Positions 1 to 64,000 of a DNA stretch of 64,000 nucleotides are shown here, piece after piece. How positions within the stretch are numbered: position 1 is the stretch's first letter; each line of letters starts with the position of its first letter. The DNA comes from Gammaproteobacteria bacterium (GTDB lineage Bacteria; Pseudomonadota; Gammaproteobacteria; SG8-11): the NCBI GenBank assembly GCA_024641505.1, contig JAHECY010000006.1, positions 1,512-65,511 of the forward strand. The letters are read 5' to 3'. The position numbers and the translations under genes are program-made. The notes below the pieces were generated by a model. It saw only the letters and a list, made by a program, of their open reading frames with translations. It was not told the DNA's origin and made no database searches.

Positions 1-3000
1 CGGCGATCAACACCTTGATGCGCAGCAGCTCCGGATAAAAATACTTTTCCTGATGTTCCAGCGCCACCGCCAACGCCATTTCGATGGTCGCATCCGCCAT
101 ATCGTGACGCGCCGCCTGCAAATACATCTGAGCCAACAAACTGAGAAAATAGGTCTGCGCCAACACTCCGCCACTTTGCCGGAACGATGCCAACGCCGCC
201 TCAAAACTCCGGAGCGCGGCTGACAAATCCCCGTTCCTGGTCAACCATGCGTGCATCATGTCGCCAAACGCCGACCAGAAACTGAAGCCATACTGCCCGG
301 AAATGCGCAAGGCTTCGTCCGTCAACTGCCTGGCCTGTTTTTGATCGCCGGCCAATTCATAAACGATCGCGGAAAAAATCAACGCATAAGCGATGCTGAA
401 CGGATGCTGGATCGCCCGGGCCAGCGCGATGCTTTCCTGCGTCAGCTCCAGCGCGACTGCCTGCTCCCCAAGAAACCATTTGACCAGCGCCGCATTGGAG
501 AGATTCGCCACCAGCGGGTCCTGGCTGTAATCCTGTCCGGCATAGACCTGGGTGGTGGCGGCTTCACGGATCGCGGGTAATCCGGCCTGTAGATACCGGT
601 CCGCCGGCGCGAACTCGCCCAGCCAGAACAGGGTACACCCCATAATGCGATCGGCTTCAATGCGCAACAGGGTGTCCTTCGATTGCGCATCGACAAGCGC
701 CTGCAACTGATCCGCCAACTGCCGCGCCTCGACCAGATTTCCCCGGATATAGTAATAACGCCACAGACCCGCCATGATGGGAAATTTCACCGAGATTTCG
801 CGCACATTCCGGCACAACATGTTGGCACGGGAAAACACCTTTTCCACCTGGGGCGCCGCATAACCCTTACTCATCGACAATGCATACCCGAGCAGGGTTA
901 AACATTCCAATTCCTGGCGCACGTAGGTTTCGGAATCCGCAAGCTGCCGCAACAATTCCAGGCCCTTGTTTAGATGCTCGGCCGCTTCCAGATTGGCATA
1001 GCGGCCGACGGCGATTCTCCCAGCGCTCAGCCAATAGGGCAGTGCCTCGCTGCTGTTACCACTTTCGGTCAGGTGATGCGCATACACCTCCGGGTGACTC
1101 TGGATCTTGTCCGGAAACTGATCCCGGAGAATGCCGGCAATGCGCTTGTGATAGGTTTGCCGAGTGCTTTTCAACAGTGACTGGTAGGCCGTTTCCTGCA
1201 ACAAGGCTTGCCGAAAACAGTAAGAAGCTTCCGGCGGCAGTCCCCGTTGCTGCAGCAAATCGCTGTCCACCAGATCCGCCAATTGTTTTTGCAGTTTTTC
1301 CTCATCCATCGGCACCACCGCACGCAACAGGCTATAAATGAACTCCCTGCCCAGCGTGGCGACCATTTGCGCGAGTTCTTTTTCATCACCGAGCTTGTCG
1401 ATGCTGGCCATCAGGGAATCTTGCAGTGTGGCGGGAATTTGCAGCGCGTACAGCGCGTCGGACAATTCATACCGGCCGCCCTTTTCCTGCAACTTACCCG
1501 ACGCCAGAATCGTTTTCATCAATTCCTCGATGAACAGGGGGATGCCGTCGGTCTTGCTGACGATTTGCCGGAACAGTTCTTCCGGCAAGGCTTTACCTGA
1601 GGCAGTAGCATTGATCAGGCGCCCTACTTGCCGGCGGGACAGGCGGTTGAGACTGATGTGCGTAAGGTAGGAGTGTGGTTTCCAGGGTAACTGAAAATCG
1701 TTGCGAAACGCCAGGAGTACGAACATTCTCCACAATGACGCCTGATCGACCATTAATCTCACTAATTCCATTGTGGAGGGATCGATCCATTGCACGTCGT
1801 CGACGACGATCACCAGAAACTTTCCTTCCGCCATTTTCTGCAGCAAATGAAACAACGCGGTGATGGTTTTGCGTTTACGGATCTGCGGCGATGCATCCGC
1901 GCCGGCGACATCGGGAAATTCATGCATCACGCCCAGCAGTTCGCACACCATCGCCATTTCCTCGGCGCCGCCCAGCGCGTAGCGCGCGAACACGTCCTGT
2001 ATTTTTTCCAGCTTTTGATCGTTGCTCAGTCCGTAACTCAATTTGAAGGTGCGGCTCAGATAACTGGTGACCGCATAAAACGGGCTGTTCCGGTAATGGG
2101 ACGCGCCTTGAATTTCAATGTAGAAATGCGGTTCGACGGACAGGCGTTCGTGTACTTCCCGCAGTAACCGGGTTTTGCCGATGCCGGGCTCGCCGGTAAC
2201 ATAGACCACCTGCCCCGTGCCTTCCAGGGATTGCTCCAATCGGTCGAGCATCAATCCACATTCCTGTTCGCGCCCGATCAGCGGAATCGTCACTTTTTGC
2301 GAGCGTGTGGTCTGGCGCAACGGAAAGTCTGTTTCCCCCGCTACATTGAACAGCTCCATTTCCTGCGAGAAACCTTTGAGTACCTGGCTGCCCTGGGAGA
2401 CGCACTGGAACTCCCCGCCCAGCAGACTCTGCGTAATACCGCTGATGCACACGCCGTTGGGTATCGCGAGACTCTGCAAACGCGCCGCAATATTCGGTGT
2501 CTCGCCCAATGCCAGTCGATCGTTTTCCCCGGATGACTGCTCGCCAATGACGACCAATCCGGTATGGATACCGATGCGCACCTTTAATTCAGCGCCATAC
2601 CGCTGCGCCAGCGTGACTTCAAGTTTTTGAAAAGAATCGATAAGCGCCAGCGCGGCACGCACCGCTCGATTTGGATCGCCCTCGGACGCGACGGGATAAC
2701 CGAAATAGACCAGAATGCCATCGCCCAGGTACTGGGCGATGTGGCCGCCATAGCGGCTGATCACGCCATGACTGCGATCGCGATAAATGGTGATGATTTC
2801 CCGCAGGTCTTCCGGGTCCAGGCGCTCGGAGAGTTGGCTCGAGCCCACCAGGTCAACGAACACCACGGTTAATTGCCGCCGCTCCAGGACATTGGCAATC
2901 TGGCGTGGCGGGGGATTGGATTGCCCGGGACCAGGCCCGCCAACCGCCGCGTCGTTGCCAACCGTCGGTGACAGCGCATGACCGCATTGACCGCAGAACC

Positions 3001-3118
3001 TGAAATGGGGGGGATTTTCCGCCTGACAGGCGGCGCAAAGCGCGGCCAGCGGCGCCGCGCAATTACCGCAATAGCGCATGCCCGCTGGATTGGAAAATTC
3101 GCATTTCGAACATAGCAT
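1..3118 (-). CDS. Adenylate/guanylate cyclase protein with N-terminal double zinc ribbon, central AAA (NB-ARC/STAND-like) ATPase and C-terminal TPR region; 3-prime end runs off window
   Basis: Manual minus-strand translation from ATG at 3118: MLCSKCEFSNPAGMRYCGNCAAPLAALCAACQAENPPHFRFCGQCGHAL (two CxxC pairs). Then a class III cyclase core (VVFVDLVGSSQLSERL...IAQYLGDGILVYFGYP...KVRIGIHTGLVVIGE). Then Walker A GEPGIGKTRLL near 2180. The frame stays open to position 1. It is absent from the ORF track because no stop codon lies inside the window. Plus-strand ORFs 1208-2872 are its antisense shadow, sharing the same codon register. Confidence 0.8.
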   Translation of the reverse strand, partial: MLCSKCEFSNPAGMRYCGNCAAPLAALCAACQAENPPHFRFCGQCGHALSPTVGNDAAVGGPGPGQSNPPPRQIANVLERRQLTVVFVDLVGSSQLSERLDPEDLREIITIYRDRSHGVISRYGGHIAQYLGDGILVYFGYPVASEGDPNRAVRAALALIDSFQKLEVTLAQRYGAELKVRIGIHTGLVVIGEQSSGENDRLALGETPNIAARLQSLAIPNGVCISGITQSLLGGEFQCVSQGSQVLKGFSQEMELFNVAGETDFPLRQTTRSQKVTIPLIGREQECGLMLDRLEQSLEGTGQVVYVTGEPGIGKTRLLREVHERLSVEPHFYIEIQGASHYRNSPFYAVTSYLSRTFKLSYGLSNDQKLEKIQDVFARYALGGAEEMAMVCELLGVMHEFPDVAGADASPQIRKRKTITALFHLLQKMAEGKFLVIVVDDVQWIDPSTMELVRLMVDQASLWRMFVLLAFRNDFQLPWKPHSYLTHISLNRLSRRQVGRLINATASGKALPEELFRQIVSKTDGIPLFIEELMKTILASGKLQEKGGRYELSDALYALQIPATLQDSLMASIDKLGDEKELAQMVATLGREFIYSLLRAVVPMDEEKLQKQLADLVDSDLLQQRGLPPEASYCFRQALLQETAYQSLLKSTRQTYHKRIAGILRDQFPDKIQSHPEVYAHHLTESGNSSEALPYWLSAGRIAVGRYANLEAAEHLNKGLELLRQLADSETYVRQELECLTLLGYALSMSKGYAAPQVEKVFSRANMLCRNVREISVKFPIMAGLWRYYYIRGNLVEARQLADQLQALVDAQSKDTLLRIEADRIMGCTLFWLGEFAPADRYLQAGLPAIREAATTQVYAGQDYSQDPLVANLSNAALVKWFLGEQAVALELTQESIALARAIQHPFSIAYALIFSAIVYELAGDQKQARQLTDEALRISGQYGFSFWSAFGDMMHAWLTRNGDLSAALRSFEAALASFRQSGGVLAQTYFLSLLAQMYLQAARHDMADATIEMALAVALEHQEKYFYPELLRIKVLIA

Positions 3119-3440
3119 TATTGCAGCATCCCTCGGCAAACGTACGTTCCGGGAAGTCCCGTTCGTCCGGCGCTCAAAAGATAATCATTTTAGGCGGGAA
3201 TACCGTGAAAAGGAAGCGTACGTCGCCCAAGATCAACAACTTGTATAACGGACTGATTTGTACGAAGTGCCGGGTATAAAAACATAAAAAAAGTCCTTAA
3301 AAAACGCCGATGCCGAAGACGCAGTAACACTGATTGCAGGGCGCCTATCATGCACGCCGGAAAAACCACCCGTTCCTGGTTTGCGATCTTGCATCCAACC
3401 GTACCATCCTCGATTGACAATGAAAATGGCATCTACAACG

Positions 3441-5021
3441 CTATGGCTTACCCGTAAATTTCAACAAGGGCAGACGCTGATGACACGCATGCAGCAGCAC
3501 CCCGCGGATGTCCGCCAGCGAGACATCGGCGCCACCGTAAAGCTGTGCCTGCAACGCCACCAGCGCCGTTTCCAAGTGTGGCGAACATGGATAATGCCGC
3601 TGCCAGCGGCACAGCCACATATGTAATGTGAGATTTTCCGGCCACGCCTCGGCGCGGGCCGTGTCCAGCAACGCCGCTGTTAGTTGCGCCGGTGTCTGTG
3701 CCTCACGGAGGCGCGCCAACGCCTGACCATAGATTTGCCACACACGCACTCGGCGCGCGGCAACACCATAACCGCGGCGCAGCGCCAGACCGGCCACGAT
3801 CAGCGCCAAGATAGCGCCTGGATAAACTGCCCATGGCGCGAGCACCAGCACCGTGCCCAGCGCTTGCCGGTAGGTGACGATCTTGCCGGTATCGGGGTCG
3901 AAATATTGCACGCGCAACGCGGGTAACGCCAGCAGACCCATGGTCCCGGGAGTAAACGGCTGTTCAATCAGGACATGGCCGGCGGCGCTGATCCTGCTCC
4001 GGGCTGCGCTGGCCATCGGCTCAGCGTCTTGTGACCCACCGTCCTGGGGTGCGGCGTGCTGCGCTGCAACGTCTCGGGATTCAACGTCCGGGAGCGCAGC
4101 CGACACCAGCCGGTGCGGATAAAATTGCAGGTCCCCGTGCGTGTGCAACTGGCGTGTCAGTTCCTGCAGTTCGTGCGCGCGCGCACCCGCGCCGGTGATA
4201 TCAATGCGCAGAAAATTCAGATGCCCCGTCAATAAAAACGGCGCCGCCGGCAACGCCACCTGGACCGCGATGCGACCGATCGGCAGCGTCACCGGCACAT
4301 ACGCGGGCAATGCCCGGACCCGCAGATCGACACGCGGCGGATAAAACCAATGGGTCACGGTACCCCCGCGCCGGTACTTGAGCGCCGGCAACTGCACCGG
4401 CATGGCGCCGCTGCGCAGCGCATAGAGCCGCCAGACGCTTTGATGCTGGGTAAGCTCCCGACCGTCACGGCGCACGGTGCTGCGCACCGGGGATTGCATC
4501 TCGACTTCCAGGCCCGGCGTAGTCGCCGGTTCCGTGTCGAAACCCGCATACCGGAAAGCGCCGGTAATGTGCATCGTCACCTGCACCGGTTGCTTGATCC
4601 AGACCGCCGACTCGCTGATGGTACTGGTCACTTGAATCAGGCTGTGATCCTTGTCGTCCCGGGCGGGCGCCATGGCGACGGTCATGGGTCGGGTGGTGCC
4701 GGTACCGCAGCGTAAGGCTGGCACCTGCAGCGCACCGGGCCGCCGGGCATACAGGCGTAATCGCAGGCTATGGTCGGCGCCGGCGCGCTGCGCCCGGGCA
4801 ATGATGTTACTTTCGATGACGAAATCCCGGTCCAGTGCCGTCAAGTCCAAGGTATCCGAATCAAACTGACCGGCAGGGAGCGTCAGTTGCAGGAGCACCG
4901 GTTTGCCGTATTGGCTTTGCCCGGCGTCGACCGTGAGCTGACATGGCGCCGGCGCGGCCCAAGCCGTCAACGGCAGCAGCCATGCCGCGATTACCAACAG
5001 CCGACAATTGTCGATTACCAT
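3441..5021 (-). CDS. BatD-like protein (signal peptide, large periplasmic domain, C-terminal TM)
   Basis: 526-aa ORF with an N-terminal signal sequence (MVIDNCRLLVIAAWLLPLTAWAAP). Last gene of the MoxR-DUF58-VWA-VWA/TPR-BatD arrangement. Overlaps the upstream gene by 7 nt. Confidence 0.6.
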   Translation of the reverse strand: MVIDNCRLLVIAAWLLPLTAWAAPAPCQLTVDAGQSQYGKPVLLQLTLPAGQFDSDTLDLTALDRDFVIESNIIARAQRAGADHSLRLRLYARRPGALQVPALRCGTGTTRPMTVAMAPARDDKDHSLIQVTSTISESAVWIKQPVQVTMHITGAFRYAGFDTEPATTPGLEVEMQSPVRSTVRRDGRELTQHQSVWRLYALRSGAMPVQLPALKYRRGGTVTHWFYPPRVDLRVRALPAYVPVTLPIGRIAVQVALPAAPFLLTGHLNFLRIDITGAGARAHELQELTRQLHTHGDLQFYPHRLVSAALPDVESRDVAAQHAAPQDGGSQDAEPMASAARSRISAAGHVLIEQPFTPGTMGLLALPALRVQYFDPDTGKIVTYRQALGTVLVLAPWAVYPGAILALIVAGLALRRGYGVAARRVRVWQIYGQALARLREAQTPAQLTAALLDTARAEAWPENLTLHMWLCRWQRHYPCSPHLETALVALQAQLYGGADVSLADIRGVLLHACHQRLPLLKFTGKP

Positions 5022-6856
5022 GGCGGCAACGCCTCCACTTCCCGCGGCGCGTCCAGCGGCGCACTGATCTCCAATTCCCCTTCAAATACACGCTGCCACA
5101 AACTGCTGTCATCGCCGAGCAGATTTGCCGCCCGCAGTTGCATACTGTCATCGGTGGTGGGTTCAAACACCCATTCACTGTCCACAAACTCCTGCGCCTG
5201 GGAAACCACGGGCTGGGCCTGGTAAGCACCGCGCATGGCATCCTGCGCCGCGACGTGAGCGGTATCCGGGGTCGGTTGCGCCGGCGGCGCGTCCGGGGCA
5301 CGGTCGTCCAGCGATAAATTACCACCGGCGACCTCCGTGGCGTCCGGCATGCGGACGCCACGCGGCCCCCGGCCCTGGCCGCCGGTTCCGCCGGTGCTGT
5401 CCTGCTCGACCCGGCGCGCCAGCATGGCTACGGCAAGTTGCAGATTGGTCACCACCGCCGCATCATCCGGCCGGTAGCGCAACACATCCTGGTAGAGCGT
5501 CACCGCCTTGGCATAAGCATCAAGCCGGTAATGACAGTTGGCAAGATTGAACAAAGCATCCGCCCGTTGTTGATCCGTGTCCGCCTCCAGAATGGCCAAG
5601 GTGAATTGTTGAATCGCCATCGGATACGCCTGCAATTGATAGGCGCTGGCACCCTCGCCCATGCGTCCATGATAACCCGGTACTTGGCGGTAGGCTTGTT
5701 GCGCGCGCTGATAGGAGTGTTGCTGATAGGCCAGATAAGCCTGGCGTTGCGCGTCCGCCGCCTGGGCCGGAGTCACCGGCGCGGCGCTTGCCATCACCAG
5801 CGCCAACACCATGAGCGCCGGTGCCGAACTTGCTCCCGAGCGCCGCCGCCAGTGCGCCAACACCAGCAACAGCACCGCCGGCGCCAGCGGCCATTGATAC
5901 AGCTCCCGCCACATCACCAGGGCATTGGGCGTACGCCCGTCATCACCCGCCTCCGCCCGGGCAATGCCGGCGTCATACAGGAAGCGCAAATCGCCGTCAT
6001 CGTCACTCAGGGGCGCGTAACGACCGTTGCCGCGCCGTGCCAGTGTCATCAACAATTTCGTGTTCAACCTGGACACCACTTCCAGGTCCGCATGTCGCAA
6101 CCAGGCGCCATCCGCATCCAGCACCGAAGCCCCCGCCTCGGTGCCGACACCCAACACATGCAGCATCACGCCTTGTTGCGCCAGGGCGTCAACGGTGGCG
6201 AGCAAGTTTGCGCGCTGCGCCGCAGTCAATGCCGGCAGCTCGCCATCGGTCACCAGTAATAACGCGCGCCGCGTCTGCCCGGGGGTGAACGCGGTCAGGG
6301 CGCCTTCCAGAGCCGCCGATAAATTCGATCCGGCGATCGGCACCATGCCATAACGCGGTAACGCGAGAAAATGCCGCAACACGTCGTGGTCCGTGGTCGG
6401 TGGCGTCAACACATGGGCGCTGCCCGCGTACACCAGGACTCCGGTCTTGGTCTGGCGCAGGCGCAGGCTCAGATCCAGTAATTTCAACCGCGCCCGTTCC
6501 AGGCGATCGGGAGTCACATCGCGCGCCGTCATCGATCGCGACAGGTCCCACACGATCATCAATTCCGGCAATTGCGCCGGATCGGGCGTATAGGTGGTTT
6601 GCGCGTAACGTGGCCCCGCCAATGCCAGCCCGAACAAACCCCAGGCCAGCGCTAACAGAACCTGACGCCACCAGTGACGCGGCGTCCACTGGCCGGCAAC
6701 GGTGACCCGCGCCCATGGCTGTAACGACGCCTCCGCATAGGCGGCACCACGCACACGACCGCGCAGCCAATGCAGCAGCGCCAGCAACCAGGGGTAACCG
6801 GCCACCGCCAACCACCAGGGTGCGCGCCATTCGAGCGCGGTCACTTCGAACATCAT
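5015..6856 (-). CDS. VWA domain protein fused to TPR repeats (BatB/BatC-like)
   Basis: N-terminal TM helices, a VWA-like core (LVTDGEL..., MIVWDLSRSM) and C-terminal TPR-like repeats (ALFNLANCHYRLDAYAKAVTLYQDVLRYRPDD). Start chosen at MMFEV, next to the upstream stop. The ORF track's 5-prime extension to 6898 would overlap batA. Confidence 0.6.
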   Translation of the reverse strand: MMFEVTALEWRAPWWLAVAGYPWLLALLHWLRGRVRGAAYAEASLQPWARVTVAGQWTPRHWWRQVLLALAWGLFGLALAGPRYAQTTYTPDPAQLPELMIVWDLSRSMTARDVTPDRLERARLKLLDLSLRLRQTKTGVLVYAGSAHVLTPPTTDHDVLRHFLALPRYGMVPIAGSNLSAALEGALTAFTPGQTRRALLLVTDGELPALTAAQRANLLATVDALAQQGVMLHVLGVGTEAGASVLDADGAWLRHADLEVVSRLNTKLLMTLARRGNGRYAPLSDDDGDLRFLYDAGIARAEAGDDGRTPNALVMWRELYQWPLAPAVLLLVLAHWRRRSGASSAPALMVLALVMASAAPVTPAQAADAQRQAYLAYQQHSYQRAQQAYRQVPGYHGRMGEGASAYQLQAYPMAIQQFTLAILEADTDQQRADALFNLANCHYRLDAYAKAVTLYQDVLRYRPDDAAVVTNLQLAVAMLARRVEQDSTGGTGGQGRGPRGVRMPDATEVAGGNLSLDDRAPDAPPAQPTPDTAHVAAQDAMRGAYQAQPVVSQAQEFVDSEWVFEPTTDDSMQLRAANLLGDDSSLWQRVFEGELEISAPLDAPREVEALPPW

Positions 6857-7917
6857 GGCGCCCTCCGTGACGGCCACCATTGCACCAACACCAGCCACAA
6901 CAATGCCGCGCCCAGGGGCCAGGGATACAGCGCCACCTTGAGGTAGTGCGCGGTGCCGTCGATGGACCGGCGCTCGGCGGCTTGAATCGCCCGCATCGCG
7001 GCATTCAGGGAATCGGCGCTGTCGGCCCAGTAGAAACCGCCGCCGCCGGCCGCGGCAATCACCTTCAACAGTCCGATATTCGCCGGTTCATAGAGCAAAC
7101 CGGCGGCACGCGCTTCGTCCGCCGCGATGCTGGTGGCGCCGATGCCGATGGTGTGCAGGCGGTAGCCCTGCCGGCGCAGGAAATCCGCCACGGCACGGGG
7201 ATCGACATCGCGCCGCGGTCGGTTGACATCCGTCAGCAACACCAGCACCGGCTTTTCCGCGACCGACGGCGGTACTTGGCGCGCCAGCTGGCGCAGCGCA
7301 TAAAGCAGGGCGTTGCCCGGATCGCTGTTGCGACCGGTGAGCACCGCCGGTTCCAGGCGCTGCACCATGGTACGCAATAAATTGTAATCCGCGGTCAGCG
7401 GCACCACGCTATACGCTTGTTCGGAAAAGGCGATCAAGCCGATACGATTTCCGTCCAGGCCGTCGATAAAATGCGTCATCACGCTTTTCAGCAGGGTCAT
7501 GCGGTCCACGCGTTGCCCCGCCATTTGATAGTCACGCAACACCATGCTGATTGACGTATCAAGCAGAAACATCACATCGCGATAGGTCGCGGGCATCGGC
7601 AGTTGCGCACCCGGCACATAAGGATAGGCCAACGCGCCGTGCAGCGTCGCGATCAACACCGCATAACTCAACCAGCGCCGTACCACCGCGCCGGCACCGG
7701 AGCGTTGCGCGACCGGGTCACCGGCATGGCGCAGCAGCGGCCATTGGGGATGGCGGTAACGCGCGCTGCCCAATACTCCGGTCACCTCACGCAACGAAAC
7801 CAATTGGCGTCGCTGCGCCAGCCACGCCAGCACCAGCAACCATGCCCCGCCCGCCCATAACCAGCCGGGATGCTGAAACTGGATAAGCGCCAGCAAAGCA
7901 CCGAGCTGCTGCGCCAT
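6853..7917 (-). CDS. VWA domain-containing membrane protein (BatA-like)
   Basis: The MAQQLGALLALIQ... start gives ATG/TAA overlap with the upstream gene at 7917. Two N-terminal TM helices and a VWA MIDAS-like motif (FLLDTSISM). Confidence 0.65.
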   Translation of the reverse strand: MAQQLGALLALIQFQHPGWLWAGGAWLLVLAWLAQRRQLVSLREVTGVLGSARYRHPQWPLLRHAGDPVAQRSGAGAVVRRWLSYAVLIATLHGALAYPYVPGAQLPMPATYRDVMFLLDTSISMVLRDYQMAGQRVDRMTLLKSVMTHFIDGLDGNRIGLIAFSEQAYSVVPLTADYNLLRTMVQRLEPAVLTGRNSDPGNALLYALRQLARQVPPSVAEKPVLVLLTDVNRPRRDVDPRAVADFLRRQGYRLHTIGIGATSIAADEARAAGLLYEPANIGLLKVIAAAGGGGFYWADSADSLNAAMRAIQAAERRSIDGTAHYLKVALYPWPLGAALLWLVLVQWWPSRRAP

Positions 7918-8354
7918 TAGCGTGATTCCCCGCGCCGGGCGAGCCAGGCAAGTGCGTCGATCGCGGCCTGGCGACACTGGTCCGGCGACGGCGCTTGCGC
8001 GGCGAAGCAATAGTGTTGCAGGCGCATGAGAAATTGCTGCCAGTCCGGTTGGTGTCGCGCGCTGAATGCCACGTCTGACAATTGTGGTTGCGCAAAACCT
8101 TCGCGCAGGCAAAGCACGATACGCCGACATGCCTGACGCGCGTCCCGTTGCTGCGACAGCGACGCGCGCAACACGCGCCGCAACTTGCGCCGCGCCCGCG
8201 GCCGCGGTCGATTACCGAGCACTACGACCGCGGCGACCAATATCACTAATAACGCCATCAACGCCCCGTACCAGCCACCGGCAAGCGCCTCGGTGGCCGG
8301 TGCCGGCGCCACGATATCCACCCAGGTCCCGCCCATTATTACGCTATCGCCCAT
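7917..8354 (-). CDS. Small membrane protein of bat operon (DUF4381-like)
   Basis: ORF between the DUF58 and VWA genes. Single TM (YGALMALLVILVAAVVVLG) followed by a basic stretch, in the position of the DUF4381 gene in Bat operons. Start codon uncertain. Confidence 0.4.
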   Translation of the reverse strand: MGDSVIMGGTWVDIVAPAPATEALAGGWYGALMALLVILVAAVVVLGNRPRPRARRKLRRVLRASLSQQRDARQACRRIVLCLREGFAQPQLSDVAFSARHQPDWQQFLMRLQHYCFAAQAPSPDQCRQAAIDALAWLARRGESR

Positions 8355-9339
8355 GGCCGGGCTCCAGACATGTGCTAATGTCATCGGTGGTGCTGCAGGT
8401 GCGCAGCGCAACGCCGGCTTGTTTGCAACAAGCTTGCAGCACCCATTGCCGTTGCTGAAACAGTTCCTGGTACCGTTGTCGCTGCGTGTGATCCCGGGCA
8501 TCGATGCGCAACTCCTGCGCTACGTCGCCGGTATCGATCAGATAGGCACCGGTCGCGGGCAGACGCTGCTCCACCGGATCGAGTATCTGCTGCGCACGTA
8601 CCGTATGTCGGGCGGCAAGTTGCTGTAACAGCGGCGCGGCAAGTTGCGCGTCGAACGCGGCAAAGTCGCTGAGCAGTAACACGAAACTGCCGCCCGGCAT
8701 CCGATGCGCCAGGTGTCCCAGGATCGAATGCAGATGCGCGTGCGGCGCATCGAAGGCCAGCGGCGTACACGGCGCGATCAGCTGCGCCAGCAAGCCCTGG
8801 GTCAACTGCGCGCCGGCGGCCGGGGCATGCCACTGCGACTCCTGATTCAAAACGCAACCACCTACCGCCAACCCCAGGGACCGCGCGTATTGCAAATAGC
8901 ACACCGCGATTCGCGCCGCAAGCGTGACCTTGAGTTGCCGACGCGTGGCGAAGCGCATGGTGGGACCACGGTCCACCACCAGATACACCTGGGGTCGCCG
9001 CTCCTCCATGAACACCTTGGTGTACAGGGCACCGCTGCGCGCATACAAGCGCCAGTTCAACAAGCGTGGCTCGTCACCAGGTTGGTAGGGCCGATGTTCT
9101 TCAAATTCAAAGCCGCGACCTCGATAAATCGAGGCATGTTCGCCCGTCAAGGCGTGGCTGCTGTGCTGTTGAAAACTGAACAGGGACTCCGGCAACTGTT
9201 GGGTCACAAGCGCCAGACGTTGCAGTTCAGCGTCGTCCAGCAAGGGCCTATGCGTCGGCGCGGGCTTGCCGCCAAAACGCCGGCGATACCGGGTCCACCG
9301 CTCCAGTATCCTATGCGCCGGAGTCATGATGATGTTCAC
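8344..9339 (-). CDS. DUF58 family protein (VWA-like, MoxR partner)
   Basis: 331-aa ORF overlapping the moxR stop by 4 nt (ATGA). Canonical position downstream of MoxR. Conserved DUF58-type stretch (RGRGFEFEEHRPYQPGDEPRLLNWRLYARSGALYTKVF). Confidence 0.65.
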   Translation of the reverse strand: MNIIMTPAHRILERWTRYRRRFGGKPAPTHRPLLDDAELQRLALVTQQLPESLFSFQQHSSHALTGEHASIYRGRGFEFEEHRPYQPGDEPRLLNWRLYARSGALYTKVFMEERRPQVYLVVDRGPTMRFATRRQLKVTLAARIAVCYLQYARSLGLAVGGCVLNQESQWHAPAAGAQLTQGLLAQLIAPCTPLAFDAPHAHLHSILGHLAHRMPGGSFVLLLSDFAAFDAQLAAPLLQQLAARHTVRAQQILDPVEQRLPATGAYLIDTGDVAQELRIDARDHTQRQRYQELFQQRQWVLQACCKQAGVALRTCSTTDDISTCLEPGHGR

Positions 9340-10325
9340 GGCACGGGGATCGCATCCACCAGTCCTTTGATAAGATCATTCGCCGACAGTTGTTTGGCTT
9401 TGGCGGTAAAGCTGAGAATCATCCGGTGACGCAGCACATCGGCGGCGACATCGATGACATCATCGGGAATTACATAGGCACGGCCCTGTAAATAGGCATG
9501 GGCACTGGCGGCTCGGGCCAAGGCGAGCGTGGCTCGGGGCGAAGCACCGTAGTGGATATGGTCGCGCCAGTCGGGTAACCATTTTTCCGGATGCCGCGTG
9601 GCATTAACCAGGCTCACCATATAGCGTTTCACGCTCTCTTCGAGGTGAATCTCCGCGACTTCACGCCGGGCGGCCAACACGGTGGCCGGTTGCAGTTGGC
9701 TCTCCACCGCTTGTTGGTCCGCGCCGAAGTGTAAACGCCGGTCGCGTTCCAGAATTTGAAATTCCTCTTCTTCGCTGGGATAGTCGATCACCACATGCAG
9801 TAGAAAGCGATCCAGTTGCGCTTCCGGCAAGGGATAGGTACCCGCTTGCTCCAGGGGATTTTGCGTCGCCATCACCACGAACAGGTCCGGTAATCGATGG
9901 CTTTTCCCGGCGATGGTCACCTGCTGTTCCTCCATGGCTTCCAGCAATGCCGATTGCACTTTGGGCGGCGCACGGTTGATTTCGTCGGCGAGGATGATTT
10001 CCTTGAATAATGGGCCCTCGACAAAACGAAAATCCCCGGTCTTGGGATCGAAGACCTCACTGCCTGTAATGTCCGCGGGCATCAGATCCGGTGTGAACTG
10101 GATACGCTGAAATCCCGCGTGCACGCCGCTGGCTACCGCCTTTACCGCCGTGGTCTTGGCCAGGCCCGGCGCGCTCTCCAACAGTAAATGCCCGCCGGTC
10201 AGCAGGCCGATCATGATCCGATCCAGCAGCTGGTGTTGCCCGACAATGATACTTTCCAGATGACGGCGTAAAGTGAGAAATTCCGGTTGCGTGTGCATGG
10301 CTATGGCTCTGGGGATCAAGAACAT
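9336..10325 (-). CDS. MoxR-family AAA+ ATPase
   Basis: LLLESAPGLAKTT Walker A and the typical MoxR body (ILADEINRAPPKVQSALLEAMEEQQVTIAG). 329 aa. Confidence 0.85.
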   Translation of the reverse strand: MFLIPRAIAMHTQPEFLTLRRHLESIIVGQHQLLDRIMIGLLTGGHLLLESAPGLAKTTAVKAVASGVHAGFQRIQFTPDLMPADITGSEVFDPKTGDFRFVEGPLFKEIILADEINRAPPKVQSALLEAMEEQQVTIAGKSHRLPDLFVVMATQNPLEQAGTYPLPEAQLDRFLLHVVIDYPSEEEEFQILERDRRLHFGADQQAVESQLQPATVLAARREVAEIHLEESVKRYMVSLVNATRHPEKWLPDWRDHIHYGASPRATLALARAASAHAYLQGRAYVIPDDVIDVAADVLRHRMILSFTAKAKQLSANDLIKGLVDAIPVP

Positions 10326-10335
10326 AGATTAACTC

Positions 10336-10960
10336 AATTTAAGCTGTATGCGTAGGGTGCGAGACGGTGTAACAACCGCGGCTGAAAGGCGCTGCGCAAA
10401 GAATCGGCTTCATCACACCACTGAAGCGCCAGTATCGCTTGGTGCGTAATACGCACCCTACGTGCCACTTGCGCTTGGTTTGTGACGCCGATCAATGTTG
10501 TTACGCAACCCCATTTCCCGTCTGCGATAACGGTGGTATTCTCGATTGGCAAGTAAGATGGTATCAAATTAAAAAATTGTAGGGTGCGTATTACGCACCG
10601 TCTTTATGCTTTATCCAAAGGATTGCCTGGCTCCAAACAAAACACCTAGTGGGTAACAACCGATTGTAGGGTGCGTATTACGCACCGTCTTTTGCTATAT
10701 CCAAGAGATTGCCTGGCTCCAAACAAAACACCTAGTGGGTAACAACCGATTGTAGGGTGCGTATTACGCACCGTCTTTATGCTTTATCCAAAGGATTGCC
10801 TGGCTCCAAACAAAACACATAGTGGGTAACAGCCGATTGTAGGGTGCGTATTACGCACCGTCTTTTGCTATATCCAAGAGATTGCCTGGCTCCAAACAAA
10901 ACACATAGTGGGTAGCAACCGATTGTAGGGTGCGTATTACGCACCGGCTTTTGCTCTTTC
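10336..10960. repeat. REP (palindromic GTAGGGTGCGTAWTACGCACCCTAC) cluster, including a tandem array of five copies at about 86-87 bp spacing with alternating A/B sub-units
   Basis: Palindrome copies begin at about 10347 (partial), 10441, 10578, 10665, 10751, 10838 and 10924. Spacer variants ccgtctttatgctttatccaaaggattgcc and ccgtcttttgctatatccaagagattgcc alternate. Confidence 0.85.
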
Positions 10961-11251
10961 CAAGCGTTTGCTGCGCACCAATAAGAGACATGGTGCGCAA
11001 TACCTGCCCAGGGCACTTCCATTTAAACTGATTCTAACTATTCAATCGCGGTTTTATCGTTTTTTCCTACATCGACACCCAATCTTATCATTGCTCGTTA
11101 TTAACTCCCCGAGGTGGATAAATCCCCTCCTGAAAGTCTATGTAATTACCGTATTTCAGGGCTTCTCGACCCTTACTATTCTGGTAAACTCTCCAGGTCT
11201 TCGAGCGGTACCCAGATCGGTCACCGTTACGTTTTCCACAGGGGGGAAACC

Positions 11252-12817
11252 ATGGACGTCTTGACCACCCACGCTTCGACATCGGGCGACGCCAATCCAT
11301 TGATAAAATTGCGCGCCTGGCAGCGCTTCCATGTGCGCTTGACGGGACTCTATGGGGGAACCGTGCTGGTCTGCCTGTTGCTGATCGGCTTTATCTTTTA
11401 TGCCTCGGGCGTGGACGCCGAAATTCAAGGTCTGCAAAAACGCCTGTTAGCCATGGTCAGCAGCCTGGCCGCCTCGGTGGACGGTGACAAAGTCAGCGCC
11501 ATTCCCCTGGACAGCGGCGAAAATTCTTCTTTTCACCGCGCCATCAAACAACGGTTTCAGGAAGTGGCTGATCTCGACCCTGACGTGGCGACTATTTACA
11601 TCCTGCGGCCTACCAACGAACCGACCAAATTGCGGTTCCTGGTGGATTACGTCAAAGACGGCGAGGAAGGCAAACCCGGCGAGGCTTACGATGCCACCGA
11701 CATACCGGTGATGCTCAAAGGTTTCGCCGCCCCCGCCGTGGAGAACGAGCCCTATACGGATCAGTTCGGCACCACCCTTTCCGGATACGCGCCGATCTAT
11801 AGCAGCACCGGTAAAAGCGTCGGCATCGTCGGCGCTGATGTTCATGTCTCCCGCCTCACCATTTTGGAGCATCAGGTGCGCAACGTGGTGGTGCTGGTGT
11901 TTGGCATTGCGGTACTTCTGATCAGTCTGGTTTCGTTGGCCGTGGCGCACAGCGTGCGCACGCCGCTGAGTAAAATCATCAATGCCGCAGCCGCCGTTGC
12001 CCGCGGCGATTACACGACCCGTATCGATCTCAAGCGTAACGATGAATTCGGCTTGATGAGTCAACACTTCAATAATATGGTGCATGGTCTCAAGGACCGG
12101 GAATTCATCCGGGAAACCTTCGGCCGCTATATGAGTCATGACCTGGCAACCGCCGTACTCAGCACCGAGAAGATGCCGCAACTGGGTGGCGAGGAACGGG
12201 TGGTCACGGTGCTGTTCAGCGATCTGCGGGGCTACTCCACCATGGCGGAACGCCTGCCACCGGTGGCGGTCGTGGAAATGCTCAATGAATATCTTGGTGA
12301 AATGAACGTACTGATCGACAAGTATCACGGGTGCGTGATCGAATTTCTGGGAGATGCCATCCTCGCCGTGTTCGGCGCGCCCTCCTATCAACCGGATCAC
12401 TCGGAAAACGCCGTGCGCTGCGCGATGGAAATGCGCGTGCGTCTGGCGGAACTGAATCAGCGCTGGAGCCAATCGGGATTGGCGCGTTACTGGAAGGGCA
12501 AAGCCCTGGAAAATTGGGGGCTGCGCATCGGCATCCACGCCGGCCCGGTGGTGGCGGGCAATATCGGCAGCCCGACACGCATGAAATACACCGTGATCGG
12601 CGATACCGTTAATGTCGCCGCGCGTCTGGAAAACTTGAACAAGACACTGAAAACCGATGTGCTGATCAGCGATGAAGTGTACGATCATCTGCCCGATGCG
12701 CTGGTGGGCCAGATGAAGGATCAGGGCCAGCACCAGGTGAAAGGGCGGGAACAATCCGTCAGCGTTTACTCCCTGGAAGCCTTGCATGTCGCCAAGGTGG
12801 TTCGATTTTCGAAATAG
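11252..12817 (+). CDS. Membrane-bound adenylate/guanylate cyclase with periplasmic sensor region, HAMP domain and class III cyclase domain
   Basis: Start set at the internal ATG at 11252, preceded by GGGGGGAAAC. Two TM helices flank a roughly 170-aa extracytoplasmic region. HAMP (RIDLKRNDEFGLMSQHFNNMVHGLKD). Cyclase core VVTVLFSDLRGYS...IEFLGDAILAVFGAP...GIHAGPVVAGNIGS...YTVIGDTVNVAARLE. Confidence 0.8.
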   Translation: MDVLTTHASTSGDANPLIKLRAWQRFHVRLTGLYGGTVLVCLLLIGFIFYASGVDAEIQGLQKRLLAMVSSLAASVDGDKVSAIPLDSGENSSFHRAIKQRFQEVADLDPDVATIYILRPTNEPTKLRFLVDYVKDGEEGKPGEAYDATDIPVMLKGFAAPAVENEPYTDQFGTTLSGYAPIYSSTGKSVGIVGADVHVSRLTILEHQVRNVVVLVFGIAVLLISLVSLAVAHSVRTPLSKIINAAAAVARGDYTTRIDLKRNDEFGLMSQHFNNMVHGLKDREFIRETFGRYMSHDLATAVLSTEKMPQLGGEERVVTVLFSDLRGYSTMAERLPPVAVVEMLNEYLGEMNVLIDKYHGCVIEFLGDAILAVFGAPSYQPDHSENAVRCAMEMRVRLAELNQRWSQSGLARYWKGKALENWGLRIGIHAGPVVAGNIGSPTRMKYTVIGDTVNVAARLENLNKTLKTDVLISDEVYDHLPDALVGQMKDQGQHQVKGREQSVSVYSLEALHVAKVVRFSK

Positions 12818-13030
12818 TGTTTTTCCCGGTGGCGCGATTGCTTGCCTGCCGGTGAACGCTCGCGGATGGCATCGCAATGACAGCGCCACCGACAGTGACT
12901 AACCCGTCAAATTCTGTGTACTTTACGCACCCCATCCATCCCTTCGCTAATTTAATTACTAGCATATCTCGTATAATCTTTCGCTCTTAACTTATACGAA
13001 ACACCCTATTTTGTCCGCAGCCCCCGCTTC

Positions 13031-13045
13031 GTAACACATTGTTAC
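13031..13045. promoter_or_regulatory. Inverted repeat GTAACA-cat-TGTTAC in hemerythrin promoter region (candidate operator)
   Basis: Perfect palindrome read directly, about 210 bp upstream of the hemerythrin ATG. Its half-site equals the (TGTTAC)n microsatellite unit at 26361-26390. Confidence 0.35.
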
Positions 13046-13253
13046 ACATCACATTTTCAACATCATGCACCCTATTTGTTCAAAATATTCAGCCATTTAT
13101 AAAACCTTACATATGTTCTCCCTGTAAAGAATTATTACAAATAGACGACAAATGCACTAAGGATTTTAACTGAGTTGTTTACTTTGTTTTACACCTAATA
13201 CAGTGACAACGACTCATTTGCCTTGAATATAACCCCCAAGAGGAGATCGACAC

Positions 13254-13664
13254 ATGCCATTGTTTACCTGGAGTAATGAATACAGCGTGGGCGTAGGTAC
13301 CATGGACAGCCACCACAAAACCCTGTTCGACATCATGAACAAGCTTCATGACGCCATGAAGCAGGGTCAGGCGGAAGACCGCATCGCCGCCACCATCCGC
13401 GAACTGGTGGACTACACTGTATATCACTTCGGTGAAGAAGAAAAAATCATGGAGCGTATCAACTATGCCGGTATCGGCGCGCAAAAACGCGAACATGTCG
13501 TATTTGTGGACAAAATGAACGAGTATAAAGCCAAGGCGGACAAGGGTCAGGCTATCTTCACCGTGGCGGAAGTCGCGGCGACCTCTGTGACATGGCTGCG
13601 GGAACACATTCTGGGCATGGACAAGAAATACGAAGAAACTATGAAGGCGCACGGGATCAAATGA
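13254..13664 (+). CDS. Bacteriohemerythrin (hemerythrin-like O2/iron-binding domain protein)
   Basis: 136 aa. MPLFTWSNEYSVGVGTMDSHHKTLFDIMN...HF.EEE...H motifs typical of single-domain bacterial hemerythrins. Good RBS (agaggag). Confidence 0.8.
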   Translation: MPLFTWSNEYSVGVGTMDSHHKTLFDIMNKLHDAMKQGQAEDRIAATIRELVDYTVYHFGEEEKIMERINYAGIGAQKREHVVFVDKMNEYKAKADKGQAIFTVAEVAATSVTWLREHILGMDKKYEETMKAHGIK

Positions 13665-13682
13665 TCTCTGGTCACTGACCTG

Positions 13683-13722
13683 ACCTCGGGGGGTGCGCAT
13701 CGCACCCCCCTTTTTTTTCCCC
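13683..13722 (+). terminator. Rho-independent terminator after hemerythrin gene
   Basis: ggggggtgcgcatcgcacccccc hairpin followed by a T-run (tttttttt). Confidence 0.6.
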
Positions 13723-14000
13723 CTCGGCAGTACGCAATCCCATTGCAGGTGCGCAGCGTCCCCGCCATTGGTGCTCCCCCCTCGATATTGCGGAATCACA
13801 TTTGGGATGCGCATCGCACCGCTTTTGTTGCGGCCCCTCGTTAGTGCGGAATCACATTCGGGGTGTGCATCGCCCACCCTTTAGTGCGCGCCCTCGACAG
13901 TGCGCACCTTGGGGGCGTATGACGCACCGATCTTTATCTGGTTTTGTCACCATCGAGAGCACATGAACGAAAAGCAAAAGCCGGTGCGTCATACGCACCC
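13683..14000. repeat. Cluster of about 5 degenerate REP-like palindromes (GGTGCG..CGCACC variants)
   Basis: ggtgcgcatcgcacc, gatgcgcatcgcacc, gtgtgcatcgcccacc, ggcgtatgacgcacc and ggtgcgtcatacgcaccctac lie in the convergent intergenic region. Confidence 0.6.
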
Positions 14001-15046
14001 TACGGGGGCAGAATGCTTTCCAGACCGGTAATATGGGTGGTATCGGCGTCACGAGCGAAAGAGGATTCGACAAGCCCGGTAATATCGTTCGTTGTTGACA
14101 ATCCGAAGTGCTGCATGAGATCGGCTATTTTCTGGATATCTGCGTCACGCGGCGCGTAGTTGTCGAAATCGATGCGGTTTTTGGGCGTGTTCAGGGTGTA
14201 CATCACCAGATCGTAGGGCTGACCCCAGTACTTGGAGGCAATGCGTCCGGCTTCCTCCGGATTCTGCTTGGCCCATTGCAGGGCCCGGGCGGCCGCGGTC
14301 ACCATATACTTCACCACCTCCGGCTCATCCTTGATCATGCGGTTTTTGATGATCGTGAGATTGCTGAAAAATCCGGGCCACACTTCCTCGGCATATTTAA
14401 ACTTCTTTGACTCTCCGGACATCAACGTCTTAGCGGCAAACGGTTCGCCGACATAGTACGCATCCAGCGCGCCGGAAGACAATGCCGCGGCCATATCCGG
14501 TGGATTCATTTCCACGACGTTGACCTGACCGGTGAGATTGGCTTTTTCCAATTGCTCCATGATACTCAGATTATGGCCTGAAAACCGCATGGGCACGGCG
14601 ACGGTCTTGCCAATCAAGTCATTCCAGGTATTGCCGTTGAGATCCTTGCGTACCACCAGGGTACTCTCATTGCGGTTACCGACGAGTATGATCTTGACGT
14701 CTTCGCCCTGCTGTCGCAGCACAACGGACAAAGGCGCGATGATAAACGCCGCGTCGATCTGATTATTGCGCAAAGACTCGCCCATTTCCGCGAACGAAGC
14801 GAATTTCAGGGCTTTAAAACGAATGCCTTTGGTTTCCTTGCTCACCTTGTCCAGAATTGGCGCCGCCAGATTGCTGAACACGGGCATATAGCCCATGGTA
14901 ATCACTTTGCGGTCGCTGTCTTCGTTATTGACGTATTCATGCATGAAGGTGATGAAAATCAACCATGCGGTAATCGCCGCCGACAGCTTCCATACCATGG
15001 GCATTTGAGATATGGGTCTAAAATTGTCCCGTTGATTGCTATCCAT
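14000..15046 (-). CDS. ABC transporter substrate-binding protein, NitT/TauT (nitrate/sulfonate/bicarbonate, NMT1-like) family
   Basis: 348 aa with an N-terminal TM/signal (WKLSAAITAWLIFITF) and an NMT1/SsuA-like body. Alternative start at 15004. Confidence 0.75.
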   Translation of the reverse strand: MDSNQRDNFRPISQMPMVWKLSAAITAWLIFITFMHEYVNNEDSDRKVITMGYMPVFSNLAAPILDKVSKETKGIRFKALKFASFAEMGESLRNNQIDAAFIIAPLSVVLRQQGEDVKIILVGNRNESTLVVRKDLNGNTWNDLIGKTVAVPMRFSGHNLSIMEQLEKANLTGQVNVVEMNPPDMAAALSSGALDAYYVGEPFAAKTLMSGESKKFKYAEEVWPGFFSNLTIIKNRMIKDEPEVVKYMVTAAARALQWAKQNPEEAGRIASKYWGQPYDLVMYTLNTPKNRIDFDNYAPRDADIQKIADLMQHFGLSTTNDITGLVESSFARDADTTHITGLESILPP

Positions 15047-15460
15047 CTATATCGCCACATTTCGCTCGTAAATCGTTTTCTTGCACTACCCACCGGTATA
15101 GCTTCAGAACCGAGCCTGGTCCTGTCATCGGCAGATCCATTATTCCCCGCAAATGTTACCGCCACCGGCAGCTTGCGATACGCATTTCACCACCGGACTT
15201 GCCGGATTGCGCGCCGGAGTTTTTTTAATTATCGAAATCGTGGTGCGTTGTACGCCGTCCCCATTCAGCCAATGATGGGTAATGGAGATCAACAGCAGCC
15301 ATGTCGTGAGCACAACCAGCAACATGTAGCCCAAATGCTGCTGGGTTCGAGGTTGGAAGCTTGCCCGATGCTCATAATCCGGGCGTGGCTTGAATTGCGC
15401 TTTACCGGTCACCTGATTCACCGTACCTAAATCGGTACGGATACGACCAAAGCCTCTGCA

Positions 15461-16255
15461 TCAAACCGCATAACTGACCCCGAGTTTTAAAAATATATCG
15501 TCACGAATTTCCGCCAGTTCCTTGTTGGTCTCGAGATTGCGTGGCCGTTCAAACTTCATTTCATATACCGCTTTTACCTTGGTGGGTCGATCGCCCATCA
15601 CTATGATGCGATCTGCCATAATCACCGCGTCTTCGATAAAATGCGTGACCATGATCATGGTTTTACCGATATAGCTGTGGATATTGACCACTTCCTCACG
15701 GATGCGCAATTGCGTCAGATAGTCCAGGCCGGTAAACGGTTCGTCCATAAATAACATGTCGGGATTAACCACCAGCGCCCGGGCCAATTCGGCGCGCCGC
15801 TGCATACCACCGGAAAGTTGATTCGGGTAGTGATTTTCAAAGCCAGTCAATTCCACCATATCAAGAAATTCGAATACCATATGGCGTTTTTCCTGTTCAT
15901 CACTGATATGGCGCACTCCCAATTCCACGTTTTGCCACACGGTCATCCAGGGCAGCAGGCCATTGTGCTGAAACACAAAAATATGGTCGGCGCTGGGTCC
16001 TTTTACCTCTTTGCCATCGATCAGTACCCGACCGGAACTAGGTGTATCGAAACCGGCGATGATACGCAGCATGGAAGACTTGCCGCAACCGGAAGCGCCA
16101 AGCACACACACCATTTCCCCGTCCTGAAATTCCAGATTCACGTTATCGAGAACCCGCATTATTTCCCCGGGTCGTGCCGCATCTCCAGGCTGGCGTTTCA
16201 CCGACCGGCGGTTAACGTATTCCTTGGTGAGATTTTCTATTTTTACGTGCCCCAT
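15461..16255 (-). CDS. ABC transporter ATP-binding protein (NitT/TauT family)
   Basis: Walker A GASGCGKSS, signature LSGGMQRRAELARAL, Walker B LFMDEPFTGLD. Start chosen at MGHVKIENLTKEY (16255). The ORF track extends to 16297, overlapping the permease stop. Confidence 0.8.
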   Translation of the reverse strand: MGHVKIENLTKEYVNRRSVKRQPGDAARPGEIMRVLDNVNLEFQDGEMVCVLGASGCGKSSMLRIIAGFDTPSSGRVLIDGKEVKGPSADHIFVFQHNGLLPWMTVWQNVELGVRHISDEQEKRHMVFEFLDMVELTGFENHYPNQLSGGMQRRAELARALVVNPDMLFMDEPFTGLDYLTQLRIREEVVNIHSYIGKTMIMVTHFIEDAVIMADRIIVMGDRPTKVKAVYEMKFERPRNLETNKELAEIRDDIFLKLGVSYAV

Positions 16256-16275
16256 AATCCACTGCCTTGTATGCG

Positions 16276-17052
16276 CTATTTTTTTGCTTTCGCCCATTTC
16301 AGATAGTCCACGGAAGTCACCCGGATCATTATGATATCCAGCAACAAGCCGATGAGACCGATTGTAATCATGCCCACCATGACGTTATCCATGCGCAGGG
16401 CATTGCGCGCGTCGACAATGAGATAACCCAGCCCCGACTGTACCGCAATCATTTCCGCCGCCACCACCACCAGCCAGGCAATAGCCACGGTGAGACGTAT
16501 CGCGGTCACTACTTCGGGAATGATCGCCGGCACCACGATCTTGGTAATCACTTCGATACGCGAAAAATTGAAGTTGGCCGCCACCTGAAAATACATCGGG
16601 TTGATGGATTCCACCGCCACCGCGGTGGCCACCACCAGCGGAAAGAAGCTGGCGAGAAATATCAGAAATATCGCCGGTTGATCACCGATGCCGAACCAAA
16701 GCATGGCCAAGGGAATCCAGGCCAGCGGCGAAATCGGGCGCAGAAACTGGATCAGCGGGTTGATCAGGCTTTTTGCCACGGTCATGCGACCCAGCAGTAT
16801 GCCCAAAGGTATGCCCAGCATCACCGCCAGGTAAAACCCGACCGTTACCCGGTATAAGCTGGCCACGGAATGTTTGAGCAGAGAGCTGTCCTGCGCCAGA
16901 TCCAGAGCGCTTTGCATCACCACCATGGGCCCTGGAAATACCTGATGACTCCAGTCGCTATAGCGTGTGATGCCGTCCCACAGCAAAAATATCACCACGA
17001 ACGAAAGCACGGGAAACAGTATGAACGAACGCTTTAATGCTTTGCGCATCAT
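16276..17052 (-). CDS. ABC transporter permease (NitT/TauT family)
   Basis: 258-aa polytopic membrane protein with a BPD-transporter-type permease body. Lies 18 nt downstream of the ParA-like gene. Confidence 0.8.
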   Translation of the reverse strand: MMRKALKRSFILFPVLSFVVIFLLWDGITRYSDWSHQVFPGPMVVMQSALDLAQDSSLLKHSVASLYRVTVGFYLAVMLGIPLGILLGRMTVAKSLINPLIQFLRPISPLAWIPLAMLWFGIGDQPAIFLIFLASFFPLVVATAVAVESINPMYFQVAANFNFSRIEVITKIVVPAIIPEVVTAIRLTVAIAWLVVVAAEMIAVQSGLGYLIVDARNALRMDNVMVGMITIGLIGLLLDIIMIRVTSVDYLKWAKAKK

Positions 17053-17069
17053 AATTTTTGATATCTCAA

Positions 17070-18050
17070 CTACAACGCCAGAATTTCTTTAGCCAGGGAA
17101 AAATACTGCAATCCGGCACGGCTGCTTTTGTTGTAGTACATAGTGGGCGAGAGCACGATCTGGGACTGAGGTACATTGTCATCCTTTTCGATGATGGTCT
17201 GAAACAGACTACCGGTGAAGGCGCGATTCATCTTGGTATAGATGACTTTTGATGCCATATTGTCACGATCAAACATCGTCACCAGGATATGGGAGCGTAT
17301 ATCATGCTGGGACTTTTCCCGGATTAAATTAATCATGCTCTGAATATGATTGATACCGTTCATGGAAAGAAATTCCGCCTGAGTGCATATCGCCGCCATA
17401 TCCGAAGCCAACAGGGCGTTGAGAGTAAAAAAATCGCCGGACGGCGGCGTATCAATGAGCACGTAGTCGAAATACGGCTTCACCGGCGCCAGCATGTCGC
17501 GCAGCATATACTGAAAGTTCTCACTATTTTGTTGTTTGTTCAGCAATGTCATCTTGGTATTGGACGGTAACAGCCAGAAATAAAGACCGGTTTTCACGAT
17601 GTAGTCCGCCAGGGAATTTTCGGGATCGCTGCTGGCATCGAAAAACGAACGCGCATCACGGTAGTTCAGCAGCAGGCTGAGATTGGCTTGGATATCGAAA
17701 TCAATGACCAATACCCGTTTCTTCATCAATACCAGTGAGGTCGCCAGGTTGAGGCAGGTAGTGGTCTTGGCCACACCGCCCTTCTGGTTGCAAATTGTAA
17801 TTACTTTACAAGACCGGGCTGAATCTGACATATCCATGCCATCGATGATTACCGGCTTTTGCGCCTTGCGCACGAAGTCGGGGTTCGACGCGGCATCCGG
17901 CGCTGGCAATGATAACAATGGTTGCCGAATGGAAAACACATGGCCGCAACGACAACAGCGTGCCCGGGAAACGCGTTTTTCCAATAAATGCTCGTCGATC
18001 CGGTAACGTGTCGCGCACTCGTCACAAGTAACAATCATATGTCCATCCAA
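17070..18050 (-). CDS. ParA/MinD-family ATPase with N-terminal MJ0042-type zinc ribbon
   Basis: The N-terminus MIVTCDECATRYRIDEHLLEKRVSRARCCRCGHVF has CxxC...CxxC. It is followed by a deviant Walker A (KVITICNQKGGVAKTTTCLNLA) and a ParA/MinD body. Confidence 0.75.
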   Translation of the reverse strand: MDGHMIVTCDECATRYRIDEHLLEKRVSRARCCRCGHVFSIRQPLLSLPAPDAASNPDFVRKAQKPVIIDGMDMSDSARSCKVITICNQKGGVAKTTTCLNLATSLVLMKKRVLVIDFDIQANLSLLLNYRDARSFFDASSDPENSLADYIVKTGLYFWLLPSNTKMTLLNKQQNSENFQYMLRDMLAPVKPYFDYVLIDTPPSGDFFTLNALLASDMAAICTQAEFLSMNGINHIQSMINLIREKSQHDIRSHILVTMFDRDNMASKVIYTKMNRAFTGSLFQTIIEKDDNVPQSQIVLSPTMYYNKSSRAGLQYFSLAKEILAL

Positions 18051-18145
18051 TTTTCAGTAAAAAGTTTTAGAACATCGCACTGTGACCAATTTGTCCGCAA
18101 GCACCAACCTGGCAGGCGCCTGCGTCGCACCATGCGTGGTTGCGG

Positions 18146-19225
18146 TCAGCCTGCGGTTACCACCCGCTCCTCGCCATTGCGCTCGCCCAATACACCGGCG
18201 ATTTTTTCACTAAGTTTTAGATCACTGACCACGAAATCGACCACACCTTCTTCGATCGCGCACTGCGCCAGATTTGGATACACGCAGGTTTCGGTATTCT
18301 GTGCAATGGTGGTACCGTGCTTTTTCTTAATTTCCGAAAAACCCATTTGGCCGTCATTGCCCACGCCAGTGAGCAACACACCCACCGCATGCTGATCGAA
18401 AACGCTGGCTGCGGACATGAATAAGGCATCCAACGGCTTGTGTCGCCCCGGCCCCTTTTTCAAGCACGGCTCATTGGCTTCGTTGAGCGCAATTATCATC
18501 GGTTCCTTATAGGAACACACATAGCAGACCCCCGCTTCCAACACCATGTCTTCCTGTGCGGCTTCGACTTTCCATTGCGTATATTCGTTGAATTGCTTGA
18601 CGAAGTTAGGGAGAATTTTTGGCTCGATTTCCTGCACCACCACCGCCGCCGCCGGAAAATCCGGTGACAACTCCGACATAATACGGATTATGGTATTGGG
18701 CCCGCCGAGAGTGGTACCCAGGGTCAGCACGCCTTCCAGTGTCTGATAGCCGTAGCGTTCCGCCAAATTGGCGCGCAGATCGACTTTTTGCAGCTTTACC
18801 CTGCGTACATTGTTAATATTTTCCGCGGCGGCGATCTTCACCCGGTCAATGATCTGCTGCCCCTGGCTGTGAATGTCGGTGGAAATGGCGCCGGAAGGCT
18901 TGGGCAGAAAATCGACGACGCCCAACCGCAATGCTTCAAAAGTGATATCACCGTGGAAAAACAGTGAACTGAGCATAACGATCGGCACCGGCGACTCTAT
19001 CATAATATGACGAATCGCCTTGATGCCGTCCATCACCGGCATATCAACATCCAGGGTCACCACATGCGGTTTCAGAGCTTTGATTTTTTCCAGAGCATCG
19101 CGACCGTTACGCGCGCTGCCGACTACTTCGATCTCGGCGTCCTGTTCCAGGATATCGCGCAACGCTTTCACCATGAAGGAAGCGTCATCCACGATCAACA
19201 CTTTTATCTTATCACTCATAGTCAT
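18146..19225 (-). CDS. CheB-like protein (REC + methylesterase fold) with apparently degenerate catalytic triad
   Basis: REC domain (KVLIVDDASFM...VTLDVDMPVMDG). The esterase-domain segment LGTTLGGP aligns with E. coli IGASTGG (Ser164 to Thr). VVQEIEP aligns with ITQHMPP (His190 to Glu). GVGNDG keeps Asp286. Confidence 0.8.
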   Translation of the reverse strand: MTMSDKIKVLIVDDASFMVKALRDILEQDAEIEVVGSARNGRDALEKIKALKPHVVTLDVDMPVMDGIKAIRHIMIESPVPIVMLSSLFFHGDITFEALRLGVVDFLPKPSGAISTDIHSQGQQIIDRVKIAAAENINNVRRVKLQKVDLRANLAERYGYQTLEGVLTLGTTLGGPNTIIRIMSELSPDFPAAAVVVQEIEPKILPNFVKQFNEYTQWKVEAAQEDMVLEAGVCYVCSYKEPMIIALNEANEPCLKKGPGRHKPLDALFMSAASVFDQHAVGVLLTGVGNDGQMGFSEIKKKHGTTIAQNTETCVYPNLAQCAIEEGVVDFVVSDLKLSEKIAGVLGERNGEERVVTAG

Positions 19226-19257
19226 GTTCCCTATCTGTCAGGAGTCGATGTTGATGC

Positions 19258-22200
19258 TCAATGCACATTATCGGGCGGTGGCGCAGGCGGCAACGCCTGT
19301 TGGCGTTTCGGCCCGCGGCGAATACGGGTGCGTAGTTGCTGCGCTTGATCCCGGTGCATTTTCGCCTGTCGACCAGAAGTCATTTTTACGAGTTCATGGG
19401 CGTCGAGAATCAGGGAAATACGGCCGTCACCAACGATGGTAGCGCCGGAAAATCCGCTTTTCTCCTGCACATAGTCCGCCAGGGGTTTGATTACCACTTC
19501 TTCCTGACCGATCAATTCATCCACCACGAAACCGGTACGCGCGCCCTCGGTGTTGACAATCACCACAAATACCTTGTCTGTGTTTTCATCCGCCTTGATA
19601 CTGAACAGCTTGGAGAGATGAAAAATCGGCAGGGCATGACCGCGCAGATGAATAACTTCGACCCCCTCGACTTTTGACGTCTCGTGGCGGAAAATTCGCA
19701 CCGTTTCATCGACATTGGCCAGAGGAATGGTAAACAAGTCGCGACCGACGCGGATCATTAAGGCATGAATAATCGCCAGCGTCAGGGGAATCTTCAAGCG
19801 CATCTGGGTACGCACGCCGGGTTTGGAATCGATTTCGAGAATGCCGTTGAGTTTTTCGATATTGCGCTTGACGACATCCATGCCAACACCGCGACCCGAG
19901 GTACCGGTGACCTTTTCCGCGGTAGAAAATCCGGGCATCAGGATCAATTGCGTCAGGTCCCGGGCATTCATGCGTTCCAGTTCTTCCGGGGTATATAACC
20001 CTTTTTGCTGCGCCTTGAGCTTGATGCGTTCCGGGCTGATACCGCGGCCATCATCGGTGACTTCGATGACGATATTATTACTTTCCTGGTAGGCATTCAG
20101 GGTGAGCGTACCCGCTTCCGGCTTGCCGGCCTTGCGCCGTTCTTCACGGTTCTCCAGGCCATGATCCACGGCGTTGCGAATGATGTGAATCAACGGATCC
20201 GACAATTCCTCGACGATCATTTTGTCCAATTCCGTATCTTCGCCTTGAATCACCAGCTCCACCTTCTTGTCGGAGGTGTGCGTCAGATCGCGCACCAGGC
20301 GCGGGTAACGGTTGAAGATCTGCGAAATCGGCAGCATGCGCATCTTCATCACTCCTTCCTGGAGTTCATTGGAAGTGCGGCCCAGGGAGGCAATCGCCTC
20401 TCCAAGTCGGTAGGTAAACGTACGCAGCATTTTAATTTCTTTTTGATCGATACCGGCCACGTCCTTCAGATAATTCTGCAATACCCGCATTTCATTGGAC
20501 AGCTGGAAAAAATAGGATCGGTCCACCACCAACTCGCCGACCAGATTCATCAACGAGTCGATTTTTTCCGCATCGACCCGCATGCTTTTCTTGATCTTTT
20601 TTTCCATCGTGTCCAGAACCCGACGCTTGTCGCCGGTACCTGGGGCGGACTCAGGACGAGGCGCAGTCGGAGCTTGACCGTTACCCTTAGTCTGCTGCGT
20701 TGGCGTTTTTGCCTTGGCTTGGGCCCCGGCCACCATTTGGTCGTATACCTGGTTCAGGGTTTCCTGCTTGTTGGCGCTCGCCTCTTTTTCCATTACCGAA
20801 TCGAGAGCACCGCTGAGTTGGTTGTAAAGTTGGTTCTCAGCAACCGCCGGGGCTGCCTTCCTGCCCGTGGCCGGCGCCCGAGCCGGTACCGGTACCGTTT
20901 CAATGATTTCACCTTTGATGGCTGTGGTCGGTACATCACGCAGCTGTGGAAACATGCCATCCAGTCGCGCCAGATATTTGTTCATGAATTCCAGTGGTGC
21001 TTTCCCGCCACCGGCCCAGGCGGAACTTGCCTGCTCGATGCGCGTACGCCACTCTTCATACAACGATGCCAAATCCTGGTAACCCATGTAGTTGGCGGCG
21101 GACCAAAGACGCCCGATGGTATCGTCACACCACTGCAGATGCTGCACCTTGTCCGGCTCCTTTTGCAGCTCATTGACGGATTTCCGCAGAATACTCGCTT
21201 GCTCCCGCAAATGATGCATAAAAATGCCGAACAATTCCTGATCGTGCTCCTCCTCGTAGGAAGAACCCACCGTCTCCGTAATCGCATCCACGGATTCCAG
21301 GCTCGCTGCAGGGATCGCGGGTGATGCTGCCACCGAAAGACCGGTACTGCCATCGATGCGGTGACTGATTTTCATCACCAGATCGTCAATCGCCGACAAT
21401 TCCTGTTCGTGGATATTCAATTCATTGACCAGTTGCACGATACGATCCCGGGCATCGATCAACAAGTCGATAGTGCCGGTGCTCGAAGACATTTTACCCT
21501 GGCGTAACAGATCCAACAGATCTTCGAGGCGATGTGACAGTCGGGAAATTTTCGCCAGTCCGGTAATTTGCGAGCCACCCTTGATGTTGTGGACCGGCCG
21601 GAAAACGTCGTTAAGGAATTCAAGATTCTGGGGGTCGTCGCTCAATTGCAGTAATATGGTTTCGATTTCATCCAGGTGGTCGCCGGCTTCGATTATAAAA
21701 TCCTTGAGCAGACCCATATTGATTTCCATTTCCGGCTCCGGCTTCAGAATCACGCGTGGCTCGGGTAACTCATCAGCAGGTACCGCCGTTGACGCAGACG
21801 CCGCATCAGCCGCGGTATCGGGTTCCGCAATATCAACCCCTCCACCCACACCCATATTCATGAATATGTTCATGACATCGTCGGTGACATCCGACACAGC
21901 CGGCATCAAACCGTCTTGGTCGGCGGACACTGACGGTGCCGGAGATTCCCTACCGTTCGCGTCCATGGCTGGCTGATGAGGGGCCGTTTGCCAGGTATCC
22001 AGATCGGGAAACAATGTGGTGACACGCCGTAAATATTCGTGCATGAATTCCAGATCCGGCACTTCCCCACGCGCCACATCCTGACGTGAATCACTCAAAA
22101 TACCACGCCATTCCCCATACATGTCCACCAGATCCTGGTAACCCATATAGTTGGCCGCAGACGACAGACCCTCGACCACGGCTCCACACCATTCTAAATG

Positions 22201-22767
22201 CTGATCCAGATCGGGTTCGCTATCCTGCTGTGCCACCGCCTGCCGCAAGGTATGCACTTGTTCCCGCAGATGACTCATGAAAATCCCGAACAACTCCTGG
22301 TCGTGCTCTTCCTGATAGGTCTGCGCATCGGGCATAGCGGTTTCGGCCACGGTGGTCGCGGCGGCCAGCGGCGTATCGTTTTGGTCTTCAATCAGTACTG
22401 TGAGCTGATCCACCAGATCTTCGATATCAGATTGCTCTTCCTGAAACTCCTCCAGTTCCCGCACCAGACGCAAAATGCGATCGCGGGTTTCAATGAGCAA
22501 ATCGACGGTATCATTATCCGACTTCTTCTTTCCCTGACGCAAAATGTCCAGCAAATCTTCGAGTCGATGCGACAACCGCGACACTTTGTCCAAACCGGTG
22601 ATCTGAGACCCACCCTTGATGTTGTGCACCGGCCGGAAAATGTCATTGAGAGTGGTCAGATCATTCGGATCTTCCGCCAGCCTCAACAGCAGGACTTCTA
22701 TCTCATCCAGGTGTTCGCCTGCTTCGACAATAAAGTCGCCAAGTAATGCCAGGTTTATTTCACTCAT
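19258..22767 (-). CDS. cheA: CheA-family histidine kinase with two HPt domains (tandemly duplicated N-terminal module), dimerization, HATPase and CheW-like domains
   Basis: 1169 aa. HPt1 (FRPVHNIKGGSQITGLDKVSRLSHRLEDLLD) and a near-identical HPt2 (FRPVHNIKGGSQITGLAKISRLSHRLEDLLD). The H-box-less kinase core HIIRNAVDHGLE...DDGRGI...GRGVGMDVV. C-terminal CheW-like domain. Confidence 0.9.
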   Translation of the reverse strand: MSEINLALLGDFIVEAGEHLDEIEVLLLRLAEDPNDLTTLNDIFRPVHNIKGGSQITGLDKVSRLSHRLEDLLDILRQGKKKSDNDTVDLLIETRDRILRLVRELEEFQEEQSDIEDLVDQLTVLIEDQNDTPLAAATTVAETAMPDAQTYQEEHDQELFGIFMSHLREQVHTLRQAVAQQDSEPDLDQHLEWCGAVVEGLSSAANYMGYQDLVDMYGEWRGILSDSRQDVARGEVPDLEFMHEYLRRVTTLFPDLDTWQTAPHQPAMDANGRESPAPSVSADQDGLMPAVSDVTDDVMNIFMNMGVGGGVDIAEPDTAADAASASTAVPADELPEPRVILKPEPEMEINMGLLKDFIIEAGDHLDEIETILLQLSDDPQNLEFLNDVFRPVHNIKGGSQITGLAKISRLSHRLEDLLDLLRQGKMSSSTGTIDLLIDARDRIVQLVNELNIHEQELSAIDDLVMKISHRIDGSTGLSVAASPAIPAASLESVDAITETVGSSYEEEHDQELFGIFMHHLREQASILRKSVNELQKEPDKVQHLQWCDDTIGRLWSAANYMGYQDLASLYEEWRTRIEQASSAWAGGGKAPLEFMNKYLARLDGMFPQLRDVPTTAIKGEIIETVPVPARAPATGRKAAPAVAENQLYNQLSGALDSVMEKEASANKQETLNQVYDQMVAGAQAKAKTPTQQTKGNGQAPTAPRPESAPGTGDKRRVLDTMEKKIKKSMRVDAEKIDSLMNLVGELVVDRSYFFQLSNEMRVLQNYLKDVAGIDQKEIKMLRTFTYRLGEAIASLGRTSNELQEGVMKMRMLPISQIFNRYPRLVRDLTHTSDKKVELVIQGEDTELDKMIVEELSDPLIHIIRNAVDHGLENREERRKAGKPEAGTLTLNAYQESNNIVIEVTDDGRGISPERIKLKAQQKGLYTPEELERMNARDLTQLILMPGFSTAEKVTGTSGRGVGMDVVKRNIEKLNGILEIDSKPGVRTQMRLKIPLTLAIIHALMIRVGRDLFTIPLANVDETVRIFRHETSKVEGVEVIHLRGHALPIFHLSKLFSIKADENTDKVFVVIVNTEGARTGFVVDELIGQEEVVIKPLADYVQEKSGFSGATIVGDGRISLILDAHELVKMTSGRQAKMHRDQAQQLRTRIRRGPKRQQALPPAPPPDNVH

Positions 22768-22788
22768 TTTTTTTCCCTCAAAGCCGCC

Positions 22789-23139
22789 TCAGCTTCCCAC
22801 TAAGGCGAGAATCTGTTCGGATTTGTGTTTATTCACCAGACCAATGGCGCCGATGCGTTCCACTTCCCCGCGGTATTTATCCTCATCCATATTGGAGAGA
22901 ATCAGGATGCGCGCCTTGGCGTCTCGAGCCATGATTTCCTTAGCCGCGGTAATCCCATCCATGCCCCGCATGGTGATATCCATGGTGACCAGATCCGGGC
23001 GCAGACGCTCATACATTTCCAGTGCATCGGCGCCATTGGCCGCCTCCCCTACCACCTCATGGCCAGCATCACGCAAGGTTTTGACGATCACCTTGCGCAT
23101 CATGGTCGAGTCTTCCACCACCAGTATTCGCTTGCTCAT
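22789..23139 (-). CDS. cheY: CheY-like single-domain response regulator
   Basis: 116 aa. ILVVEDSTMMR...DLVTMDITMRGMDG...K motif set of a REC domain. Confidence 0.85.
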   Translation of the reverse strand: MSKRILVVEDSTMMRKVIVKTLRDAGHEVVGEAANGADALEMYERLRPDLVTMDITMRGMDGITAAKEIMARDAKARILILSNMDEDKYRGEVERIGAIGLVNKHKSEQILALVGS

Positions 23140-23179
23140 ATCCGCTTCCTGTAATCTTTAACCCTTATGCCCGGCTTAC

Positions 23180-23722
23180 TTACTGCACTATGGATTCTTC
23201 GCCCAGCGACAGCTCTTTGTAATTTGTTTCCTTCAACATATGGTACTCTTCGTTGAACAGGATGCGTTCGAAGCTCAGGATGATCAATAGCTTGCCGTTG
23301 ATATCGCACACCCCGTGGATGTACTGATTTTCCAGGCCCACCACAACGATATCCGGTGGCGGCTCTACTTTATCCTGCTCCACCTTCAGTACTTCCGTGA
23401 CGCGATCGACGATAAAGCCGATAACGCGTTCTTTGATGTTGAGAATCAAAATCCAGTTGCCTTCGCCGCCACCTTCCCCCATGTAAAGGTAAAGGCGCTT
23501 GCGCAAGTCGATGACCGGAATTATATCGCCGCGCAGATTGATTACCCCTTCGACAAATTCAGGCGAATTGGGCACCGCGGTAACCGGAGCCGATCGGATG
23601 ATTTCCTGAACCATCAGGATGTCGACTCCGAATTCTTCCTCATTGATCTTGAATCCCACCAATTGCATCAAGCCTTCGGCTTCGGCATCGGTCAAGGTAT
23701 CAAATCTAATTCGTTCTGCCAT
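23180..23722 (-). CDS. cheW: CheW coupling protein
   Basis: 180 aa with a CheW-like domain (EEFGVDILMVQEIIR...VINLRGDIIPVIDLR). Confidence 0.88.
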   Translation of the reverse strand: MAERIRFDTLTDAEAEGLMQLVGFKINEEEFGVDILMVQEIIRSAPVTAVPNSPEFVEGVINLRGDIIPVIDLRKRLYLYMGEGGGEGNWILILNIKERVIGFIVDRVTEVLKVEQDKVEPPPDIVVVGLENQYIHGVCDINGKLLIILSFERILFNEEYHMLKETNYKELSLGEESIVQ

Positions 23723-23812
23723 GTTGCATCTCCTGTAAAACGCCGCCGACCGGTCGCCGCCCTGTCCGGTATTCCCGGACAGGCACGGCGATTGATCGCG
23801 CCCATGCTACGC

Positions 23813-26272
23813 CTAGCTGATCTTGAACTGCGCTACCTGGCGTGCGAGAGCTTCTGACTGCTCCACCATGGTTTCCATGATGTCAGCGTTGGCGCCGGCA
23901 CCTTCCACCGTTTGCACCGCCGCTTGTCCCGATTCCTGGGACAGCTTGGTAATCGCCTTGGAACGTTGCGCCTGCAGACCGGTCATATGCTGCATTTCCT
24001 CACCGCTTCGTACTACACCTTCCATTTCATGACCGATGATGCGAGCGTTTTCATTAGCTTCCATAACCAGCGCCGAGATCTTGTTCGACGCCTGCAACAT
24101 CTTACGCAGCGAATCTTCCGCAACGGTACGACGCTTGGTATTTTCCGTAGCCATTTCACCGATTTGTTGCGCCAATGTGTTCAACTCGCGAATCAAACCC
24201 TGTACTTCAGTGGTACTGCCACTGAGGGACTCCGCCGAACGTTCGATGTCTTCGATGGAGCGCATGTTATCGCGACCGCCTTCGTCGATTTTGCGCAGCG
24301 CTTCCTGGGACTGGTCAGTCAGTTTTACCCCGTCCGCCACGTTGTTTGTGGAGTCCTTGATGAGCTGGGTGATTTCCTTGGCGGCCTCGGAAGACCGCTG
24401 GGCGAGTTTACCTACTTCATCCGCAACCACCGCGAAACCCTTACCGTGCGCACCGGCACGCGCCGCTTCTACCGCGGCGTTCAAGGCGAGCAAGTTGGTT
24501 TGTTCGGCGATTTCCGTGATTACCGAGATGATTTCCGAAATCTGTTCGGAAGATCCAGCGATGGCGCGCATACCTTCTACGGTAGCGGCCACTGCTTTCC
24601 GGCCTTCTTCCGCCGCTGCCAGCGAACCGCGACCGAACTGGGTCGCCTGTTGTACGGAACGTTGCATGGTATCCACCGCCGCCACCATTTCGTTGATAGC
24701 GCTGGTGACTCGCATTACCATCTTGCCCTGTTCCTGCGCGGACACCGCCACTTTCGCACCGGCATCACCCATTTCCGATACGCGGGACATGGTTTCGCCC
24801 GCTTCCCGGTCCTGGTTCCGTTGGGATTCGGATACGATACTCATCTTTTCCTGCAATTCGCGCAACAGCCCTGAGGATTTTTCCGCAGCGCCCTGCTGAC
24901 CACCGGCTTTTTCGTTGATCTGACCGGCGGTGGCGCCCATTTCCCCGATAACCTTTCCTGCAGTTTGGGAACGATTGAGCTCTTCCTCGGCACGCTTTCT
25001 GTTGTTGCCGGCGCGAGTCGCGGCTTCCGTGGCGTTTCTGGCGACATCACCGGCCGCGGAGTTTACCTCGACAAACGCGTTCTTGATAACATCCATCATA
25101 CCGTTGAACGATAACGACATGGCGCCGATTTCATCCTTGGATTCCACCGGCACATGAATGGTAAGGTCGCGTTTCTCGGCGATGTTCTGAATGGTGTCCG
25201 CCATCCGGATAACCGGACCCGCGATCACCCGGGTCAAGAACACAATCAATATTGCGCTGATCAGCAAGCCGGCTACCAGCAGGCCCCATTCGATGTTTTT
25301 CAAGCGTACGGTAAGAGTCGCCGCGGACGCTACGTCGTCCTGCAGCAATTTGTCCTGGCTTTCCACCAATTCAGAAAGCACCTCAACGATCGCCTTAGCG
25401 GTCGGTGCAGCGCGGGTCGCCAGCCAGAAATTGGCCAGGTTAGCTTCGGCGGAAGCCTGGATCTTAAACATCTTCTCGGGCAACGGTTCGAATTCCGCGC
25501 GTACCTGTTTGAACTGGTCAAATGCCAGTTTTTGTTCCGGTGACAGGTGCTGGTAATTATTGGCCAGGTCATTGAAACGCAGGGTATTCTTGGACCATAG
25601 ATTTTCGAAGCTGGTTTTCAAGGACTCATCTTTGGTGAGCAGGTAGGCGCGAATACTCGCCAAACCCAGACCGGTGGTACCGCGCACGTCAGCCATCATG
25701 TACAGAATGGATTTGCGTAATGGCGTACCCTCCAACTGGCCTTCCAAGTCGATCATGCGCGTGATCAACTCGGCGAGCTTGGCGGATCGCGGCTGTGCTT
25801 CTTCCGCCAGCATTTTCAGCGCCGGTTCCTGATCGACAGTGTTGGCGATGTCTTCGACTTCCTGCTGGTACTTGCGGAACAACTCCAGTTCCTTGCCGAT
25901 TTTATCAACGCGCTTGATGTTTTCCGCGTTGGTAAAATTTTTCGAGAATCCCTGCAACGCATCGAAGTTTTTGTCGATCCAGTTTTTCCAGCTCTCATCT
26001 CGTTGGGTCTTAAATTGTTCTTTACCCAAAAGCATCCAACCACGCAATGCCGCCAATGATTCGTTGACGCCGTTCAACAAGGAAAGACTGGCGCGGGCCA
26101 CCGGTGTTCGCAGTTCCGCAACCCGATTCGACAGAGTTTGCACCTCTGTTACCTCATAGATCGTTATACCTACCGCTGATACGAGCAACAATGCCATCAT
26201 GCCGAAGCCTGTGCCCAGCTTGAATGGCAGTCTCATATTAGCAAAGAGACCAAAGTTGGTATTCTTAGCCAC
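23813..26272 (-). CDS. Methyl-accepting chemotaxis protein with about 290-aa periplasmic helical sensor, HAMP and MCP signalling domain
   Basis: TM1 [17 protein letters not shown] and TM2 [21 protein letters not shown]. The highly conserved signalling tip [35 protein letters not shown]. No C-terminal NWETF-like pentapeptide. Confidence 0.9.
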
Positions 26273-26360
26273 TTTCTTTCCTCCGTTTCACCTGAATTAA
26301 GGCCAAATGCTGTGTGGTGGGCAAAAAAGCCGCTTTCACCAAGAGCGCAGGACCCGCGTT

Positions 26361-26390
26361 TCTGTTACTGTTACTGTTACTGTTACTGTT
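26361..26390. repeat. Hexanucleotide microsatellite (TGTTAC) x about 4.7
   Basis: tctgttactgttactgttactgttactgtt read directly, about 90-118 bp upstream of the MCP start codon, in the intergenic gap between the cheB-like2 and MCP genes. Confidence 0.9.
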
Positions 26391-26485
26391 TAAACTCTAA
26401 AGCCAATTTTCCGTCTGTTACTCATAATAATTTCGCATCTTGCAACCATACACAACTTCACGCCACGCGCTCTGGCAGCAATATT

Positions 26486-27589
26486 TTATTGCAAGTCGTT
26501 AATCACCTGCGCAAGTTGGCTGTCGCTTACCGTTGTTGCGTCCGGACACCAGGCGAGGGCGGCGTTGGCCATATTCTTGTACAAACAGGTTTTCAGGTCC
26601 TGCACCACGGCGCTTCCACCAACCCGGTGTATTTCCTCGAGGCCTTCGGCCCCATCACTGCCGGTGCCTGACAACACTACGCCCACGGCATTCTCGCCCA
26701 TGGCCTCAGCCACGGAAAACATCAACATGTCCACCGCACCCTTACGCGAAGCGAACGGCGCCGGTTGCACATGCAGGCGACAATTGTCGTCCGTTTGCCT
26801 ATGTACGGTCATGTAGTTACCGCCGGCGTTCAGATAGCACACCCCGGGACGCAGCAATTCATCATGCACGGCGCGCTTGACCTCGACTGCACTATAGTTG
26901 TTGAGGTAAGTGGCAAAGGCGTCAACGTACTCCTGGGCGGCGTATAAAGTAACCATATAAGCAACCTGCCGGTCAGCGCGCAAGTTGGGCACGATTTTCA
27001 GTAACGCACCATAACCACCTTCCGCGGCACCAATCGCGACGATGCGATGGCATTCCGGAAGCGACACGTCCTGTCCCATCAATTCAAGATTGGGTAGATT
27101 ACGGATATATTTGATCGCTTCCACTTCCACCACCGAGGCAAATTTCACCTTGTTACGAATTTCACCTTCCTGAGCGGAAACATCCTCGCCATTGACCGCG
27201 GATGGCTTGGCGATAAAATCCACTGCACCATAGCGCAGCGCGTCAAACGTCACCGCCGCGCCTTCCATGGTGAGGCTCGACAGCATCACCACCGGCGTCG
27301 GATAGCGAATCATGATATGTTTCAAAGCGGTGACTCCGTCCATTTCCGGCATGCGGATATCCAGCGTGATGACATCGGGCCTGTGCTCTTGCACCGCCGC
27401 CAGCGCCTCGCGGCCATTTTTGGCCACCGCCACGATTTCCACATCCTTGTCGTTCTGGAAAATACGGGTAACCGAATCCCGGAGAATCTTGGAGTCGTCC
27501 ACGATAAGCAACTTCAATACTTTACCGGTGCCACCGTCAATCGCCTCGGCAAACTCGTCTGAATGCTTTTTTACAGTGCTCATGCTCAT
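26486..27589 (-). CDS. Second CheB-like protein (REC + methylesterase fold) with apparently degenerate catalytic triad
   Basis: REC (LLIVDDSKILR...ITLDIRMPEMDG). AIGAAEGG aligns with IGASTGG (Ser to Ala). MVTLYAAQEY aligns with ITQHMPPGF (His to Tyr). SGTGSDG keeps the Asp. Start overlaps the upstream gene's stop (ATGA). Confidence 0.8.
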   Translation of the reverse strand: MSMSTVKKHSDEFAEAIDGGTGKVLKLLIVDDSKILRDSVTRIFQNDKDVEIVAVAKNGREALAAVQEHRPDVITLDIRMPEMDGVTALKHIMIRYPTPVVMLSSLTMEGAAVTFDALRYGAVDFIAKPSAVNGEDVSAQEGEIRNKVKFASVVEVEAIKYIRNLPNLELMGQDVSLPECHRIVAIGAAEGGYGALLKIVPNLRADRQVAYMVTLYAAQEYVDAFATYLNNYSAVEVKRAVHDELLRPGVCYLNAGGNYMTVHRQTDDNCRLHVQPAPFASRKGAVDMLMFSVAEAMGENAVGVVLSGTGSDGAEGLEEIHRVGGSAVVQDLKTCLYKNMANAALAWCPDATTVSDSQLAQVINDLQ

Positions 27590-28284
27590 CCTAGATATTT
27601 TTTCAGTTTTTCTTTCAAGGCCGCGGAGTCCACAGGCTTGGTCATGTACTCATCGGTACCGGACATTTTTCCTTTAAGTTTGTCAAACAACGTGTCACGA
27701 GAGGTAAGCACGATCACCGGCACATCCTGCAGACGTTCGCTTTTTTTCATGGCGGCCAGCACCTCATATCCGTCTTTTTTAGGGAGGATCAAGTCCAGCA
27801 GCACCAGATCCGGTACATCCCGACCCAACAGAGCCAAGGCCTCCTCCCCGTCCCTGGCTTCGGAAATGAAATATCCTTGATTCGCAAGTGATTCCACCAA
27901 CACCTTGCGCGCCAAACCGCTATCTTCCACAATCAAAATCTTTTTCAAGCCCATGGACGGCGACTGGTTGAAGTCCACGCCTAACTCGAGGAAGATGTCC
28001 TCGTTGCTCATGGCACCAACGGGCGCCGTCGTCACATTAGCGCTGCCCTGGGCATCGCCTTTAAAAAAGAACTTGGCACGTTCGATTTTCTTGATTTCCG
28101 CCAAGGCCGGAGCGCCACGCATATTGCGAAAGAACACATCGACGATATTGCCGGTATTCAGCGAAAAGATGACGCCATGGCCCTGATCCGTGTACATGTA
28201 CATAGCCCCGCTGTACCGTTCCTTGCACAGTTTCAGCAATGCCCTGGCGGCATCCTTGAAGGCTACAAGTTCATCTTTAGACAC
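27586..28284 (-). CDS. Response regulator with N-terminal about 110-aa uncharacterised domain and C-terminal REC domain
   Basis: The C-terminal half KILIVEDSGLARK...DLVLLDLILPKKDGYEV...TSRDT...K is a REC domain. The N-terminal domain (MSKDELVAFKDAARALLKLCKERYSGAMYMYTDQGHGVIFSL...) is not recognised. Confidence 0.7.
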   Translation of the reverse strand: MSKDELVAFKDAARALLKLCKERYSGAMYMYTDQGHGVIFSLNTGNIVDVFFRNMRGAPALAEIKKIERAKFFFKGDAQGSANVTTAPVGAMSNEDIFLELGVDFNQSPSMGLKKILIVEDSGLARKVLVESLANQGYFISEARDGEEALALLGRDVPDLVLLDLILPKKDGYEVLAAMKKSERLQDVPVIVLTSRDTLFDKLKGKMSGTDEYMTKPVDSAALKEKLKKYLG

Positions 28285-28700
28285 TGGATATTCTCCTGGA
28301 TGTCATCCTGCGCCGGCAGTGGCATCACCACCGATCACACTGAGTTCTATAATCATCAAAACCGAGCAGGCAATAATTCACCTGAAATTACTACGCAAAC
28401 CAAGACCTGGCTCAAAGTCCAGGGCTATGTGTCTTATCGACAACTCTTAACCTCGCTTTAACCTTTTGGGTAAAAATTATCAAAATACTCAAACATCGTG
28501 ACTAATCATTGATTTCGTGAACCCGGTTATGCCCCGGAACGGGGCACATTGAATTAAAAAAATTAAGGCTATTACAGGGTGGTCACTTACCTGTTTATCG
28601 TCAGCGCCGCGCTTTCGGTTAATGTTTATGTCAATTCAGCCGTTATCTGTTTGACTAACGTCTAACGGTATGTGCCCACTATCCCATCGGAATATCGGTT

Positions 28701-31025
28701 ATGCTTGAACCTAATGAAAAGGAGAGTTTGTTGTCGGATGCGGCGCACACCGACGTTAGCGAAACGCCGGAATACACCGATGTTGCCGTCGATTTAGACA
28801 ACAATGATGTTCTAGAACTGCAGAATAATTTGCAGGCCACGATCAAGGAACTTGCCGATGCCATGGATGCGGAAAATATGCAGCGACAGATGGTATTGCA
28901 GGCTGAACAACGCGACCAGGCCGAGCGCGCAATTGATGTTGAAATGTCCCACCCGCTCGATTCCGTAGAACATACTCCAAGCGCCGATTTTGAAATCCAT
29001 GACGCAGTTACCGTTTCCGCGACATCGACATCGGGGGTTACCGATAACCTGTCGCTGGATGAACTGCTGGCGGCGTTGAATATCAGCACCCTACCGCGGC
29101 CCGACGCGGTTGACGACAGCACCACCGAGACCACAAACGACATGCCGACCCAGGTACCGCGCATCGAGAACCTGTGGCAGGAACTCGGGGAAATCTGGCC
29201 GGTAATAACGCACCATCCTGAGGTGGTAACCAACATCGAGGAATTGTGGAGCAGGCTCAAGGAGGCGCACCATACTGGCACGCTGGGCACCGAACTTTCC
29301 CAGTTGTATTCTAAATTGACCGACGACGATACCGCTAACCCAGCACCGACGACCGCGCCACTTCGCAACAGTGATGAAGTTGCGGATATAGTCAGCCGTA
29401 TTCTTGCCGGAGTAAAGACCCGGGATATCATCAACGACACCGGTCCAGATGCGTCTGTTGCAGCGCCTCTCGCGAAACAGGGTACCGAGGAATTCGACGT
29501 CGACAATTTCCTGCAACGCTATGCCATGGACGCCGAACCCGCCCCGGCGGCCACCGTCGTACCCAAGGTTACTGAAAATCGCCAGAAAAAACCCAACACC
29601 GGCAACAAACTCACGATCAGTGCTGACGAGCTGGCGATACTGGAAAATATTCTGGGCGACCGCCTGGACCGTAACGCCATTGGCGCACCGGCGCTTGACC
29701 ATGACGCTGACGAAGTAAATACCGGGGGACATCCGCATTCTGACTCGCGGGAGATTGTCTCCCAGCCAAAACCAAACGGCACCGACCCGGCACCCATAAA
29801 AGACGTGGAACAGCCGGCGCGGCACAGCCGGTCGACCCATAAGTCTCCGTCGCGCAAGGCACACAAGTCAAGCGCGACCCACGCGACACCGACATCACCG
29901 GTTCCGTACCAGCCGGCACATACAGTTGCCAGTGCCGACGTCTCGGCGCTGGATACCAATGAAACTGATGACGATGCTGATAAAAAGTCCTACTGGCTGC
30001 CGCGCGTCACGGCCGCACTGGTAATTGTCGGTATTGCCTGGCTGTGGTTAAGTAGCGGTTCCGAGCAGGACCTCGTCGCCACCCAGGATGCAACCCGGGA
30101 AACCCGCAACGGCATGTCGCCGACACAACTTGCGGAAAATGAAAATTCAAAAACCCTCGCGGAAAGTAAAGCCGAGTACCGCCGGGCTGCGGAACAAGAG
30201 CATGCGCGCGTCGTCAGCGCCGCTGCTGCCCGCAAGACAGTCCCGAACGACAACCGTCCGATGATGCCAGGGGCGGGCAATGACACTGAAGCCAAGCGGC
30301 CCAGGGAGCTCAGTACTACAGAAGTCGCCAGCCAAATCCCGGGTACCGCAGGCGGTACCGGTGCGCCATCTGGCGTCACTGGAGACCACGTGCAAGCCCC
30401 TCCGGCCGTACAAAGTCTCGCCACCGGCTCGGTGCCCGTCGTGCCCGCGAATTCTTCGGAGCTGACGCAAAATACCGCCTACAACACGCTCACCGAAACC
30501 TTGAACCTATCCACGCAGAACATTCAAAATCTGGTCGATGGTTCCCTGGATCGTTTGCGTACCAGCACCCAAAATGGTTTGCAGGATCTTTCCCAACGTG
30601 TCAATCGGCTGGAAGACGCTATTGGCAAATTACACGCCGCCATAGAGTCCCTGTTGCACCAGAATAATGAGGCGCGCGCCGACCAAAACCGGAGTTTATC
30701 AGCATTGGGAGAGCGACTTGATGGTTTGGAAACCGCGCAAAAAAAGGCCTTTAATGCCAGAATCGAACGCGACAAGGAAGGCGTGACCATCGTGCTGACG
30801 GAACCACGCGCTGGCCGCACCGGCGAAAGTGGCGCCGACGGTACCTATGATGTGATCGTGCACACCGTGGTCAAAGGCGACACCCTGTGGGATATCGCCG
30901 CCAAGTATATCAACGATCCGTTTCGTTATCCGGAACTGGCCAAACTGAGCAAAATCAAGAACCCGGACCGTATCTTCCCCGGAGACCGGGTGCGTATCGT
31001 CCGACGTTATGTCACTGAACCGTAA
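28701..31025 (+). CDS. Large acidic single-pass membrane protein with C-terminal periplasmic coiled coil + LysM domain (HubP/FimV-like, reversed domain order)
   Basis: 774 aa. The N-terminal roughly 430 aa is highly acidic, low complexity, and has no signal peptide. One TM (YWLPRVTAALVIVGIAWLWLSS) is preceded by KK/R. C-terminal LysM (YDVIVHTVVKGDTLWDIAAKYINDPFRYPELAKLSKIKNPDRIFPGDRVRI). The minus ORF 28679-29506 is an antisense shadow. Confidence 0.6.
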   Translation: MLEPNEKESLLSDAAHTDVSETPEYTDVAVDLDNNDVLELQNNLQATIKELADAMDAENMQRQMVLQAEQRDQAERAIDVEMSHPLDSVEHTPSADFEIHDAVTVSATSTSGVTDNLSLDELLAALNISTLPRPDAVDDSTTETTNDMPTQVPRIENLWQELGEIWPVITHHPEVVTNIEELWSRLKEAHHTGTLGTELSQLYSKLTDDDTANPAPTTAPLRNSDEVADIVSRILAGVKTRDIINDTGPDASVAAPLAKQGTEEFDVDNFLQRYAMDAEPAPAATVVPKVTENRQKKPNTGNKLTISADELAILENILGDRLDRNAIGAPALDHDADEVNTGGHPHSDSREIVSQPKPNGTDPAPIKDVEQPARHSRSTHKSPSRKAHKSSATHATPTSPVPYQPAHTVASADVSALDTNETDDDADKKSYWLPRVTAALVIVGIAWLWLSSGSEQDLVATQDATRETRNGMSPTQLAENENSKTLAESKAEYRRAAEQEHARVVSAAAARKTVPNDNRPMMPGAGNDTEAKRPRELSTTEVASQIPGTAGGTGAPSGVTGDHVQAPPAVQSLATGSVPVVPANSSELTQNTAYNTLTETLNLSTQNIQNLVDGSLDRLRTSTQNGLQDLSQRVNRLEDAIGKLHAAIESLLHQNNEARADQNRSLSALGERLDGLETAQKKAFNARIERDKEGVTIVLTEPRAGRTGESGADGTYDVIVHTVVKGDTLWDIAAKYINDPFRYPELAKLSKIKNPDRIFPGDRVRIVRRYVTEP

Positions 31026-31205
31026 GGTGCGTACTACGCACCCTACGCAGATGCGAGAGGGGTGCGAAAATGCTTATGAACCAACCGGAAGGGCCGTAAG
31101 GTGCGTACTACGCACCGTTTTGCTACGCACCATCTCGCCTTTTTAATGTAGCAGCGCCGATCAAGATCCAGATCTAAAACCGGTGCGTAATACGCACCCT
31201 ACAAA
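31022..31205. repeat. Three REP palindrome copies
   Basis: gtaaggtgcgtactacgcaccctac at 31022 overlaps the LysM gene stop. Further copies lie at about 31088 and 31183. Confidence 0.8.
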
Positions 31206-31270
31206 CCGTGCCGAACATCCGGCCCGTCCTTTGCATACATAACGCAGGATCAACAACTTATTTTACAATA

Positions 31271-31849
31271 ATGAAACAAAAGCTCCAGACCCGTCTTGTT
31301 AACTATTTCATGCTGATCGCCGTCGCCGCCATGCTTATTGGCGTGGAATTCTATTTTGAAATGAGCCGCACCGAGGTCACCAGCGAAATCTGCACAATCG
31401 CCGAACAACAGGCGGCCGGCGCTGACGGTGCCCTGCCCCTGGACAATTTACGCAATAAGATCGTGATCATGTTCGGGGTTTTGACCATTGTCGTGGCCAT
31501 TGTACTCACCATGTTCATCCGCAATATCACCGCTCCTTTACAAAAAATGGCGGATGTCGCGGCGCGCATCAACGAAGGTGATCTGAGCCTGAGCGTACCC
31601 ATCGAAACCCATGATGAAATCGGTCAGGTGGGCGATGCTATCAACGAACTCACCAGCAATTTGCAGGAAGTGGCCACCATGACCAGTACCACCGCCCAGG
31701 ATACCCTGGGTCAGATCGAACGTCTGCTGGAGGCCACACGCAAGGGTGACCAGATACCGGAAACACAAGCCAGGGAGATTCGCGCCAGTCTGCAATCACT
31801 GATTGAGTTTGTGGATTCCTTCAAACTGCTGAAAACGGATATCGCCTGA
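31271..31849 (+). CDS. Small membrane protein consisting of two TM helices and a HAMP domain, no recognisable output domain
   Basis: Start at MKQKLQTRLVNYFMLIAVAAMLIG. Second TM VIMFGVLTIVVAIVLTMFI. HAMP motif NITAPLQKMADVAARINEGDLSLSVPIETHDEIGQVGDAINELTSNL. Confidence 0.55.
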   Translation: MKQKLQTRLVNYFMLIAVAAMLIGVEFYFEMSRTEVTSEICTIAEQQAAGADGALPLDNLRNKIVIMFGVLTIVVAIVLTMFIRNITAPLQKMADVAARINEGDLSLSVPIETHDEIGQVGDAINELTSNLQEVATMTSTTAQDTLGQIERLLEATRKGDQIPETQAREIRASLQSLIEFVDSFKLLKTDIA

Positions 31850-31852
31850 ACC

Positions 31853-32608
31853 ATGGAAGCACTGGGCCTGATCATCGCCGGCGTCTGCATCGCGTCCGCC
31901 GCCATGGCCGTCGGTATTGGCGGCGGTATCTTATGGACGCCATTGCTGATCCTGGCTTACGGTTTAACACCTCAGGAAGCGGTAGCCACGTCGCTGATGA
32001 TCCAGGTGGTGGGCATGGGCAGCGGCACCCTGGCCTATATGAAGGCCAAACTCACCCAGGTAAAACTCAGCCTGGTGTTTTTCTGTGCCGCGCTACCCGG
32101 CGTCATTATCGGCGGCTTCCTGAGCGTGCATCTCTCCCAGGACGCCGTGCAAATGATGTTGGGCGTGATGGCCATGACCGTGGCGGTATTGTTCGTCGCC
32201 GGCCAGGATCAGTTCAGTGAAGGCGGCAATTACGCGCCGGACCGGCGCAATATCGGCAAGTTACTGCCGATTCCGGCATTCTTCGGTTTCATGATGGGCA
32301 CCCTGTCCGTGGGGATCGGCGAGTGGCTGGTGCCGGCGCTGCGCCAGCGCCTGCATCTGGAAATGCGCCAAGCCATCGGCACCGTGATCCCGGTAATGTT
32401 TCTGCTCGCCATCTGCGCCTCCCTGGTCCACTGGAGTCAATCGGACAGCCTGCACTTGAACTATTTCGCCTATGGCGGCATCGGCACCTTTGTCGGCGGC
32501 CAGATCGGGCCGCGCATTTCCCAACGCATTGACGAACGCATCTTGAAACAAAGCTTTATCTATCTGATGACCTTGATCGGCATACATATGATTTTTCAGG
32601 CGATCTGA
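31853..32608 (+). CDS. TauE/SafE (DUF81) family anion exporter membrane protein
   Basis: 251-aa polytopic protein with the typical internally duplicated 4-TM architecture and a GIGGG motif. Begins 4 nt after the preceding stop. Confidence 0.7.
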   Translation: MEALGLIIAGVCIASAAMAVGIGGGILWTPLLILAYGLTPQEAVATSLMIQVVGMGSGTLAYMKAKLTQVKLSLVFFCAALPGVIIGGFLSVHLSQDAVQMMLGVMAMTVAVLFVAGQDQFSEGGNYAPDRRNIGKLLPIPAFFGFMMGTLSVGIGEWLVPALRQRLHLEMRQAIGTVIPVMFLLAICASLVHWSQSDSLHLNYFAYGGIGTFVGGQIGPRISQRIDERILKQSFIYLMTLIGIHMIFQAI

Positions 32609-32745
32609 GCCGATTCCGACTTTCGCGCCCGTAAAACCCAAGGCAAAAGTTCAGCGCGGTGCGTAATACGCACCCTTATACGTCTTTGGTCGGCATACAT
32701 ATGATCTTACCGGTGATCTGAGTCGACCCCGACTTCCGGTCACGC
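32575..32745. repeat. REP copy flanked by a roughly 55-bp direct duplication of the tauE-like gene 3-prime end
   Basis: cggcatacatatgatttttcaggcgatctgagccgattccgactttcgcgcc appears again as cggcatacatatgatcttaccggtgatctgagtcgaccccgacttccggtcacg after the REP ggtgcgtaatacgcacc at about 32657. Confidence 0.8.
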
Positions 32746-33034
32746 TTCATCACTGGTAAAGAATCGATCCGGCGCGCCGATGAACTGATGTCCGGTGGCT
32801 AATGAAAGCCCCAATTGAATTTTCACTGAACACAGACCGCCGCACCCATGCTGAAAGCACTCTATCTCACCTGCACACGAACCGGTTTGACGCTGACCCT
32901 GCTGGGGCAGATGCTGTCCCTGTGCATGCGTGATGAAGAAGACTGCTACTGCCTGTTTGTCATCGCCGCGGCGTTGTTTATCAGCGGATTCCTGCTATTG
33001 GCTCTGGTTTGAAACCAGCGTGTGAAGCCCGCAC

Positions 33035-33793
33035 TCACGCCGGCGGTTGAATATCCAGCACATGAATCATACGCAAACGCGTTTTGTCAAACACACCGAT
33101 AAACCAGTGGTAGCGAGACCGCACGGGAATATAAACAAGTTTGTCCCGGTCACCCTCCAGACCGCGCAGATATTCCTGATAAGTCCGCATGTCGTCAGGT
33201 TTCTGCGCTAAATAACTGTCCATATCAATCGCGGCGGCAATGATCTTTCCGATGTTGCTGTCATTGATCGGACGGAAGTGCTCACTGAAAAGATACACCG
33301 GTTGACTGTTTTTAAGCGCTCTGACACGCAGCGCCTGTTCAGATACGGGATCTTTCGGCATTTCGAAATAAATCAGCGCGGGTTGCTCCCGGTCAAACGC
33401 CGCCAGCTCGGATGTCGTCAACCCGGCCTCCGTCAAAATCGAGGTACTGATGGGATGAAAGCTCTCATCGGCGAACACCACGGCGACCGGGCGCTCGTTG
33501 TATACAAAATAGGTACCGGCGGTCAGTGCCAGGGTTTGAAACAGGGCGATGGCGCTCATGTCGAACTTCAACCCGGGTTTACCCTGTTTGAACACCACCA
33601 GCGTGAGCAAAGGCCCCAATACCACATCGACGCCTGCGACGATGCGAATGCCCTGCCAACCGCCGTCGCTGGTGAAATACCCGTGCGGATACCAATGCAC
33701 CAGGATCATATAGAGCAATCCCAAGAAAATACACAAACTGAGGGCGAAATGAATTCCGAAGGCTTGCCAGCGATTGATATTTTTCAAATGCAT
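33035..33793 (-). CDS. Membrane protein (3 N-terminal TM helices + about 140-aa soluble domain), possibly type IV pilin accessory protein (FimB/TfpY/TfpZ-like)
   Basis: 252-aa ORF divergent from pilS. TM helices FGIHFALSLCIFLGLLYMIL, IVAGVDVVLGPLLTLVVF and AIALFQTLALTAGTYFVY. The assignment rests on context and architecture only. Confidence 0.4.
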   Translation of the reverse strand: MHLKNINRWQAFGIHFALSLCIFLGLLYMILVHWYPHGYFTSDGGWQGIRIVAGVDVVLGPLLTLVVFKQGKPGLKFDMSAIALFQTLALTAGTYFVYNERPVAVVFADESFHPISTSILTEAGLTTSELAAFDREQPALIYFEMPKDPVSEQALRVRALKNSQPVYLFSEHFRPINDSNIGKIIAAAIDMDSYLAQKPDDMRTYQEYLRGLEGDRDKLVYIPVRSRYHWFIGVFDKTRLRMIHVLDIQPPA

Positions 33794-33985
33794 ATAGACC
33801 TCGAGAAATCCGCAAATAACACACAGAAGTATCCATCAAAATATCGTACCGGTGATGAATTACTTAAGCACGGAAATATCCGGTATTTCTCCTGCCTCCA
33901 CGGCGACCATACACGCGTATTCCGCAATTTGTGTCCGGCTGAAAAACTGACTTATATTTTGGGAAATTATGCCGAAAAACTGTCC

Positions 33986-35617
33986 ATGAGCATTCTTTCC
34001 ACTGCATATCCCGATCATCCGGCGGATTCTATCGAGGCGTCCTACCCGGATCATATTCACACCTGGCGACCGTTGTTCTGGCTGAATATCTATCGTTTCG
34101 TCCTCAGTTTGTTCCTGGTCGGATACTTGCTAAGCAGCGGCGACGAATCCTATATCGGAAAAATGCTGCCGGATCTGGCCAAGCATACCAGTGTCATCTA
34201 TTTACTGTTCAGCAGTCTGACCTTTGTCACCATACGCATGATGCGCCCCGATTTCATCATCCAGGTACATATGCAGGTGATGGTGGACATCACTCTGCTC
34301 ACCCTGCTGATGCATGCCAGCGGCGGCATTCAAAGCGGCTTGGGCATGTTCATCAATATCGTGATTGCCGGTGGCGCCATCGTGGTCCCGGGGCGCAACG
34401 CCAACCTGTTCGCGTCCCTGGCGAGCCTGGCGTTACTCGCGGAACAAGCCTCCGCTTACTTCAGCAGTGAAGTGCCTACCAACTATCCGCAGGCGGGCAT
34501 TCTTGGGGTCAGCTTTTTCGCTACCGCCACCCTCGCCTATGTGCTGGCACGGCGCATTCGTGCCAGTGAGGCGCTGGCCAGTCAGCGGGGCGCCGATTTG
34601 GCCAATATGGCGGAACTCAACGAGCACATCATCCAACAAATGGATTCCGGGGTTATCGTTATCGATCATCGCCTGACAGTGCGTCACGCCAACCGCGCCG
34701 CCAGCCGCATGCTCGCCAAAAACAATATTCTTTACGGTCAAAAACTTATTAATATCGCACCGGAACTGGCAACCGCCTACCAGCAATGGCGTGTACACCA
34801 GCAACCCCAGAACCGGGATTTGCATGTCATGGAGAACGGACGCGAGCTGCACCCCCAATTCATTCTGCTGGGCAGCCATGACGAGTCGGGCATACTGATT
34901 TTCCTCGAGGACATCAGTGATACCTTGCATCAGGCACAGCAAATGAAACTTGCGTCCCTGGGCCGACTCACCGCCAGTATTGCCCATGAAATACGCAATC
35001 CCCTGGGCGCCATCAGCCATGCCGGTCAGTTGCTTGGCGAATCGACCGCGCTGCCGCCGGCTGATCAGCGCCTGGCGCAGATCATCCAAAATCATACACA
35101 GCGGGTCAACGTCATTATTGAGAACATACTGCAATTGAGTCGCCGGGATCATTTTGCGCCGCAGTCTATCGCGCTTATTCCATGGCTTGACAAATTCGTC
35201 GACGAATTCACCACCGACAACGATTTACCGGCCGACAGTATCCAAATTATCGGACATAGTTCGCTGACCATTGTCATGGATCCATCTCAATTGCATCAGG
35301 TCATCAACAATATCGCGAGCAACGCCTTGCGCTATTGCGTGCGCACACAGTCACCCTGGATAAAACTGCTGGCCGGTGTAATCGCGGAACGGGAAACTCC
35401 ATACCTGGATATTATTGATAATGGACCCGGCATCCCGGCGCATTTTCAGGCAAATATTTTCGAGCCGTTCTTTACCACTGAAAACACGGGCACCGGACTA
35501 GGCTTGTATATCAGCAAGGAATTGTGCGCCATCAACAAAGCCAAGTTGGCTTACTTTATCACCAAAGAGGGTGAAAGCTGCTTTCGCATCTACTTTTCCA
35601 ATCATCAGCATGTGTGA
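33986..35617 (+). CDS. pilS: Sensor histidine kinase PilS (6-TM, PAS, HisKA, HATPase)
   Basis: Start at MSILSTAY (in-frame internal ATG; the ORF-track 5-prime extension overlaps the divergent gene). Multi-TM N-terminus. H-box SIAHEIRNPLGAI. N/G boxes (IIDNGPGIP...GTGLGL). Immediately upstream of pilR. Confidence 0.85.
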   Translation: MSILSTAYPDHPADSIEASYPDHIHTWRPLFWLNIYRFVLSLFLVGYLLSSGDESYIGKMLPDLAKHTSVIYLLFSSLTFVTIRMMRPDFIIQVHMQVMVDITLLTLLMHASGGIQSGLGMFINIVIAGGAIVVPGRNANLFASLASLALLAEQASAYFSSEVPTNYPQAGILGVSFFATATLAYVLARRIRASEALASQRGADLANMAELNEHIIQQMDSGVIVIDHRLTVRHANRAASRMLAKNNILYGQKLINIAPELATAYQQWRVHQQPQNRDLHVMENGRELHPQFILLGSHDESGILIFLEDISDTLHQAQQMKLASLGRLTASIAHEIRNPLGAISHAGQLLGESTALPPADQRLAQIIQNHTQRVNVIIENILQLSRRDHFAPQSIALIPWLDKFVDEFTTDNDLPADSIQIIGHSSLTIVMDPSQLHQVINNIASNALRYCVRTQSPWIKLLAGVIAERETPYLDIIDNGPGIPAHFQANIFEPFFTTENTGTGLGLYISKELCAINKAKLAYFITKEGESCFRIYFSNHQHV

Positions 35618-35623
35618 GGCGCC

Positions 35624-37000
35624 ATGAACACCCCATTAACCCTGCTGGTGGACGATGAACCTGATTTGTGCGAACTGCTGTCGCTGACGCTGCAGCGTAT
35701 GAACATCAACTCCCGGGTCGCCCACAATATCGAACAGGCAAAACAATTACTCGCCGACGAAAAATTCGATTTGTGTCTCACCGACATGAGACTGCCCGAT
35801 GGCAATGGCATTGATCTAGTGCGGCATGTACAACATCGGTACAGCGATTTGCCGATCGCGGTGATTACCGCCCATGGCAATATGGAAGCGGCAGTCGAAG
35901 CGTTGAAATCGGGTGCTTTTGACTTTGTTTCCAAACCCGTGAATCTGCAGGTGCTGCGTAATCTGGTACAAACCGCCCTGCGCCTGACCCAAAAGTTCCC
36001 GGAAACGGACCGCCGTACCCGCGACATCTTAATCGGCGATTCCGCGCAGATGCAGCAATTGCGCGGCACCATTGCCAAATTGGCGCGCAGTCAGGCACCG
36101 GTGTATATCAGCGGTGAATCCGGTACCGGCAAGGAACTGGTAGCACGCATGCTGCACGAAAAAGGACCCCGCGCCGGCGGTCCGTTCATGCCGGTAAATT
36201 GTGGCGCGATCCCGGGGGAATTGATGGAAAGCGAATTTTTCGGGCACCGCAAGGGCAGCTTCACCGGTGCGCACAGCGACAAACAAGGTTTGTTCCAGGC
36301 GGCTCAGGGTGGCACCCTGTTTCTGGACGAGGTCGCGGATCTACCGCTCAGCATGCAGGTGAAACTGCTGCGTGTGATTCAGGAACGGGCGGTGCGTCCG
36401 ATCGGCGATGCCAAGGAATTGCCGATCGACGTGCGCATCCTGTGCGCCACCCATAAGCCGCTGTCAACTCTGGTGGCCCAGGGCGCGTTTCGGCAAGATC
36501 TTTACTATCGCCTGAATGTCATCGAAGTCCGGGTGCCTCCGCTGAATCAGCGCATCGAGGATTTGCAGGAACTGGTCCCTCATATCATCAAAAAACTGAC
36601 CGGTAACGCCGTCCCGCCATTGACCGTCGACCCCGCGGCACTGGTCAAACTTGGCACCTATGACTTTCCCGGCAATATCCGGGAATTGGAAAACATTCTG
36701 GAGCGCGCCAGTACGCTGTGCGAAAACAATATCATTCGGGAACAGGATCTGGACCTCGGCAGATCCTCTTCCACTCTGGCACCGGCGCCGAAAGCCGAGC
36801 GCGAACCCCTCGAATCCAAAACCCATACCCGCGGCATGACACCCGACGAAAACCTCGAAGAGTACCTGGAATCCGTGGAACGCAGCACCATACTCGAAGC
36901 GCTGGCGGCTACCGGTCAAAACAAGACAGCCGCCGCCCGCAAACTCGGCATTAGTTTTCGGGCCTTGCGTTACCGGTTAAAGAAGCTGGGGCTGGATTAG
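35624..37000 (+). CDS. pilR: Sigma-54-dependent response regulator PilR
   Basis: REC (LLVDDEPDLCELL...LCLTDMRLPDGNG). Sigma54 AAA+ domain (GESGTGKELVARMLH...GAFRQDLYYRLNV with the GAFTGA-like ESEFFGHRKGSFTGA motif). C-terminal Fis-type HTH. Confidence 0.9.
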   Translation: MNTPLTLLVDDEPDLCELLSLTLQRMNINSRVAHNIEQAKQLLADEKFDLCLTDMRLPDGNGIDLVRHVQHRYSDLPIAVITAHGNMEAAVEALKSGAFDFVSKPVNLQVLRNLVQTALRLTQKFPETDRRTRDILIGDSAQMQQLRGTIAKLARSQAPVYISGESGTGKELVARMLHEKGPRAGGPFMPVNCGAIPGELMESEFFGHRKGSFTGAHSDKQGLFQAAQGGTLFLDEVADLPLSMQVKLLRVIQERAVRPIGDAKELPIDVRILCATHKPLSTLVAQGAFRQDLYYRLNVIEVRVPPLNQRIEDLQELVPHIIKKLTGNAVPPLTVDPAALVKLGTYDFPGNIRELENILERASTLCENNIIREQDLDLGRSSSTLAPAPKAEREPLESKTHTRGMTPDENLEEYLESVERSTILEALAATGQNKTAAARKLGISFRALRYRLKKLGLD

Positions 37001-37097
37001 GTGACCTTATCCTACACCCGCGAGTGTCCATTCTGGTCACCTGACCATTTGTATCAGCGCTTTCCGTTATATGGATATTACGAATACTGCTCTCCCC

Positions 37098-37140
37098 CGG
37101 GTTCAGCACTTGCTGCAGTGCTTGGCTAAGTTTTTGTTTT
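37098..37140 (+). terminator. Probable rho-independent terminator downstream of pilR
   Basis: agcacttgctgcagtgct hairpin followed by tggctaagtttttgtttt. Confidence 0.5.
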
Positions 37141-37201
37141 ACATTCCATAGTTACCCGTTCCGGCAAGATTCTCAAGTTTCGTCGCCATGCAACCGATAC
37201 C

Positions 37202-37217
37202 TGGCACAACTACTGCA
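37202..37217 (+). promoter_or_regulatory. Sigma-54 (-24/-12) promoter candidate for pilin gene
   Basis: TGGCACaactaCTGCA matches the TGGCAC-N5-TTGCA consensus (GG and GC 10 nt apart). About 140 bp upstream of the first pilin ATG, with the sigma54 activator PilR encoded adjacent. Confidence 0.5.
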
Positions 37218-37357
37218 CTAAGCACAGCAAGGCAAGTTTCCTGGGCCTTGCTTCAAGGATAGATCGGTTAATGCAGCGCCTAAAACAGACCACTGGCAAG
37301 GTTACAGGAAACTTGATCCCCCTGATTCACAACAATGCTTTAGAAGAGGAGCTCCAA

Positions 37358-37840
37358 ATGAAGAATGTAAAAGGTTTTACCTTGATCGAATTGATGATCG
37401 TGGTCGCGATCATCGGTATCCTGGCAGCCATCGCCATCCCGGCTTACAACGGCTACATCGCACAAAGTAAAGTTTCCGGCATGATCGAAAACATGGAAAA
37501 CGGTTTCCGTTTAGCCAAAGCCGAAGCTGCCAAAATCGCCGCTGGCGGTGTGTGCGTCAGCGTCGTCAACCAAGCCAATGACAATGGTGGAGTTGCACTT
37601 GCTGGCAAACGCGCTATCGGTGACCAAACCGTAGACGCATATGCAGTTGGTGCCGTCGCCAGCCCCGGCCAGATCGCCATCACCGACGCCGGCAGCACCC
37701 TGCCGACCGCCGCTGACGACAACGGCTGCCCGGAACCCGGTGACACTGTTGTTGTAACGATGACCCCGCCTGCAGGTCTGGTAGCCGCTGCGTTCCCTGG
37801 TGGCGCCCTGCCTGCTGACAAGACCTTCGTGGCCGAGTAA
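37358..37840 (+). CDS. pilA: Type IV pilin (major pilin candidate, PilA-like)
   Basis: Class III leader MKNVKGF|[23 protein letters not shown] (Gly-1, Phe+1, Glu+5). RBS agaggag. Two Cys (GVCVSV, NGCPEP) allow a C-terminal disulfide loop. 160 aa. Confidence 0.85.
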
Positions 37841-37887
37841 GCGGTTGATAAGCACGGAGCAGTAGCACCACACCGTGCTGATTAGGA

Positions 37888-37922
37888 TAAAAGGGGCTGG
37901 TAAACACTAGCCCCTTTTTTTA
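37888..37922 (+). terminator. Rho-independent terminator after first pilin gene
   Basis: aaaggggctggtaaacactagcccctttttttt: a GC stem followed by a T-run. Confidence 0.65.
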
Positions 37923-37952
37923 TGTTCAAGTTCCATCATGTGAGCAGCGACT

Positions 37953-38390
37953 ATGGAGTCCAGACAAACAGGATTTACTCTCATAGAATTAATGATTGTG
38001 GTTGCAATCATTGGCATCCTCGCCTCGATCGCCATCCCAGCCTACAACGGCCATATTCGCCAGACCAAGATAGCTGCGCTGATCGAGCATCAGGCAAATG
38101 CGATCAAGATTATCAAAAGCGAAGCCGCGAAAATCGCCGCGGGCGCAAACGGGGCCGATGTTATCGTGCAACTGAACTTTGGCGACCGTAAAGCGGTGGG
38201 CGACACCAGCGTAGCCGCATTTGTCGCCGCGGCGCCCGGCGCCCCCGGCCAAATAGAAATCACGGGCATGACCGGAGCCGGTAATGTGCCTTCACCGGCA
38301 GATGCAATTTCCGTCACCATGATTCCCATAGCCGCCACTAACGCCGCGGATTACCCGGTGCCATTAAGCATTACTTTTTCGGTTGAGTAG
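37953..38390 (+). CDS. Type IV pilin paralogue (no cysteines)
   Basis: Leader MESRQTGF|[25 protein letters not shown]. 145 aa. No Cys residues. Confidence 0.8.
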
Positions 38391-38762
38391 TGGTAGCGGA
38401 TTGTGACGTAATACCCATAACGGTATTAATGTTGCAATAGAAACCCAATGACTGGCGCCATTCAAGGAGTCTGATTTTTGGTCGACAGTATAGCGAGGGT
38501 GACCCGCTGGGCACGATACCCGGAGTCTCCCGCGGCCAATGACCGCCTTATGTGGGAAGGCGCTTTAATCATCCCACAAGTTTTCTTCAGGTGGACAGGG
38601 AGTTGTCTGCCTTATCCAGGTCGCGCATCGCTACGGTATAAATGGGCGCTGCGGTCCGACACGACGGGTAGCGACGTGTCCGGCGCCGCTAGCAGCACCA
38701 GCCGTGCGCTACCATGAGCAGTTTTTCCGGCAATGCCGGTTCCGTAATATTCGGAGGTATAA

Positions 38763-39170
38763 ATGAAATACTCTATCACAGCAAAGCGTTCCACCGGTTT
38801 CACCCTGATCGAAATCATGATCGCCATGGCGGTGCTGGGCGTAATCGCGGCGATTGCGATTCCCGCCTACAGAGGTTATCTCGCCACCTCCCGGGAAACC
38901 GAAGGCTGGAATAACCTCAACACTTTAGCCATTGCCGAAGAAGAATTTTTCCTGGAAAACAGTACCTACTTTGTCGGTACGGACACCGCCACATTGGTGA
39001 CCAGCAGCGGCGGCCTGTGGAACCCCGCCGAAACCGTTGAAACGGATCGCGCCTTCGTCTATACGGTGGCTGCCGGAACCACGGGCGCCGCCACCAGCAG
39101 TTACAGCGCGACCGCCACCGGTAAGGGCGATAAAGTACCGGTGACCACGGTACTCACAAAAGGCAACTAA
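38763..39170 (+). CDS. Type IV pilin-like protein (third paralogue, no cysteines)
   Basis: Leader [13 protein letters not shown]|[26 protein letters not shown]. 135 aa. Thr/Ser-rich C-terminus. Confidence 0.75.
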
Positions 39171-39437
39171 GCTGTGTCTGGCGCCCTGCCACAACAACGG
39201 CGGGGCAGATGTAGAAAAACCGGGTCGGGCACCGGGAAGCCGTGACCTGGTTACTAAAGTTGTCGTGGTGCTTCCCGATATAAGCAAAGATACCCGCATC
39301 CGGGGACAGTACAGGCGGCATAATCACTATTAGCTAATCATTTTTTATGATAAGGCCAGCGGTTCATCAACAATGCGCAGGCCGGATAAACATGCCCTCT
39401 TGAACCTACAGCATCGCTAACAACAGCAGATATAGAT

Positions 39438-41159
39438 ATGGCGACACAATCGGCGCAACTAAAACTGAGTGGTCTGGCACGGCGTCTGGTGCAGGACAAG
39501 CTCATTACGGAAGAGGATGCCATCAAGCACCATGCGACCGCTTTAAAAAAGAAAATACCGTTCGTCACCCACCTGGTGGAGAACAATGTCGCTAAGGCGA
39601 TCGATATCGCCAATTGCGCATCTCAGGAATTCGGCTTGCCGCTCCTTGATTTGTCCATCGTCGATATTGAAAGCGATATCGCAAAGCTGGTGGATGAAAA
39701 AGTGGTGCGTCAACACCACGCCCTGCCGCTGTATAAACGCGGCAACAGGCTGTATGTCGGCATTTCCGACCCCACCAACCTGCAAGCGCTGGACGCCATC
39801 AAGTTCAATACCGGTCTGACCACGGAAGGCATCCTGGTCGAAGAAAATAAACTGGTCAAGACGATCGATACGGTCCTGGCGCAAAACGACAACTCCCTGT
39901 CCGATCTTGGTGATGACAGCCTCGACGATCTGGAAATTTCCGCCGACGACGATTTGCAGGCAAACAATTCTGACGCCAGCGAAGTCACCGGTGATGACAC
40001 ACCGGTAGTACGGTTCATCAATAAGGTGTTGCTCGACGCCATTAACAAAGGGGCCTCGGATATTCATTTCGAACCCTACGAAAAAGTCTATCGGGTACGT
40101 CTGCGTCAGGACGGCGTGTTGCGCGAAGTCGCCTCACCGCCGATACAGTTGGCGCAAAAAATCGCCGCGCGCATCAAGGTCATGTCAAAAATGGACATTT
40201 CCGAACGCCGGGTGCCGCAGGACGGCCGTATCAAAATGAAGTTGTCGAAAACCAAATCCATCGATTTTCGTGTCAACTCCTGCCCTACCCTGTTTGGCGA
40301 GAAAATCGTACTGCGTATTCTGGACGCCTCCAGCGCCATGCTGGGGATCGAAGTTCTGGGCTACGAGGACGAGCAACGCAAACTGTATGAGGACGCCCTG
40401 AAAAAGCCCTATGGCATGATTCTGGTGACCGGCCCTACCGGTAGCGGTAAAACCGTATCGCTGTACACCGGATTGAATATACTGAACACCGAAGACCGCA
40501 ATATCTCCACCGCCGAGGATCCGGCTGAAATCAACCTGCAAGGCATCAACCAGGTCAACATGAACGCCCGGGTCGGGCTGACGTTTTCCGCTGCCCTGCG
40601 CGCTTTTTTACGCCAGGACCCCGACATCATCATGGTGGGGGAAATTCGTGACCTGGAAACCGCGGAAATCGCTATCAAAGCAGCGCAAACCGGCCACTTG
40701 GTATTGTCCACGCTGCATACCAATGACGCCCCGCAAACCCTTACCCGGCTAATGAACATGGGCGTACCCGCGTACAACATCGCCAACGCTGTGTCCCTGA
40801 TCATCGCCCAGCGGCTGGCCCGGCGCTTGTGTAAACATTGCAAGAAACCAGTGGACGTACCCAAGGATGTGCTGCTGGATGAGGGATTTTCGGAGGCCGA
40901 CGTCAACCGTGGCTTGAAATTGTTCGGCCCGGTGGGTTGCGATCAATGCGCCAACGGCTACAAAGGCCGGGTCGGTATTTACCAGGTGATGCCGATCACC
41001 GAAGGTATTTCACGCATCATTCTCGAAGGCGGCAACGCCATGAATATCGCGGATGCCGCCGAGAAGGATGGTATCGCCGATTTACGGAAATCCGGCCTGC
41101 GTAAAGTAAAAGAAGGCCTCACCAGTCTCGATGAAATCAACCGGGTTACGAAGGAATAG
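39438..41159 (+). CDS. pilB: Type IV pilus assembly ATPase PilB
   Basis: 573 aa. N-terminal GSPII-like domain. Walker A GPTGSGKT. Asp box. Tetracysteine CKHCK...CDQC. Confidence 0.9.
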   Translation: MATQSAQLKLSGLARRLVQDKLITEEDAIKHHATALKKKIPFVTHLVENNVAKAIDIANCASQEFGLPLLDLSIVDIESDIAKLVDEKVVRQHHALPLYKRGNRLYVGISDPTNLQALDAIKFNTGLTTEGILVEENKLVKTIDTVLAQNDNSLSDLGDDSLDDLEISADDDLQANNSDASEVTGDDTPVVRFINKVLLDAINKGASDIHFEPYEKVYRVRLRQDGVLREVASPPIQLAQKIAARIKVMSKMDISERRVPQDGRIKMKLSKTKSIDFRVNSCPTLFGEKIVLRILDASSAMLGIEVLGYEDEQRKLYEDALKKPYGMILVTGPTGSGKTVSLYTGLNILNTEDRNISTAEDPAEINLQGINQVNMNARVGLTFSAALRAFLRQDPDIIMVGEIRDLETAEIAIKAAQTGHLVLSTLHTNDAPQTLTRLMNMGVPAYNIANAVSLIIAQRLARRLCKHCKKPVDVPKDVLLDEGFSEADVNRGLKLFGPVGCDQCANGYKGRVGIYQVMPITEGISRIILEGGNAMNIADAAEKDGIADLRKSGLRKVKEGLTSLDEINRVTKE

Positions 41160-41164
41160 GACAC

Positions 41165-42385
41165 ATGGCTACCAAATCCAATTTGATGACGTTCGCCTGG
41201 GAAGGTACCGACAAAAAAGGCGGCAAAAAATCCGGGGAATCCATCGGCGCCAGTGAAGCTCTGGTTAAGGCGGAACTGCGGCGCAAAGGCATCAACCCGA
41301 CCAAGGTCAAGAAAAAGTCCTCCAAGGCAACCGGCGGCAAGAAGATCACTCCCAAAGATGTTGCCATTTTCATGCGCCAGCTGGCTACCATGATGTCCGC
41401 CGGCGTACCGTTGGTGCAATCCTTTGAAATCATCGGTAATGGACACGAAAACCCCAACATGGCGACGCTGTTGCTCACGGTGAAGAGCGACGTGGAAGGC
41501 GGTAACACATTGGCGGATTCCATGGCCAAGCATCCCGTATACTTTGACAAACTGGTATGTAATCTGATCGGTGCTGGTGAACAAGCCGGTACTCTGGAAA
41601 ACCTGCTGGACAAAATCGCCACTTACAAGGAAAAAATGGAAGCCATCAAGGGCAAGATCAAGAAGGCGCTGTTTTATCCCGCGGCGGTAATGGTGGTCGC
41701 GTTTGTCATCACTTGCGTGTTGATGATTTTCGTTATTCCCAGCTTCAAGGATCTATTCGCGGGATTTGGCGCGGATCTTCCCGCGCTTACCCAGATGGTC
41801 ATCGACATGTCCAACTTTTTCGTATCCTACTGGTGGGCCATCTTTGGCGCCATCGGTGGCACCATATTCAGTATTGTCCAATTTTACAAGCGTTCCAAGG
41901 CCATGCAGAACCTGATGGACCGCACCATCATCAAGACGCCCATTATCGGTCCGGTACTCAACAAAGCGGTAGTGGCGCGTTTCGCGCGTACCTTGTCCAC
42001 GATGTTCGCCGCCGGTATGCCGCTGGTGGACTCACTGGAAACCGTAGCACAAGCCGCCGGCAATATCGTCTACGAAGAAAAGATCCGCATCATGCGCGAC
42101 GAAGTTTCAACCGGTAACCAGATGAATGTTTCGATGAAGGAAAGTGGTCTGTTCCCCAGCATGGTGGTGCAAATGGTCGCCATCGGCGAGGAAACCGGCG
42201 CTATCGATACCATGCTCAGCAAAGTCGCGGACTTCTTCGAGGAAGAAGTGGATAACGCGGTGGATGGTTTGACCAGTCTGCTGGAACCGCTGATCATGGC
42301 GTTCCTGGGCGTGGTCATCGGCGGCCTGGTTATCGCCATGTATTTGCCAATTTTCAAAATGGGCAGCGTGGTCAACGGCCATTAA
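41165..42385 (+). CDS. pilC: Type IV pilus platform protein PilC
   Basis: 406-aa polytopic protein with duplicated T2SSF-type domains. Directly follows pilB. Confidence 0.9.
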   Translation: MATKSNLMTFAWEGTDKKGGKKSGESIGASEALVKAELRRKGINPTKVKKKSSKATGGKKITPKDVAIFMRQLATMMSAGVPLVQSFEIIGNGHENPNMATLLLTVKSDVEGGNTLADSMAKHPVYFDKLVCNLIGAGEQAGTLENLLDKIATYKEKMEAIKGKIKKALFYPAAVMVVAFVITCVLMIFVIPSFKDLFAGFGADLPALTQMVIDMSNFFVSYWWAIFGAIGGTIFSIVQFYKRSKAMQNLMDRTIIKTPIIGPVLNKAVVARFARTLSTMFAAGMPLVDSLETVAQAAGNIVYEEKIRIMRDEVSTGNQMNVSMKESGLFPSMVVQMVAIGEETGAIDTMLSKVADFFEEEVDNAVDGLTSLLEPLIMAFLGVVIGGLVIAMYLPIFKMGSVVNGH

Positions 42386-42510
42386 AGCCGCCAAAACAGG
42401 TGTGCCGCTTCGTGGAGCTGTAGTATCATGAACGGCAACACGAAGGCGCACCAACAACCAGGTTGGCGGCGGGCTTCGCATGGCAGGACATTGCACTGAC
42501 AACCGCACCC

Positions 42511-43386
42511 ATGACTTTCACGGAAATTCTCGCATCGAATCCCACTTTTTTTACCATATGCTGCGGCTTTTTGTCGCTGTTCGTCGGCAGTTTTCTCAAT
42601 GTCGTCATTTATCGCCTGCCGGTGATGATGCAGCGGGACTGGGAACATCAATGTCGGGAGTTGCTGCATGTCGAAAACGCCCCGCAACCGGCCACCAAGA
42701 CGTTCAATCTTCTTAAACCGGATTCCCATTGCCCGCAGTGCGGACATCCGGTGCACCCGCTGGCCAATATTCCATTGTTGTCCTATGCACTGCTCAGAGG
42801 CAAATGCGCTCATTGCAAACAAACGATTCCCCCCCGATACCCCGTCATTGAACTGGCCACTGGCGTGCTTTCCAGTATCGTCGCCTGGCATTTCGGTTAC
42901 GGCTGGGCGTGTGGCGCCGCGCTCGCGCTTACCTGGGCGCTGATCGCGCTCACCATGATCGACTATGATCAACAATTACTGCCGGACTCGATTACGCTGC
43001 CCTTTCTCTGGATCGGCTTATTGCTCAGCCTGTACAGCGTTTACGTGGACAGCACCGCCAGCATTGTCGGCGCCGTCGTTGGCTATCTGTCCCTGTGGAG
43101 CGTTTATCAGGGCTTCAAACTGCTGACCGGCAAGGAGGGCATGGGCTATGGTGACTTCAAATTGCTGGCCATGCTCGGCGCCTGGTTGGGTTGGCAAATG
43201 ATTCCGTTGATCGTGCTGCTGTCGTCACTGGTGGGCGCCGCGGTCGGCATTACCCTGGTGGCGTTGCGTAAACATGATCGCACCAAACCCATCCCTTTCG
43301 GACCCTACCTGGCCGCCGCCGGCTGGATCAGTTTATTGTGGGGCGATAACATTATAGAATCCTACCTCTCCTACAACCTGCATTGA
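42511..43386 (+). CDS. pilD: Prepilin peptidase / N-methyltransferase PilD
   Basis: Start at MTFTEILASNPTFF. Cys box CPQCGHPV...CAHCKQ. Multi-TM A24 peptidase body. Confidence 0.85.
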   Translation: MTFTEILASNPTFFTICCGFLSLFVGSFLNVVIYRLPVMMQRDWEHQCRELLHVENAPQPATKTFNLLKPDSHCPQCGHPVHPLANIPLLSYALLRGKCAHCKQTIPPRYPVIELATGVLSSIVAWHFGYGWACGAALALTWALIALTMIDYDQQLLPDSITLPFLWIGLLLSLYSVYVDSTASIVGAVVGYLSLWSVYQGFKLLTGKEGMGYGDFKLLAMLGAWLGWQMIPLIVLLSSLVGAAVGITLVALRKHDRTKPIPFGPYLAAAGWISLLWGDNIIESYLSYNLH

Positions 43387-43396
43387 CCGTTATGCC

Positions 43397-44002
43397 ATGC
43401 TGATCATCGGACTCACCGGCGGTATCGCCAGCGGCAAGTCCACGGTCGTCGACCGGTTTCGCGCTCTGGGCGCCACGGTCCACGATGCGGACGTGATTGC
43501 CCGCGACTTGTTGCAACCCGGAACCCCCGCGTTTAACGAAACCCTCGCGCACTTCGGCAGCGCCATCATGAATGCCCGGGGTGAGATTGATCGGGCGGCA
43601 TTGCGCGCCCTGGTGTTCGCTGACCCGCGACAACGGGCCTTGCTGGAAGGCATCCTTCACCCCCGGGTGCGCAATGCGCTGCTGGCGGCGGCACAGCAGC
43701 CACACGAGTCTTATTGCATATTCTGCGTGCCATTGTTGATCGAATCCGGGATGACGGATTTGGCTGACCGGATTCTGGTGGTAGACGTAAGTCGTGACGT
43801 ACAATTGGCCCGCCTCTGCCAGCGTGATGGCATGACGCACGCGGCCGCTTTGCAGATACTGGCCGCCCAGGCCAGCCGGGAGCAACGGCTGGCGGTGGCC
43901 GATGATGTCATCGACAACAATGGCGATGTTGCGGCATTAAGCCGTCAGGTTCAGGAATTACATCAAAAATATTGCAGATTAAGCAGCCAGGAGACCCCTT
44001 GA
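43397..44002 (+). CDS. coaE: Dephospho-CoA kinase
   Basis: MLIIGLTGGIASGKSTV P-loop. 201 aa. The conserved pilD-coaE linkage. Confidence 0.85.
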   Translation: MLIIGLTGGIASGKSTVVDRFRALGATVHDADVIARDLLQPGTPAFNETLAHFGSAIMNARGEIDRAALRALVFADPRQRALLEGILHPRVRNALLAAAQQPHESYCIFCVPLLIESGMTDLADRILVVDVSRDVQLARLCQRDGMTHAAALQILAAQASREQRLAVADDVIDNNGDVAALSRQVQELHQKYCRLSSQETP

Positions 44003-44034
44003 AACTGGCGCCATCCGAAGGATATGACTACAAT

Positions 44035-44895
44035 ATGCATCATCTTGTCTTGAATCGAATGAGGGGAATCTTGTCCAGCGCCGATGCCATTACCACTCCT
44101 GCGGATGATACGCCGGCGATCACACCGTCGGATAATTTCGTCGTCTTTGAGCAACCGCTCAATGAACGCATGCGCACGCTGATGCGCCTGGAGTTCCTGT
44201 TCGACAAATTAATGCATTTCATCGGCGGTGAAGCGGAATGGGACAGCCGGGTCAGCATGGATGCCTTGCTGGAAATCCTCAATCTGCTGAACCGAAGCGA
44301 CATCAAATCGGAACTGATCAAGGAAGTGGAACGTCAGATCGCCGCGCTGGAGCGCATTCCCGACAAGCCCGGCATCGACGGCAGCTTGCGCACGCATCTG
44401 GTACGCCAGCTTCAGGACAGTTTGGGGCGATTACGCAATATCAACGGCATGGCCGGTAATGACCTCAAACGCAATGAATTCATGCGCGCCATCAGTCAGC
44501 GCGCCAGCACCCCCGGCGGTACCAGCCCCGTCGATCTGCCTAATGTGCATTTCTGGCTGCAGCAGGAAGCATCAGTGCGCGGCGAGTTTTTACAAGGCCT
44601 GCTGACTACCGTGGCGCCGGTGAAATCCGCCCTCGACATGGTGTTGAATCTGATCCGGGAAAGCAGCCCGGCGAGTGACGAGATTGCCGTGCGCGGCAGT
44701 TACAGTCGCAATCTGGAACCGGAAGTGACGTACCAATTGGTGCGCATTCTGGTCAACGCCCGCGAACGCTGTATCGCGGAAATCAGCACGGGCAAATACC
44801 GCACCAGCATTCGATTTCTGGAACCGTCCACTGAAGAACGGCCCAAACTCGTCGAGCGCGATATTCCATTTCATATAATTTGTTGTCGCCTGTGA
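44035..44895 (+). CDS. zapD: Cell division protein ZapD
   Basis: [19 protein letters not shown] aligns with E. coli ZapD FEHPLNEKMRTWLRIEFLI. Position coaE-zapD-yacG. Start uncertain (43972, 44035 or 44059). Confidence 0.65.
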
Positions 44896-45086
44896 ATAAT
44901 GTGGTAAAAACCGTGCCCTGTCCGACCTGCGGCAAACCTTCGGTGTGGCGCCAGGATAATGCGTTTCGTCCGTTCTGTTGCGAACGTTGCAAACTCATCG
45001 ATTTGGGCGAATGGGCCAGCGAAGGATACAGCGTGCCGGTAATCGAACAGGATAATTTCATCTTCCCCGAGGACGAGAGCGTTTGA
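44880..45086 (+). CDS. yacG: DNA gyrase inhibitor YacG (zinc-binding)
   Basis: [35 protein letters not shown] matches the YacG C4 zinc motif. 68 aa. Confidence 0.75.
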
Positions 45087-45261
45087 ACTCGGGACTCGCG
45101 CTGACGCCCGCACTGCCGTGACTTCGTCTGCACCTGTCAAAATCTGACTACACAAGTCCAGCCAGTGGCCACCTGGAATGCGCTCGCCGCCACCGGTGCG
45201 CGCTGCTGACCAGGCGCTGCTCCTGCTGACGACCCTTGCCCGACGTCGGTGACCTGCGCCA

Positions 45262-46218
45262 TCAGCCTCCGCCGTCTACCCACAAACCGGTAATCGCGGC
45301 AATACCTTGCCCCCCATGCTCGCGGGCGAATTCGATATCCCCGGGACGCATGCCCCCCAATGCGTAAACCGGTATCGGCGCCGCCGCAGCAATATTTTCG
45401 AACCCCCGCCAGGTCAGAGGTGTGGCATCGGGATGCGTCGCCGTCGGCCGCACCGGGCCCAGCACCATGAAATCCGCGCGTAATGCCAGCGCCAGCTTTG
45501 CTTCCTCGCGATTGTGGCAGGATGCGGCCACTAAAAACTCATCCGGCAAGGGGCGTTGTCGCAGTGTCGATAACTGGGTGGCGGTCAGATGCACACCGTC
45601 GGCGCCCAATTCCCGCACCAGATGCACATGGCTGTTCAACAACAAGCGAGCATCCGGGTAGGCACGCACTACCGACAACACCAGGGGGACCAGTTGACGA
45701 AAAGACTCGCTGGCGAGCGCGCGGGCGCGCAACTGAATCAGGACCACGCCACTGGCAAGACAATGACCCAAGTGAGTCAGAAAAGCCGGCCAATCATCGC
45801 CCGGCTCCGGGGTCACGAGGTAGCGGTCCGGCAACGTCAATGCCAGGGTGATGCCACGATTGGCGGCCGGTACCGGATACCCATGCAGCTCATGACGCGC
45901 CACCCATGCCAGCGGTTGACCTTCGCGGCCGTGGGGCACGCCGTTGAATGTGGTGACTTCAAACACATGCAACACCACATCACGGTCGGCATAGGCGTAG
46001 GGAATGGTGATCAACGGTAAGCAGGCGCGGACGTCGATACCCAATTCTTCATGGAGCTCCCGCCGCAAGGCCTGTGCCGGAGATTCATCGGCATGCACCT
46101 TGCCCCCGGGATATTCCCAAAGCCCACCCTGGTGCAGATGCGCGGCGCGGCGCGCTAACAACACCCGTCCCTGGTCATCGCAAATCGCACCGACCGCGAC
46201 ATGCATGGGTGCCTGCAC
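45262..46218 (-). CDS. mutT: Nudix 8-oxo-dGTP diphosphatase (MutT) fused to ThiE-like thiamine-phosphate synthase domain
   Basis: Nudix box GGKVHADESPAQALRRELHEELGI. The C-terminal TIM-barrel ThiE-like region ends in ...YALGGM. Same fusion and position (after argJ) as in pseudomonads. Confidence 0.75.
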   Translation of the reverse strand: MQAPMHVAVGAICDDQGRVLLARRAAHLHQGGLWEYPGGKVHADESPAQALRRELHEELGIDVRACLPLITIPYAYADRDVVLHVFEVTTFNGVPHGREGQPLAWVARHELHGYPVPAANRGITLALTLPDRYLVTPEPGDDWPAFLTHLGHCLASGVVLIQLRARALASESFRQLVPLVLSVVRAYPDARLLLNSHVHLVRELGADGVHLTATQLSTLRQRPLPDEFLVAASCHNREEAKLALALRADFMVLGPVRPTATHPDATPLTWRGFENIAAAAPIPVYALGGMRPGDIEFAREHGGQGIAAITGLWVDGGG

Positions 46219-46229
46219 GGGAATCTCGA

Positions 46230-47444
46230 TCAGGTGCGGTATTCCGCGTTGATACGCACGTAATCGTGGGAGAAGTCGCAGGTCCAGACGGTATGACTGG
46301 CGACACCCCGTTGCAAATCGACGGTCACCGTGATTTCCTCCCGGTCCATCACTGCCTGACCACGGGCCTCGGTATATTCCGGATGACGCTCGCCACCGGC
46401 AACGATACAGACGTCATCCAGCAGAATCCGCACTTTGCTCAGATCCAGGGCCGACACGCCCGCGCGCCCGACAGCCGCCAGAATACGCCCCCAATTGGGA
46501 TCACTGGCGAAGAACGCTGTTTTCACCAAAGGCGAATGGGCAATGGTAAAAGCCACGGCTCCGCACTCGTCCTTGTCGGCACCCCCGGTCACGGTCACGG
46601 TAATAAATTTGGTAGCGCCCTCACCGTCGCGAATCACCAGTTGCGCCAGCGTTTGACACAGCTCCAGCAACGCGGCCTTGAACGCAAGGAACCCGGCGCT
46701 GCCAACGGCGAGCCGCGTCTTGTGCGCTTTCCCGGTGGCCACCAATATCAGGGAATCATTGGTGGACGTGTCGCCATCGACGGTAATACAGTTGAAGGAA
46801 TCCCGCACCACCTCCTGCAACAGCATCTGCAAATCCCCGGCGTTCAGGCTGGCATCAGTGGCGATGAATGACAATAAGGTCGCCATATCGGGCCGAATCA
46901 TGCCGGCGCCTTTGACGATGCCCGTCAATGTAATGGTACGACCCTCGATATTGCGCTGCAGGGAAACACCCTTGGGCAGGGTATCCGTGGTCATAATCGC
47001 GTGCGCCGCGGGATTCCAGTCACTGGCACTGTTACTCAATGCGTGCACCAGACCGGCGGTGATCTTGTCCATGGGTAAATATTCGCCGATCACGCCCGTG
47101 GAAAACGGCAGCACTTGTTCCGGCGCGCAACCGACCAATGCCGCGAACGCCCGGCAGGTGGTCAATGCATCCTGCATCCCGCGCGCACCGGTACCGGCAT
47201 TGGCGTTACCGGTATTGATCACCAGATATCGAGTTTGATCGGTTTGCAGGTGCTGCTTGCACACCTGCACCGGCGCCGCGCAAAATGCATTGCGTGTGAA
47301 CACACCCGCCACCGCGCTGCCCGTCGCGATTTCCATCACCGCCAGATCCTGGCGACCGGGTTTCTTGATCCCCGCCGCGGTGGTGCCCCAGCGTACCCCC
47401 GCCACCGGCAGCAAAACCGGCAATGCGTGATAACCTACAGCCAT
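46230..47444 (-). CDS. argJ: Bifunctional ornithine acetyltransferase / N-acetylglutamate synthase ArgJ
   Basis: 404 aa. Self-cleavage site region ...ATTDTLPKG...MLSFIATDA. Typical ArgJ N-terminus (VRWGTTAAGIKK). Confidence 0.9.
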   Translation of the reverse strand: MAVGYHALPVLLPVAGVRWGTTAAGIKKPGRQDLAVMEIATGSAVAGVFTRNAFCAAPVQVCKQHLQTDQTRYLVINTGNANAGTGARGMQDALTTCRAFAALVGCAPEQVLPFSTGVIGEYLPMDKITAGLVHALSNSASDWNPAAHAIMTTDTLPKGVSLQRNIEGRTITLTGIVKGAGMIRPDMATLLSFIATDASLNAGDLQMLLQEVVRDSFNCITVDGDTSTNDSLILVATGKAHKTRLAVGSAGFLAFKAALLELCQTLAQLVIRDGEGATKFITVTVTGGADKDECGAVAFTIAHSPLVKTAFFASDPNWGRILAAVGRAGVSALDLSKVRILLDDVCIVAGGERHPEYTEARGQAVMDREEITVTVDLQRGVASHTVWTCDFSHDYVRINAEYRT

Positions 47445-47461
47445 TAATCGTTACCTCCGTT

Positions 47462-47790
47462 GGGTGCATATTACGCACCGGCATTAAATCCAGAACAGCG
47501 CCTTCGTGTAATTAACAACACGGTGCGTAATACGCACCCTACGCCATGGTGCCGCGGCGTTGCTGGTATTTCTTAGCGAAACCGCAGCTCTTGCCCAAAC
47601 GAAGCCGGACTTCGCTCGAATTATAAACGCCGGTGCGTAATACGCACCCTACGCCATGGTGCCGCGGCGCTGCTGGTATTTCTTAGCGAAACCGCAGCTC
47701 TTGCCCAAACGAAGCCGGACTTCGCTCGAATTATAAACGCCGGTGCGTAATACGCACCCTACGCCATGGTGCCGTGGCACTGTTTGTATT
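47462..47790. repeat. REP copies plus two degenerate 110-bp tandem copies of the secA 3-prime terminus (stop codon + zinc-tail coding region)
   Basis: The units 47521-47630 and 47631-47740 each run REP - cta - cgccatggtgccgcggcg.... On the minus strand they read ...GKSCGFAKKYQQRRGTMA*, against the genuine SecA tail ...[17 protein letters not shown] at 47741-47850. An additional REP variant lies at 47462. Confidence 0.85.
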
Positions 47791-50506
47791 TCTTACCGGA
47801 ACCGCAGGGGCACGGCTCATTACGTCCCACTTTACGGCCGTCGCGCACGAAGGGTTGCGCATGCTGGTCACCACCGTGGGCGCCGGCTTGCGCGGCGGCC
47901 GGCGGGGTTTGCCCACTCGGCGTCGCATCGGGTTCACCTGCCATGGCGGAGGCATCCGCATGCTGATATTGCATCTTGATGCGTTGCCGACGCTGCTCTT
48001 CCACCGCCTGCACATCTTCTTCCGCCCGCACCTGCACCCGCGACACCACCTGGATCACATCACGCTTGAGGCGATCCAGCATGTTGCCGAACAGCTCAAA
48101 TGCCTCCCGCTTATACTCTTGCTTGGGATTCTTCTGCGCGTAACCGCGCAGGCCGATGCCCTGGCGCAGATAATCCATTTGTGCCAGATGATCCTTCCAC
48201 AGGGAATCCACCACCTGCAACATGACCGCCTTCTCAAAATGACGCATGGTCGCCTTGCCCGCCAGCGCCTCCTTGTGCTTGAACGCTTCCACCAGCTCCT
48301 CAAGCATCTTTGCGCGCAGCGTTTCCTCATGCAGGCTATGATCTTCTTCCAGCCACTTGCGCACCGGCATGCGCGTTGAAAATTCCACTTCCAGCGCATC
48401 TTCCAGGCCTTTCAGATCCCACTGTTCTTCCAGGCTGTTGCGGGGAATATAAAGATTGATGACGTTATTCACCACGTCCTGGCGAATATTGATAATCGTC
48501 TCCGAGATATCCTCGGACGCCATGAGTTCGTCGCGTTTTTCATAGATCGCCTTACGTTGATCATTGGCGACATCATCATATTCCAGCAATTGTTTACGCA
48601 TGTCGAAGTTGCGCCCCTCAACCTTGCGTTGCGCATTCTCGATGGCCTTGGTAACCCAGGGATGCTCGATCGCCTCGCCCTCCTGCATGCCCAGTTTCTG
48701 CATCATCGAGGACACGCGCTCCGACGCGAAGATGCGCATGAGGTTATCCTGCAGGGAAAGATAAAAGCGGCTGGAACCCGGATCGCCCTGACGACCGGAA
48801 CGGCCGCGCAACTGGTTGTCGACGCGCCTTGATTCATGGCGCTCGGTGCCGACCACATGCAACCCGCCAGCCTGAATCACCTGATCATGACGTTGCTGCC
48901 ATGCGGATTTAATCTCCGCCATCGCGCTGGCTTCCACGCTTTCCTGACGCGCCAACTCCGCATCCAGGCTGCCGCCGAGCACGATATCGGTACCGCGACC
49001 AGCCATGTTCGTAGCGATCGTCACCGCACCCGGACGCCCGGCATTAGCGACGATTTCGGCTTCCCGGGCGTGTTGCTTGGCATTGAGCACTTCATGCTTG
49101 ATTTTCTTCTTGTCGAGCAGGGAAGACAGGTACTCAGATACTTCGATGGAAACCGTACCTACCAGTACCGGCTGGCCACGACTTTGGCATTCGGTGATGT
49201 CCTCGATGATGGCGTCGTACTTTTCATTGGCGGTCAGATAGATCAGATCGCCTTGATCCTTTCTGGCGATCGGGCGGTTGGTGGGAATCACCACTACTTC
49301 CAGACCGTAGATTTGCTGGAACTCGAAGGCCTCGGTATCGGCGGTACCGGTCATGCCCGAAAGTTTTTTATAGAGACGAAAATAATTCTGGAAGGTAATC
49401 GACGCCAGCGTTTGGTTTTCCGCCTGCACGTCCAATCCTTCCTTGGCCTCTACCGCCTGATGCAAACCGTCGGACCAGCGCCGTCCCGGCATGGTGCGCC
49501 CGGTGAACTCGTCGACGATAATGACCTGCCCGTCCTTGACGATGTATTCCACGTTTTTTTGAAATAACGCGTGCGCGCGCAATCCGGCGTACAAATGGTG
49601 CATGAGGGTGATATTGGCGGGATCGTAAAGACTCTCCCCTTCGCCGATGAGTCCCGCCTGCTCCAGCATTTCCTCGGCTTTCTGGTGACCATCCTCGGTA
49701 AGGTAGACCTGGCGCGCTTTTTCATCGACGCTGAAGTCACCAGGCCCGTCTTCCACTTCCTGCTTGACGAGATTCGGTACCAGTACGTTGACTTTCTTAT
49801 ACAACTCTGAACTTTCGTCGGAGGCGCCGGAGATAATCAACGGTGTGCGTGCTTCATCGATCAGTATCGAGTCCACTTCATCGACCACGGCAAAATTCAG
49901 ACCACGCTGCACTTTGTCGGCAATACTGAACGCCATATTGTCGCGCAGATAATCGAAGCCATATTCGTTGTTGGTGCCGTAGGTGATATCGGTGGCATAG
50001 GCGGCGCGTTTTTCTTCCGTGGATTGGCCGGACAGAATCACACCCACGGTCATCCCCAGGAAATTATAGATCTTGCCCATCCACTCGGCGTCACGTCGCG
50101 CCAGGTAGTCGTTGACGGTGATGACATGCACACCCTTGCCGGACAAGGCGTTGAGATATGCCGCCAACGTCGCCACCAGGGTTTTACCTTCACCGGTCGC
50201 CATTTCGGAAATCTTGCCGCTGTGCAACACCATGCCGCCAATGAGCTGAACATCAAAATGGCGCATGCCGAGCACGCGTTTACCCGCCTCACGCACTACT
50301 GCAAACGCTTCCGGCAACAAATCATCCAAGGTCGCGCCTTGGGCGATACGTTCCCTAAACGCCACGCTCTTGGACTGCAACTGGGCATCATCCAGCGCGG
50401 CAATTTCCTGTTCCAAGGCATTAATGCGCTCGACATTCTTGTACATCTGTTTGATCAGCCGTTCGTTACGGCTGCCAAAAATCGTTTTCAGGGCTTTTTG
50501 CAGCAT
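47759..50506 (-). CDS. secA: Preprotein translocase ATPase SecA
   Basis: Start at [23 protein letters not shown] (ATG at 50506; the ORF-track extension to 50710 is upstream read-through). DEAD motor motifs. C-terminal zinc tail [14 protein letters not shown]. Confidence 0.92.
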
Positions 50507-50855
50507 GATGATGCTATTTCCAGTCTGGTTGTACCGACTCCGGCCATGGCGGCTGAGTTTACCGGTTTGGTGAAAATCGGGAATTATATCAAAGGCTGGG
50601 GCAAAGATAATGTATAAATAATCCGCTCTATGTTCCGGTGGTCGTCGGCAATAACTCATGGCGGATCTAATGTCTGGAGCCGCAACTGCCATCGCTCGCC
50701 TCGACGCCACACCCGCGCCAGCTTAAGCATTTGTTTTCAACAGTATATTAACGTGCTGAGAGGGCGTCATGACGCCGTGGCCAACCTAAAAATTCGATCC
50801 GTGGAAACGAAACAGGGCCCTGGCGGGCCCTGTTGTGGCAAGAAACCGGCGAAGC

Positions 50856-51785
50856 TTAGTTTTCTTCCGCCTGCACGAAGCGCAACGGATTGATGGGATG
50901 GCCATTGCGCAGCACTTCATAATGCACATGGGGTCCCGTGGAACGACCGGTAGAGCCGATCAGAGAAATGACGTCCCCTTTTTTGACGGTATCCCCGACC
51001 TTAACAAGGACTTTACTGTTGTGGCCGTAGCGCGTGGTATAGCCTTTACCGTGGTTAATTTCCACCAGATTGCCATAACCATACCGGGCACCGGCCCAGG
51101 TCACGACGCCGGAAGCCACGGCGATCACATCGCCACCCTCGGGTCCGGCGAAATCGATGCCTTCGTGATAATCAGGCCGGCCGGTAAACGGATCGGTGCG
51201 TACGCCAAAATATGATGACAACCAACCCTTGGTGACGGGACGTCCCGATGGCTTGACCACCTGATCCACATTGCGGTTGATCAACATTTCTTCGAGCACC
51301 GCCAGTTGTTGATCACGATCTTCCAATTCCCGGGTCAAATTCTCCAAATCCAGCATAAAATTAGAAAAATTCGCCGATTCTGAGGCACCCGCATGGGCCG
51401 GTCCACCCACGGCGGGAGGGCTGCTAAAATCAAATTCTGTGGGATCAACCCCAGCCACTTTGCTCAAACGGTCACCCAGAGCATCCAGGCGAATCACATG
51501 GGATTGAAGCTGACCCAAACGGGACGCCAGGGCATTGATATTGTCGGTGGTCGATAATGACATTTCTTTGAGGTTTTTTTGTTGTTGTTTTAATTCTGAA
51601 CGAAACGCATGGTGCAATTCATCGGGAGAGTATACTGCATCGCGGGTACCGTACCAAAAACCGGCATACATCAAAGATCCTGGAATGATGACCAACCCTA
51701 ACAACGACATGACGAAGACGCTGCCGCGCCCCAATGTGACATGGCCGGAATGGCCTTTATGCTTGGTGATAAATATAATGTTCAT
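50856..51785 (-). CDS. M23 family metallopeptidase (murein DD-endopeptidase-like) with N-terminal TM and coiled coil
   Basis: C-terminal LytM/M23 motifs HEGIDFAG...GSTGRSTGPHVHYEV. Located between secA and lpxC as in Pseudomonas. Confidence 0.85.
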   Translation of the reverse strand: MNIIFITKHKGHSGHVTLGRGSVFVMSLLGLVIIPGSLMYAGFWYGTRDAVYSPDELHHAFRSELKQQQKNLKEMSLSTTDNINALASRLGQLQSHVIRLDALGDRLSKVAGVDPTEFDFSSPPAVGGPAHAGASESANFSNFMLDLENLTRELEDRDQQLAVLEEMLINRNVDQVVKPSGRPVTKGWLSSYFGVRTDPFTGRPDYHEGIDFAGPEGGDVIAVASGVVTWAGARYGYGNLVEINHGKGYTTRYGHNSKVLVKVGDTVKKGDVISLIGSTGRSTGPHVHYEVLRNGHPINPLRFVQAEEN

Positions 51786-51897
51786 GTTTACAGACCACCC
51801 TGAAAAGACCTAACCCACTTATGGGATTATGTCAGATAACATCCGAATTATCTTATACTTAATTTTAGTATCGGCCTCAACCAATCAAACCTAAGAT

Positions 51898-52305
51898 ATG
51901 ACTCGTCAGATTGCCACGTATTTCACGAAAAACGAAAACAATTTAAATATTATTGTTTTACGAGCCAACAAATTGCGCAAGGTACAGCAATTATTCCTGA
52001 ACAGCCTTGAACCCGGCTTAAGAAATCATGTCAGATTGGCGGCGATTGACCAGACAAGCGCATTGATCATGGCAGACTCGCCCGCACAAGCCCATCAGCT
52101 TCACTTCAACACAATGAAATTATTGGATATTTTCGCTACCATACCAGAGACCCGGCATATTAGCAAAATTCGGGTGAAAACGGGATATTGGCCGACCGAC
52201 GAGAATCCCGGCATGGCTCCACCCCCCACCGGCTCGCCATCACGGCCATCGTTTGCTGCTCAGCGGCAACGACTCAAGGCGCTTCTCAGCAAATCCTCTA
52301 AATAA
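51898..52305 (+). CDS. Small conserved hypothetical protein (possibly DUF721-type)
   Basis: 135-aa ORF divergent from the M23 peptidase. The family call is tentative and based mainly on position. Confidence 0.4.
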   Translation: MTRQIATYFTKNENNLNIIVLRANKLRKVQQLFLNSLEPGLRNHVRLAAIDQTSALIMADSPAQAHQLHFNTMKLLDIFATIPETRHISKIRVKTGYWPTDENPGMAPPPTGSPSRPSFAAQRQRLKALLSKSSK

Positions 52306-52324
52306 TTAGAGATTAGACTCACTC

Positions 52325-52348
52325 CCGAGGGGTACACCCTCGGGGGGG
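52325..52348. terminator. Bidirectional hairpin terminator between hypothetical gene and lpxC
   Basis: ccgaggggtacaccctcggg is a perfect stem-loop in a convergent intergenic region. Confidence 0.5.
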
Positions 52349-52365
52349 GAAGGCATTAACTACAA

Positions 52366-53280
52366 TCAGGAAATCGCCATTGACGGGTGGGAAAAGGAAA
52401 TGGGCACGGGGTCTTCTTCCAGGTAAGTCGCCACTTCCCAGGCGGATTCATCGGCCAGCAGCTGACGCAACAAACGATTGTTCAGCTCGTGGCCGGATTT
52501 GTATCCACTGAAGGCGCCAATCAAGCTGTTGCCGAGGAGATACAAGTCACCTATAGCGTCCAGTACCTTATGCTTGACGAATTCATCTTCATAGCGCAGA
52601 CCGTCTTCGTTCAGTACCCGATAATCATCCAGCACCACGGCGTTGTCCAAGGTTCCCCCCAGCGCCAGATTGTGAGCACGCAGGTATTCATAATCTTTCA
52701 TGAACCCGAAGGTACGTGCACGACTGACTTCCTTAACGAAGGAAGTAGTGGAGAAATCAATGCTGGCATCCTGGCTGCGACTTTTGAACACGGGATGCTC
52801 AAAATCGATCTTGATCGATACTTTAAAGCCATCAAAGGGCTCGAAACGCGCCCATTTATCACCCTCTTCCACCGTGACCGAGCGCTTGATACGGATAAAA
52901 CGCTTGGGTGCGTTCTGTTCCTCAATACCGGCGGATTGCACCAGGAATACGAACGGCCCGGCGCTGCCATCCATGATGGGCACTTCTGGCGCGCTCAGAT
53001 CCACGTAGGCATTGTCGATACCCAAGCCCGCGAACGCCGACAACAGATGCTCCACGGTGGAAATTTTCACTCCATCCTTGGCCAACGTTGTGGAAAGCTG
53101 CGTGTCACCGACATTTTCCGGTGTCGCCTTGATTTCCACCGGGGGATCCAGGTCCACCCGTCGGAAAATAATTCCCGCATCCGCCGCTGCCGGACGAAGC
53201 GTAAGATACACCTTCTCACCGGTATGCAGCCCAACTCCCGTTGCACGAATAGCATTCTTGAGGGTTCTTTGCTTAATCAT
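52366..53280 (-). CDS. lpxC: UDP-3-O-acyl-N-acetylglucosamine deacetylase LpxC
   Basis: MIKQRTL...[18 protein letters not shown]...HELNNRLL. 304 aa. Confidence 0.92.
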
Positions 53281-53533
53281 GGATTTCTTCTACTTAATAT
53301 CTATAGTGGGCCAGTATGGATTGCGCGATTCTAGCACAAGGATCTTGTCATGAATACAACACATATTTACGGATTTACAACACTTAAATCCTGGTCCTAT
53401 TATCGTCAAATTCCACGCCCGGATTAACTGTTAATAGTGTTAACCCGGTCACATACTCTATATATAGACCCACTCTATACGCCCATTTAACTGTTCATCG
53501 ATGCTAACCCTCTCATTTTATTGAAATCGTTGT

Positions 53534-54688
53534 TCAATCAGCCTGACGGCGCAAGAACGCAGGCACGTCCAGATAGTCCAGACTGGTGTCACGGTTCTTG
53601 TTGTATTGTTTCGACACATCCCGACGGATCACCGTGGGTCGATCCAGCTTGTCATAATCCACAAGACCATTAGTGCCATTTTGCACCAATTTCACTGGTT
53701 TGGATTCTTTGTGAACATCCTTGGCGGTTTTCTCCACCCCGAGACCGGTCGCCACCACCGTTACCCGCAATTCATCCTGCATGCTGGGATCAATGACGGT
53801 GCCGACCACCACGGTGGCGTTGTCGGAAGCGTATTCCTTCACCGCCAGACCCACTTCTTCGAATTCACCGATGGCGAGATTGAGACCCGCGGTGATATTC
53901 ACCAGCACGCCATGCGCCCCTTGCAGATTGATGTCCTCAAGCAGTGGGCTGCGAATGGCTTTTTCCGCCGCTTCCCGGGCCCTGCCATCACCGTGCGCAC
54001 TGCCGGTACCCATCATGGCCATACCCATTTCCGACATCACGGTGCGTACATCGGCGAAGTCCACATTGATCAACCCGGGACGGGTAATCAACTCCGCGAT
54101 ACCCTGCACGGCGCCCAGCAGCACATCGTTGGCGGCCTTGAACGCATCCAGCAAACTGATGTTCTTACCCAACACCGAAAGCAACTTGTCATTGGGAATC
54201 GTGATCAGGGAATCCACATGTTCCGACAACTGCCGAATGCCCAGATCGGCCGCGGCCATGCGTTTGCGGCCTTCAAAGGGAAACGGCTTGGTAATGACCG
54301 CGACCGTGAGGATACCCATGTCCTTGGCGATTTGTGCCACCACCGGTGCACCGCCGGTACCGGTACCACCGCCCATGCCGGCGGTAATGAACAGCATATC
54401 CGCGCCAGTGATGATTTCCGCGATGCGATCGCGATCCTCCAGAGCCGCCTGACGTCCGACTTCGGGATTGGCGCCGGCACCAAGACCCTTGGTGATACTG
54501 CTGCCCAATTGCATGATCACTTTGGACGAGGCATTTTTCAGCGCTTGCGCGTCGGTATTGGCGCAAATAAAATCGACACCCTCGATATTAGCCTGCACCA
54601 TGTGTTCCACGGCGTTACCACCGCCACCGCCAACGCCGATGACTTTGATAACCGCGTTCTGGGTATATGCATCCATTAATTCAAACAT
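53534..54688 (-). CDS. ftsZ: Cell division GTPase FtsZ
   Basis: [10 protein letters not shown] tubulin signature and GGGTGTG. 384 aa. Confidence 0.95.
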
Positions 54689-54721
54689 GTTTTGACCTCC
54701 ACTTGAGATGAGTGATGTGCG

Positions 54722-55940
54722 TCAGAAATTGCCTTTAAACCAATTCACCATACGCTGGAAAATTCCTTCCAAACCCGCATTACTTGGGTAATCCTGCCGC
54801 CGTTCTTCCTTGTGTTGAAGCCCGCATAACAGCAATCCCACGCCGGTGGCATGAATGGGATTCCTGACGACATCGACCAAACCAGTAACATACTGCGGAA
54901 TGCCAAGACGAACCGGCATGTGAAATACCTCCTCGGCCAGATCGATCAGACCTTCGATCTTGGCGCTGCCCCCGGTAACCACAACACCGGCGGCACACAT
55001 ATCCTCGAAACCACTGCGGCGCAATTCCGATTGCACCAACGACAACAACTCCTCGTATCTCGGCTCCACGACTTCCGCCAGGGTCTGCCGTGCCAGACGC
55101 CGTGAGGCACGATCACCGACACCGGCGACTTCGATGGTCTCGTCCGGGCTGGCGAGTTGCGTCAACGCGCACGCGTACTTGACCTTGATCTCCTCCGCAT
55201 GCTGGGTGGGTGTGCGGAGCGCGATGGCGATATCATTGGTCACCTGATCACCGGCGATGGGAATTACCGCGGTATGCTTGATCGAACCCTCGGTGAACAC
55301 CGCGATATCCGTGGTGCCACCACCGATATCCACGAGGCACACACCCAGCTCCTTCTCGTCTTCCGTCAGCACCGAATAGCTGGACGCCAGTTGCTCCAGA
55401 ATTATGTCTTGCACTTCCAGACCGCAGCGGCGCACGCATTTGATGATATTCTGCGCGGCGCTCACGGCGCCGGTCACCAGATGCACCTTGGCCTCCAGGC
55501 GCACGCCGGCCATGCCGATAGGATCACGGATGCCTTCCTGATTATCGATCACGAACTCCTGGGGCAGGATATGCAAAATTTTCTGATCCGCAGGAATCGC
55601 CACCGCGCGCGCCGCGTCAATGACGCGATCGACATCGCTCTGGCTGACTTCCTTGTCCCGAATGGCGACGATGCCATGGGAATTAAGACTGCGAATATGA
55701 CTGCCGGCGATACCGGCATACACGGAGCGAATCTGGCAACCGGCCATCAACTCCGCCTCCTCCACCGCGCGCTGAATCGACTGCACCGTGGAATCGATAT
55801 TTACCACCACGCCCTTTTTCAGGCCCCGCGAGGGATGGGACCCGATGCCGATGATCTCCACCTCGTTGTCCGGCGTAATCTCACCGGCGATCGCCACCAC
55901 TTTCGAGGTACCTATATCCAACCCCACGATCAGATTCTTG

Positions 55941-55957
<17 letters not shown>
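54722..55957 (-). CDS. ftsA: Cell division protein FtsA
   Basis: Start at MSKKADKNLIVGLDIGTSKV (ATG at 55957). Actin-like ATPase motifs. Confidence 0.9.
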
Positions 55958-58534
<2,577 letters not shown>

Positions 58535-58538
<4 letters not shown>

Positions 58539-59977
58539 GTGACCTTATCCGCGAGAGCTTCCGGCAGCCGCAGAGATGCCGCGCCGATATCCCCCGCGCC
58601 CATGGTCAGCACCACATCACCACCTTCGACGATGTCTGCCAGCGTAGCCGCCAAAGCATCCGTGCCTTCAACAAAAATCGGCTCCACATGGCCGCGGGTG
58701 CGAATCGCGCGACACAGCGCACGACTGTCGGCACCGGCGATCGGCTCCTCGCCGGCGGCGTAAACTTCCAGCACCAGCAGCGCATCGGCTTCGGAAAGAG
58801 TGATAGTGAAGTCCTCGAACAAATCACGGGTGCGCGTGTAGCGATGCGGCTGGAATACCACCACCAGACGACGCGAGGGCCACACTTGACGCGCGGCGGC
58901 GATGGTGGCGGCGACTTCCCGCGGGTGATGGCCATAGTCATCGACAAAGGTGACGGTCGCTCCACGCACCGTGACATCGCCGTTGATCTGAAAACGCCGG
59001 TTAATGCCTTGAAACTCCTTGAGAGCCTTGCATATCGCGGCATCAGCGACGCCGATTTCCCGGGCGATGGTGATTGCCGCCAGGGCGTTCAATACATTGT
59101 GCTTGCCCGGCAAATTCAGTTGCACCTGCAAGGCTTGTGTTTGATCGCGCCATTGCACCTGAAAACGCGAGCCCATGCCGCTATATTCCACATTCACCGC
59201 CCGCACTTCCGCTTCCTCCGAGAAGCCATACCCCAGGACGGGTCGCGCCATGCGCGGCCGCAAGTCACTGATCACCGCATCGTCCTGGCAGACCACCGCC
59301 AGTCCGTAGAATGGCAGGTGATGGATGAATTCCAGAAAGGTGTTGATGAGACTGTCAAAATCACCGTAGGTTTCCATGTGATCGGCGTCAATATTGGTGA
59401 CCACTGAAATCATCGGTTGCAGATACAGGAACGAGGCATCACTTTCGTCCGCTTCCGCCACCAGGTATTCACTCTCGCCCAGGCGCGCATTGGCGCCCGC
59501 GCTGTTAAGCCGGCCGCCGATCACAAATGTGGGGTCGAGACCACCTTCCGCCAGGATGCTGGTGACCAGAGAAGTGGTGGTGGTCTTGCCATGAGTGCCG
59601 GCGACCGCAATTCCAAAACGAAAGCGCATCAACTCCGCGAGCATTTCCGCCCGTGGTACGATCGGAATGCGGCGTTCGTGCGCCGCGGTCACTTCCGGAT
59701 TACGATCGTTGACCGCCGACGACACCACCACCGCGTCCGCCTGTAAAATATTTTCCGCCCGATGGCCGATGCTGATCTGCGCGCCGGCCTGACGCAGGCG
59801 TTGCACCGCCGGACTTTCCTTGACATCGGATCCGGACACCTTGTAGCCCATGTTCAGCAACACTTCCGCAATGCCGCTCATGCCCACGCCGCCAATGCCC
59901 ACAAAGTGCAGTTGCTGGATACGGCGCATCGCCACCGCCCGGGTTTGGCGCACCGGCTTGGCAGGTGTGTTAGTCAT
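58535..59977 (-). CDS. murC: UDP-N-acetylmuramate--L-alanine ligase MurC
   Basis: [15 protein letters not shown] and [11 protein letters not shown] motifs. 480 aa. Confidence 0.9.
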
Positions 59978-61116
59978 ACTTCGCCTCCCGAGGAAGAAAC
60001 CTGCGCTTGCGGCAGATAAACATTACATTCCCGCGCCACACACGCGGTGGCATCGGTGATCGCCCGGGCGCGTGCCGCCTGAGCCATGCTCAGCAGACGG
60101 CGGCGACCGGACAACGCATCCAGCACATAAGGCAACAACATTTGATGCAGCGATGCCGCGCTCAGCGCGGTCTGCGCCAACAGTAACGCGGCGCCATGCT
60201 CCGAAAGATAACGAGCGTTTGCGGACTGGTGATCGTCCACCGCGTGCGGATACGGTACCAGGATCGCACCCACGCCCACCGCCGCTAATTCGGCGACGGT
60301 CAAGGCGCCGGCGCGGCACACCACCAGATCCGCCCAGGCATAGCGCTCCGCGACATTTTCAATGAATGCCACGGTTTCGCCGGCAACGTTTGCGGCCTGA
60401 TAGTGACGCGCCGTTTCCGCGTCGCGATCCCGTCCACATTGATGATAAACAATCGGTCGCTGCTCCGGTGCGAATAAAGCCAGCGCTTTCGGTACCCATT
60501 CATTCAGCGCCACGGCGCCCAGACTGCCGCCCATTACCAACAAACGCAACGCACCGCTGCGCCCGGCGAACCGTTGCTCCGGCGTCGGGGTGGCGATCAG
60601 ATCGGCACGAACCGGATTGCCTACGGTCAGCACTTTACGTCGTGCGGGAAAGGTATTGGGAAACGCTTCCAGCACTTTTACCGCTAACCGCGCCAGAATC
60701 CGGTTGGTCATGCCGCTAATGGCGTTTTGCTCATGAATCAACAATGGCCGGCGCAACAGCCAGGCGGCGACACCGCCGGGAGCGGATGCGAACCCCCCCA
60801 GCCCGAGCACCACGTCCGGATTAATGTTGCGCACCGCGCCCACTGCCTGACTCACGGCGACCAGAATCTTGAAGGGCGCCAACAGCAAGGTAACCAGCCC
60901 TTTACCACGCAGACCGCCAAACGCGATTACATGCAAAGGAAAGCCCGCCGCGGGTACCACCCGCGCTTCCAGGCCGTGAGCGGTACCCAGCCAGAAGCAG
61001 TCATTACCCTGTTGCTGCAAATACTGCGCGACCGCTAACGCCGGGTAGATGTGCCCCCCGGTGCCACCGGCCATGATCAACACTCTGCCACGTCGCGCTG
61101 TCGTCATAACGACCAC
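59974..61116 (-). CDS. murG: UDP-GlcNAc:undecaprenyl-PP-MurNAc-pentapeptide GlcNAc transferase MurG
   Basis: [18 protein letters not shown]-loop. 380 aa. Confidence 0.9.
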
Positions 61117-62303
61117 CCTTTGCGGCGCACCGGCTGCTCAGCCATGCGGTTCTCCATGTCGACACGCACCACGAACGCCGCGGCAACGCACATCACCACC
61201 ACAGAGGTACCGCCATAGCTCATCAGCGGTAAGGTTAGGCCCTTGGTCGGAAGCACGCCCATGTTGACACCGATATTGATCAGCACCTGAATACCAAACC
61301 AGATCGCCACGCCGTTCACCGCATGGGTACTGAACGCGTCCTGTCGCCGTTGCGCTTCCATGGCAATCGCGAACATGCGCGCCAACAACACCGCGAAGGT
61401 GGCGATCACCAGCACCAGACCCACCAGACCCAGCTCCTCGGCGAGAATTGCCAGCACGAAATCCGTATGGGGTTCCGGCAAATACAGCAATTTCTGAACA
61501 CTGTTACCCAGACCCACGCCAAACCATTCGCCGCGTCCGAAAGCGATCAGCGCCTGCGTCAACTGAAATCCGCTGTCGAACGGATCGGCCCAGGGATCAA
61601 GGAACCGCGTCACCCGCTCCAGGCGATAGGGGGCCGCCAGCACCAGCGCCACACCAGCCGCCAGCGCCATCAGGAAAATACCCATGAAGTAGCGCAAGCG
61701 TGCGCCGGCAATAAACAACATGCACAGCACTGTGGTCAACGTCACTACCATGGCGCCGAAATCCGGCTCCAGCAGCAGCAGGCCCGCCGCGACCGCGGCC
61801 ACCAGAAACGGTTTGAAAAAACCGCCAAATGTCTCCCGCTCTTCACCGTGCCGGCGCGCCACATAGTCGGCGATATACAGGATCAAAAACCATTTCATCA
61901 GCTCCGACGGCTGCAAGCGGAAGATACCCAGATCCAGCCACCGATAGCTGCCATTCACGTGCACACCCAGCCCCGGCACCAGCACCAGGATCAGCGCCAG
62001 CGCGCCCAACACCAGCAATACCGGCGATAACTTCTGCCAAACTTTGATGCTGACGCGCGTCACCCCCAAGGCCAGCGCCAAACCCAGCACTACGTAATAA
62101 ATTTGCTTGCGCGTGAAGTACAGGGCATCGCCGTAATTACGGTCCGCCAGCGGCATCGACGCGGTCGTCACCATCAATACCCCCAGCGCCAGCAGCAGCA
62201 GTATCGCGCCCACCAGATAGATGTCGAGCGCCGGCGCCGCAACGCGCGCCACGTCATGATCGGCAAGGGATCCAGGCAACCGTTGCACCGCTGCTTTCGC
62301 CAT
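61104..62303 (-). CDS. ftsW: Peptidoglycan glycosyltransferase FtsW (SEDS family)
   Basis: 399-aa polytopic protein with a SEDS-type body. Position murD-ftsW-murG. Confidence 0.9.
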   Translation of the reverse strand: MAKAAVQRLPGSLADHDVARVAAPALDIYLVGAILLLLALGVLMVTTASMPLADRNYGDALYFTRKQIYYVVLGLALALGVTRVSIKVWQKLSPVLLVLGALALILVLVPGLGVHVNGSYRWLDLGIFRLQPSELMKWFLILYIADYVARRHGEERETFGGFFKPFLVAAVAAGLLLLEPDFGAMVVTLTTVLCMLFIAGARLRYFMGIFLMALAAGVALVLAAPYRLERVTRFLDPWADPFDSGFQLTQALIAFGRGEWFGVGLGNSVQKLLYLPEPHTDFVLAILAEELGLVGLVLVIATFAVLLARMFAIAMEAQRRQDAFSTHAVNGVAIWFGIQVLINIGVNMGVLPTKGLTLPLMSYGGTSVVVMCVAAAFVVRVDMENRMAEQPVRRKGWSL

Positions 62304-63691
62304 CAGCCGCCTCCACCGATATAGTGCTGCACCTGCTGGACAAAATCCCTGCCTCGATGTTCATAGTTGTCATACATATCGAAACTCGCGCAGGCGGGCG
62401 ACAGCAGCACGCAATCGCCGGTTTGCGCCAGGGAAGCAGCGGCGCGCACTGCCTGCGTCATGTTCTCCGCGCTCACCGTATTGACATGCGCGCTCAACAC
62501 CGCGCCGATGCGCGGCCCGTCGCGGCCAATCAACACCAGGGCGCGCAAACGCGGCGCGAGTTGCGACAGCGCGGAAAAATCCGCGCCTTTGCCGTCACCG
62601 CCGGCAATCAATACTACCGGTCGGTCCATACCGGACACCGCCGCCAGCGTGGCGCCGACATTGGTGCCTTTGGAATCGTTATACCAATCGACACCGCGAC
62701 AGCTACCCACCCAGTTGGTGCGATGCGGTAATCCACCGTAGCCGCGCAACGCTGCCAGCATGCGTGGCATCGGCAAACCGAAAGCATTACCCAGTGCCAG
62801 CGCCGCCAGGGCGTTGGCGTGATTGTGTTTGCCTTTCAGTTTCAGTTCGCTGACCGGCAACAATGCGCTGTTACCATGACACAACCAGGTAACGCCGCCG
62901 ATCTCGCGCACCCCGAAATCACCCGCCTCGGGCGGTTGCAGGGTAAAACCGACAGTAGCGCGCCCGGGCTCCGCCAGGGCTGCCACCATCGGATCATCAC
63001 GGTTCAACACCACCACGCCCTGCCCCTGAAACACCCGCCGCTTGGCGGCAAGATAGTCCTGGATGTCCTGATAGCGATCCATATGATCTTCGGTAATATT
63101 CAAGATGGTCGCCGCCACCGCGTTCAAGGAATAGGTGGTCTCCAGTTGAAAACTCGACACCTCCAGCACATAGAGTTCCGTGGCGATGGCACCAGCGGCG
63201 TCGGCCCACGGCAGTAAATCCAGAGCCGGGGTGCCAATATTGCCCCCCACCTTGACGTGCACACCACAATGCGCGGCAAGCACTCCCAGCAAATCCGTGA
63301 CCGTGCTCTTGCCATTGGTGCCGGTAATGGCGATTACCGGCGCGTCGGCCGCGCGCGCGAACAACTCGATATCACCAACGATGGACTTGCCGGCCTGGGC
63401 CGCCTCCCGCAGTGCCGGCGTCGCCAGAGAAATTCCCGGTGATACGATCAGCTCCTGAGCCGCGGCCAGCGCGCCGGCATCAAAACCGCCGAGGAAACAC
63501 GGCACTTCAGTGAATTCATGGCGAAATCCCGCCAGATCCGGCGGCTGTTGCCGGGAATCGCTCACCGCGAACGCAACGCCGGTGGCTCGCAAATAACGCG
63601 CGCACGAGCGCCCGGTCTTACCCAGACCCAGGATCAGCGTACCCGGCAGTGCGTCGTCGTGTGTTTGCATAAGAGCCTCGGCTATTGGCAC
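62303..63691 (-). CDS. murD: UDP-N-acetylmuramoylalanine--D-glutamate ligase MurD
   Basis: ILGLGKTGRS and GTNGKSTV Mur ligase motifs. 462 aa. Confidence 0.9.
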   Translation of the reverse strand: MPIAEALMQTHDDALPGTLILGLGKTGRSCARYLRATGVAFAVSDSRQQPPDLAGFRHEFTEVPCFLGGFDAGALAAAQELIVSPGISLATPALREAAQAGKSIVGDIELFARAADAPVIAITGTNGKSTVTDLLGVLAAHCGVHVKVGGNIGTPALDLLPWADAAGAIATELYVLEVSSFQLETTYSLNAVAATILNITEDHMDRYQDIQDYLAAKRRVFQGQGVVVLNRDDPMVAALAEPGRATVGFTLQPPEAGDFGVREIGGVTWLCHGNSALLPVSELKLKGKHNHANALAALALGNAFGLPMPRMLAALRGYGGLPHRTNWVGSCRGVDWYNDSKGTNVGATLAAVSGMDRPVVLIAGGDGKGADFSALSQLAPRLRALVLIGRDGPRIGAVLSAHVNTVSAENMTQAVRAAASLAQTGDCVLLSPACASFDMYDNYEHRGRDFVQQVQHYIGGGG

Positions 63692-63695
63692 GTGG

Positions 63696-64000
63696 TCAGC
63701 GTATCTTCAACGTGGCCAGACCAACCAGCACCAGAATCACGGTAATCACCCAAAAGCGAACGATGACACGAGGTTCGGGCCAGCCTTTCAGTTCAAAATG
63801 ATGGTGCAGCGGCGCCATGCGAAAGATGCGCTTGCCGGTCAGCTTGAAAGAAGCCACTTGCAGGATCACCGAGACGGTTTCCATGACGAACACGCCCCCC
63901 ATGATGAACAACACCAGCTCCTGACGCACAATCACCGCGACCACTCCCAGCGCCGCGCCCAGGGCCAGGGCACCCACATCACCCATGAACACCTGCGCCG
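63696..64000 (-). CDS. mraY: Phospho-N-acetylmuramoyl-pentapeptide transferase MraY (C-terminal part; 5-prime end beyond window)
   Basis: The C-terminal sequence ...[22 protein letters not shown]...[22 protein letters not shown] is characteristic of MraY. The ORF continues past position 64000. Confidence 0.85.

Follow-up and report, generated by a model that had tools for sequence, protein, structure and literature searches.

Bat systems take their name from Bacteroides aerotolerance. In the stretch of DNA analysed here (the window; 64,000 nucleotides, or 64 kb), a Bat operon lies directly between two genes with class III nucleotide cyclase domains, and these two domains are the only ones of their class in the window. 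This layout raises the question of whether the cyclases and the Bat proteins work together, as proposed in a sequence-only reading that suggested a link to cAMP/cGMP signalling. If true, such wiring would give a first clue to the signals that Bat systems answer. The evidence favours a simpler answer, namely that three independent units stand side by side, with the cyclases flanking the operon by genomic accident and without shared function; we put the probability of this at about 80%. The genes that the earlier reading had named are all present (Pfam), at the positions it gave or a few bases away, and their domain matches are far beyond chance.

The Bat operon comprises six genes on the minus strand (3441-10298), and all junctions between them are overlaps of 1-11 nt (4 nt between MoxR and DUF58). 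In order of transcription, they are:

9336..10298, minus strand: MoxR AAA+ ATPase (AAA_3 subfamily), 320 aa, first gene of the operon (PF07726, 6.4e-63; AAA_lid_2, 2.4e-21)
8344..9339, minus strand: DUF58 protein, 331 aa, directly after MoxR (PF01882, 9.1e-34)
7917..8354, minus strand: DUF4381-like small single-pass membrane protein, 145 aa (PF14316, 9.3e-6)
6853..7917, minus strand: BatA-like VWA membrane protein, 354 aa, MIDAS motif DTSIS (VWA, 1e-14)
5015..6856, minus strand: BatB/BatC-like fusion (VWA-TPR), 613 aa, with VWA (MIDAS motif DLSRS), transmembrane helix and then TPR (Pfam, NCBIfam)
3441..5021, minus strand: BatD-like protein, 526 aa (Pfam BatD, 4.5e-3 directly, sub-threshold; homologues above threshold)

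The MoxR product has an exact match in a public assembly. Known Bat/MoxR-VWA operons (Bacteroides, Leptospira, Borrelia, Riemerella) have in common a co-directional set of AAA_3 MoxR, DUF58, two MIDAS VWA proteins, TPR and BatD, and all of these occur here, with DUF58 adjoining MoxR and two membrane VWA proteins carrying the DxSxS motif. There are also differences. The BatC module is a C-terminal TPR region fused to the BatB-like protein (Pfam VWA_2, 8.4e-14, and TPR_2, 1.9e-5; NCBIfam BatC, 8.4e-7); the NCBIfam BatA/B/C models are Leptospira-specific and give domain-level matches only, far under their cut-offs. No BatE (TPR/SH3, as in Bacteroides) is found in the chain of overlapping genes, the next gene being a cyclase after 322 bp, and there is an extra small membrane protein. 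Its DUF4381 match scores 26.5 bits against a Pfam cut-off of 27.2, and orthologues hold the equivalent position in two homologous operons (L007, L009); 'DUF4381-like' is a fair label. BatD is very divergent, with a nearest relative at 38% identity and three matches in a word-indexed search. Its identity is supported by way of these homologues (38% identity, E 1e-104), which score 39-47 bits, above the BatD threshold; the BatD proteins of L008 and L009 reach the gathering score. The BatD-like protein of the window has a signal peptide and a β-rich periplasmic region, followed by a single transmembrane helix (aa 391-409; transmembrane scan) and a tail in the cytoplasm.

If the system works like other MoxR/VWA systems, a cytoplasmic hexamer of the MoxR AAA+ ATPase would spend ATP to remodel or insert the MIDAS-bearing VWA membrane proteins, and these together with BatD may form an inner-membrane/periplasmic complex. 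Borrelia BB0173 is an inner-membrane VWA protein (PMC5700661). The aerotolerance or stress phenotype is disputed even in model organisms, and deletion of bat in Leptospira gave no oxidative-stress phenotype (PMC3557215).

The second unit lies 322 bp downstream, co-oriented with BatD:

3119..3440, no strand: 322-bp spacer from the BatD stop to the STAND cyclase start, 48% GC, with a T-rich tract (sequence, fold scan)
2..3118, minus strand: cytoplasmic class III cyclase with STAND ATPase and TPR array (Pfam matches to DZR, Guanylate_cyc, AAA_16 and TPR)
2981..3112, minus strand: double zinc ribbon, aa 3-46 (PF12773 DZR, 3.4e-9)
2345..2875, minus strand: class III cyclase catalytic domain, aa 82-258 (PF00211, 2e-18)
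1733..2284, minus strand: STAND P-loop ATPase (AAA_16), aa 279-462 (PF13191, 8.4e-23)
56..502, minus strand: TPR/MalT-like repeats, aa 873-1021, running beyond the window edge (TPR_12, 8.6e-6; TPR_MalT, 8.4e-5)

This protein had been described as longer than 1039 aa and cut by the window edge, which is correct. The full protein (P0001; Logan contig L002:5802-9074, 100% identical) has 1090 aa, of which the window holds the N-terminal 1039, beginning with the ATG at 3118, while 51 aa lie outside. A P-loop with Walker A (GEPGIGKT) and Walker B (VIVVDD) motifs followed by a TPR sensor array marks it as a STAND NTPase of the MalT/AAA_16 clade. Among the domain assignments of the sequence-only reading, 'NB-ARC-like' is the one to be amended: the NB-ARC match is sub-threshold (5.4e-4), and 'MalT/AAA_16-type STAND' is the more accurate name. 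Nor is the 'giant' cyclase unusual, as its architecture is among the commonest cyclase architectures in the database, with more than 8000 homologues and several paralogues per genome. The zinc ribbon, too, is found in all but about three of the best 120 of these homologues (precomputed Pfam). One species name is repeated among the best matches.

The best solved-structure matches for the catalytic domains of both cyclases are Synechocystis Cya2 (PDB 2w01), a guanylyl cyclase, and Pseudomonas aeruginosa CyaB (PDB 3r5g), an adenylyl cyclase. Alignment to these structures identifies the metal-binding D89 and D133 and the transition-state N209 and R213 of the STAND cyclase, which are invariant in 120 homologues, as is the Walker A Lys315. 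The substrate positions are Q129 and L202, and the canonical ATP-specifying Lys/Asp (or Thr) pair is absent; the Lys position is Gln in 111 of 120 family members, and the second position is Leu or Met across the family. The closest known parallel is Mycobacterium tuberculosis Rv0386 (also Rv1358 and Rv2488c), in which a class IIIc cyclase is combined with a MalT-type ATPase, TPR and a LuxR HTH. The two proteins share an N-terminal class III cyclase, a STAND P-loop ATPase, TPR, a length of about 1085-1090 aa and Gln in place of the adenine-specifying Lys. A preprint (bioRxiv 10.1101/2024.03.06.583649, citing Castro et al. 2005) describes the Gln-Asn pair of Rv0386 as giving adenylyl cyclase activity with some guanylyl cyclase activity on the side. 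Unlike Rv0386, the STAND cyclase has an N-terminal double zinc ribbon and Leu, not Asn, as its second specificity residue, and a C-terminal LuxR/GerE HTH is absent from the Pfam matches of the window protein and from the precomputed domains of full-length P0001.

The cyclase-AAA-TPR part also aligns to positions 283-1251 of the TOMM system kinase/cyclase fusion model (TIGR03903; E 2.5e-166). Membership of that family was rejected: the score is 555.7 bits against a cut-off of 705.75, a zinc ribbon replaces the N-terminal kinase, and TOMM biosynthesis genes were not found near the STAND cyclase. The protein probably acts on its own in the cytoplasm, its MalT-type ATPase and TPR array presumably governing oligomerisation, which would in turn control the dimer-dependent activity of an N-terminal cyclase domain with an unusual Gln/Leu base-recognition pair.

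The third unit is transcribed divergently from the operon and starts 953 bp upstream of it:

10299..11251, no strand: 953-bp divergent region between MoxR and the HAMP cyclase, 47% GC, with six REP-like palindromes
11252..12817, plus strand: membrane receptor cyclase (sCache-HAMP-cyclase), 521 aa (HAMP, 7.6e-14; Guanylate_cyc, 2.3e-30)
within it, plus strand: transmembrane helices TM1, aa 36-54, and TM2, aa 212-230 (transmembrane scan)
11414-11884, plus strand: periplasmic single Cache/PDC domain, aa 55-211 (AlphaFold, Foldseek)
11942-12094, plus strand: HAMP domain, aa 231-281 (Pfam)
12200-12775, plus strand: class III cyclase domain, aa 317-508 (Pfam)
13254..13664, plus strand: hemerythrin, 136 aa, beyond the feature under study (PF01814, 6.5e-16)

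The AlphaFold model of this cyclase has a pLDDT of 93, and its Foldseek matches are Cache/PDC sensors. Two-helix HAMP-cyclase receptors with an extracytoplasmic sensor and a class III cyclase are known from mycobacteria and cyanobacteria (Rv3645, Rv1319c). The layout here is the same, with a single Cache/PDC domain as sensor and an invariant Glu for the base-specifying Lys; the sensor module of CyaB, by comparison, is MASE2. The metal-binding D324 and D368 as well as N454 and R458 are present, and all are invariant in 120 homologues. Its substrate positions are E364 and T447, again in place of the canonical ATP-specifying Lys/Asp (or Thr) pair. Glu occupies the Lys position in all 120 family members, and the second position is A, S, T or G. 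E364 aligns with the Glu that Cya2 has at this position; Cya2 differs in having Gly at the second position and a Tyr that boosts guanylyl cyclase activity, where the HAMP cyclase has Thr447 and Ala. Guanylyl cyclases have Glu at the Lys position together with C/S/T/H/A/G at the second position (PMC4215837). By sequence, the HAMP cyclase fits this rule. The invariant Glu predicts a preference for GTP (giving cGMP) over ATP. Ryu et al. in 2015 reportedly found sequence alone to be an unreliable predictor of cyclase specificity. In the ATP-versus-GTP check suggested earlier, neither cyclase has Lys/Asp; the HAMP family carries Glu as guanylyl cyclases do, and the STAND pair, Gln/Leu, lies near that of Rv0386. 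Tentatively, Cache-HAMP-cyclases with the invariant Glu might represent a widespread family of bacterial guanylyl cyclase receptors. The protein itself would be a stand-alone membrane receptor in which the periplasmic Cache domain signals via HAMP to the cyclase.

All parts of the locus belong to known kinds. Assignment to Pycsar was rejected, as there is no adjacent gene for a cNMP-activated effector and neither the multidomain receptor nor the STAND architecture suits such a system; PADLOC matches to PycC (1e-18 to 4e-27) reflect the common cyclase fold.

Whether the units belong together can be judged from their neighbourhoods in other genomes. Bat-type operons, defined as DUF58 with at least two VWA genes, have no class III cyclase in any of 17 cases within the readable flanks (120 kb upstream and 57 kb downstream, with downstream flanks of 3-4 kb only at several loci). 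Among 80 MoxR-anchored loci from GTDB species representatives (1.34 Mb), a class III cyclase occurs in one, with two independent profile searches agreeing; it is 9 kb off, and the locus is not Bat-type. The six-gene order recurs in L007 and L009, with a partial copy in L008, and these operons are flanked by genes for an RND membrane-fusion protein, TauE/rhodanese/fatty-acid hydroxylase, a methyltransferase and endonuclease I, with no cyclase in the flanks. Seen from the cyclases, the result is the same. Two STAND cyclase homologues (63% identity) have HDOD/HD genes or a giant OmpA-like protein as neighbours. Five HAMP cyclase orthologues (76, 70, 62, 60 and 57% identity) lie in five differing neighbourhoods, none of them Bat-type, though one (L095) lies within 10 kb of two MoxR-class AAA_5/VWA-type pairs that are unrelated. 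The metagenome-assembled genome GCA_002448875.1, the nearest relative, has homologues of both cyclases on separate contigs. The proposed link to cAMP/cGMP signalling fails on this point, because the adjacency of cyclases and Bat operons is conserved neither in related genomes nor in unrelated ones, an outcome that the sequence-only reading had itself, for related genomes, named as grounds for giving it up.

The intergenic regions bear on the alternatives. The spacer 3119-3440 holds no convincing terminator or promoter (terminator scan; fold z-score 0.09 against shuffled sequence), and a Shine-Dalgarno-like GAGGGA precedes the ATG of the STAND cyclase. The gap between MoxR and the HAMP cyclase holds six copies of the REP-like palindrome GTAGGGTGCGTATTACGCACC, five inside an 86-bp unit repeated 4.6 times in tandem (10576-10971) and one inverted (10441-10461). 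The palindrome is dispersed, the window holding 16 copies where 0 would be expected.

A lineage-specific coupling, in which cyclic nucleotides from the flanking cyclases regulate the Bat operon or complex, or the Bat complex signals to the STAND cyclase through TPR contacts, would explain the direct adjacency on both sides and the absence of other cyclase domains from the window. It would also suit the co-orientation of the STAND cyclase with BatD without a clear terminator between them, and the CRP-like site with two mismatches at 10481-10496, upstream of moxR. CRP-like sites are, however, at or below chance in the window (17 found, 23.5 expected), none of the Bat proteins has a cNMP-binding domain, and the remaining window contains no cNMP-binding or phosphodiesterase gene. 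The adjacency is conserved in 0 of 17 Bat-type operons and 0 of 7 cyclase homologue contexts, and no paper in the literature searched names MoxR, DUF58 and adenylate cyclase jointly. Even the nearest homologues of the Bat proteins show low identity (BatD 38%, VWA-TPR 43-49%), so a very recent lineage-specific association is conceivable; overall, coupling is nevertheless very improbable. Still less credence is given to the specific proposal that the Bat membrane complex is wired to cyclic-nucleotide signalling in this lineage, for example with the STAND cyclase co-transcribed with batD and its TPR array sensing the state of the Bat complex, or with cGMP from the Cache-HAMP cyclase controlling the divergent moxR promoter.

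Two further accounts require no such wiring. The shared strand and the lack of a clear terminator mean that read-through from BatD could occur, which would make the STAND cyclase the seventh gene of the Bat transcription unit, co-expressed without any conserved or mechanistic link; the spacer, whose predicted fold is no stabler than shuffled sequence, agrees with this. True junctions within the operon are overlaps, however, whereas this gap is long, AT-rich and marked by long T-runs. The cyclase has a Shine-Dalgarno-like sequence of its own, and in L009 a methyltransferase gene follows BatD instead; read-through expression is thus unlikely, if less so than coupling. The remaining account concerns origin and is compatible with accidental adjacency: the operon may have been inserted as a horizontally acquired island between two resident cyclase genes. 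GC content is 62-65% in the Bat genes and 47-58% in the two cyclases, MoxR and the spacers, a REP array marks the moxR-side junction, and an H+-pyrophosphatase occupies the site left of the HAMP cyclase in the nearest relative. Against this, third-position GC is little different (0.71-0.76 for the Bat genes, 0.69-0.71 for the cyclases), so that much of the GC excess comes from proteins rich in Ala/Arg/Gly/Pro. In L009, too, the homologous operon has a higher GC content than its flanks, there was no sign of an integrase, tRNA or direct repeats, and the 63% STAND homologue may not be a true orthologue. Insertion is the least improbable of these alternatives, though still rather doubtful.

The reading as three independent units follows from the comparative evidence: the arrangement looks like chance adjacency because neither cyclase adjoins a Bat operon in related genomes. 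Supposing that about 1% of genes encode cyclases, it would be rare a priori for a given operon to have one on either side, which counts against accident; such an accident would come about more easily in a cyclase-rich genome and at a REP-marked rearrangement junction. The locus would then be part of the core chromosome of an uncultured, probably gammaproteobacterial, organism and would consist of a translationally coupled Bat-type operon and two stand-alone cyclases. The HAMP cyclase would belong with the syntenic block to its right (hemerythrin, then pilSR in a relative) and not with the Bat operon. In GCA_002448875.1, the place of the Bat operon on the left is taken by the H+-pyrophosphatase, whereas the hemerythrin on the right is kept as the sole conserved neighbour; it shares 90% identity with the gene that follows the 76% orthologue (L090/L091).

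Both enzymes that flank the Bat operon are class III cyclases. The sequence-only reading raised the idea that this arrangement links the operon to cAMP/cGMP signalling; if true, the link would provide a regulatory input for Bat/MoxR-VWA systems, which have lacked a clear function ever since they were discovered. That reading also named what would speak against it, namely that the cyclases are not conserved beside bat operons in related genomes, and this is what was found across 80 MoxR loci, 17 operons and seven contexts of cyclase homologues. The juxtaposition is best explained as a coincidence at a rearrangement-prone, REP-marked junction. The residual uncertainty of about 5-10% stems from a source genome that is seen in part, from the distance of the Bat homologues, and from the spacer that follows batD, in which neither a terminator scan nor RNA folding revealed a clear terminator ahead of the STAND cyclase.

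Features of the window relevant to the Bat operon and its flanking cyclases
2-3118, minus strand: STAND cyclase reading frame, with double zinc ribbon, class III cyclase domain, AAA_16 STAND ATPase and TPR repeats (Pfam)
3441-5021, minus strand: BatD-like protein; weak match to the Pfam model (4.5e-3)
5015-6856, minus strand: BatB/BatC-like VWA-TPR fusion
6853-7917, minus strand: BatA-like VWA protein
7917-8354, minus strand: DUF4381-like single-pass membrane protein of 145 aa (DUF4381 9.3e-6, slightly below the Pfam cut-off)
8344-9339, minus strand: DUF58 protein (Pfam 9.1e-34)
9336-10298, minus strand: MoxR (AAA_3 6.4e-63)
10441-10971, 13983-14003, 31022-31202, 32658-32678 and 47459-47807: REP-like sites
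11252-12817, plus strand: HAMP cyclase of 521 aa, with two transmembrane helices, HAMP domain and class III cyclase domain
13254-13664, plus strand: hemerythrin of 136 aa, the real gene at this site
17070-28284: chemosensory cluster, comprising a ParA-like ATPase with an N-terminal zinc ribbon, two CheB-like proteins, a 1169-aa CheA with Hpt, CheW, an MCP with a 4HB sensor, and a receiver protein

A six-frame scan and Pfam searches bore out every gene that had been named by eye. Successive Bat genes overlap by 4, 11, 1, 4 and 7 nt, a layout that indicates translational coupling of all six. Membership tests found every defining feature of the Bat type except BatE; the operon is a clean six-gene variant with a BatB-BatC fusion and a DUF4381-like protein, but no BatE. 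The BatD assignment holds by transitivity, since its homologues (38% identity, E 1e-104) and the counterparts in two homologous operons, L008 and L009, all pass the BatD gathering score. For MoxR, the 320-aa form is identical to a gene product from a public assembly, where it was found only on a contig of 1.7 kb whose end lies in the REP array; an exact look-up of the 329-aa reading frame returned no match. Studies in model organisms have not settled the physiological role of Bat systems (PMC3557215, PMC5700661). Most likely, the products would form a complex of the inner membrane and periplasm, made up of MIDAS-bearing VWA proteins and BatD; the MoxR AAA+ ATPase, together with DUF58, would assemble or remodel it, in line with what has been proposed for MoxR-VWA pairs in general. 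Given the evidence against the link, Bat function should not be read through cyclic nucleotide signalling from this locus.

The Bat genes (3441-9339) have a GC content of 62-65%, compared with 47-58% in flanking genes and spacers. As third-position GC differs little, the excess may stem from amino-acid composition rather than from horizontal transfer. The idea of a GC island is further weakened by the L009 operon (L009:5164-12022), which is alike in this respect (56-63% versus 42-51% in its own flanks).

Viewed from the Bat side, conservation of the cyclases is lacking throughout. BatD has only three matches in a word-indexed search of 5.8 billion proteins, and its only close homologue in the protein collection lies in L007, an operon with identical six-gene order and an RND membrane-fusion gene upstream of moxR. 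Scanning metagenomes with the VWA-TPR protein yielded two further operons. The L009 operon, on a 239-kb contig, is preceded by TauE, VTT-rhodanese and fatty-acid hydroxylase genes, and followed by genes for a methyltransferase, endonuclease I and an uncharacterised 1188-aa protein. Identity to L007 and L009 falls steeply along the operon, from 78% for MoxR to 43-49% for the VWA-TPR protein and 38% for BatD. No relatives were found when species-representative genomes were scanned with the VWA-TPR protein; this set appears to contain neither the source genome nor close relatives of it. A MoxR-anchored genome scan gave 80 loci across bacteria (1.34 Mb in total), which were searched for cyclases with iterative profiles seeded with both window cyclase domains, and with an HMM trained on 240 cyclase domains from two subfamilies. 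Both searches agree on exactly one class III cyclase domain; it is found 9 kb from moxR at L062, a locus that is not of the Bat type. Seventeen operons combine DUF58 with two or more VWA genes, and BatD is recognisable in seven; none of the 17 has a cyclase in the flanks examined (120 kb upstream, 57 kb downstream).

The picture from the cyclase side is the same. Of the two nearest STAND-cyclase homologues (63% identity), one is flanked by HDOD/HD genes and the other by a gene for an OmpA-like protein of more than 1485 aa. At L003, the 63% homologue is set among HDOD-HD, HD_5 and cNMP-binding proteins (443-1318, 4904-6031, 12087-12572), a neighbourhood for which a tie to cyclic-nucleotide signalling looks more plausible than for the Bat operon. 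Five HAMP-cyclase orthologues (76, 70, 62, 60 and 57% identity) occupy five differing neighbourhoods, none of them Bat-type. The most telling case is the metagenome-assembled genome GCA_002448875.1, which encodes homologues of both cyclases on separate contigs. Its HAMP cyclase has an H+-pyrophosphatase to the left and, to the right, a hemerythrin that is 90% identical to that of the window; this pairing is kept only in this nearest relative. In L092, the genes after the HAMP-cyclase orthologue are pilS, pilR, pilin genes, pilB and pilC; they are syntenic with 33-42 kb of the window. This right-hand synteny places the HAMP cyclase in the block on its right, and synteny breaks at the REP-filled spacer to its left. 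In the window, the chemosensory cluster separates the HAMP cyclase from the pilSR/pilBCD genes; compared with L092, this cluster and the ABC transporter look like an insertion of about 20 kb between the cyclase and pilS. Within 10 kb of the 60% orthologue at L095 (GCA_020347585.1) there are two MoxR-class pairs unrelated to this system, namely AAA_5 with a DUF2201_N fragment (L095:3125-4171) and a CbbQ-type AAA_5 with a 743-aa VWA protein (L095:18043-21587). Neither pair is of the Bat type, and several unrelated genes lie in between. The proximity is probably coincidence.

No cNMP-binding or phosphodiesterase domain occurs in the Bat proteins or in any other window gene; the remaining content consists of the ABC transporter, the Che/Chp-like cluster, type IV pilus genes, secA, lpxC and the dcw cluster. 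CRP-like boxes include one weak site upstream of moxR; their number in the window (17 sites versus 23.5 expected) is at chance level, and they were rejected as evidence. In the literature library searched, no paper was found that treats MoxR, DUF58 and adenylate cyclase together. A role of either cyclase in Pycsar or other defence was rejected: the PADLOC matches reflect cyclase-fold similarity only, and an effector gene is missing. Once many windows are scanned, chance adjacency to a given operon becomes unremarkable in cyclase-rich genomes.

Six copies of the palindrome GTAGGGTGCGTATTACGCACC fill the 953-bp divergent spacer between moxR and the HAMP cyclase, and five of these lie within an 86-bp tandem unit; the spacer is not a compact shared regulatory region. 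Sixteen copies occur at five intergenic sites in the window, where none is expected. Each is built from GTAG, a 7-bp stem and a 3-nt loop, the form that REP elements have; a RAYT-like gene was not found among the window reading frames scanned. Tandem arrays repeat a unit of 86 bp 4.6 times and one of 110 bp 2.6 times. Among the loci compared, the element is present only in L001, from the same organism, whose contig ends inside the array; a 1.7-kb public short-read contig of this organism breaks exactly at the REP-filled spacer. Promoter and terminator counts are at or below shuffled expectation and uninformative for both spacers, the 'terminators' scanned at 10583-10945 are REP hairpins, and Rfam gave zero matches across the window at gathering thresholds. 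Downstream of the hemerythrin, beside a REP copy, lies a 56-bp imperfect tandem repeat (13719-13904; 3.3 copies, 74% matches). The reading frame at 13179-13877 (minus strand, 232 aa), which overlaps the hemerythrin, has no Pfam match and is probably spurious.

The STAND cyclase, which had been expected to continue beyond the window edge, is completed by an identical protein of 1090 aa (P0001), of which only 51 aa lie outside; its annotation lists no additional domain, for instance an HTH. The next gene encodes a multihaem cytochrome. On the batD side, the spacer is 322 bp long and AT-rich, its RNA fold is unremarkable (z = 0.09), and the cyclase start is served by a separate Shine-Dalgarno-like sequence. 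Proteins of the 'giant' architecture are very common, with at least 8000 homologues; in precomputed Pfam annotation, nearly all of the best 120 combine zinc ribbon, cyclase and AAA_16 in about 1100 aa, and one named species appears several times among the best homologues. One source labels a family member 'Proteins incorrectly called adenylate cyclase'. Identity as a TOMM kinase/cyclase is rejected by a score below cut-off and the absence of a kinase domain, and as an Rv0386-type regulator by the lack of an HTH. The MalT-like ATPase probably oligomerises in a nucleotide-dependent manner under control of the TPR sensor, which would bring about dimerisation of the cyclase domains.

In the HAMP cyclase, the periplasmic part (aa 55-211; AlphaFold pLDDT 93) has Cache/PDC sensors such as Tlp3, KinD and CitA as Foldseek neighbours. 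The model thus places it among Cache/PDC sensor domains, and the protein would be a conventional transmembrane receptor.

Both cyclase domains were aligned to Pseudomonas aeruginosa CyaB (3r5g) and to the Synechocystis guanylyl cyclase Cya2 (2w01), and key positions were then checked in a 120-member alignment per family. The metal-binding Asp pair, Asn and Arg are invariant in both; with these catalytic residues intact, both enzymes are probably active. The ATP-specifying Lys/Asp pair is absent from both. In the STAND cyclase, the Lys position is Gln129 (Gln in 111 of 120) and the Asp position Leu202 (mostly Leu/Met), which resembles the Gln-Asn pair of Mycobacterium tuberculosis Rv0386, a protein of cyclase-ATPase-TPR-LuxR layout whose activity is mixed, adenylyl as well as guanylyl cyclase (bioRxiv 10.1101/2024.03.06.583649). 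In the HAMP cyclase, these positions are Glu364 (Glu in 120 of 120) and Thr447 (Ala/Ser/Thr/Gly). Ryu et al. 2015 reportedly found sequence alone to be an imperfect predictor of substrate for bacterial cyclases. As the invariant Glu aligns with that of Cya2, and Glu with a small residue is the guanylyl cyclase pattern (PMC4215837), the HAMP-cyclase family is predicted to prefer GTP and to make cGMP rather than cAMP. The residue pattern thereby yields a testable prediction for a well-conserved Cache-HAMP-cyclase family, a candidate widespread bacterial guanylyl cyclase receptor. Family members (P0124-P0243 among them) share 50-87% identity over their full length, and there are at least 4229 homologues at E <= 1e-20.

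Follow-up and report, generated by a model that had tools for sequence, protein, structure and literature searches.

A 64 000-nucleotide stretch of a gammaproteobacterial contig (hereafter the window) carries an ABC importer directly downstream of a set of chemosensory (che) genes, on the same strand. This arrangement raised two questions: whether the importer belongs with the che genes, and whether it takes part in sensing. The importer genes were assigned as follows:

14000-15046, minus strand: substrate-binding protein (SBP) with the NMT1/SsuA fold (Pfam NMT1_2, E 1e-21; NMT1, E 1e-16)
15461-16297, minus strand: ABC ATPase (Pfam ABC_tran, E 2.5e-31)
16276-17052, minus strand: ABC permease, NitT/TauT family (Pfam BPD_transp_1, E 8e-21)

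Open reading frames and Pfam agreed with the original prediction, which placed a permease, an ATPase and an NMT1-like SBP 3′ of a ParA-like gene on the same strand, and positions 14000-17052 encode a complete binding-protein-dependent ABC importer. The NitT/TauT label given to it stood at the family level and failed at the subfamily level. The best NCBIfam matches (NtrB, TauC, SsuC, SaoP, NtrCD and SsuA_fam) were all below the curated cut-offs, with 182 (SaoP), 150 (NtrB), 142 (TauC) and 123 bits (SsuC) for the permease and 209 (ntrCD), 205 (SaoA) and 192 bits (TauB-type) for the ATPase; none of the curated nitrate, taurine and sulfonate cut-offs of NCBIfam was reached by permease, ATPase or SBP. 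Family models begin to align at residue 15-18 of the ATPase, so its true start is likely the ATG at 16255. In SBP fold and in having three components, the importer matches TauABC, SsuABC, NrtABCD and CmpABCD. Unlike these relatives, the SBP has a conserved transmembrane anchor and no cleaved signal peptide. In the AF2 model (pLDDT 89), a helix spans residues 17-40, and the SBP is thus modelled as tethered to the inner membrane by this conserved N-terminal transmembrane helix. The helix contains invariant polar residues and a W-L-x-x-I-S-x-L-H-x-x-L-N motif that is kept across all genomic contexts examined. Foldseek matches were 3UN6, SsuA, TauA, NrtA and CmpA, 3UN6 being the top match both by sequence (E 1e-30) and by structure (TM 0.86, target-normalised). 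The 3UN6-like SBP subgroup has been linked to clade B CODH (PMC6344411, PMC13592312). Where 3UN6 has its Cys pair (YCC), the family consensus reads F-I-C and the window's SBP reads F-F-S.

Eight genes precede the importer on the same strand. From 5′ to 3′, they are:

27586-28284, minus strand: response regulator, first gene of the operon (Pfam Response_reg, E 9e-25)
26486-27589, minus strand: CheB-like protein 1, receiver and methylesterase-like domain (Pfam Response_reg, CheB_methylest)
23813-26272, minus strand: MCP, 819 aa (Pfam 4HB_MCP_1 in two stretches, HAMP and MCPsignal; weak CHASE3 match)
23180-23722, minus strand: CheW (Pfam CheW, E 4e-35)
22789-23139, minus strand: CheY-type single-domain response regulator (Pfam Response_reg, E 1e-23)
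19258-22767, minus strand: CheA, 1169 aa (Pfam and NCBIfam CheA models)
18146-19225, minus strand: CheB-like protein 2 (CheB2), receiver and methylesterase-like domain (Pfam)
17070-18050, minus strand: ParA/MinD-family ATPase with an N-terminal MJ0042-type zinc ribbon (Pfam AAA_31, E 7e-39; CbiA; Zn_ribbon_4)

With permease, ATPase and SBP, in that order, they form an 11-gene Che-type operon of which the importer is the conserved 3′ module. In the first response regulator, the receiver (residues 116-227) follows a 115-aa N-terminal region without domain assignment; orthologs with 33-51% identity occupy the same position in seven related loci (L090, L093, L098, L101, L111, L115 and L128). CheW orthologs in related loci are 58-70% identical. 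CheA comprises two Hpt stretches, a dimerisation domain, HATPase_c and a CheW domain. Both CheB-like proteins are predicted to be catalytically degenerate, with the catalytic Ser and His lost. On alignment with E. coli CheB, S164 is replaced by Ala and H190 by Tyr in CheB-like protein 1, in which D286 is retained (279 bits; CheB subfamily cut-off, 293). In CheB2, S164 is replaced by Thr and H190 by Glu, this Glu being invariant in 14 orthologs, and the receiver is intact. No CheR was found in the 11-gene operon. The AAA_31 match bore out the ParA-like identity proposed for the gene before the permease; its likely start is the ATG at 18038, its KGGVAKT sequence reads as a deviant Walker A motif and its zinc ribbon scored 33.7 bits with TIGR02098 (cut-off 20.9).

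Co-transcription of the importer with the che genes is likely, judging from gene spacing. CheB2 and ParA are separated by 95 nt. The very short gaps described between ParA and the importer genes were found at two junctions, ParA-permease (17 nt) and permease-ATPase (an overlap of 22 nt or, if the ATPase starts later, a gap of 20 nt), but not at the third, since ATPase and SBP lie 414 nt apart (15047-15460). At about 113 orthologous loci, the ATPase-SBP spacing is about -20 nt in the median and never exceeds 158 nt; che/transporter junctions in orthologous loci are overlapping or short. The long spacer contains a further element:

15140-15421, minus strand: decayed fragment of an SBP N-terminus, covering the transmembrane helix and the first strand region (hmmsearch)

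This 93-codon open reading frame scored 23.9 bits against positions 6-70 of the SBP family profile (hmmsearch, A1 profile) and represents a decayed duplicate. A second, independent contig of 100% identity (L001) carries it as well. A consensus scan found no terminator-like site in the operon junctions, and none would fit into the 17 nt that separate 17052 from 17070. The same scan gave a candidate for the operon end:

13983-13999, minus strand: terminator-like hairpin directly after the SBP stop, probable operon end

This hairpin is a weak call, as the scan overall was not above shuffled expectation.

Linkage was then examined from both sides. At least 7.5 kb of sequence precedes the SBP ortholog in 62 species-level genomes, of which 53 had a CheB2 ortholog and/or a zinc-ribbon ParA immediately upstream on the same strand. 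Of 32 metagenomic contigs that extend at least 4.5 kb past the CheB2 ortholog, 29 had permease-ATPase-SBP next on the same strand, and one more had them convergent. The 80 closest loci per scan were inspected (about 160 in all, with about 230 further genome relatives outside the sample); these loci are phylogenetically related and the counts are therefore not independent events. The proposal that the transporter belongs with the chemosensory genes is borne out by these figures, and the opposite case, orthologous loci in which the two never adjoin, is decisively contradicted. Hosts of the linked block span many families of Gammaproteobacteria and Desulfobacterota, the cultured Desulfosarcina widdelii PP31 among them. 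ParA is present in most related loci and missing from Competibacteraceae, the block is inverted in L063 and L139, and in Desulfobacterota a gene pair is inserted between ParA and the permease; che genes and transporter stay together through these changes. The window carries this pair on the other strand:

31208-31849, plus strand: small HAMP membrane protein without recognisable output domain (Pfam HAMP, E 3.5e-14)
31853-32608, plus strand: TauE/SafE (TSUP) family anion permease (Pfam TauE, E 4.5e-43)

Identity between the phyla is about 55% for SBP, 65% for CheW and 67% for the permease. Such high values indicate that the block moved horizontally, and the che-transporter pairing has been inherited and passed between the two phyla as a unit. 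A conserved functional linkage of importer and che genes is thus considered very probable. Since the pairing recurs in most of the approximately 160 loci and in two phyla, transport and sensing are probably coupled. No published description of such a pairing was found in the literature searched.

The linkage has exceptions. Nine of the 62 genomes have the transporter without che genes, and four che clusters of the same type have no transporter (L155, L160, L165 and L166). Signalling genes adjoin the transporter family in all three other contexts annotated: a multi-PAS histidine kinase, two REC proteins and a sigma-54 regulator in L040, a dCache-SpoIIE phosphatase in L028, and a dCache-PAS hybrid histidine kinase in L052, the start of which is overlapped by 4 nt by an orphan SBP open reading frame. 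In L052 and L079, the SBP lies inside a che cluster and permease and ATPase are absent within the locus, which is explicable only by a sensing role or by a partner encoded elsewhere. At least 90% conservation was found at 121 of 348 SBP positions (90 che-linked orthologs, two phyla) and at 110 of 258 permease positions (101 che-linked orthologs). Orthologs outside che clusters keep nearly all conserved positions (0 changed in SBP, 1 in ATPase, 4 in permease), so no che-specific interaction surface is visible on the transporter subunits.

The explanation tentatively preferred, from sequence comparisons, is that the tethered SBP and the importer act as a conserved co-sensor of the Che pathway. 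The importer would be a dedicated signalling partner of the Che core, not a housekeeping nutrient system, and would form the constant ligand-sensing arm of the pathway. The SBP would capture a small solute, perhaps an anion by analogy with its relatives, and the receptor-kinase complex would be informed of SBP occupancy or of transport flux, either at the membrane or in the cytoplasm. This route would run beside the interchangeable periplasmic sensor of the MCP and not through it, the MCP sensor adding species-specific signals. The output, plausibly surface or type IV pilus behaviour in the source genome, would then be set as CheA phosphorylates CheY, the response regulator with the N-terminal extension and both REC-pseudo-CheB proteins. 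In favour of a co-sensor, adjacency outlasts ParA loss, HAMP-TauE insertion and block inversion, the SBP is unusually conserved and the importer is retained beside signalling genes outside che operons too. Against it stand the MCP sensor domain, which varies independently of the SBP, the lack of a visible che-specific surface and the few che clusters without transporter.

Binding proteins or transporters act as co-sensors in MBP-Tar, LsrB-Tsr, PstS-CtpL, TorT-TorS, PstSCAB-PhoR and BceAB-BceS. In PstSCAB-PhoU-PhoR, BceAB-BceS and DctA-DcuS, a phosphorelay learns of substrate flux from the whole transporter, and gene linkage is frequent; the partners are two-component kinases there and would be CheA/MCP here. 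No transporter co-sensor working with a CheA/MCP array was found in the literature searched, and we know of none. Binding proteins acting in chemoreception have been reviewed, with E. coli MBP-Tar, RBP/GBP-Trg, DppA-Tap and LsrB-Tsr and P. aeruginosa PstS-CtpL as examples (PMC8050422). If the co-sensor reading holds, the likeness to MBP-Tar-type systems is that an importer SBP is common to uptake and to the chemosensory pathway for the same solute. The differences are that SBP genes in those systems are unlinked to che genes, that their SBPs are soluble, that docking occurs on a specific receptor sensor domain and that adaptation proceeds via CheR/CheB methylation; here the genes are linked, the SBP is predicted to be tethered, the sensor domain is swapped among orthologous operons and such methylation is absent.

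The main rival to the co-sensor, possible but judged rather unlikely, makes the transporter a regulated output: the Che core would switch solute import post-translationally via a phosphorylated receiver, and TauE-mediated export might be switched likewise. The top candidate for this receiver is the REC-pseudo-CheB encoded just upstream, CheY being the alternative. CheB2, with its intact receiver and dead esterase, is the gene most constantly beside the transporter, and in Competibacter L005 its call (4327-5385) overlaps that of the permease (5372-6229) by 14 nt. Conserved outputs typically show themselves as an invariant 3′ module combined with a variable input domain. The 3′ position, which also counts against a co-sensor, is where other non-motility Che systems carry output genes such as wspR. 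Regulators are often encoded just ahead of the operons they control, and in L040 and L064 the transporter follows genes for a histidine kinase and a sigma-54 regulator. Opposed to an output role are the ATPase, a protein of about 264 aa with ABC_tran as sole domain and no extra regulatory domain (Pfam, NCBIfam), and the orphan SBPs of L052 and L079, which are hard to explain. Che-type control of an ABC importer had no precedent in the literature searched, and none is known to us.

The original prediction was that the periplasmic MCP sensor could recognise the transported ligand directly or through the SBP, with nitrate, sulfonate or a bicarbonate-like anion as candidate ligands; docking of the loaded SBP would be as in MBP-Tar and TorT-TorS. 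The sensor was described there as a helical domain of about 290 aa. The MCP has two transmembrane segments, a periplasmic sensor of about 285 aa, HAMP and a signalling domain; the AF2 model of the sensor is all-helical (pLDDT 93), with McpS HBM (2YFA), PilJ (7ZJR) and TorS (3I9Y) as top PDB matches. From the model and its matches, the sensor is assigned as an HBM-like, two-module helical domain. In TorT-TorS and the related LuxP-LuxQ, a periplasmic binding protein docks on a helical sensor-kinase domain. The window's sensor shares the stacked four-helix-bundle fold of TorS, the docking partner of TorT, the match being moderate (TM 0.41-0.52), and a further likeness is that the orphan SBP of L052 is translationally coupled to a sensor kinase; TorT lacks an associated transporter and its partner TorS is a histidine kinase, whereas an importer and an MCP are present here. 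A tethered SBP would also sit near the receptor, and the same sensor type occurs in 11 related operons (L012, L018, L021, L026, L032, L050, L089, L092, L095, L096 and L115). Across the 24 orthologous operons with a complete MCP, however, sensors were dCache_1 in 12, 4HB-type in 11 and Cache_3-Cache_2 in 2, single 4HB or TarH domains being among the replacements, while the SBP barely changes. The closest homologs of the sensor domain (37-50% identity) belong to orphan MCPs, near which neither che genes nor a NitT/TauT transporter lie. Because sensor and SBP are not conserved together, docking of the classical kind is probably not a general mechanism, and recognition through the MCP sensor is regarded as improbable.

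Equally doubtful is co-expression alone, in which transporter and che genes would be needed under the same condition and exchange no information. The lack of che-specific residues on any transporter subunit, the nine genomes with the transporter alone and the che clusters without it fit such an arrangement. It is harder to reconcile with adjacency that persists across two phyla despite several rearrangements, with signal-transduction genes beside the transporter family in every non-che context annotated and with SBP-only remnants kept in che clusters. That the two lie together by chance, or travelled on a single island that spread recently, would agree with horizontal movement of the block but is highly improbable, as protein identities have fallen to 50-70%, many families are among the hosts and the block, repeatedly rearranged, is still linked in about 85-90% of inspected loci.

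The operon can be compared with other Che systems. Those not serving swimming motility or serving pili include Wsp, M. xanthus Che3 and P. aeruginosa Pil-Chp, the cluster of the latter ending with chpE, a LysE-type membrane transporter gene. Like them, the window's operon has accessory non-Che genes at its 3′ end and a CheA with more than one Hpt domain; as in pilus-related Che systems, type IV pilus genes are adjacent in the window, and PATAN and PilZ genes occur in related loci. Unlike them, it has no C-terminal receiver on CheA, no CheR and degenerate CheB-like proteins, and its accessory module is a full binding-protein-dependent ABC importer instead of an enzyme, a regulator or a single-component exporter. 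ParA-like ATPases of che operons include ParC/ParP in Vibrio and PpfA in Rhodobacter sphaeroides (PMC11407121). The window's ParA resembles ParC and PpfA as a deviant Walker A ParA/MinD ATPase inside a che operon, presumably positioning the array, and differs by its MJ0042 zinc ribbon. No ParP-like partner was seen for it, and its absence from Competibacteraceae makes this type of ParA dispensable for che-transporter linkage.

The small HAMP protein and TauE, which are always paired, are part of the conserved neighbourhood: besides their place between ParA and permease in many Desulfobacterota, they lie convergent and downstream of the SBP in many Gammaproteobacteria. One more gene was found next to the importer:

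13254-13664, plus strand: hemerythrin-domain gene, 136 aa, convergent with the operon (Pfam Hemerythrin, E 6.5e-16)

It recurs beside the transporter in gammaproteobacterial loci, with homologs downstream of the SBP in L002, L007, L021, L026, L030, L032, L041, L090, L095-L097, L100 and L115. A strong hairpin with a T-run lies 3′ of the hemerythrin gene at 13688-13710.

The NitT/TauT-type permease, ATPase and substrate-binding protein (SBP) close an operon of 11 genes, in which the core of a chemotaxis pathway (MCP, CheW, CheA and CheY) was identified with Pfam. The genes of the operon and of its surroundings are the following (window positions):

13254-13664, plus strand, hemerythrin (136 aa), convergent to the SBP gene
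14000-15046, minus strand, SBP (348 aa; Pfam NMT1_2, NMT1)
15461-16297, minus strand, ATPase (278 aa; Pfam ABC_tran)
16276-17052, minus strand, permease (258 aa; Pfam BPD_transp_1)
17070-18050, minus strand, Zn-ribbon ParA, upstream of the permease gene
18146-19225, minus strand, CheB-like protein 2 (CheB2)
19258-22767, minus strand, CheA
22789-23139, minus strand, CheY
23180-23722, minus strand, CheW
23813-26272, minus strand, MCP
26486-27589, minus strand, CheB-like protein 1 (CheB1)
27586-28284, minus strand, response regulator whose N-terminal region has no assigned domain; operon start
28701-31025, divergent, LysM protein, next gene upstream of the operon
31208-31849, plus strand, small HAMP protein, about 3 kb beyond the operon start
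31853-32608, plus strand, TauE permease, paired with the small HAMP protein
33278-42385, plus strand, type IV pilus set: PilS-like kinase (6TM_PilS), PilR-like sigma-54 regulator, PilB (T2SSE with MshEN) and PilC (T2SSF)

According to the original prediction, the importer genes follow the ParA-like gene with very short gaps. This is accurate for the ParA-permease junction (17 nt) and for the permease and ATPase genes, which overlap, and inaccurate for the ATPase-SBP junction (414 nt). The CheB2-ParA junction measures 95 nt. In about 113 orthologous loci, the median spacing between the ATPase and SBP genes is about -20 nt, and the longest spacer is 158 nt. The spacer of the window (15047-15460) contains a 93-codon ORF (15140-15421, minus strand) matching the N-terminal 65 positions of the SBP profile with 23.9 bits. 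Judged by this match, the ORF stems from a second SBP N-terminus, with its transmembrane helix and first strand, that has since decayed; the spacer is therefore a relic of partial duplication, which explains its length. The spacer and its ORF are also present on an independent identical contig. In a consensus scan, no terminator-like site was found in any operon junction, and one was found right after the SBP stop codon. The promoter and terminator scans did not exceed the expectation from shuffled sequences (16 versus 14.5 +/- 4.4 and 22 versus 16.4 +/- 4.3) and were used solely for the absence of sites in the junctions. The spacers did not fold better than shuffled sequences (z -1.4 for CheB2-ParA and +0.6 for ATPase-SBP). 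Together with the lack of terminator-like sites in the junctions, this makes co-transcription of the importer with the che genes likely. The gene between the two modules encodes a ParA/MinD ATPase: its KGGVAKT motif fits the deviant Walker A motif KGGxxK[ST], and it matches Pfam AAA_31 (E 7e-39), CbiA and MipZ.

Linkage of the importer to the che genes was analysed from both sides. For the SBP side, an alignment of 29 SBP orthologs was searched against one genome per species. A relative was encoded by 308 genomes, and the best 80 of these were fetched with 10-kb flanks, onto which the window proteins were mapped by tblastn. For the che side, a CheB2 alignment was searched against metagenome contigs. 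The MCP sensor had been considered as the anchor of this reverse scan and was replaced by CheB2, its homologs being orphan MCPs in unrelated contexts. Among the closest 80 loci of each scan, which are related by descent and transfer, a CheB2 ortholog and/or the Zn-ribbon ParA lay on the same strand directly upstream of permease-ATPase-SBP in 53 of the 62 loci with at least 7.5 kb of upstream sequence, and the importer lay on the same strand in 29 of the 32 CheB2 loci with at least 4.5 kb of downstream sequence (convergent in one further locus). Loci fetched from other genomes or metagenome contigs are designated by L-numbers and have their own coordinates. In L063, the che genes adjoin the importer in inverted orientation. 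The full 11-gene order of the window was also found in L090, L093, L111, L115 and L128. Among the hosts are Competibacteraceae, Thiohalomonadaceae, Chromatiales, Methylococcaceae, Ca. Venteria, Desulfosarcina widdelii, Desulfatitalea, Ca. Electrothrix and many Desulfobacterales MAGs; the window itself is closest, by protein similarity, to gammaproteobacterial MAGs. Competibacteraceae loci have no ParA, and in one of them (L005) the gene calls of CheB2 and the permease run into each other. In many Desulfobacterota, an insertion with the genes of the small HAMP protein and of TauE separates ParA from the permease. The adjacency has thus been kept through repeated rearrangement of the block. The proposal that the importer belongs with the che genes, which would have fallen had the orthologs never been adjacent, is therefore clearly upheld. 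These data show that the importer, a complete system of the NitT/TauT family, forms an integral part of, and is inherited together with, a Che-type operon that appears to be methylation-independent.

The three importer genes match the composition of the NitT/TauT family (TC 3.A.1.16/17), i.e. a permease, an ATPase and an NMT1/SsuA-type SBP, according to Pfam and to the best NCBIfam matches. The permease is related to NtrB, TauC and SsuC and the ATPase to NrtD and TauB, and homologs of the SBP are labelled 'NitT/TauT family transport system substrate-binding protein' in JGI. All three proteins are nearest to nitrate, taurine, sulfonate and Sao transporters, yet below every curated NCBIfam cut-off: 111.8 versus 163.5 (SsuA_fam) and 57.9 versus 304 (taurine SBP) for the SBP, 149.8 versus 209 (ntrB) and 142 versus 342 (TauC) for the permease, and 208.9 versus 291.8 (ntrCD) for the ATPase. 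The models of the Sao organometallic transporter (bioRxiv 10.1101/2022.07.06.499078) likewise match the importer only below cut-off. By these profile scores, the importer is a NitT/TauT-family system assigned to no characterised subfamily. The predicted model of the SBP (pLDDT 89) consists of a long N-terminal helix (residues 17-40) followed by a two-lobe binding-protein fold, and its best structural matches are 3UN6, SsuA, TauA, NrtA and CmpA. The charged residues flanking the helix would place the binding domain in the periplasm according to the positive-inside rule. A ligand assignment from solved structures was rejected, because the top match, 3UN6, gives no assignable substrate: it is a zinc-bound protein of unknown function (PMC13592312), and its subfamily is also tied to clade B CODH, without known substrate (PMC6344411, PMC13592312).

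The Che core departs from the canonical composition. No CheR was found among the operon genes and the Pfam-scanned neighbours, and the annotation of the Competibacter loci lists none either. The catalytic triad of the CheB-like proteins was compared with that of E. coli CheB (Ser164, His190, Asp286), as annotated for K-12.

Residues at the positions of the E. coli CheB triad
CheB2: Thr at S164, Glu at H190, D286 kept
CheB1: Ala at S164, Tyr at H190, D286 kept
PATAN-REC-CheB: Gly at S164, Ser at H190, Gly at D286

The catalytic Ser and His are missing from all CheB-like proteins of this operon type, both from those at 18146-19225 and 26486-27589 (minus strand) and from those of L056 (4482-5939) and L067 (12875-14263). 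The Glu at the H190 position of CheB2 is invariant in 14 orthologs, and the receiver aspartates of the CheB-like proteins are intact. With degenerate triads, intact receivers and no CheR nearby, these proteins thus look like phosphorylatable pseudo-enzymes, in a pathway that appears to lack methylation-based adaptation. With NCBIfam, the Che proteins gave generic CheA, CheW and CheB matches only and no specific Che class, and CheB1 and CheB2 both fell just under the cut-off of the CheB subfamily. As for features of the Tfp (Pil-Chp-like) class, Pfam detected two Hpt stretches in CheA but no receiver domain, and PilJ was only the fifth structural match of the MCP sensor (TM 0.33-0.39).

The loci in which the two modules are separated bear on the role of the importer. 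In two Desulfobacterota loci, L052 (9557-13962) and L079 (8088-10996), the SBP is kept in the che cluster without permease or ATPase, which favours a sensing role of the SBP; in L052, the SBP ORF shares 4 nt with the start of a dCache-PAS hybrid histidine kinase. Conversely, where the importer occurs without che genes, signalling genes lie beside it in each of the three annotated contexts: a multi-PAS histidine kinase, two receivers and a sigma-54 regulator in L040, a dCache-SpoIIE phosphatase in L028 and a cNMP-binding sigma-54-type regulator in L069. Positions conserved at 90% or more number 110/258 in the permease, 107/278 in the ATPase and 121/348 in the SBP. The transmembrane-helix motif of the SBP is identical in all contexts, che and non-che. 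Che-specific residues numbered 0 in the SBP, 1 in the ATPase and 4 in the permease, a comparison of low power made with only 6-9 non-che sequences from few lineages. Since the non-che orthologs keep virtually all conserved positions and the same helix motif, no che-specific surface is visible. The reading that we favour, tentatively, is that the tethered SBP and the importer form a co-sensor, independent of the periplasmic fold of the MCP. Its main rival, only slightly less likely, makes the importer a regulated output, controlled through the REC-pseudo-CheB protein encoded next to it; the intact receiver of CheB2 is consistent with such a control, and the SBP-only clusters speak for sensing.

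It had also been proposed that the helical sensor of the MCP reads the transported ligand, directly or through the SBP. The sensor (about residues 43-327) contains two 4HB_MCP_1 stretches and a weak CHASE3 match in Pfam, with neither an HBM nor a NIT match. Its AF2 model is all-helical (pLDDT 93) and in the PDB comes closest to the HBM domain of McpS (2YFA; E 2e-4, TM 0.48 and 0.63), with PilJ and TorS next. The predicted fold agrees with a helical sensor, which appears HBM-like rather than NIT. Such a fold is able to dock a binding protein, as in TorS-TorT. Among 24 complete orthologous MCP sensor regions, 12 are dCache_1, 11 are of the 4HB type (4 TarH, 3 CHASE3), 2 are Cache_3-Cache_2 and 1 has CZB, while the HAMP-linker and signalling domains are 41-67% identical. 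The closest homologs of the window sensor are orphan MCPs far from che or NitT/TauT genes. One of these, on a Colwellia-type contig (L086, 6778-12016; sensor 37% identical to that of the window), directly follows a NIT-domain histidine kinase and a NarL-type regulator. That kinase and regulator constitute a nitrate/nitrite sensing pair, and their adjacency to the orphan MCP may be coincidental. Joint conservation of sensor and SBP, of the MBP-Tar type, was not seen in the orthologous operons, where the sensors vary and the SBP is nearly invariant. Docking of a conserved SBP on an interchangeable sensor fold is therefore unlikely as a general mechanism, and we consider the docking model improbable. 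Equally improbable is co-expression alone, given that the adjacency has outlasted the rearrangements of the block. Chance adjacency is very improbable in view of the linked loci in both scans.

Beyond the favoured co-sensor reading, the operon could represent a new chemosensory class built around a solute transporter, a possibility that we regard as speculative. In one branch, a Che-type phosphorelay would directly control ABC import through a phosphorylatable pseudo-CheB. In the other, transport flux would enter a receptor-kinase array that gave up methylation-based adaptation. In either branch, the inactive CheB domains would have taken on a new role in binding or regulation, and the HAMP-TauE permease might be gated likewise.

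Flagella and pili are the targets of chemosensory pathways, a few of which control enzymes or transcription. Precedents exist for chemoreception through binding proteins, for co-sensing by transporters and for ParA-like genes inside che operons; to our knowledge, transporters act as co-sensors for two-component kinases only. What is new is a Che operon with its own ABC importer, conserved across Gammaproteobacteria and Desulfobacterota of redox interfaces (Competibacteraceae, Thiohalomonadaceae, a Beggiatoa-type bacterium, cable bacteria and Desulfobacterales), which points to an undescribed coupling of transport to Che signalling. Full-text searches of largely open-access literature returned no description of this linkage and no Che operon that combines a conserved ABC importer with dead CheB domains and the lack of CheR; the chemosensory-diversity papers PMC7184735 and PMC10782961 do not mention one either. 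The system is testable, as at least one carrier, the named strain Desulfosarcina widdelii PP31, has a complete genome, in which the locus (L056) lies at about 7.206-7.227 Mb of NZ_AP021875.1. The operon type also offers a natural set of pseudo-CheB proteins for functional study, and a first clue to the function of an uncharacterised NitT/TauT subfamily.

Several neighbours recur. The small two-transmembrane HAMP protein lacks an output domain and invariably has a TauE/SafE (TSUP) permease as its partner, and the pair is a conserved neighbour of the che-importer operon in both phyla (e.g. L056 6961-8342 and L090 16703-18008). In many gammaproteobacterial loci, it is convergent downstream of the SBP gene, often with a PilZ gene. 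Desulfobacterota loci add a PATAN(DUF4388)-REC-CheB-like gene. In the window, 5-14 kb separate the operon start from the genes for PilS, PilR, PilB and PilC, a proximity that hints at a link between the che operon and type IV pili. A hemerythrin gene is frequently convergent beside the SBP gene in gammaproteobacterial loci. In four non-che loci (L040 12576-16140, L062 11276-14552, L064 and L082), genes for a hybrid-cluster protein (Prismane family, 546 aa), a 4Fe-4S ferredoxin and an HD-domain protein are convergent downstream of the importer; L074 has the ferredoxin and HD genes only. Together, the hybrid-cluster and hemerythrin neighbours are a weak hint that the substrate is tied to nitrogen-oxide stress or chemistry, and the four loci may be a single lineage.

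After the hemerythrin gene, a strong hairpin with a T-run lies at 13688-13710. In the convergent hemerythrin-SBP intergenic region (13690-13906, 13901-14010), a 56-58-nt unit recurs in three to five copies that have diverged, and every copy has a short GC-rich palindrome resembling GGTGCGCATCGCACC; the array is REP-like. A 232-aa ORF (13179-13877, minus strand) was discarded as spurious: it has no Pfam match and its 'homologs' in other loci are antisense to annotated hemerythrin genes, so that the hemerythrin on the plus strand is the real gene here. Just past the hemerythrin gene, a gene for a membrane-associated protein with HAMP and class III adenylate/guanylate cyclase domains was found at 11114-12817 (plus strand). 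Further out, at 3441-10325 (minus strand), lies a BatA-like set (MoxR AAA ATPase, DUF58, VWA and VWA-TPR proteins), with a G+C content of 61-65% versus 51-55% in the che-importer region.

Follow-up and report, generated by a model that had tools for sequence, protein, structure and literature searches.

A conserved chemosensory cassette in uncultured Gammaproteobacteria with two CheB-like proteins lacking the catalytic Ser-His pair

A chemosensory operon on the minus strand (28284-17070) of a 64-kb stretch of gammaproteobacterial DNA, hereafter the window, encodes two proteins of the CheB fold, neither of which has the Ser and His of the methylesterase active site. Comparison of homologous sequences indicates that these substitutions are real and evolutionarily fixed rather than signs of decay, and that the two proteins, here CheB-like A and CheB-like B, are members of two old, distinct and widely conserved orthologous families in which the CheB fold is kept without the Ser-His pair. 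The explanation that we prefer, with a probability of about one half, is that the operon is a cassette of the type-IV-pilus (Tfp) kind that has lost its methylation-based adaptation, in which both CheB paralogs may now serve as non-catalytic regulators controlled by phosphorylation. Literature searches found no published description of this architecture.

Gene content and the kinase core

Pfam confirmed the gene content and coordinates of the operon. In the 5′ to 3′ direction it begins with a response regulator of 232 aa (27586..28284), in which an N-terminal extension of about 100-110 aa precedes REC, and continues with CheB-like A (26486..27589, 367 aa; REC and CheB_methylest). There follow a transmembrane MCP of 819 aa (23813..26272; 4HB_MCP_1, HAMP and MCPsignal), a CheW coupling protein of 180 aa (23180..23722; 120.9 bits), a single-domain CheY-like response regulator of 116 aa (22789..23139; REC) and a CheA kinase of 1169 aa (19258..22767; two Hpt, H-kinase_dim, HATPase_c and CheW). 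The last two genes encode CheB-like B (18146..19225, 359 aa; REC and CheB_methylest) and a zinc-ribbon ParA/MinD-type ATPase (17070..18050; Zn_ribbon_4 and AAA_31/ParA). The canonical core of MCP, CheW, CheY and two-Hpt CheA that a first-pass annotation had read from the sequence is thus borne out.

The N-terminal module of CheA is duplicated: an Hpt with its His is followed by a degenerate Hpt-like domain, and then by the dimerisation, ATPase and CheW domains. Residues 2-299 and 347-659 are 53% identical, His48 and His393 lie in VHNIKGG motifs, and the segment between the Hpts gives a weak Hpt match of its own (E 0.025). The kinase retains intact N, G1, F and G2 boxes, and Pfam finds no REC domain in the protein. 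CheW is 61-74% identical in orthologous loci. Together, MCP, CheW and CheA make up a complete kinase core that is apparently active. The CheY has DD, D54 and S, with NKH standing where KP is usual. In all four REC domains of the operon (regulator, CheY, A and B), both the acidic pocket and the Asp that accepts phosphate are intact.

The whole cassette recurs in other uncultured Gammaproteobacteria at 45-78% identity. All eight genes are found in L002-4, L005, L089 and L091, while the contig of L006 is partial and ends within the MCP gene. The cassette is also present in Candidatus Competibacter MAGs (L085-88), where the ParA-type gene is absent and the CheA ortholog has a single Hpt, and the pair of CheB-like B and ParA is found in Desulfobacteraceae as well.

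Catalytic positions of the two CheB-like proteins

Both proteins match PF01339 (CheB_methylest) far above its cut-off of 24 bits, CheB-like A with 129.7 and CheB-like B with 135.4 bits, while both fall below the NCBIfam CheB cut-off (NF001965, 293 bits) with 279.4 and 271.3 bits, respectively. They align end to end with the reference CheBs, Salmonella 1A2O (Ser164/His190/Asp286) and 6YMZ, at E values of 1e-43 to 1e-49. In these phmmer alignments, which are ungapped, the reference motifs GASTGG/TQHMP/GMGNDG correspond to GTTLGG/VQEIE/GVGNDG in CheB-like B, so that the triad positions are Thr172/Glu199/Asp291, and to GAAEGG/TLYAA/GTGSDG in CheB-like A, where they are Ala189/Tyr216/Asp312. The Thr/Glu/Asp and Ala/Tyr/Asp triads given by the first-pass annotation are therefore correct, and no Ser and His come to lie at the catalytic positions of either protein. 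As a control, S/H/D occupied exactly these columns in 75 of 82 CheBs taken from che loci unrelated to this one, all placed in one MAFFT alignment. Like canonical CheBs of Salmonella and E. coli, both proteins consist of REC, a linker and the methylesterase fold, and they keep the triad Asp and the GxGxDG loop.

The two families comprise at least 120 clusters each, and triads were tallied in 121 sequences per family. Family A has A/Y/D in 82 sequences, S/Y/D in 15, A/H/D in 15 and other combinations in nine; family B has T/E/D in 89, T/D/D in 19, T/E/E in 12 and S/E/D in one. S/H/D occurs in none of the 121 sequences of either family. The best-conserved parts are the pocket loops, namely GAAEGGY, nearly invariant across family A, GTTLGGP of family B (GTTLGG in 115 of 121), and GxGxDG. 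For the methylesterase domain, identity is 26% between A and B and 25-28% between these two and canonical CheBs. Two ancient CheB copies without catalytic residues suggest a non-enzymatic regulatory job for the fold.

Receptor methylation and the fate of the CheB fold

The first-pass annotation had noted the lack of a CheR or CheD gene in the operon, and this absence extends to the whole 64-kb window, in which neither was found by Pfam scans of the large ORFs examined or by a six-frame motif scan, nor CheR by an HMM built from 16 CheRs. CheR is also missing from every orthologous locus (about nine independent loci), whereas it lies within 10 kb at 36 of 49 ordinary CheB loci. The MCP ends in ...VAQFKIS and so has no pentapeptide tether, as had been stated before. 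The methylation consensus has no match in this MCP, where 46 ordinary MCPs average 3.6, and across six MCP orthologs no conserved E/Q pairs were found outside the hairpin-tip region. The signalling hairpin is very long, with about 210 aa to either side of its tip. In these respects, too, the system departs from canonical CheB pathways. The earlier suggestion of a non-methylating pathway, with CheB-like proteins as phospho-acceptors or scaffolds, therefore stands in part: the missing CheR and methylation consensus speak for it, and a phospho-acceptor role is plausible because the REC pockets and Asp are intact.

What could two such proteins do without a CheR partner? One answer, which we consider improbable though the best placed of the rivals, is that CheB-like B is still an enzyme, in which a Thr-Glu/Asp-Asp triad replaces Ser-His-Asp for hydrolysis or deamidation of receptor side chains or for some other substrate, while a CheR encoded elsewhere methylates non-consensus sites. 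Sedolisins have Ser-Glu-Asp in place of Ser-His-Asp. The constraint on the site is strong (T in 120, E/D in 121 and D/E in 121 of 121 sequences), GTTLGGP, the oxyanion-type loop around it, does not vary, and the CheR search of the source genome is confined to the 64-kb window. Against this are the orthologous loci without CheR, the distal helices of the receptors without conserved E/Q pairs, and the nucleophile position of the partner family, which varies among A, S, G, E and H, so that an enzyme of this kind is excluded at least for CheB-like A. Moreover, we know of no earlier case of a CheB-fold protein with a Thr nucleophile, and none emerged from literature searches.

Could A and B be phosphate sinks only, whose REC domains drain phosphate from CheA and shape the signal, with C-terminal domains left as functionless remnants? 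Extra CheYs act as sinks in Sinorhizobium and Rhodobacter. The REC active sites of A and B are intact (DD, D77 in A and D59 in B, S/T and K), a single kinase faces four receivers in this pathway, and conservation in family B is higher for REC than for the C-terminal domain (0.84 against 0.67). However, the C-terminal domains, with a mean conservation of 0.66-0.67 that in family A equals that of REC, are kept at full length with 50-60% identity across orders and phyla and invariant pocket motifs, which argues against remnants because functionless domains would have decayed or been lost; besides, the operon already has a separate single-domain CheY. We regard this reading as unlikely.

Relation to type IV pilus pathways

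The first regulator combines an N-terminal alpha-beta domain of about 100 aa with a PilG-like REC; its homologs are named PilG by JGI, and it is the likely output of the pathway. The N-terminal domain may be PATAN/DUF4388-like, as suggested by sub-threshold DUF4388 matches in 13 of 39 members of the regulator family (best E 0.013) and in the L091 regulator (E 0.0037, likewise sub-threshold); the window's own regulator gives no DUF4388 match. A faint FimL_C annotation was not reproduced. The MCP of L091 carries a PilJ sensor domain (47.9 bits, cut-off 26.6), and other orthologous MCPs have a dCache sensor. In the window, pilS, pilR, pilA, pilB, pilC and pilD (33278-43386) lie 5-15 kb from the operon. 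The pil genes are not adjacent to the cassette in L002, L089 and L091, and a PilZ gene adjoins it in L085.

Multi-Hpt CheAs belong in 93% of cases to the ACF or Tfp class (PMC10782961, the source of the 93% and 90% figures for multi-Hpt CheAs, which usually have a C-terminal REC). Against a Tfp assignment stand, besides the sub-threshold PATAN match and the pil genes that are not adjacent in those three loci, the sensor of the window MCP, which is 4HB and not PilJ, and a CheA without the C-terminal REC that is typical of Tfp/ACF multi-Hpt kinases. With these reservations, we think that the operon probably steers type IV pili.

The earlier view that the architecture could not be named does not hold, as its backbone resembles Tfp-class pathways, namely Pil-Chp and cyanobacterial Tax/Pix. 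With Pil-Chp of Pseudomonas aeruginosa (pilG-pilH-pilI-pilJ-pilK-chpA-chpB-chpC) it shares two response regulators, MCP and CheW, a multi-Hpt CheA in which some Hpt-like domains are degenerate, and a kinase gene immediately followed by one of the CheB family, as well as the PilJ sensor (in the ortholog's MCP), the PilG-like regulator and, in the window, nearby pil genes. It differs in that PilK (CheR) is missing, the protein at the ChpB position has no Ser/His, a second such CheB-like protein follows the first regulator, CheA has no REC at its C-terminus, the regulator is extended by a further N-terminal domain, and the set is joined by a ParA-type ATPase and an ABC transporter. ChpB itself truly demethylates PilJ (PMC12129077).

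Cyanobacterial Tax/Pix systems consist of one PATAN-REC and one REC-only regulator, MCP, CheW and CheA (bioRxiv 10.1101/2021.06.11.447907). The operon has the same set with a PATAN-like regulator, and the output of the cyanobacterial systems is the pilus motor; here the PATAN match is sub-threshold, and the domain is short, at about 100 aa, and lacks the alpha-clip insertion. The cyanobacterial receptors are photoreceptors, and no CheB-like protein of any kind is known from those systems. To our knowledge Tax/Pix systems have no CheR or CheB, and some Tfp-class pathways are already known to do without them.

A possible mechanism and its meaning

In the mechanism that we propose, a signal at the MCP would change the autophosphorylation of CheA, and phosphate would pass to the PATAN-like regulator, which may then act on the pilus motor as PatA-type regulators of cyanobacteria bind PilB1/PilC (bioRxiv 10.1101/2021.06.11.447907). 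Phosphate passed to CheY would make it an antagonist or sink like PilH. A and B, once phosphorylated, would use their former substrate cleft to bind the receptor or the kinase with no hydrolysis, giving a reversible, non-covalent feedback. In Bacillus subtilis, accessory proteins feed back without covalent modification through CheV or through CheC/CheD binding; the likeness is one of logic only, that is, a phosphorylatable or receptor-binding accessory acting on the receptor-kinase complex, since the folds are unrelated and those proteins coexist with CheR/CheB. The ParA-type ATPase may position the array.

More tentatively, the CheB fold might have been recruited twice as a phosphorylation-gated module that binds receptor or kinase, or family B might be a CheB-fold hydrolase with a Thr-Glu-Asp triad, for which no description exists, as its near-invariant triad is also what is expected of a catalytic site with altered chemistry. 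If the former were true, a fully non-covalent mechanism of adaptation or polarity would replace CheR/CheB methylation in these arrays. On either reading, uncultured Gammaproteobacteria and Desulfobacterota would have a class of chemosensory accessory proteins that is widespread and yet undescribed.

The ParA-type ATPase and the ABC transporter

The first-pass annotation did not cover the PATAN-like domain of the first regulator, the ATPase of the ParA type, the ABC transporter that is conserved downstream or the pil genes in the neighbourhood. The ATPase matches AAA_31 (134 bits), CbiA, MipZ and ParA in Pfam, has an N-terminal MJ0042-type zinc ribbon (Pfam Zn_ribbon_4; TIGR02098) and a deviant Walker A, KGGVAKT; its true start is probably the ATG at 18038. 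In six lineages (L002, L005, L089, L091, L013 and L018) its gene comes next after that of CheB-like B. The array-positioning systems ParC/ParP of Vibrio and PpfA of Rhodobacter likewise have a ParA/MinD-type ATPase with a deviant Walker A, whose gene lies in a che operon directly after cheB. The present ATPase differs from them in its zinc ribbon, in its absence from the Competibacter cassette and in having no ParP-like partner, as CheW and CheA are the only CheW-domain proteins of the operon.

The NitT/TauT-family transporter (14000..17052, minus strand) consists of a permease (16276-17052), an ATPase (15461-16297) and an SsuA/TauA-like binding protein (14000-15046). It is a possible member of the system, and it raises the question of whether the cassette is rather an 'alternative cellular function' pathway outside motility, whose output would be transport or another process and whose effectors would be ParA or the CheB-like proteins. 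The transporter lies directly after the cassette in every orthologous locus that reaches far enough, with a gap of 17 bp between the ParA and permease genes in the window; pil genes are not conserved neighbours; and the cassette occurs in Competibacter. We doubt this reading, however, given the PilG-like, PATAN-like regulator, the PilJ sensor of an ortholog, the pil genes in the window, and the fact that no chemosensory protein has a domain linking it to transport. Below the binding-protein gene lies a terminator-like hairpin (13999-13983), which is a consensus match only.

Gene content of the chemosensory operon

Eight co-directional genes on the minus strand, with intergenic spacing of -4 to 213 bp, make up the chemosensory operon according to ORF listing and Pfam. 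The first encodes a response regulator (27586-28284, 232 aa), whose REC domain at residues 116-227 is preceded by an N-terminal domain of about 110 aa without a Pfam match. It is followed by CheB-like A (26486-27589, 367 aa; REC and CheB_methylest), an MCP (23813-26272, 819 aa; 4HB_MCP_1, HAMP and MCPsignal), CheW (23180-23722, 180 aa; CheW), CheY (22789-23139, 116 aa; REC), CheA (19258-22767, 1169 aa; two Hpt domains, dimerisation, HATPase_c and CheW), CheB-like B (18146-19225, 359 aa; REC and CheB_methylest) and a ParA/MinD-type ATPase (17070-18050, 326 aa) with an N-terminal MJ0042 zinc ribbon and AAA_31/ParA. These results agree with the first-pass annotation, which had described a canonical core of MCP, CheW, CheY and two-Hpt CheA accompanied by two CheB-like genes. 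Promoter and terminator scans gave matches not above chance. On the same strand, a NitT/TauT-type ABC transporter (17052-14000; permease, ATPase and SsuA/TauA-like binding protein) starts 17 bp after the operon. Its permease is SaoP/TauC-like, and its ATPase and binding-protein genes are separated by a 414-bp gap here while they overlap in the Candidatus Competibacter locus L085.

In CheA, His48 and His393 both lie in identical VHNIKGG motifs, and the N, G1, F and G2 boxes are intact. Residues 2-299 and 347-659 form an internal tandem duplication of the N-terminal ~300 residues with 53% identity, each copy consisting of an Hpt domain and then a degenerate, His-less Hpt-like domain; CheA orthologs range from one copy of this module (Competibacter, 807 aa) to two (1137-1293 aa). 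In each of the operon's four receiver domains, the acidic pocket is preserved along with the Ser/Thr and the phospho-acceptor Asp. Precomputed "faint" matches to FimL_C in ortholog CheAs were discarded, as hmmscan at E up to 0.1 gave none.

Loss of the catalytic Ser and His

CheB-like A and B were aligned end to end by phmmer with Salmonella CheB (1A2O) and 6YMZ, at E-values of 1e-43 to 1e-49 and with catalytic motifs free of nearby gaps. Where Salmonella CheB reads GASTGG, TQHMP and GMGNDG (Ser164/His190/Asp286), CheB-like B reads GTTLGG, VQEIE and GVGNDG (Thr172/Glu199/Asp291), and CheB-like A reads GAAEGG, TLYAA and GTGSDG (Ala189/Tyr216/Asp312). When the two proteins, together with sampled members of each family, were aligned with 82 CheB homologs of unrelated che loci as a control, 75 of the latter had S/H/D in the triad columns. 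Both proteins also score just under the NCBIfam CheB cut-off of 293 (A, 279.4; B, 271.3). Thus, the earlier observation that both had lost Ser and His, leaving Thr/Glu/Asp in B and Ala/Tyr/Asp in A, is correct in every particular. An exact-sequence look-up of CheB-like B returned no record.

A pathway without local methylation machinery

Methylation of receptors by CheR and their demethylation by CheB are treated as a near-universal mechanism of chemosensory adaptation. Among the large ORFs of the window examined, no Pfam match to CheR, CheD, CheC, CheX or CheZ was found, and neither a six-frame motif scan nor an HMM built from 16 CheRs gave a match in the window. By these searches, the absence of CheR and CheD from the operon, already claimed at first pass, extends across the 64 kb. 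The 16-sequence HMM also detected no CheR in any orthologous locus, while of 49 ordinary CheB loci, 36 gave a match within 10 kb. As for the substrate, the receptor methylation consensus [ASTG]2-x2-[EQ]2-x2-[ASTG]2 does not occur in the window MCP and occurs zero to one time in ortholog MCPs; 46 ordinary MCPs have a mean of 3.6 matches, and 42 of them at least one. The signalling domains of six MCP orthologs align ungapped over about 440 residues, about 210 on either side of the tip, and conserved E/Q pairs are found only in the universally conserved tip region. We estimate the hairpin at roughly 60 heptads, which would place it in an unusually long class. The window MCP ends in ...VAQFKIS and so has no pentapeptide tether, as had been proposed. 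It is to be noted that the MCP of L085 (3149-6400) has a C-terminal extension ending in ...STNWQAG, faintly like an NWETF-type tether with the final aromatic residue missing.

The cassette in other genomes

The same gene order is found in L002-L004, L005, L089/L090 and L091/L092, contigs from other genomes, where identity to the window proteins is 42-60% for the regulator, 53-57% for A, 54-60% for the MCP, 61-74% for CheW, 61-78% for CheY, 46-62% for CheA, 60-75% for B and 44-55% for ParA. In Candidatus Competibacter (L085-L088), the cassette lacks ParA and its CheA has a single Hpt. NitT/TauT ABC genes adjoin the cassette downstream in L002, L005, L085 and L091, thus in Competibacter too, though ParA is missing there. 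A scan of a genome collection with the family A alignment, in which the REC-domain pattern dominated the matches, gave true orthologs only in L005 and L006; the other 78 were ordinary che loci, which were reused as controls and as the source of CheR sequences.

More distant relatives occur in Desulfobacteraceae MAG contigs L013 and L018, where a more divergent degenerate CheB-like protein of 488-608 aa is followed by a B-type protein (55% identity; triads S/E/D and N/E/D) and a zinc-ribbon ParA (42-43% identity); a CheA beside this cluster is seen in L013 only. In L040 (Desulfobacterales), three degenerate CheB-like proteins adjoin CheY and CheA. Degenerate CheB-like proteins of this sort are thus not confined to the gammaproteobacterial cassette.

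Possible relationship to type IV pilus pathways

To which class does such a pathway belong? Several independent lines, each weak individually, point to the type IV pilus (Tfp) class. Many homologs of the first regulator carry the JGI name PilG, and its conserved REC tail, LTSRDxLFDKxKGxxxGxxxYxTKP, resembles the PilG tail. A search of the PDB for PilG/PilH-like receivers was uninformative, with PleD and OmpR-type receivers as the best. The N-terminal domain of the regulator is confidently predicted to fold as alpha-beta3-alpha-beta; no solved homolog of it was found, and Pfam gave nothing meaningful at E up to 10. In per-member hmmscan, DUF4388/PATAN is matched below threshold in 13 of 39 regulator-family members, as the second commonest family after REC, and the L091 ortholog gives E 0.0037. 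In cyanobacterial Tax systems, PatA-type (PATAN-REC) regulators, which bind PilB1 and PilC through the PATAN domain, are paired with REC-only regulators (bioRxiv 10.1101/2021.06.11.447907). Multi-Hpt CheAs with His-less Hpt-like domains belong in 93% of cases to the ACF or Tfp class (PMC10782961). The L091 MCP carries a bona fide PilJ sensor domain. In the window itself, pilS, pilR, pilB, pilC and pilD are present together with a pilin gene at 33278-43386. In Pil-Chp, chpB follows chpA and encodes a genuine methylesterase that counteracts PilK (PMC12129077); CheB-like B holds this same position directly after the kinase gene.

Other observations count against Tfp membership: the window's own regulator has no DUF4388 match in Pfam at E up to 10, the window MCP sensor is 4HB and not PilJ, and the window CheA has no REC domain. 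Moreover, pil genes do not neighbour the cassette in other loci. The pilus block of the window (33278-44895, plus strand) starts 5 kb from the operon and has the classical gammaproteobacterial order, with a 6TM_PilS histidine kinase as pilS, a sigma-54 activator as pilR, an N_methyl motif in the pilin, and coaE and zapD after pilD.

Conserved families and a possible mechanism

In the cassette, a complete kinase core is thus joined by four receivers, all intact, and by two conserved CheB folds that lack the triad and are accompanied neither by CheR in the loci searched nor by receptor methylation sites. How could such a pathway work? CheA would phosphorylate the PATAN-like regulator, the putative output to the pilus motor, as well as CheY, which may be an antagonist or a sink, and both CheB-like proteins, whose conserved clefts might then reversibly bind the receptor or the kinase to give non-covalent feedback; the ParA-type ATPase would position the array. 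We give this composite a probability of about 0.5.

The substitutions are a property of whole families. Family A was taken as the 120 best homologs of A (50-85% identity, one being the identical source-contig sequence); among members with a named source, uncultured Gammaproteobacteria predominate, with Chromatiales, Competibacteraceae and Polarisedimenticolaceae represented. With the window protein added, the triads are A/Y/D in 82, S/Y/D in 15, A/H/D in 15, G/Y/D in six and other variants in three; Ser and His together occur in none of these, and EGGY behind the nucleophile position is invariant. In family B, taken as the window protein plus its 120 best homologs (61-90% identity), T/E/D is found in 89, T/D/D in 19, T/E/E in 12 and S/E/D in one, and GTTLGG in 115. 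CheB-like B might still be a hydrolase using this Thr-Glu-Asp triad, which we consider unlikely. In the methylesterase domain, A shares 26% identity with B, and the two share 25-28% with canonical CheBs; by sequence comparison, these are two old, separate families. Degenerate triads (A-type, B-type or other) are found in about 45 of the 150 representatives of 50%-identity clusters that lie nearest to B, and S/H/D in 103, so present "CheB" annotations probably hide many non-enzymes.

The C-terminal domains have a mean column conservation of 0.66-0.67, equal to that of the family A REC domain, and their most conserved segments are the old active-site loops, which argues for a selected function retained in the pocket. 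A role for A and B purely as phosphate sinks, in which only their intact receivers would matter, seems less likely still than a Thr-Glu-Asp hydrolase. An ABC permease directly follows the cassette in every orthologous locus long enough to show it, and an output linked to this transporter instead of motility is as doubtful as the sinks. A reading of the two genes as decaying pseudogenes is rejected, since the substitutions are conserved throughout the families.

The first-pass annotation could name no described architecture of this kind. However, Tfp-type pathways without methylation are already known, and the backbone of the cassette is therefore of a known kind; what appears to be new is the presence of two conserved families of pseudo-methylesterases, combined with a zinc-ribbon ParA and a linked ABC transporter. 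In a full-text literature search of limited coverage, neither CheB paralogs lacking the triad nor the present cassette turned up. The cassette, found in many Gammaproteobacteria that are uncultured and, in part, in Desulfobacterota, seems to keep two CheB-derived proteins under purifying selection despite the loss of the catalytic Ser-His pair, of a local CheR and of the receptor methylation consensus. If these proteins do bind receptor or kinase in a phosphorylation-dependent manner, they would be the first components of a chemosensory array to be pseudoenzymes, and would offer a tractable model of how adaptation can proceed with no covalent modification.

Flanking genes

Divergent from the operon lies a plus-strand trio (28701-32608) of a 774-aa LysM protein, a membrane protein of 213 aa with HAMP alone and a sulfite-exporter gene of the TauE/SafE family, which flanks the cassette in L002 and not in L089 or L091; the LysM protein is excluded from the system because it is not a conserved neighbour. 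A FimV/HubP identity for this protein (28701-31025) was rejected, as no FimV model matched and the C-terminal LysM is its only recognisable domain. On the other side, a plus-strand gene for a membrane HAMP and class III adenylate/guanylate cyclase (11114-12817) is overlapped by a 480-aa antisense ORF (11447-12889), probably spurious since it has no Pfam match. Beyond it, a Bat-type aerotolerance-like operon on the minus strand (3441-10325; MoxR AAA ATPase, DUF58, VWA, VWA-TPR and BatD-like) has a G+C content of 61-65%, compared with 51-55% in the adjacent 10-30 kb. Minus-strand housekeeping genes at 45262-63691 (a NUDIX/thiamine-phosphate synthase fusion, argJ, secA, M23 peptidase, lpxC, ftsZ, ftsA, ftsQ, ddl and murB) indicate chromosomal core, not a mobile element, and further large ORFs follow murB at 58535-63691.

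Follow-up and report, generated by a model that had tools for sequence, protein, structure and literature searches.

A ParA-type ATPase with a zinc ribbon fused to its N-terminus (ZnR-ParA) is encoded within a chemosensory operon in the window, a 64,000-nucleotide stretch of gammaproteobacterial DNA. Our best explanation, at a probability of roughly 45%, is that ZnR-ParA is a ParC-like ATPase that positions a chemosensory array or another cargo, in which built-in zinc-ribbon docking would replace the separate adaptor; the positioning role is proposed from gene context and homology. The family is conserved, unstudied and always located in an unusual chemotaxis-like cluster, which makes it probably a new variant of the array-placing ATPases. 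The candidate array- or cargo-positioning subtype put forward by the first-pass annotation is supported as a candidate, and neither of the two contrary results that the annotation had named, both taken up below, was found.

Architecture of the ZnR-ParA protein

The gene encodes a zinc ribbon, a linker and an ATPase domain.

17070..18038, minus strand: ZnR-ParA gene, 322 aa; ATG at 18038, stop codon at 17070-17072
17925..18038, minus strand: Cys4 zinc ribbon of the MJ0042/ZitP/GltJ type, aa 1-38, with C5, C8, C28, C31 and F35
17811..17924, minus strand: variable linker, aa 39-76, disordered at 43-53
17070..17810, minus strand: ParA/Soj-type ATPase domain and stop codon, aa 77-322, without a C-terminal extension
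17763..17783, minus strand: deviant Walker A motif KGGVAKT, aa 86-92, in which a family-specific Ala replaces the usual Gly

The ORF at 17070..18050 on the minus strand, reported by the first-pass annotation, is present, with a translation that opens LDGH-MIVTCDEC..., and its start has to be moved inward: the ZnR-ParA homologues all begin at the Met, which places the real start at the ATG at 18038 (322 aa). GGATGGA precedes this ATG, and P0001, an identical protein from an independent assembly, is called with the same start. As had been claimed, ZnR-ParA is flanked by a CheB-like gene (18146..19225) and an ABC permease gene (16276..17052), all three on the minus strand, and the Pfam-annotated neighbors agree. 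The 18-nt gaps given for both sides come close downstream, where 17 nt separate ZnR-ParA from the permease, and are wrong upstream, where 107 nt lie between it and the stop codon of the CheB-like gene, or 95 nt when counted from the TTG at 18050. This upstream distance is not conserved among homologues: some genes overlap, others are up to about 107 nt apart.

The N-terminal ribbon is recognized by two models, Pfam Zn_ribbon_4 (PF13717) at aa 1-35 (E 1.4e-11, 44.6 bits versus a cut-off of 30.3) and NCBIfam TIGR02098 MJ0042_CXXC (33.7 versus a cut-off of 20.9), in agreement with the MJ0042-type ribbon ahead of a deviant Walker A ATPase that had been read from the letters. The spacing had been miscounted as CxxC-N17-CxxC; C5, C8, C28 and C31 give CxxC-N19-CxxC, which is exactly the spacing of TIGR02098, ZitP and GltJ. 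The only significant PDB matches to the ribbon are ZitP (2NB9, E 1.7e-4) and AgmX/GltJ (7ZOK, E 1.9e-4). In the AF2 model it adopts a four-strand fold with a pLDDT of about 90, the predicted strands being E2-4, E11-13, E23-27 and E34-38. In an alignment of 23 homologues, M1, the four Cys residues and F35 are invariant down to 36% identity and R27 is conserved at 90% or more; as read from this alignment, the conservation of the Cys pattern is far beyond chance. The ribbon also contains several basic residues.

The fusion itself is conserved. PF13717 is present in 118 of the 120 best matches to the window protein and in all 120 of the best matches to a distant family member (together 238/240). 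Searching genome contigs with a single protein returned 7 loci, and a profile search of metagenomes returned 5 further full-length members, the other 75 being generic ParAs. In all, the family has roughly 800 members or more. Three database entries (P0057, P0098 and P0136) come without the ribbon and speak for the reading that the ribbon was joined to the ATPase by faulty annotation or a wrong start site, or that an ordinary orphan ParA happens to show such a Cys pattern. At the DNA level, the starts of P0057 (L012) and P0136 (L096) prove to be miscalled, and in both the ribbon is encoded in frame ahead of the called start. With the miscalled starts, the four invariant Cys residues, the Pfam E value and the near-universal presence of PF13717 among the best matches against it, this reading is refuted, and we give it virtually no credence. 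The separate or absent ribbon in orthologues that the first-pass annotation had named as contrary evidence was not found; the ribbon stays fused.

ZitP and GltJ/AgmX share with ZnR-ParA a small Cys4 ribbon of the TIGR02098/PF13717 family with Cys at 5, 8, 28 and 31, and ZitP also shares the aromatic residue at 35 and the Arg at 27. The ribbons of ZitP and GltJ are likewise N-terminal with a flexible linker behind, and have roles in polar or motility-machinery organization. Whereas those ribbons are carried by membrane proteins (TM plus DUF3426, or GYF plus TM), the ribbon of ZnR-ParA is carried by an ATPase. Binding of ZitP to the polar hub PopZ, described as a polar organizer of alpha-proteobacteria, requires its Cys residues, W35 and R24/R27 (PMC5182065). 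The ZitP-PopZ pair has also been reconstituted in E. coli. The ribbon of GltJ binds its own linker and MglB; MglA-GTP displaces it from the linker, after which it recruits MglB (PMC11135422). The linker of ZnR-ParA varies in length and sequence across the family. Its residues 43-53 have a pLDDT below 50, and the segment 61-76, which close relatives conserve, has a high-confidence prediction; a P-[VI]-x-I-[DE]-G motif in the linker is conserved only in the closest gammaproteobacterial relatives.

The ribbon could instead be a DNA-binding domain, which would make the protein resemble a type Ia ParA, acting as an ATP-dependent autoregulator or held to the nucleoid through its ribbon. Type Ia proteins such as P1 ParA do have an N-terminal DNA-binding domain, 3EZ2 is among the fold matches of ZnR-ParA, the ribbon has the basic residues mentioned above, and the ZitP fold resembles the DNA-binding protein Cren7 (PMC5182065). 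However, ZitP lacks the fifth strand by which Cren7 contacts DNA (PMC5182065), both characterized ribbons of the ZitP/GltJ type bind proteins (PMC11135422, PMC5182065), and the 107-nt upstream gap varies among homologues down to an overlap. We regard this reading as very improbable.

The ATPase domain matches AAA_31/CbiA at aa 77-291 (Pfam, E 6.9e-39). The signature K86, the Walker A residues K91 and T92, D113, D115 and the Walker B D196 are invariant in 23 homologues. As judged from its sequence, the domain is complete with intact motifs and belongs to the ParA/MinD deviant-Walker-A superfamily. The AF2 model of the protein (pLDDT 88) matches 8RAY, 2BEK and 6IUB in Foldseek with a TM score (target) of 0.87-0.92 and an rmsd of 1.7-2.0, which is the ParA/Soj fold. 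Chromosomal ParA/Soj proteins (8RAY, 2BEK, 1WCV and 6IUB) are the nearest solved structures and sequences, at 28-29% identity and the same range of TM scores, and resemble ZnR-ParA in overall fold, in the deviant Walker A and in the catalytic Asp. ZnR-ParA differs from them by its N-terminal ribbon and by the absence of an adjacent ParB gene, and their PRNVRLSEAP motif takes the form I-x-x-D-x-K-x-x-E-S-Q in the family. BcsQ, MinD and FlhG/FleN have the same superfamily fold with a lower structural similarity than Soj, and their NCBIfam equivalog models score far short of the cut-offs. Whereas MinD has a C-terminal membrane-targeting amphipathic helix, ZnR-ParA ends at the last core helix.

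NCBIfam models for named families stayed under their cut-offs, among them ParA_partition NF041546 (70.4 bits, cut-off 180), RepA TIGR03453 (74.3 bits, cut-off 348), the BcsQ equivalog TIGR03371 (55.6 bits, cut-off 157.85) and the MinD equivalog TIGR01968 (63.5 bits, cut-off 212.9), and ZnR-ParA matched no NCBIfam model named for ParC or PpfA. A clear assignment to a known family such as BcsQ, the other contrary result named in advance, was not found by these scores. The Pfam models for BcsQ and MipZ matched weakly, that for BcsQ with 32.7 against a gathering score of 21.3. The gene context agrees with the NCBIfam scores: no ParB-domain gene is present in any locus (a generic relative, P0146, does have parB), no bcs genes were found in the window or the homologous loci, and no min or flagellar genes are nearby. 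A neighbor-joining tree of 50 ATPase domains (the family, generic ParAs and E. coli MinD; Kimura distances, 100 bootstraps) did not resolve the family, which was split off at 14-19% bootstrap with the MinD root falling inside it, and the tree is not used as evidence. At position 288, which corresponds to R189 of Soj, 17 of 23 members have Lys or Arg, and the window protein and its two nearest relatives have Asn. Since R189 serves in nonspecific DNA binding, a nucleoid-matrix mechanism is doubtful for the window protein.

The chemosensory module and its conservation

The module runs in the order response regulator, CheB-like protein, MCP, CheW, CheY, multi-Hpt CheA, CheB-like protein, ZnR-ParA and ABC importer, and a HAMP/TauE pair lies on the other strand.

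27586..28284, minus strand: response regulator, first operon gene, its N-terminal extension (about 110 aa) unassigned
26486..27589, minus strand: CheB-like paralogue 1, with Ala in place of the catalytic Ser and Tyr in place of His
23813..26272, minus strand: transmembrane MCP with a 4HB periplasmic domain, HAMP and a signaling domain
23180..23722, minus strand: CheW, 180 aa, without an N-terminal extension
22789..23139, minus strand: CheY-like single-domain response regulator
19258..22767, minus strand: CheA, 1169 aa, with duplicated Hpt units
18146..19225, minus strand: CheB-like REC-methylesterase paralogue 2, with Thr in place of the catalytic Ser and Glu in place of His
14000..17052, minus strand: ABC importer (permease 16276-17052, ATPase 15461-16297)
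14000-15046, minus strand: membrane-anchored NMT1-type binding protein of the ABC importer
31208-31849, plus strand: small 2-TM HAMP protein
31853-32608, plus strand: TauE permease, spanning 31208..32608 together with the HAMP protein

The MCP has two TM segments, which makes the array membrane-bound. CheR is absent from the module, and the catalytic Ser is missing in both CheB copies as judged by alignment with E. coli CheB. The system is without methylation-based adaptation and looks tied to polarity or surface motility. Four receiver-domain proteins are present without obvious outputs. A PATAN/DUF4388 domain was considered for the extension at the N-terminus of the first response regulator and rejected, having no Pfam support even at E <=1; the domain is found in deltaproteobacterial versions of the module, where it is fused to a CheB-like protein.

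A terminator-like hairpin at 13999-13983 directly follows the binding-protein gene and is positionally suggestive. Scanning for promoters and terminators yielded no more candidates than shuffled sequence does. Composition marks no island boundary, with a GC content of 51-55% over the module and the neighboring pil genes. Homology of the large LysM protein beside the operon to the SPOR proteins of L009 and L013 was considered: BLASTP of the window against the L013 proteins gave nothing significant, and a tblastn comparison of the window with L009 showed one short stretch of 36 aa, with 50% identity, that surrounds the motif [NK]LWxELxxxWPV.

The che genes are located directly upstream of ZnR-ParA in 13 of 13 homologous loci found by tblastn, as well as in the window, in Desulfatitalea alkaliphila and in L096. 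This neighborhood survey, which the first-pass annotation had proposed as a check, found the linkage kept in every locus examined. The hosts are Gammaproteobacteria MAGs and Desulfobacterota, the latter including the cultured D. alkaliphila. Directly downstream of ZnR-ParA, nearly all loci have ABC genes, or HAMP-TauE followed by ABC genes, and the HAMP/TauE pair accompanies the module in other genomes. The ABC importer and HAMP/TauE co-occur with ZnR-ParA as strictly as the che genes do, so that context alone cannot tell which of them is the cargo. In L019, ZnR-ParA directly follows CheA, and a PilZ gene takes the place of the transporter. In D. alkaliphila, and in no other locus, an MglA-like GTPase gene and a Roadblock/MglB-like gene lie 0.7 kb from the module.

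ZnR-ParA might serve the transport half of the cluster instead of positioning the array, by assembling, localizing or gating the ABC importer, the HAMP protein or TauE, or by coupling them physically to the array. The ABC permease 17 nt after the ParA gene with no terminator between them, the downstream transport genes of nearly all loci and the Pfam BcsQ score above its gathering threshold point in this direction, and BcsQ organizing cellulose synthase and FlhG organizing flagellar assembly offer an analogy. Against it stand the PilZ gene of L019, the NCBIfam BcsQ equivalog far under its cut-off, and the closest ribbon-less relatives, which are che-linked and paired with CheW. Moreover, we know of no ParA-type ATPase that acts on an ABC importer. 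We consider a transport role quite unlikely.

The ribbon might also be mainly an intramolecular switch that folds back on the linker or the ATPase, as in GltJ, until released by a signal such as a phosphorylated response regulator or a small GTPase. Chemosensory output would then control dimerization, and ZnR-ParA would be an output or polarity effector rather than a positioning factor. The linker binding, displacement by MglA-GTP and MglB recruitment of the GltJ ribbon (PMC11135422) provide a precedent, and the four receivers without obvious outputs, the MglA/MglB-like pair beside the D. alkaliphila module and the confidently predicted linker segment 61-76, conserved in close relatives, are consistent with it. 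However, that pair occurs in one locus only, and the linker is not conserved family-wide. Such a switch seems unlikely as the main function of the ribbon.

Comparison with ParC and PpfA, and a proposed mechanism

ZnR-ParA is likened to ParC and PpfA by gene layout and published descriptions. Like ParC of Vibrio, Pseudomonas and Halothiobacillus, ZnR-ParA is a ParA-like ATPase encoded in a che operon just after cheA/cheB, and the cognate receptors of ParC systems are membrane-bound, as in the ZnR-ParA module. The first-pass annotation held that ParC has no N-terminal ribbon. In H. neapolitanus ParC the Walker A lies at about residues 9-16 (PMC10241942); a motif beginning at about residue 10 leaves this ParC no N-terminal domain, in agreement with the claim. 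In ParC systems the CheW-domain adaptor ParP, which has an N-terminal ParC-binding region, is encoded immediately downstream of parC (PMC5706961). The nearest ribbon-less relatives of ZnR-ParA, P0137 and P0147, show this parC-parP-like layout (PMC5706961): each sits in a che operon, where the next gene downstream encodes a CheW of 208-220 aa that is extended at its N-terminus by about 80 aa. No extended CheW was found in the ZnR-ParA modules examined, in which the only CheW has 161-184 aa and lies upstream. Whereas ParC needs a downstream ParP, ZnR-ParA has a zinc ribbon, no ParP-like gene, and an ABC permease or HAMP gene downstream. Its module also differs from ParC-type che systems in the lack of CheR, the two degenerate CheBs and the multi-Hpt CheA.

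PpfA of Rhodobacter/Cereibacter sphaeroides, with TlpT, is likewise a che-operon ParA-like ATPase, which partitions a chemosensory cluster (PMC11407121). The PpfA cluster is cytoplasmic and located over the nucleoid, whereas the ZnR-ParA module has a transmembrane MCP and the window protein lacks a basic residue at the position equivalent to R189 of Soj. No zinc ribbon is described for PpfA in the literature searched (including PMC11407121 and PMC5706961), and literature searches combining ParA, zinc ribbon and chemotaxis gave nothing relevant. Tentatively, and with a confidence a little short of even, we place ZnR-ParA as a ParA/Soj-type dimerizing ATPase in a che-operon-associated, ParC/PpfA-like radiation.

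In the positioning mechanism that we propose, the ATPase core would cycle between a monomer and an ATP-sandwich dimer, like other ParA proteins, and the zinc ribbon on its flexible linker would be a built-in docking module, with the conserved aromatic F35 and R27 lying at the positions that ZitP uses for PopZ binding. Through the ribbon, the ATPase would be held to a protein partner, which might be a landmark of the cell pole or envelope, or else a co-encoded component of the chemosensory array, and this tethering would stand in for the separate ParP-type adaptor on which ParC systems depend. The most likely cargo would be the membrane-bound signaling array that the operon's own MCP, CheW and CheA form. 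It counts against this explanation that we identified no partner whose N-terminal peptide would stimulate the ATPase.

A more speculative version of this proposal, which we consider somewhat unlikely, is that the adaptor-less ZnR-ParA plugs its ribbon into a polarity hub or small-GTPase module and organizes an undescribed, methylation-independent chemosensory machine. The hub might be an acidic peptidoglycan-anchored landmark protein beside the module or an MglB/Roadblock-like protein; the machine would comprise two catalytically dead CheB-like receivers and the multi-Hpt CheA, and would be coupled, physically and genetically, to the ABC importer and TauE; and the output may be type IV pilus or polarity behavior in sediment Gammaproteobacteria and Desulfobacterota.

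Significance for cargo specificity

Bacteria position their cargo mainly by means of ParA/MinD ATPases. To our knowledge, the characterized systems all use a separate partner, for example ParB, MinE, McdB, ParP or TlpT. The source of the cargo specificity of each ATPase is an open question of the field (PMC11407121, PMC10241942). With a known type of polar-targeting or protein-docking ribbon fused to it, the ATPase would solve this problem naturally within a single polypeptide. The fusion would also open specificity to direct study, since the ribbon can be exchanged, altered at F35, R27 or the Cys residues, or employed as bait. The finding also draws attention to an unstudied chemosensory module, with no CheR, degenerate CheBs and a linked ABC importer and TauE, that is widespread in uncultured sediment bacteria. 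Its presence in one cultured species, Desulfatitalea alkaliphila, makes the hypothesis testable.

Definition of the ZnR-ParA gene and conservation of the fusion

The ORF list of the window contains a minus-strand frame at 17070..18050 with TTG as its first codon, and its translation begins LDGH-MIVTCDEC.... Because Met is the first residue in every homologue (23-sequence alignment) and an identical 322-aa protein is called from the same ATG in an independent assembly, we place ZnR-ParA, in which a zinc ribbon (ZnR) is joined by a linker to a ParA-type ATPase, at 17070..18038 (-). A Shine-Dalgarno-like GGATGGA lies 4 nt 5' of this ATG. Pfam assigns Zn_ribbon_4 to aa 1-35 (E 1.4e-11, above the gathering score) and AAA_31/CbiA to aa 77-291 (E 6.9e-39), with weaker matches to the MipZ, ParA and BcsQ models; the MJ0042_CXXC domain model is the only NCBIfam model above cut-off. 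The first-pass annotation had described a ParA/MinD ATPase with an N-terminal MJ0042-type ribbon, located between a cheB-like gene and an ABC transporter. This core observation holds, with two corrections. The cysteines are C5, C8, C28 and C31, which makes the motif CxxC-N19-CxxC rather than the reported CxxC-N17-CxxC. As for the 18-nt gaps reported on both sides, the one to the ABC permease gene is close at 17 nt, whereas 107 nt separate the upstream CheB-like stop codon from ZnR-ParA.

A homologue search of 5.8 billion proteins with the window protein returned 3286 matches, and the zinc-ribbon Pfam domain was present in 118 of the best 120 (down to 44% identity). A second search, seeded with the distant member P0131, gave 811 matches at E <=1e-40, the best 120 of which all carry the ribbon. 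Two "ribbon-less" entries were checked in the DNA. In the L012 locus, MIIVCDKCKTKYDV...RCSYCNHGF lies in frame directly 5' of the annotated P0057 start, and in L096 MKVTCPKCETAYRL...RCRKCQHVFRV lies in frame before P0136, so both starts are miscalled. The public annotation of these two, and probably of P0098, begins at an internal codon and the ribbon is lost; surveys of domain architecture in called proteins will therefore undercount the fusion. Across 23 aligned sequences (down to 36% identity) there is no variation at M1, C5, C8, C28, C31 or F35, and R27 is kept in at least 90% of them; the linker from residue 38 to the ATPase differs in sequence and in length, which is roughly 10-60 residues. 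A start-site artefact, to which a separate or absent ribbon in orthologues would have pointed, is refuted by the two counts, the miscalled starts of both checked exceptions and the invariant cysteines, and we give it practically no weight. The family is compact: when 1.84 billion cluster representatives were scanned exhaustively with HMMER, ~18 clusters (50% identity level) scored above 176 bits, below which the scores fall to generic ParAs at ~150 bits or less.

Likeness of the two halves to known proteins

All catalytic motifs of the ATPase are intact and invariant in the 23 aligned sequences: the signature K86, Walker A K91/T92 within the family-specific KGGVAKT, D113/D115, and D196 within IDTPPS. 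By sequence and predicted structure (AF2 model, pLDDT 88), the nearest proteins are the chromosomal ParA/Soj structures 8RAY, 2BEK, 1WCV and 6IUB (27-29% identity, TM 0.87-0.92), with McdA, ParA2, BcsQ, FleN/FlhG and MinD ranking behind. A clear assignment to a known family such as BcsQ, which had been raised against novelty, was not obtained, as ZnR-ParA scores far below each of the NCBIfam equivalog cut-offs (MinD, 63.5 vs 212.9; BcsQ, 55.6 vs 157.85; ParA_partition, 70.4 vs 180; RepA, 74.3 vs 348). The protein ends with the last core helix and thus lacks a MinD-type membrane-targeting helix. Where Soj has the PRNVRLSEAP segment, the family has I-x-x-D-x-K-x-x-E-S-Q. At the position equivalent to B. 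subtilis Soj R189, a residue of non-specific DNA binding, 17 of 23 members have Lys or Arg; the window protein and the two relatives nearest to it have Asn.

The first 48 residues match significantly only two solved structures, 7ZOK, which is AgmX/GltJ of Myxococcus, and 2NB9, both with cysteines at exactly 5, 8, 28 and 31 as in ZnR-ParA. The latter carries the PDB label 'Uncharacterized protein'; from its sequence and the literature we identify it as the zinc finger of Caulobacter ZitP, and a text search of the ZitP paper (PMC5182065) did not find the id '2NB9'. The ZitP ribbon, 43 residues long, acts as a polar localisation signal and binds the hub protein PopZ; the four Cys, W35 and R24/R27 are needed for this binding (PMC5182065). 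In ZnR-ParA, F35 (invariant) and R27 (conserved) occupy positions of these determinants, so that the best-supported role of the ribbon would lie in protein docking or switching rather than in catalysis or DNA binding; that it binds DNA, like type Ia ParA, seems highly improbable. In GltJ, the ribbon is bound to its own linker until MglA-GTP frees it, and it afterwards recruits MglB (PMC11135422). A ribbon that is chiefly an intramolecular, signal-released switch, with ZnR-ParA as an output effector, is a rather unlikely reading. In one locus only, that of Desulfatitalea alkaliphila (L107), genes for an MglA-like Ras-family GTPase (15681-16289 (-)) and a Roadblock/LC7 (MglB-like) protein (16355-16759 (-)) lie 0.7 kb past the module; this is of interest because the homologous GltJ ribbon binds MglB.

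The chemosensory module and its neighbours

Genes of the module in the window, in operon order, with the HAMP-TauE pair last
27586-28284 (-), response regulator with a ~110-aa N-terminal extension without assigned domain, first gene
26486-27589 (-), CheB-like 1
23813-26272 (-), transmembrane MCP
23180-23722 (-), CheW
22789-23139 (-), CheY
19258-22767 (-), CheA with duplicated Hpt units
18146-19225 (-), CheB-like 2
17070-18038 (-), ZnR-ParA
16276-17052 (-), ABC permease
15461-16297 (-), ABC ATPase
14000-15046 (-), NMT1-type binding protein, last gene of the operon
31208-32608 (+), small HAMP protein and TauE permease

A terminator-like hairpin lies 3' of the last gene and none around ZnR-ParA, in a scan whose counts did not exceed those of shuffles and which is weak evidence. 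The ~340-aa CheA unit, Hpt plus a conserved EEHDQELFGIF... region, is present in tandem, as two copies in the window CheA and as three in that of D. alkaliphila (1550 aa; L107 2812-7464). Aligned with E. coli CheB (S164, H190, D286), CheB-like 1 has Ala and Tyr in place of Ser164 and His190, and CheB-like 2 has Thr and Glu. The module CheB-like proteins of the window, L004, L009, L012 and L013 all lack Ser164 and mostly His190, and may be pseudo-enzymes. With these replacements, and with CheR found in none of ~15 module loci, methylation-based adaptation is probably absent.

Loci with a ParA at 39-60% identity to that of the window repeat the gene order, and cultured D. alkaliphila has this layout too. 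By tblastn with the window proteins, che genes lie immediately upstream of ZnR-ParA in 13 of 13 homologous loci, and ABC genes, or HAMP-TauE and then ABC genes, follow in most. The ABC importer with a membrane-anchored NMT1/SsuA-type binding protein, and likewise the small 2-TM HAMP protein with the TauE/SafE permease, accompany che genes across Gammaproteobacteria and Desulfobacterota (window 14000-17052 (-) and 31208-32608 (+); L004, L005, L009, L013, L016, L107). The binding protein may serve the 4HB-type MCP as a co-receptor; an NMT1-domain protein is also encoded in a further che operon, that of P0147 (L105). Since the two gene sets co-occur throughout, context does not tell whether the che system or the transporter is the cargo; the one informative exception is L019, where ZnR-ParA directly follows CheA and is itself followed directly by a PilZ gene. 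The co-encoded transporter set as cargo is, in our judgement, distinctly unlikely.

Homologues of a ~139-aa PilZ protein adjoin the module in L013 (14941-15360 (-)), L016 (7100-7384) and L019 (2481-2849), and separate PilZ-domain genes lie close to it in L107 (17162-17755); none of the ~139-aa type was found in the window. This recurrence suggests a possible connection to c-di-GMP. In three loci the module adjoins a gene for a large acidic protein (Asp and Glu together 16-25%) with a peptidoglycan-binding domain at its C-terminus.

Acidic proteins next to the module
window 28701-31025 (+), LysM protein
L009 18037-20951 (-), SPOR protein
L013 15628-17538 (+), SPOR protein

A single TM segment is computed for the L009 and L013 proteins; in that of the window it was judged by eye, at about aa 432-452. 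The motif [NK]LWxELxxxWPV is common to the window and L009 proteins. The acidic proteins are possibly landmark proteins or DamX-like bystanders. In the window, pilS, pilR, type IV pilin, pilB, pilC and pilD directly adjoin the module, then coaE and zapD (33278-43386 (+)), and pil genes were not seen there in other loci. A membrane HAMP-adenylate/guanylate cyclase (11114-12817 (+)) converges on the operon end, and L012 has a GGDEF protein at a comparable place. A MoxR AAA ATPase, DUF58, VWA and VWA-TPR set (BatA-like aerotolerance-type operon) occupies 3441-10325 (-), with GC of 61-65% vs 51-60% in the rest of the window. The 232-aa ORF 13179-13877 (-), with no family match, odd composition and a strong bidirectional hairpin within its span (13688-13710), is probably not a gene.

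Relation to ParC and proposed role

The closest relative truly without a ribbon is P0137 (176 bits), where a 23-nt gap to the upstream gene leaves no space for one. Its operon encodes CheA-REC, CheB with catalytic Ser and His intact, CheR, ParA and a 220-aa CheW whose CheW domain begins at residue 81; the P0147 arrangement is CheY, ParA, CheW of 208-218 aa, CheR and CheW. Both match the parC-parP layout, in which parP, a CheW-domain gene, has parC immediately upstream within the che operon (PMC5706961). ZnR-ParA modules have no extended CheW, and one characterised ParC, that of H. neapolitanus, has no N-terminal domain. Other near relatives are heterogeneous (one adjoins a sigma-54 regulator, another is a parA-parB pair). 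Orthology to ParC is a lead and not a result; a distance tree of 50 ATPase domains (family members, generic ParAs and E. coli MinD) did not resolve the branching.

The most likely reading, at a probability of roughly 0.45, is that ZnR-ParA is a ParC-like, che-associated ATPase whose adaptor has been replaced by a docking ribbon. It would be a ParA-type ATP-switch dimer of the che-associated radiation, in which a ZitP/GltJ-type N-terminal ribbon on a flexible linker takes the place of a separate ParP-type adaptor. Through the ribbon, the ATPase would be anchored to a landmark or to the array and would thereby govern the placement or inheritance of the membrane-bound array formed by the operon's MCP, CheW and CheA. 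Databases name the family only "zinc-ribbon domain-containing protein", "AAA family ATPase", "ParA family protein" or "chromosome partitioning protein". Recent family reviews list ParC and PpfA as the only array-positioning ParAs, and full-text literature searches turned up no article that describes a zinc-ribbon ParA in a chemosensory setting. The hypothesis is testable in one cultured organism, Desulfatitalea alkaliphila.
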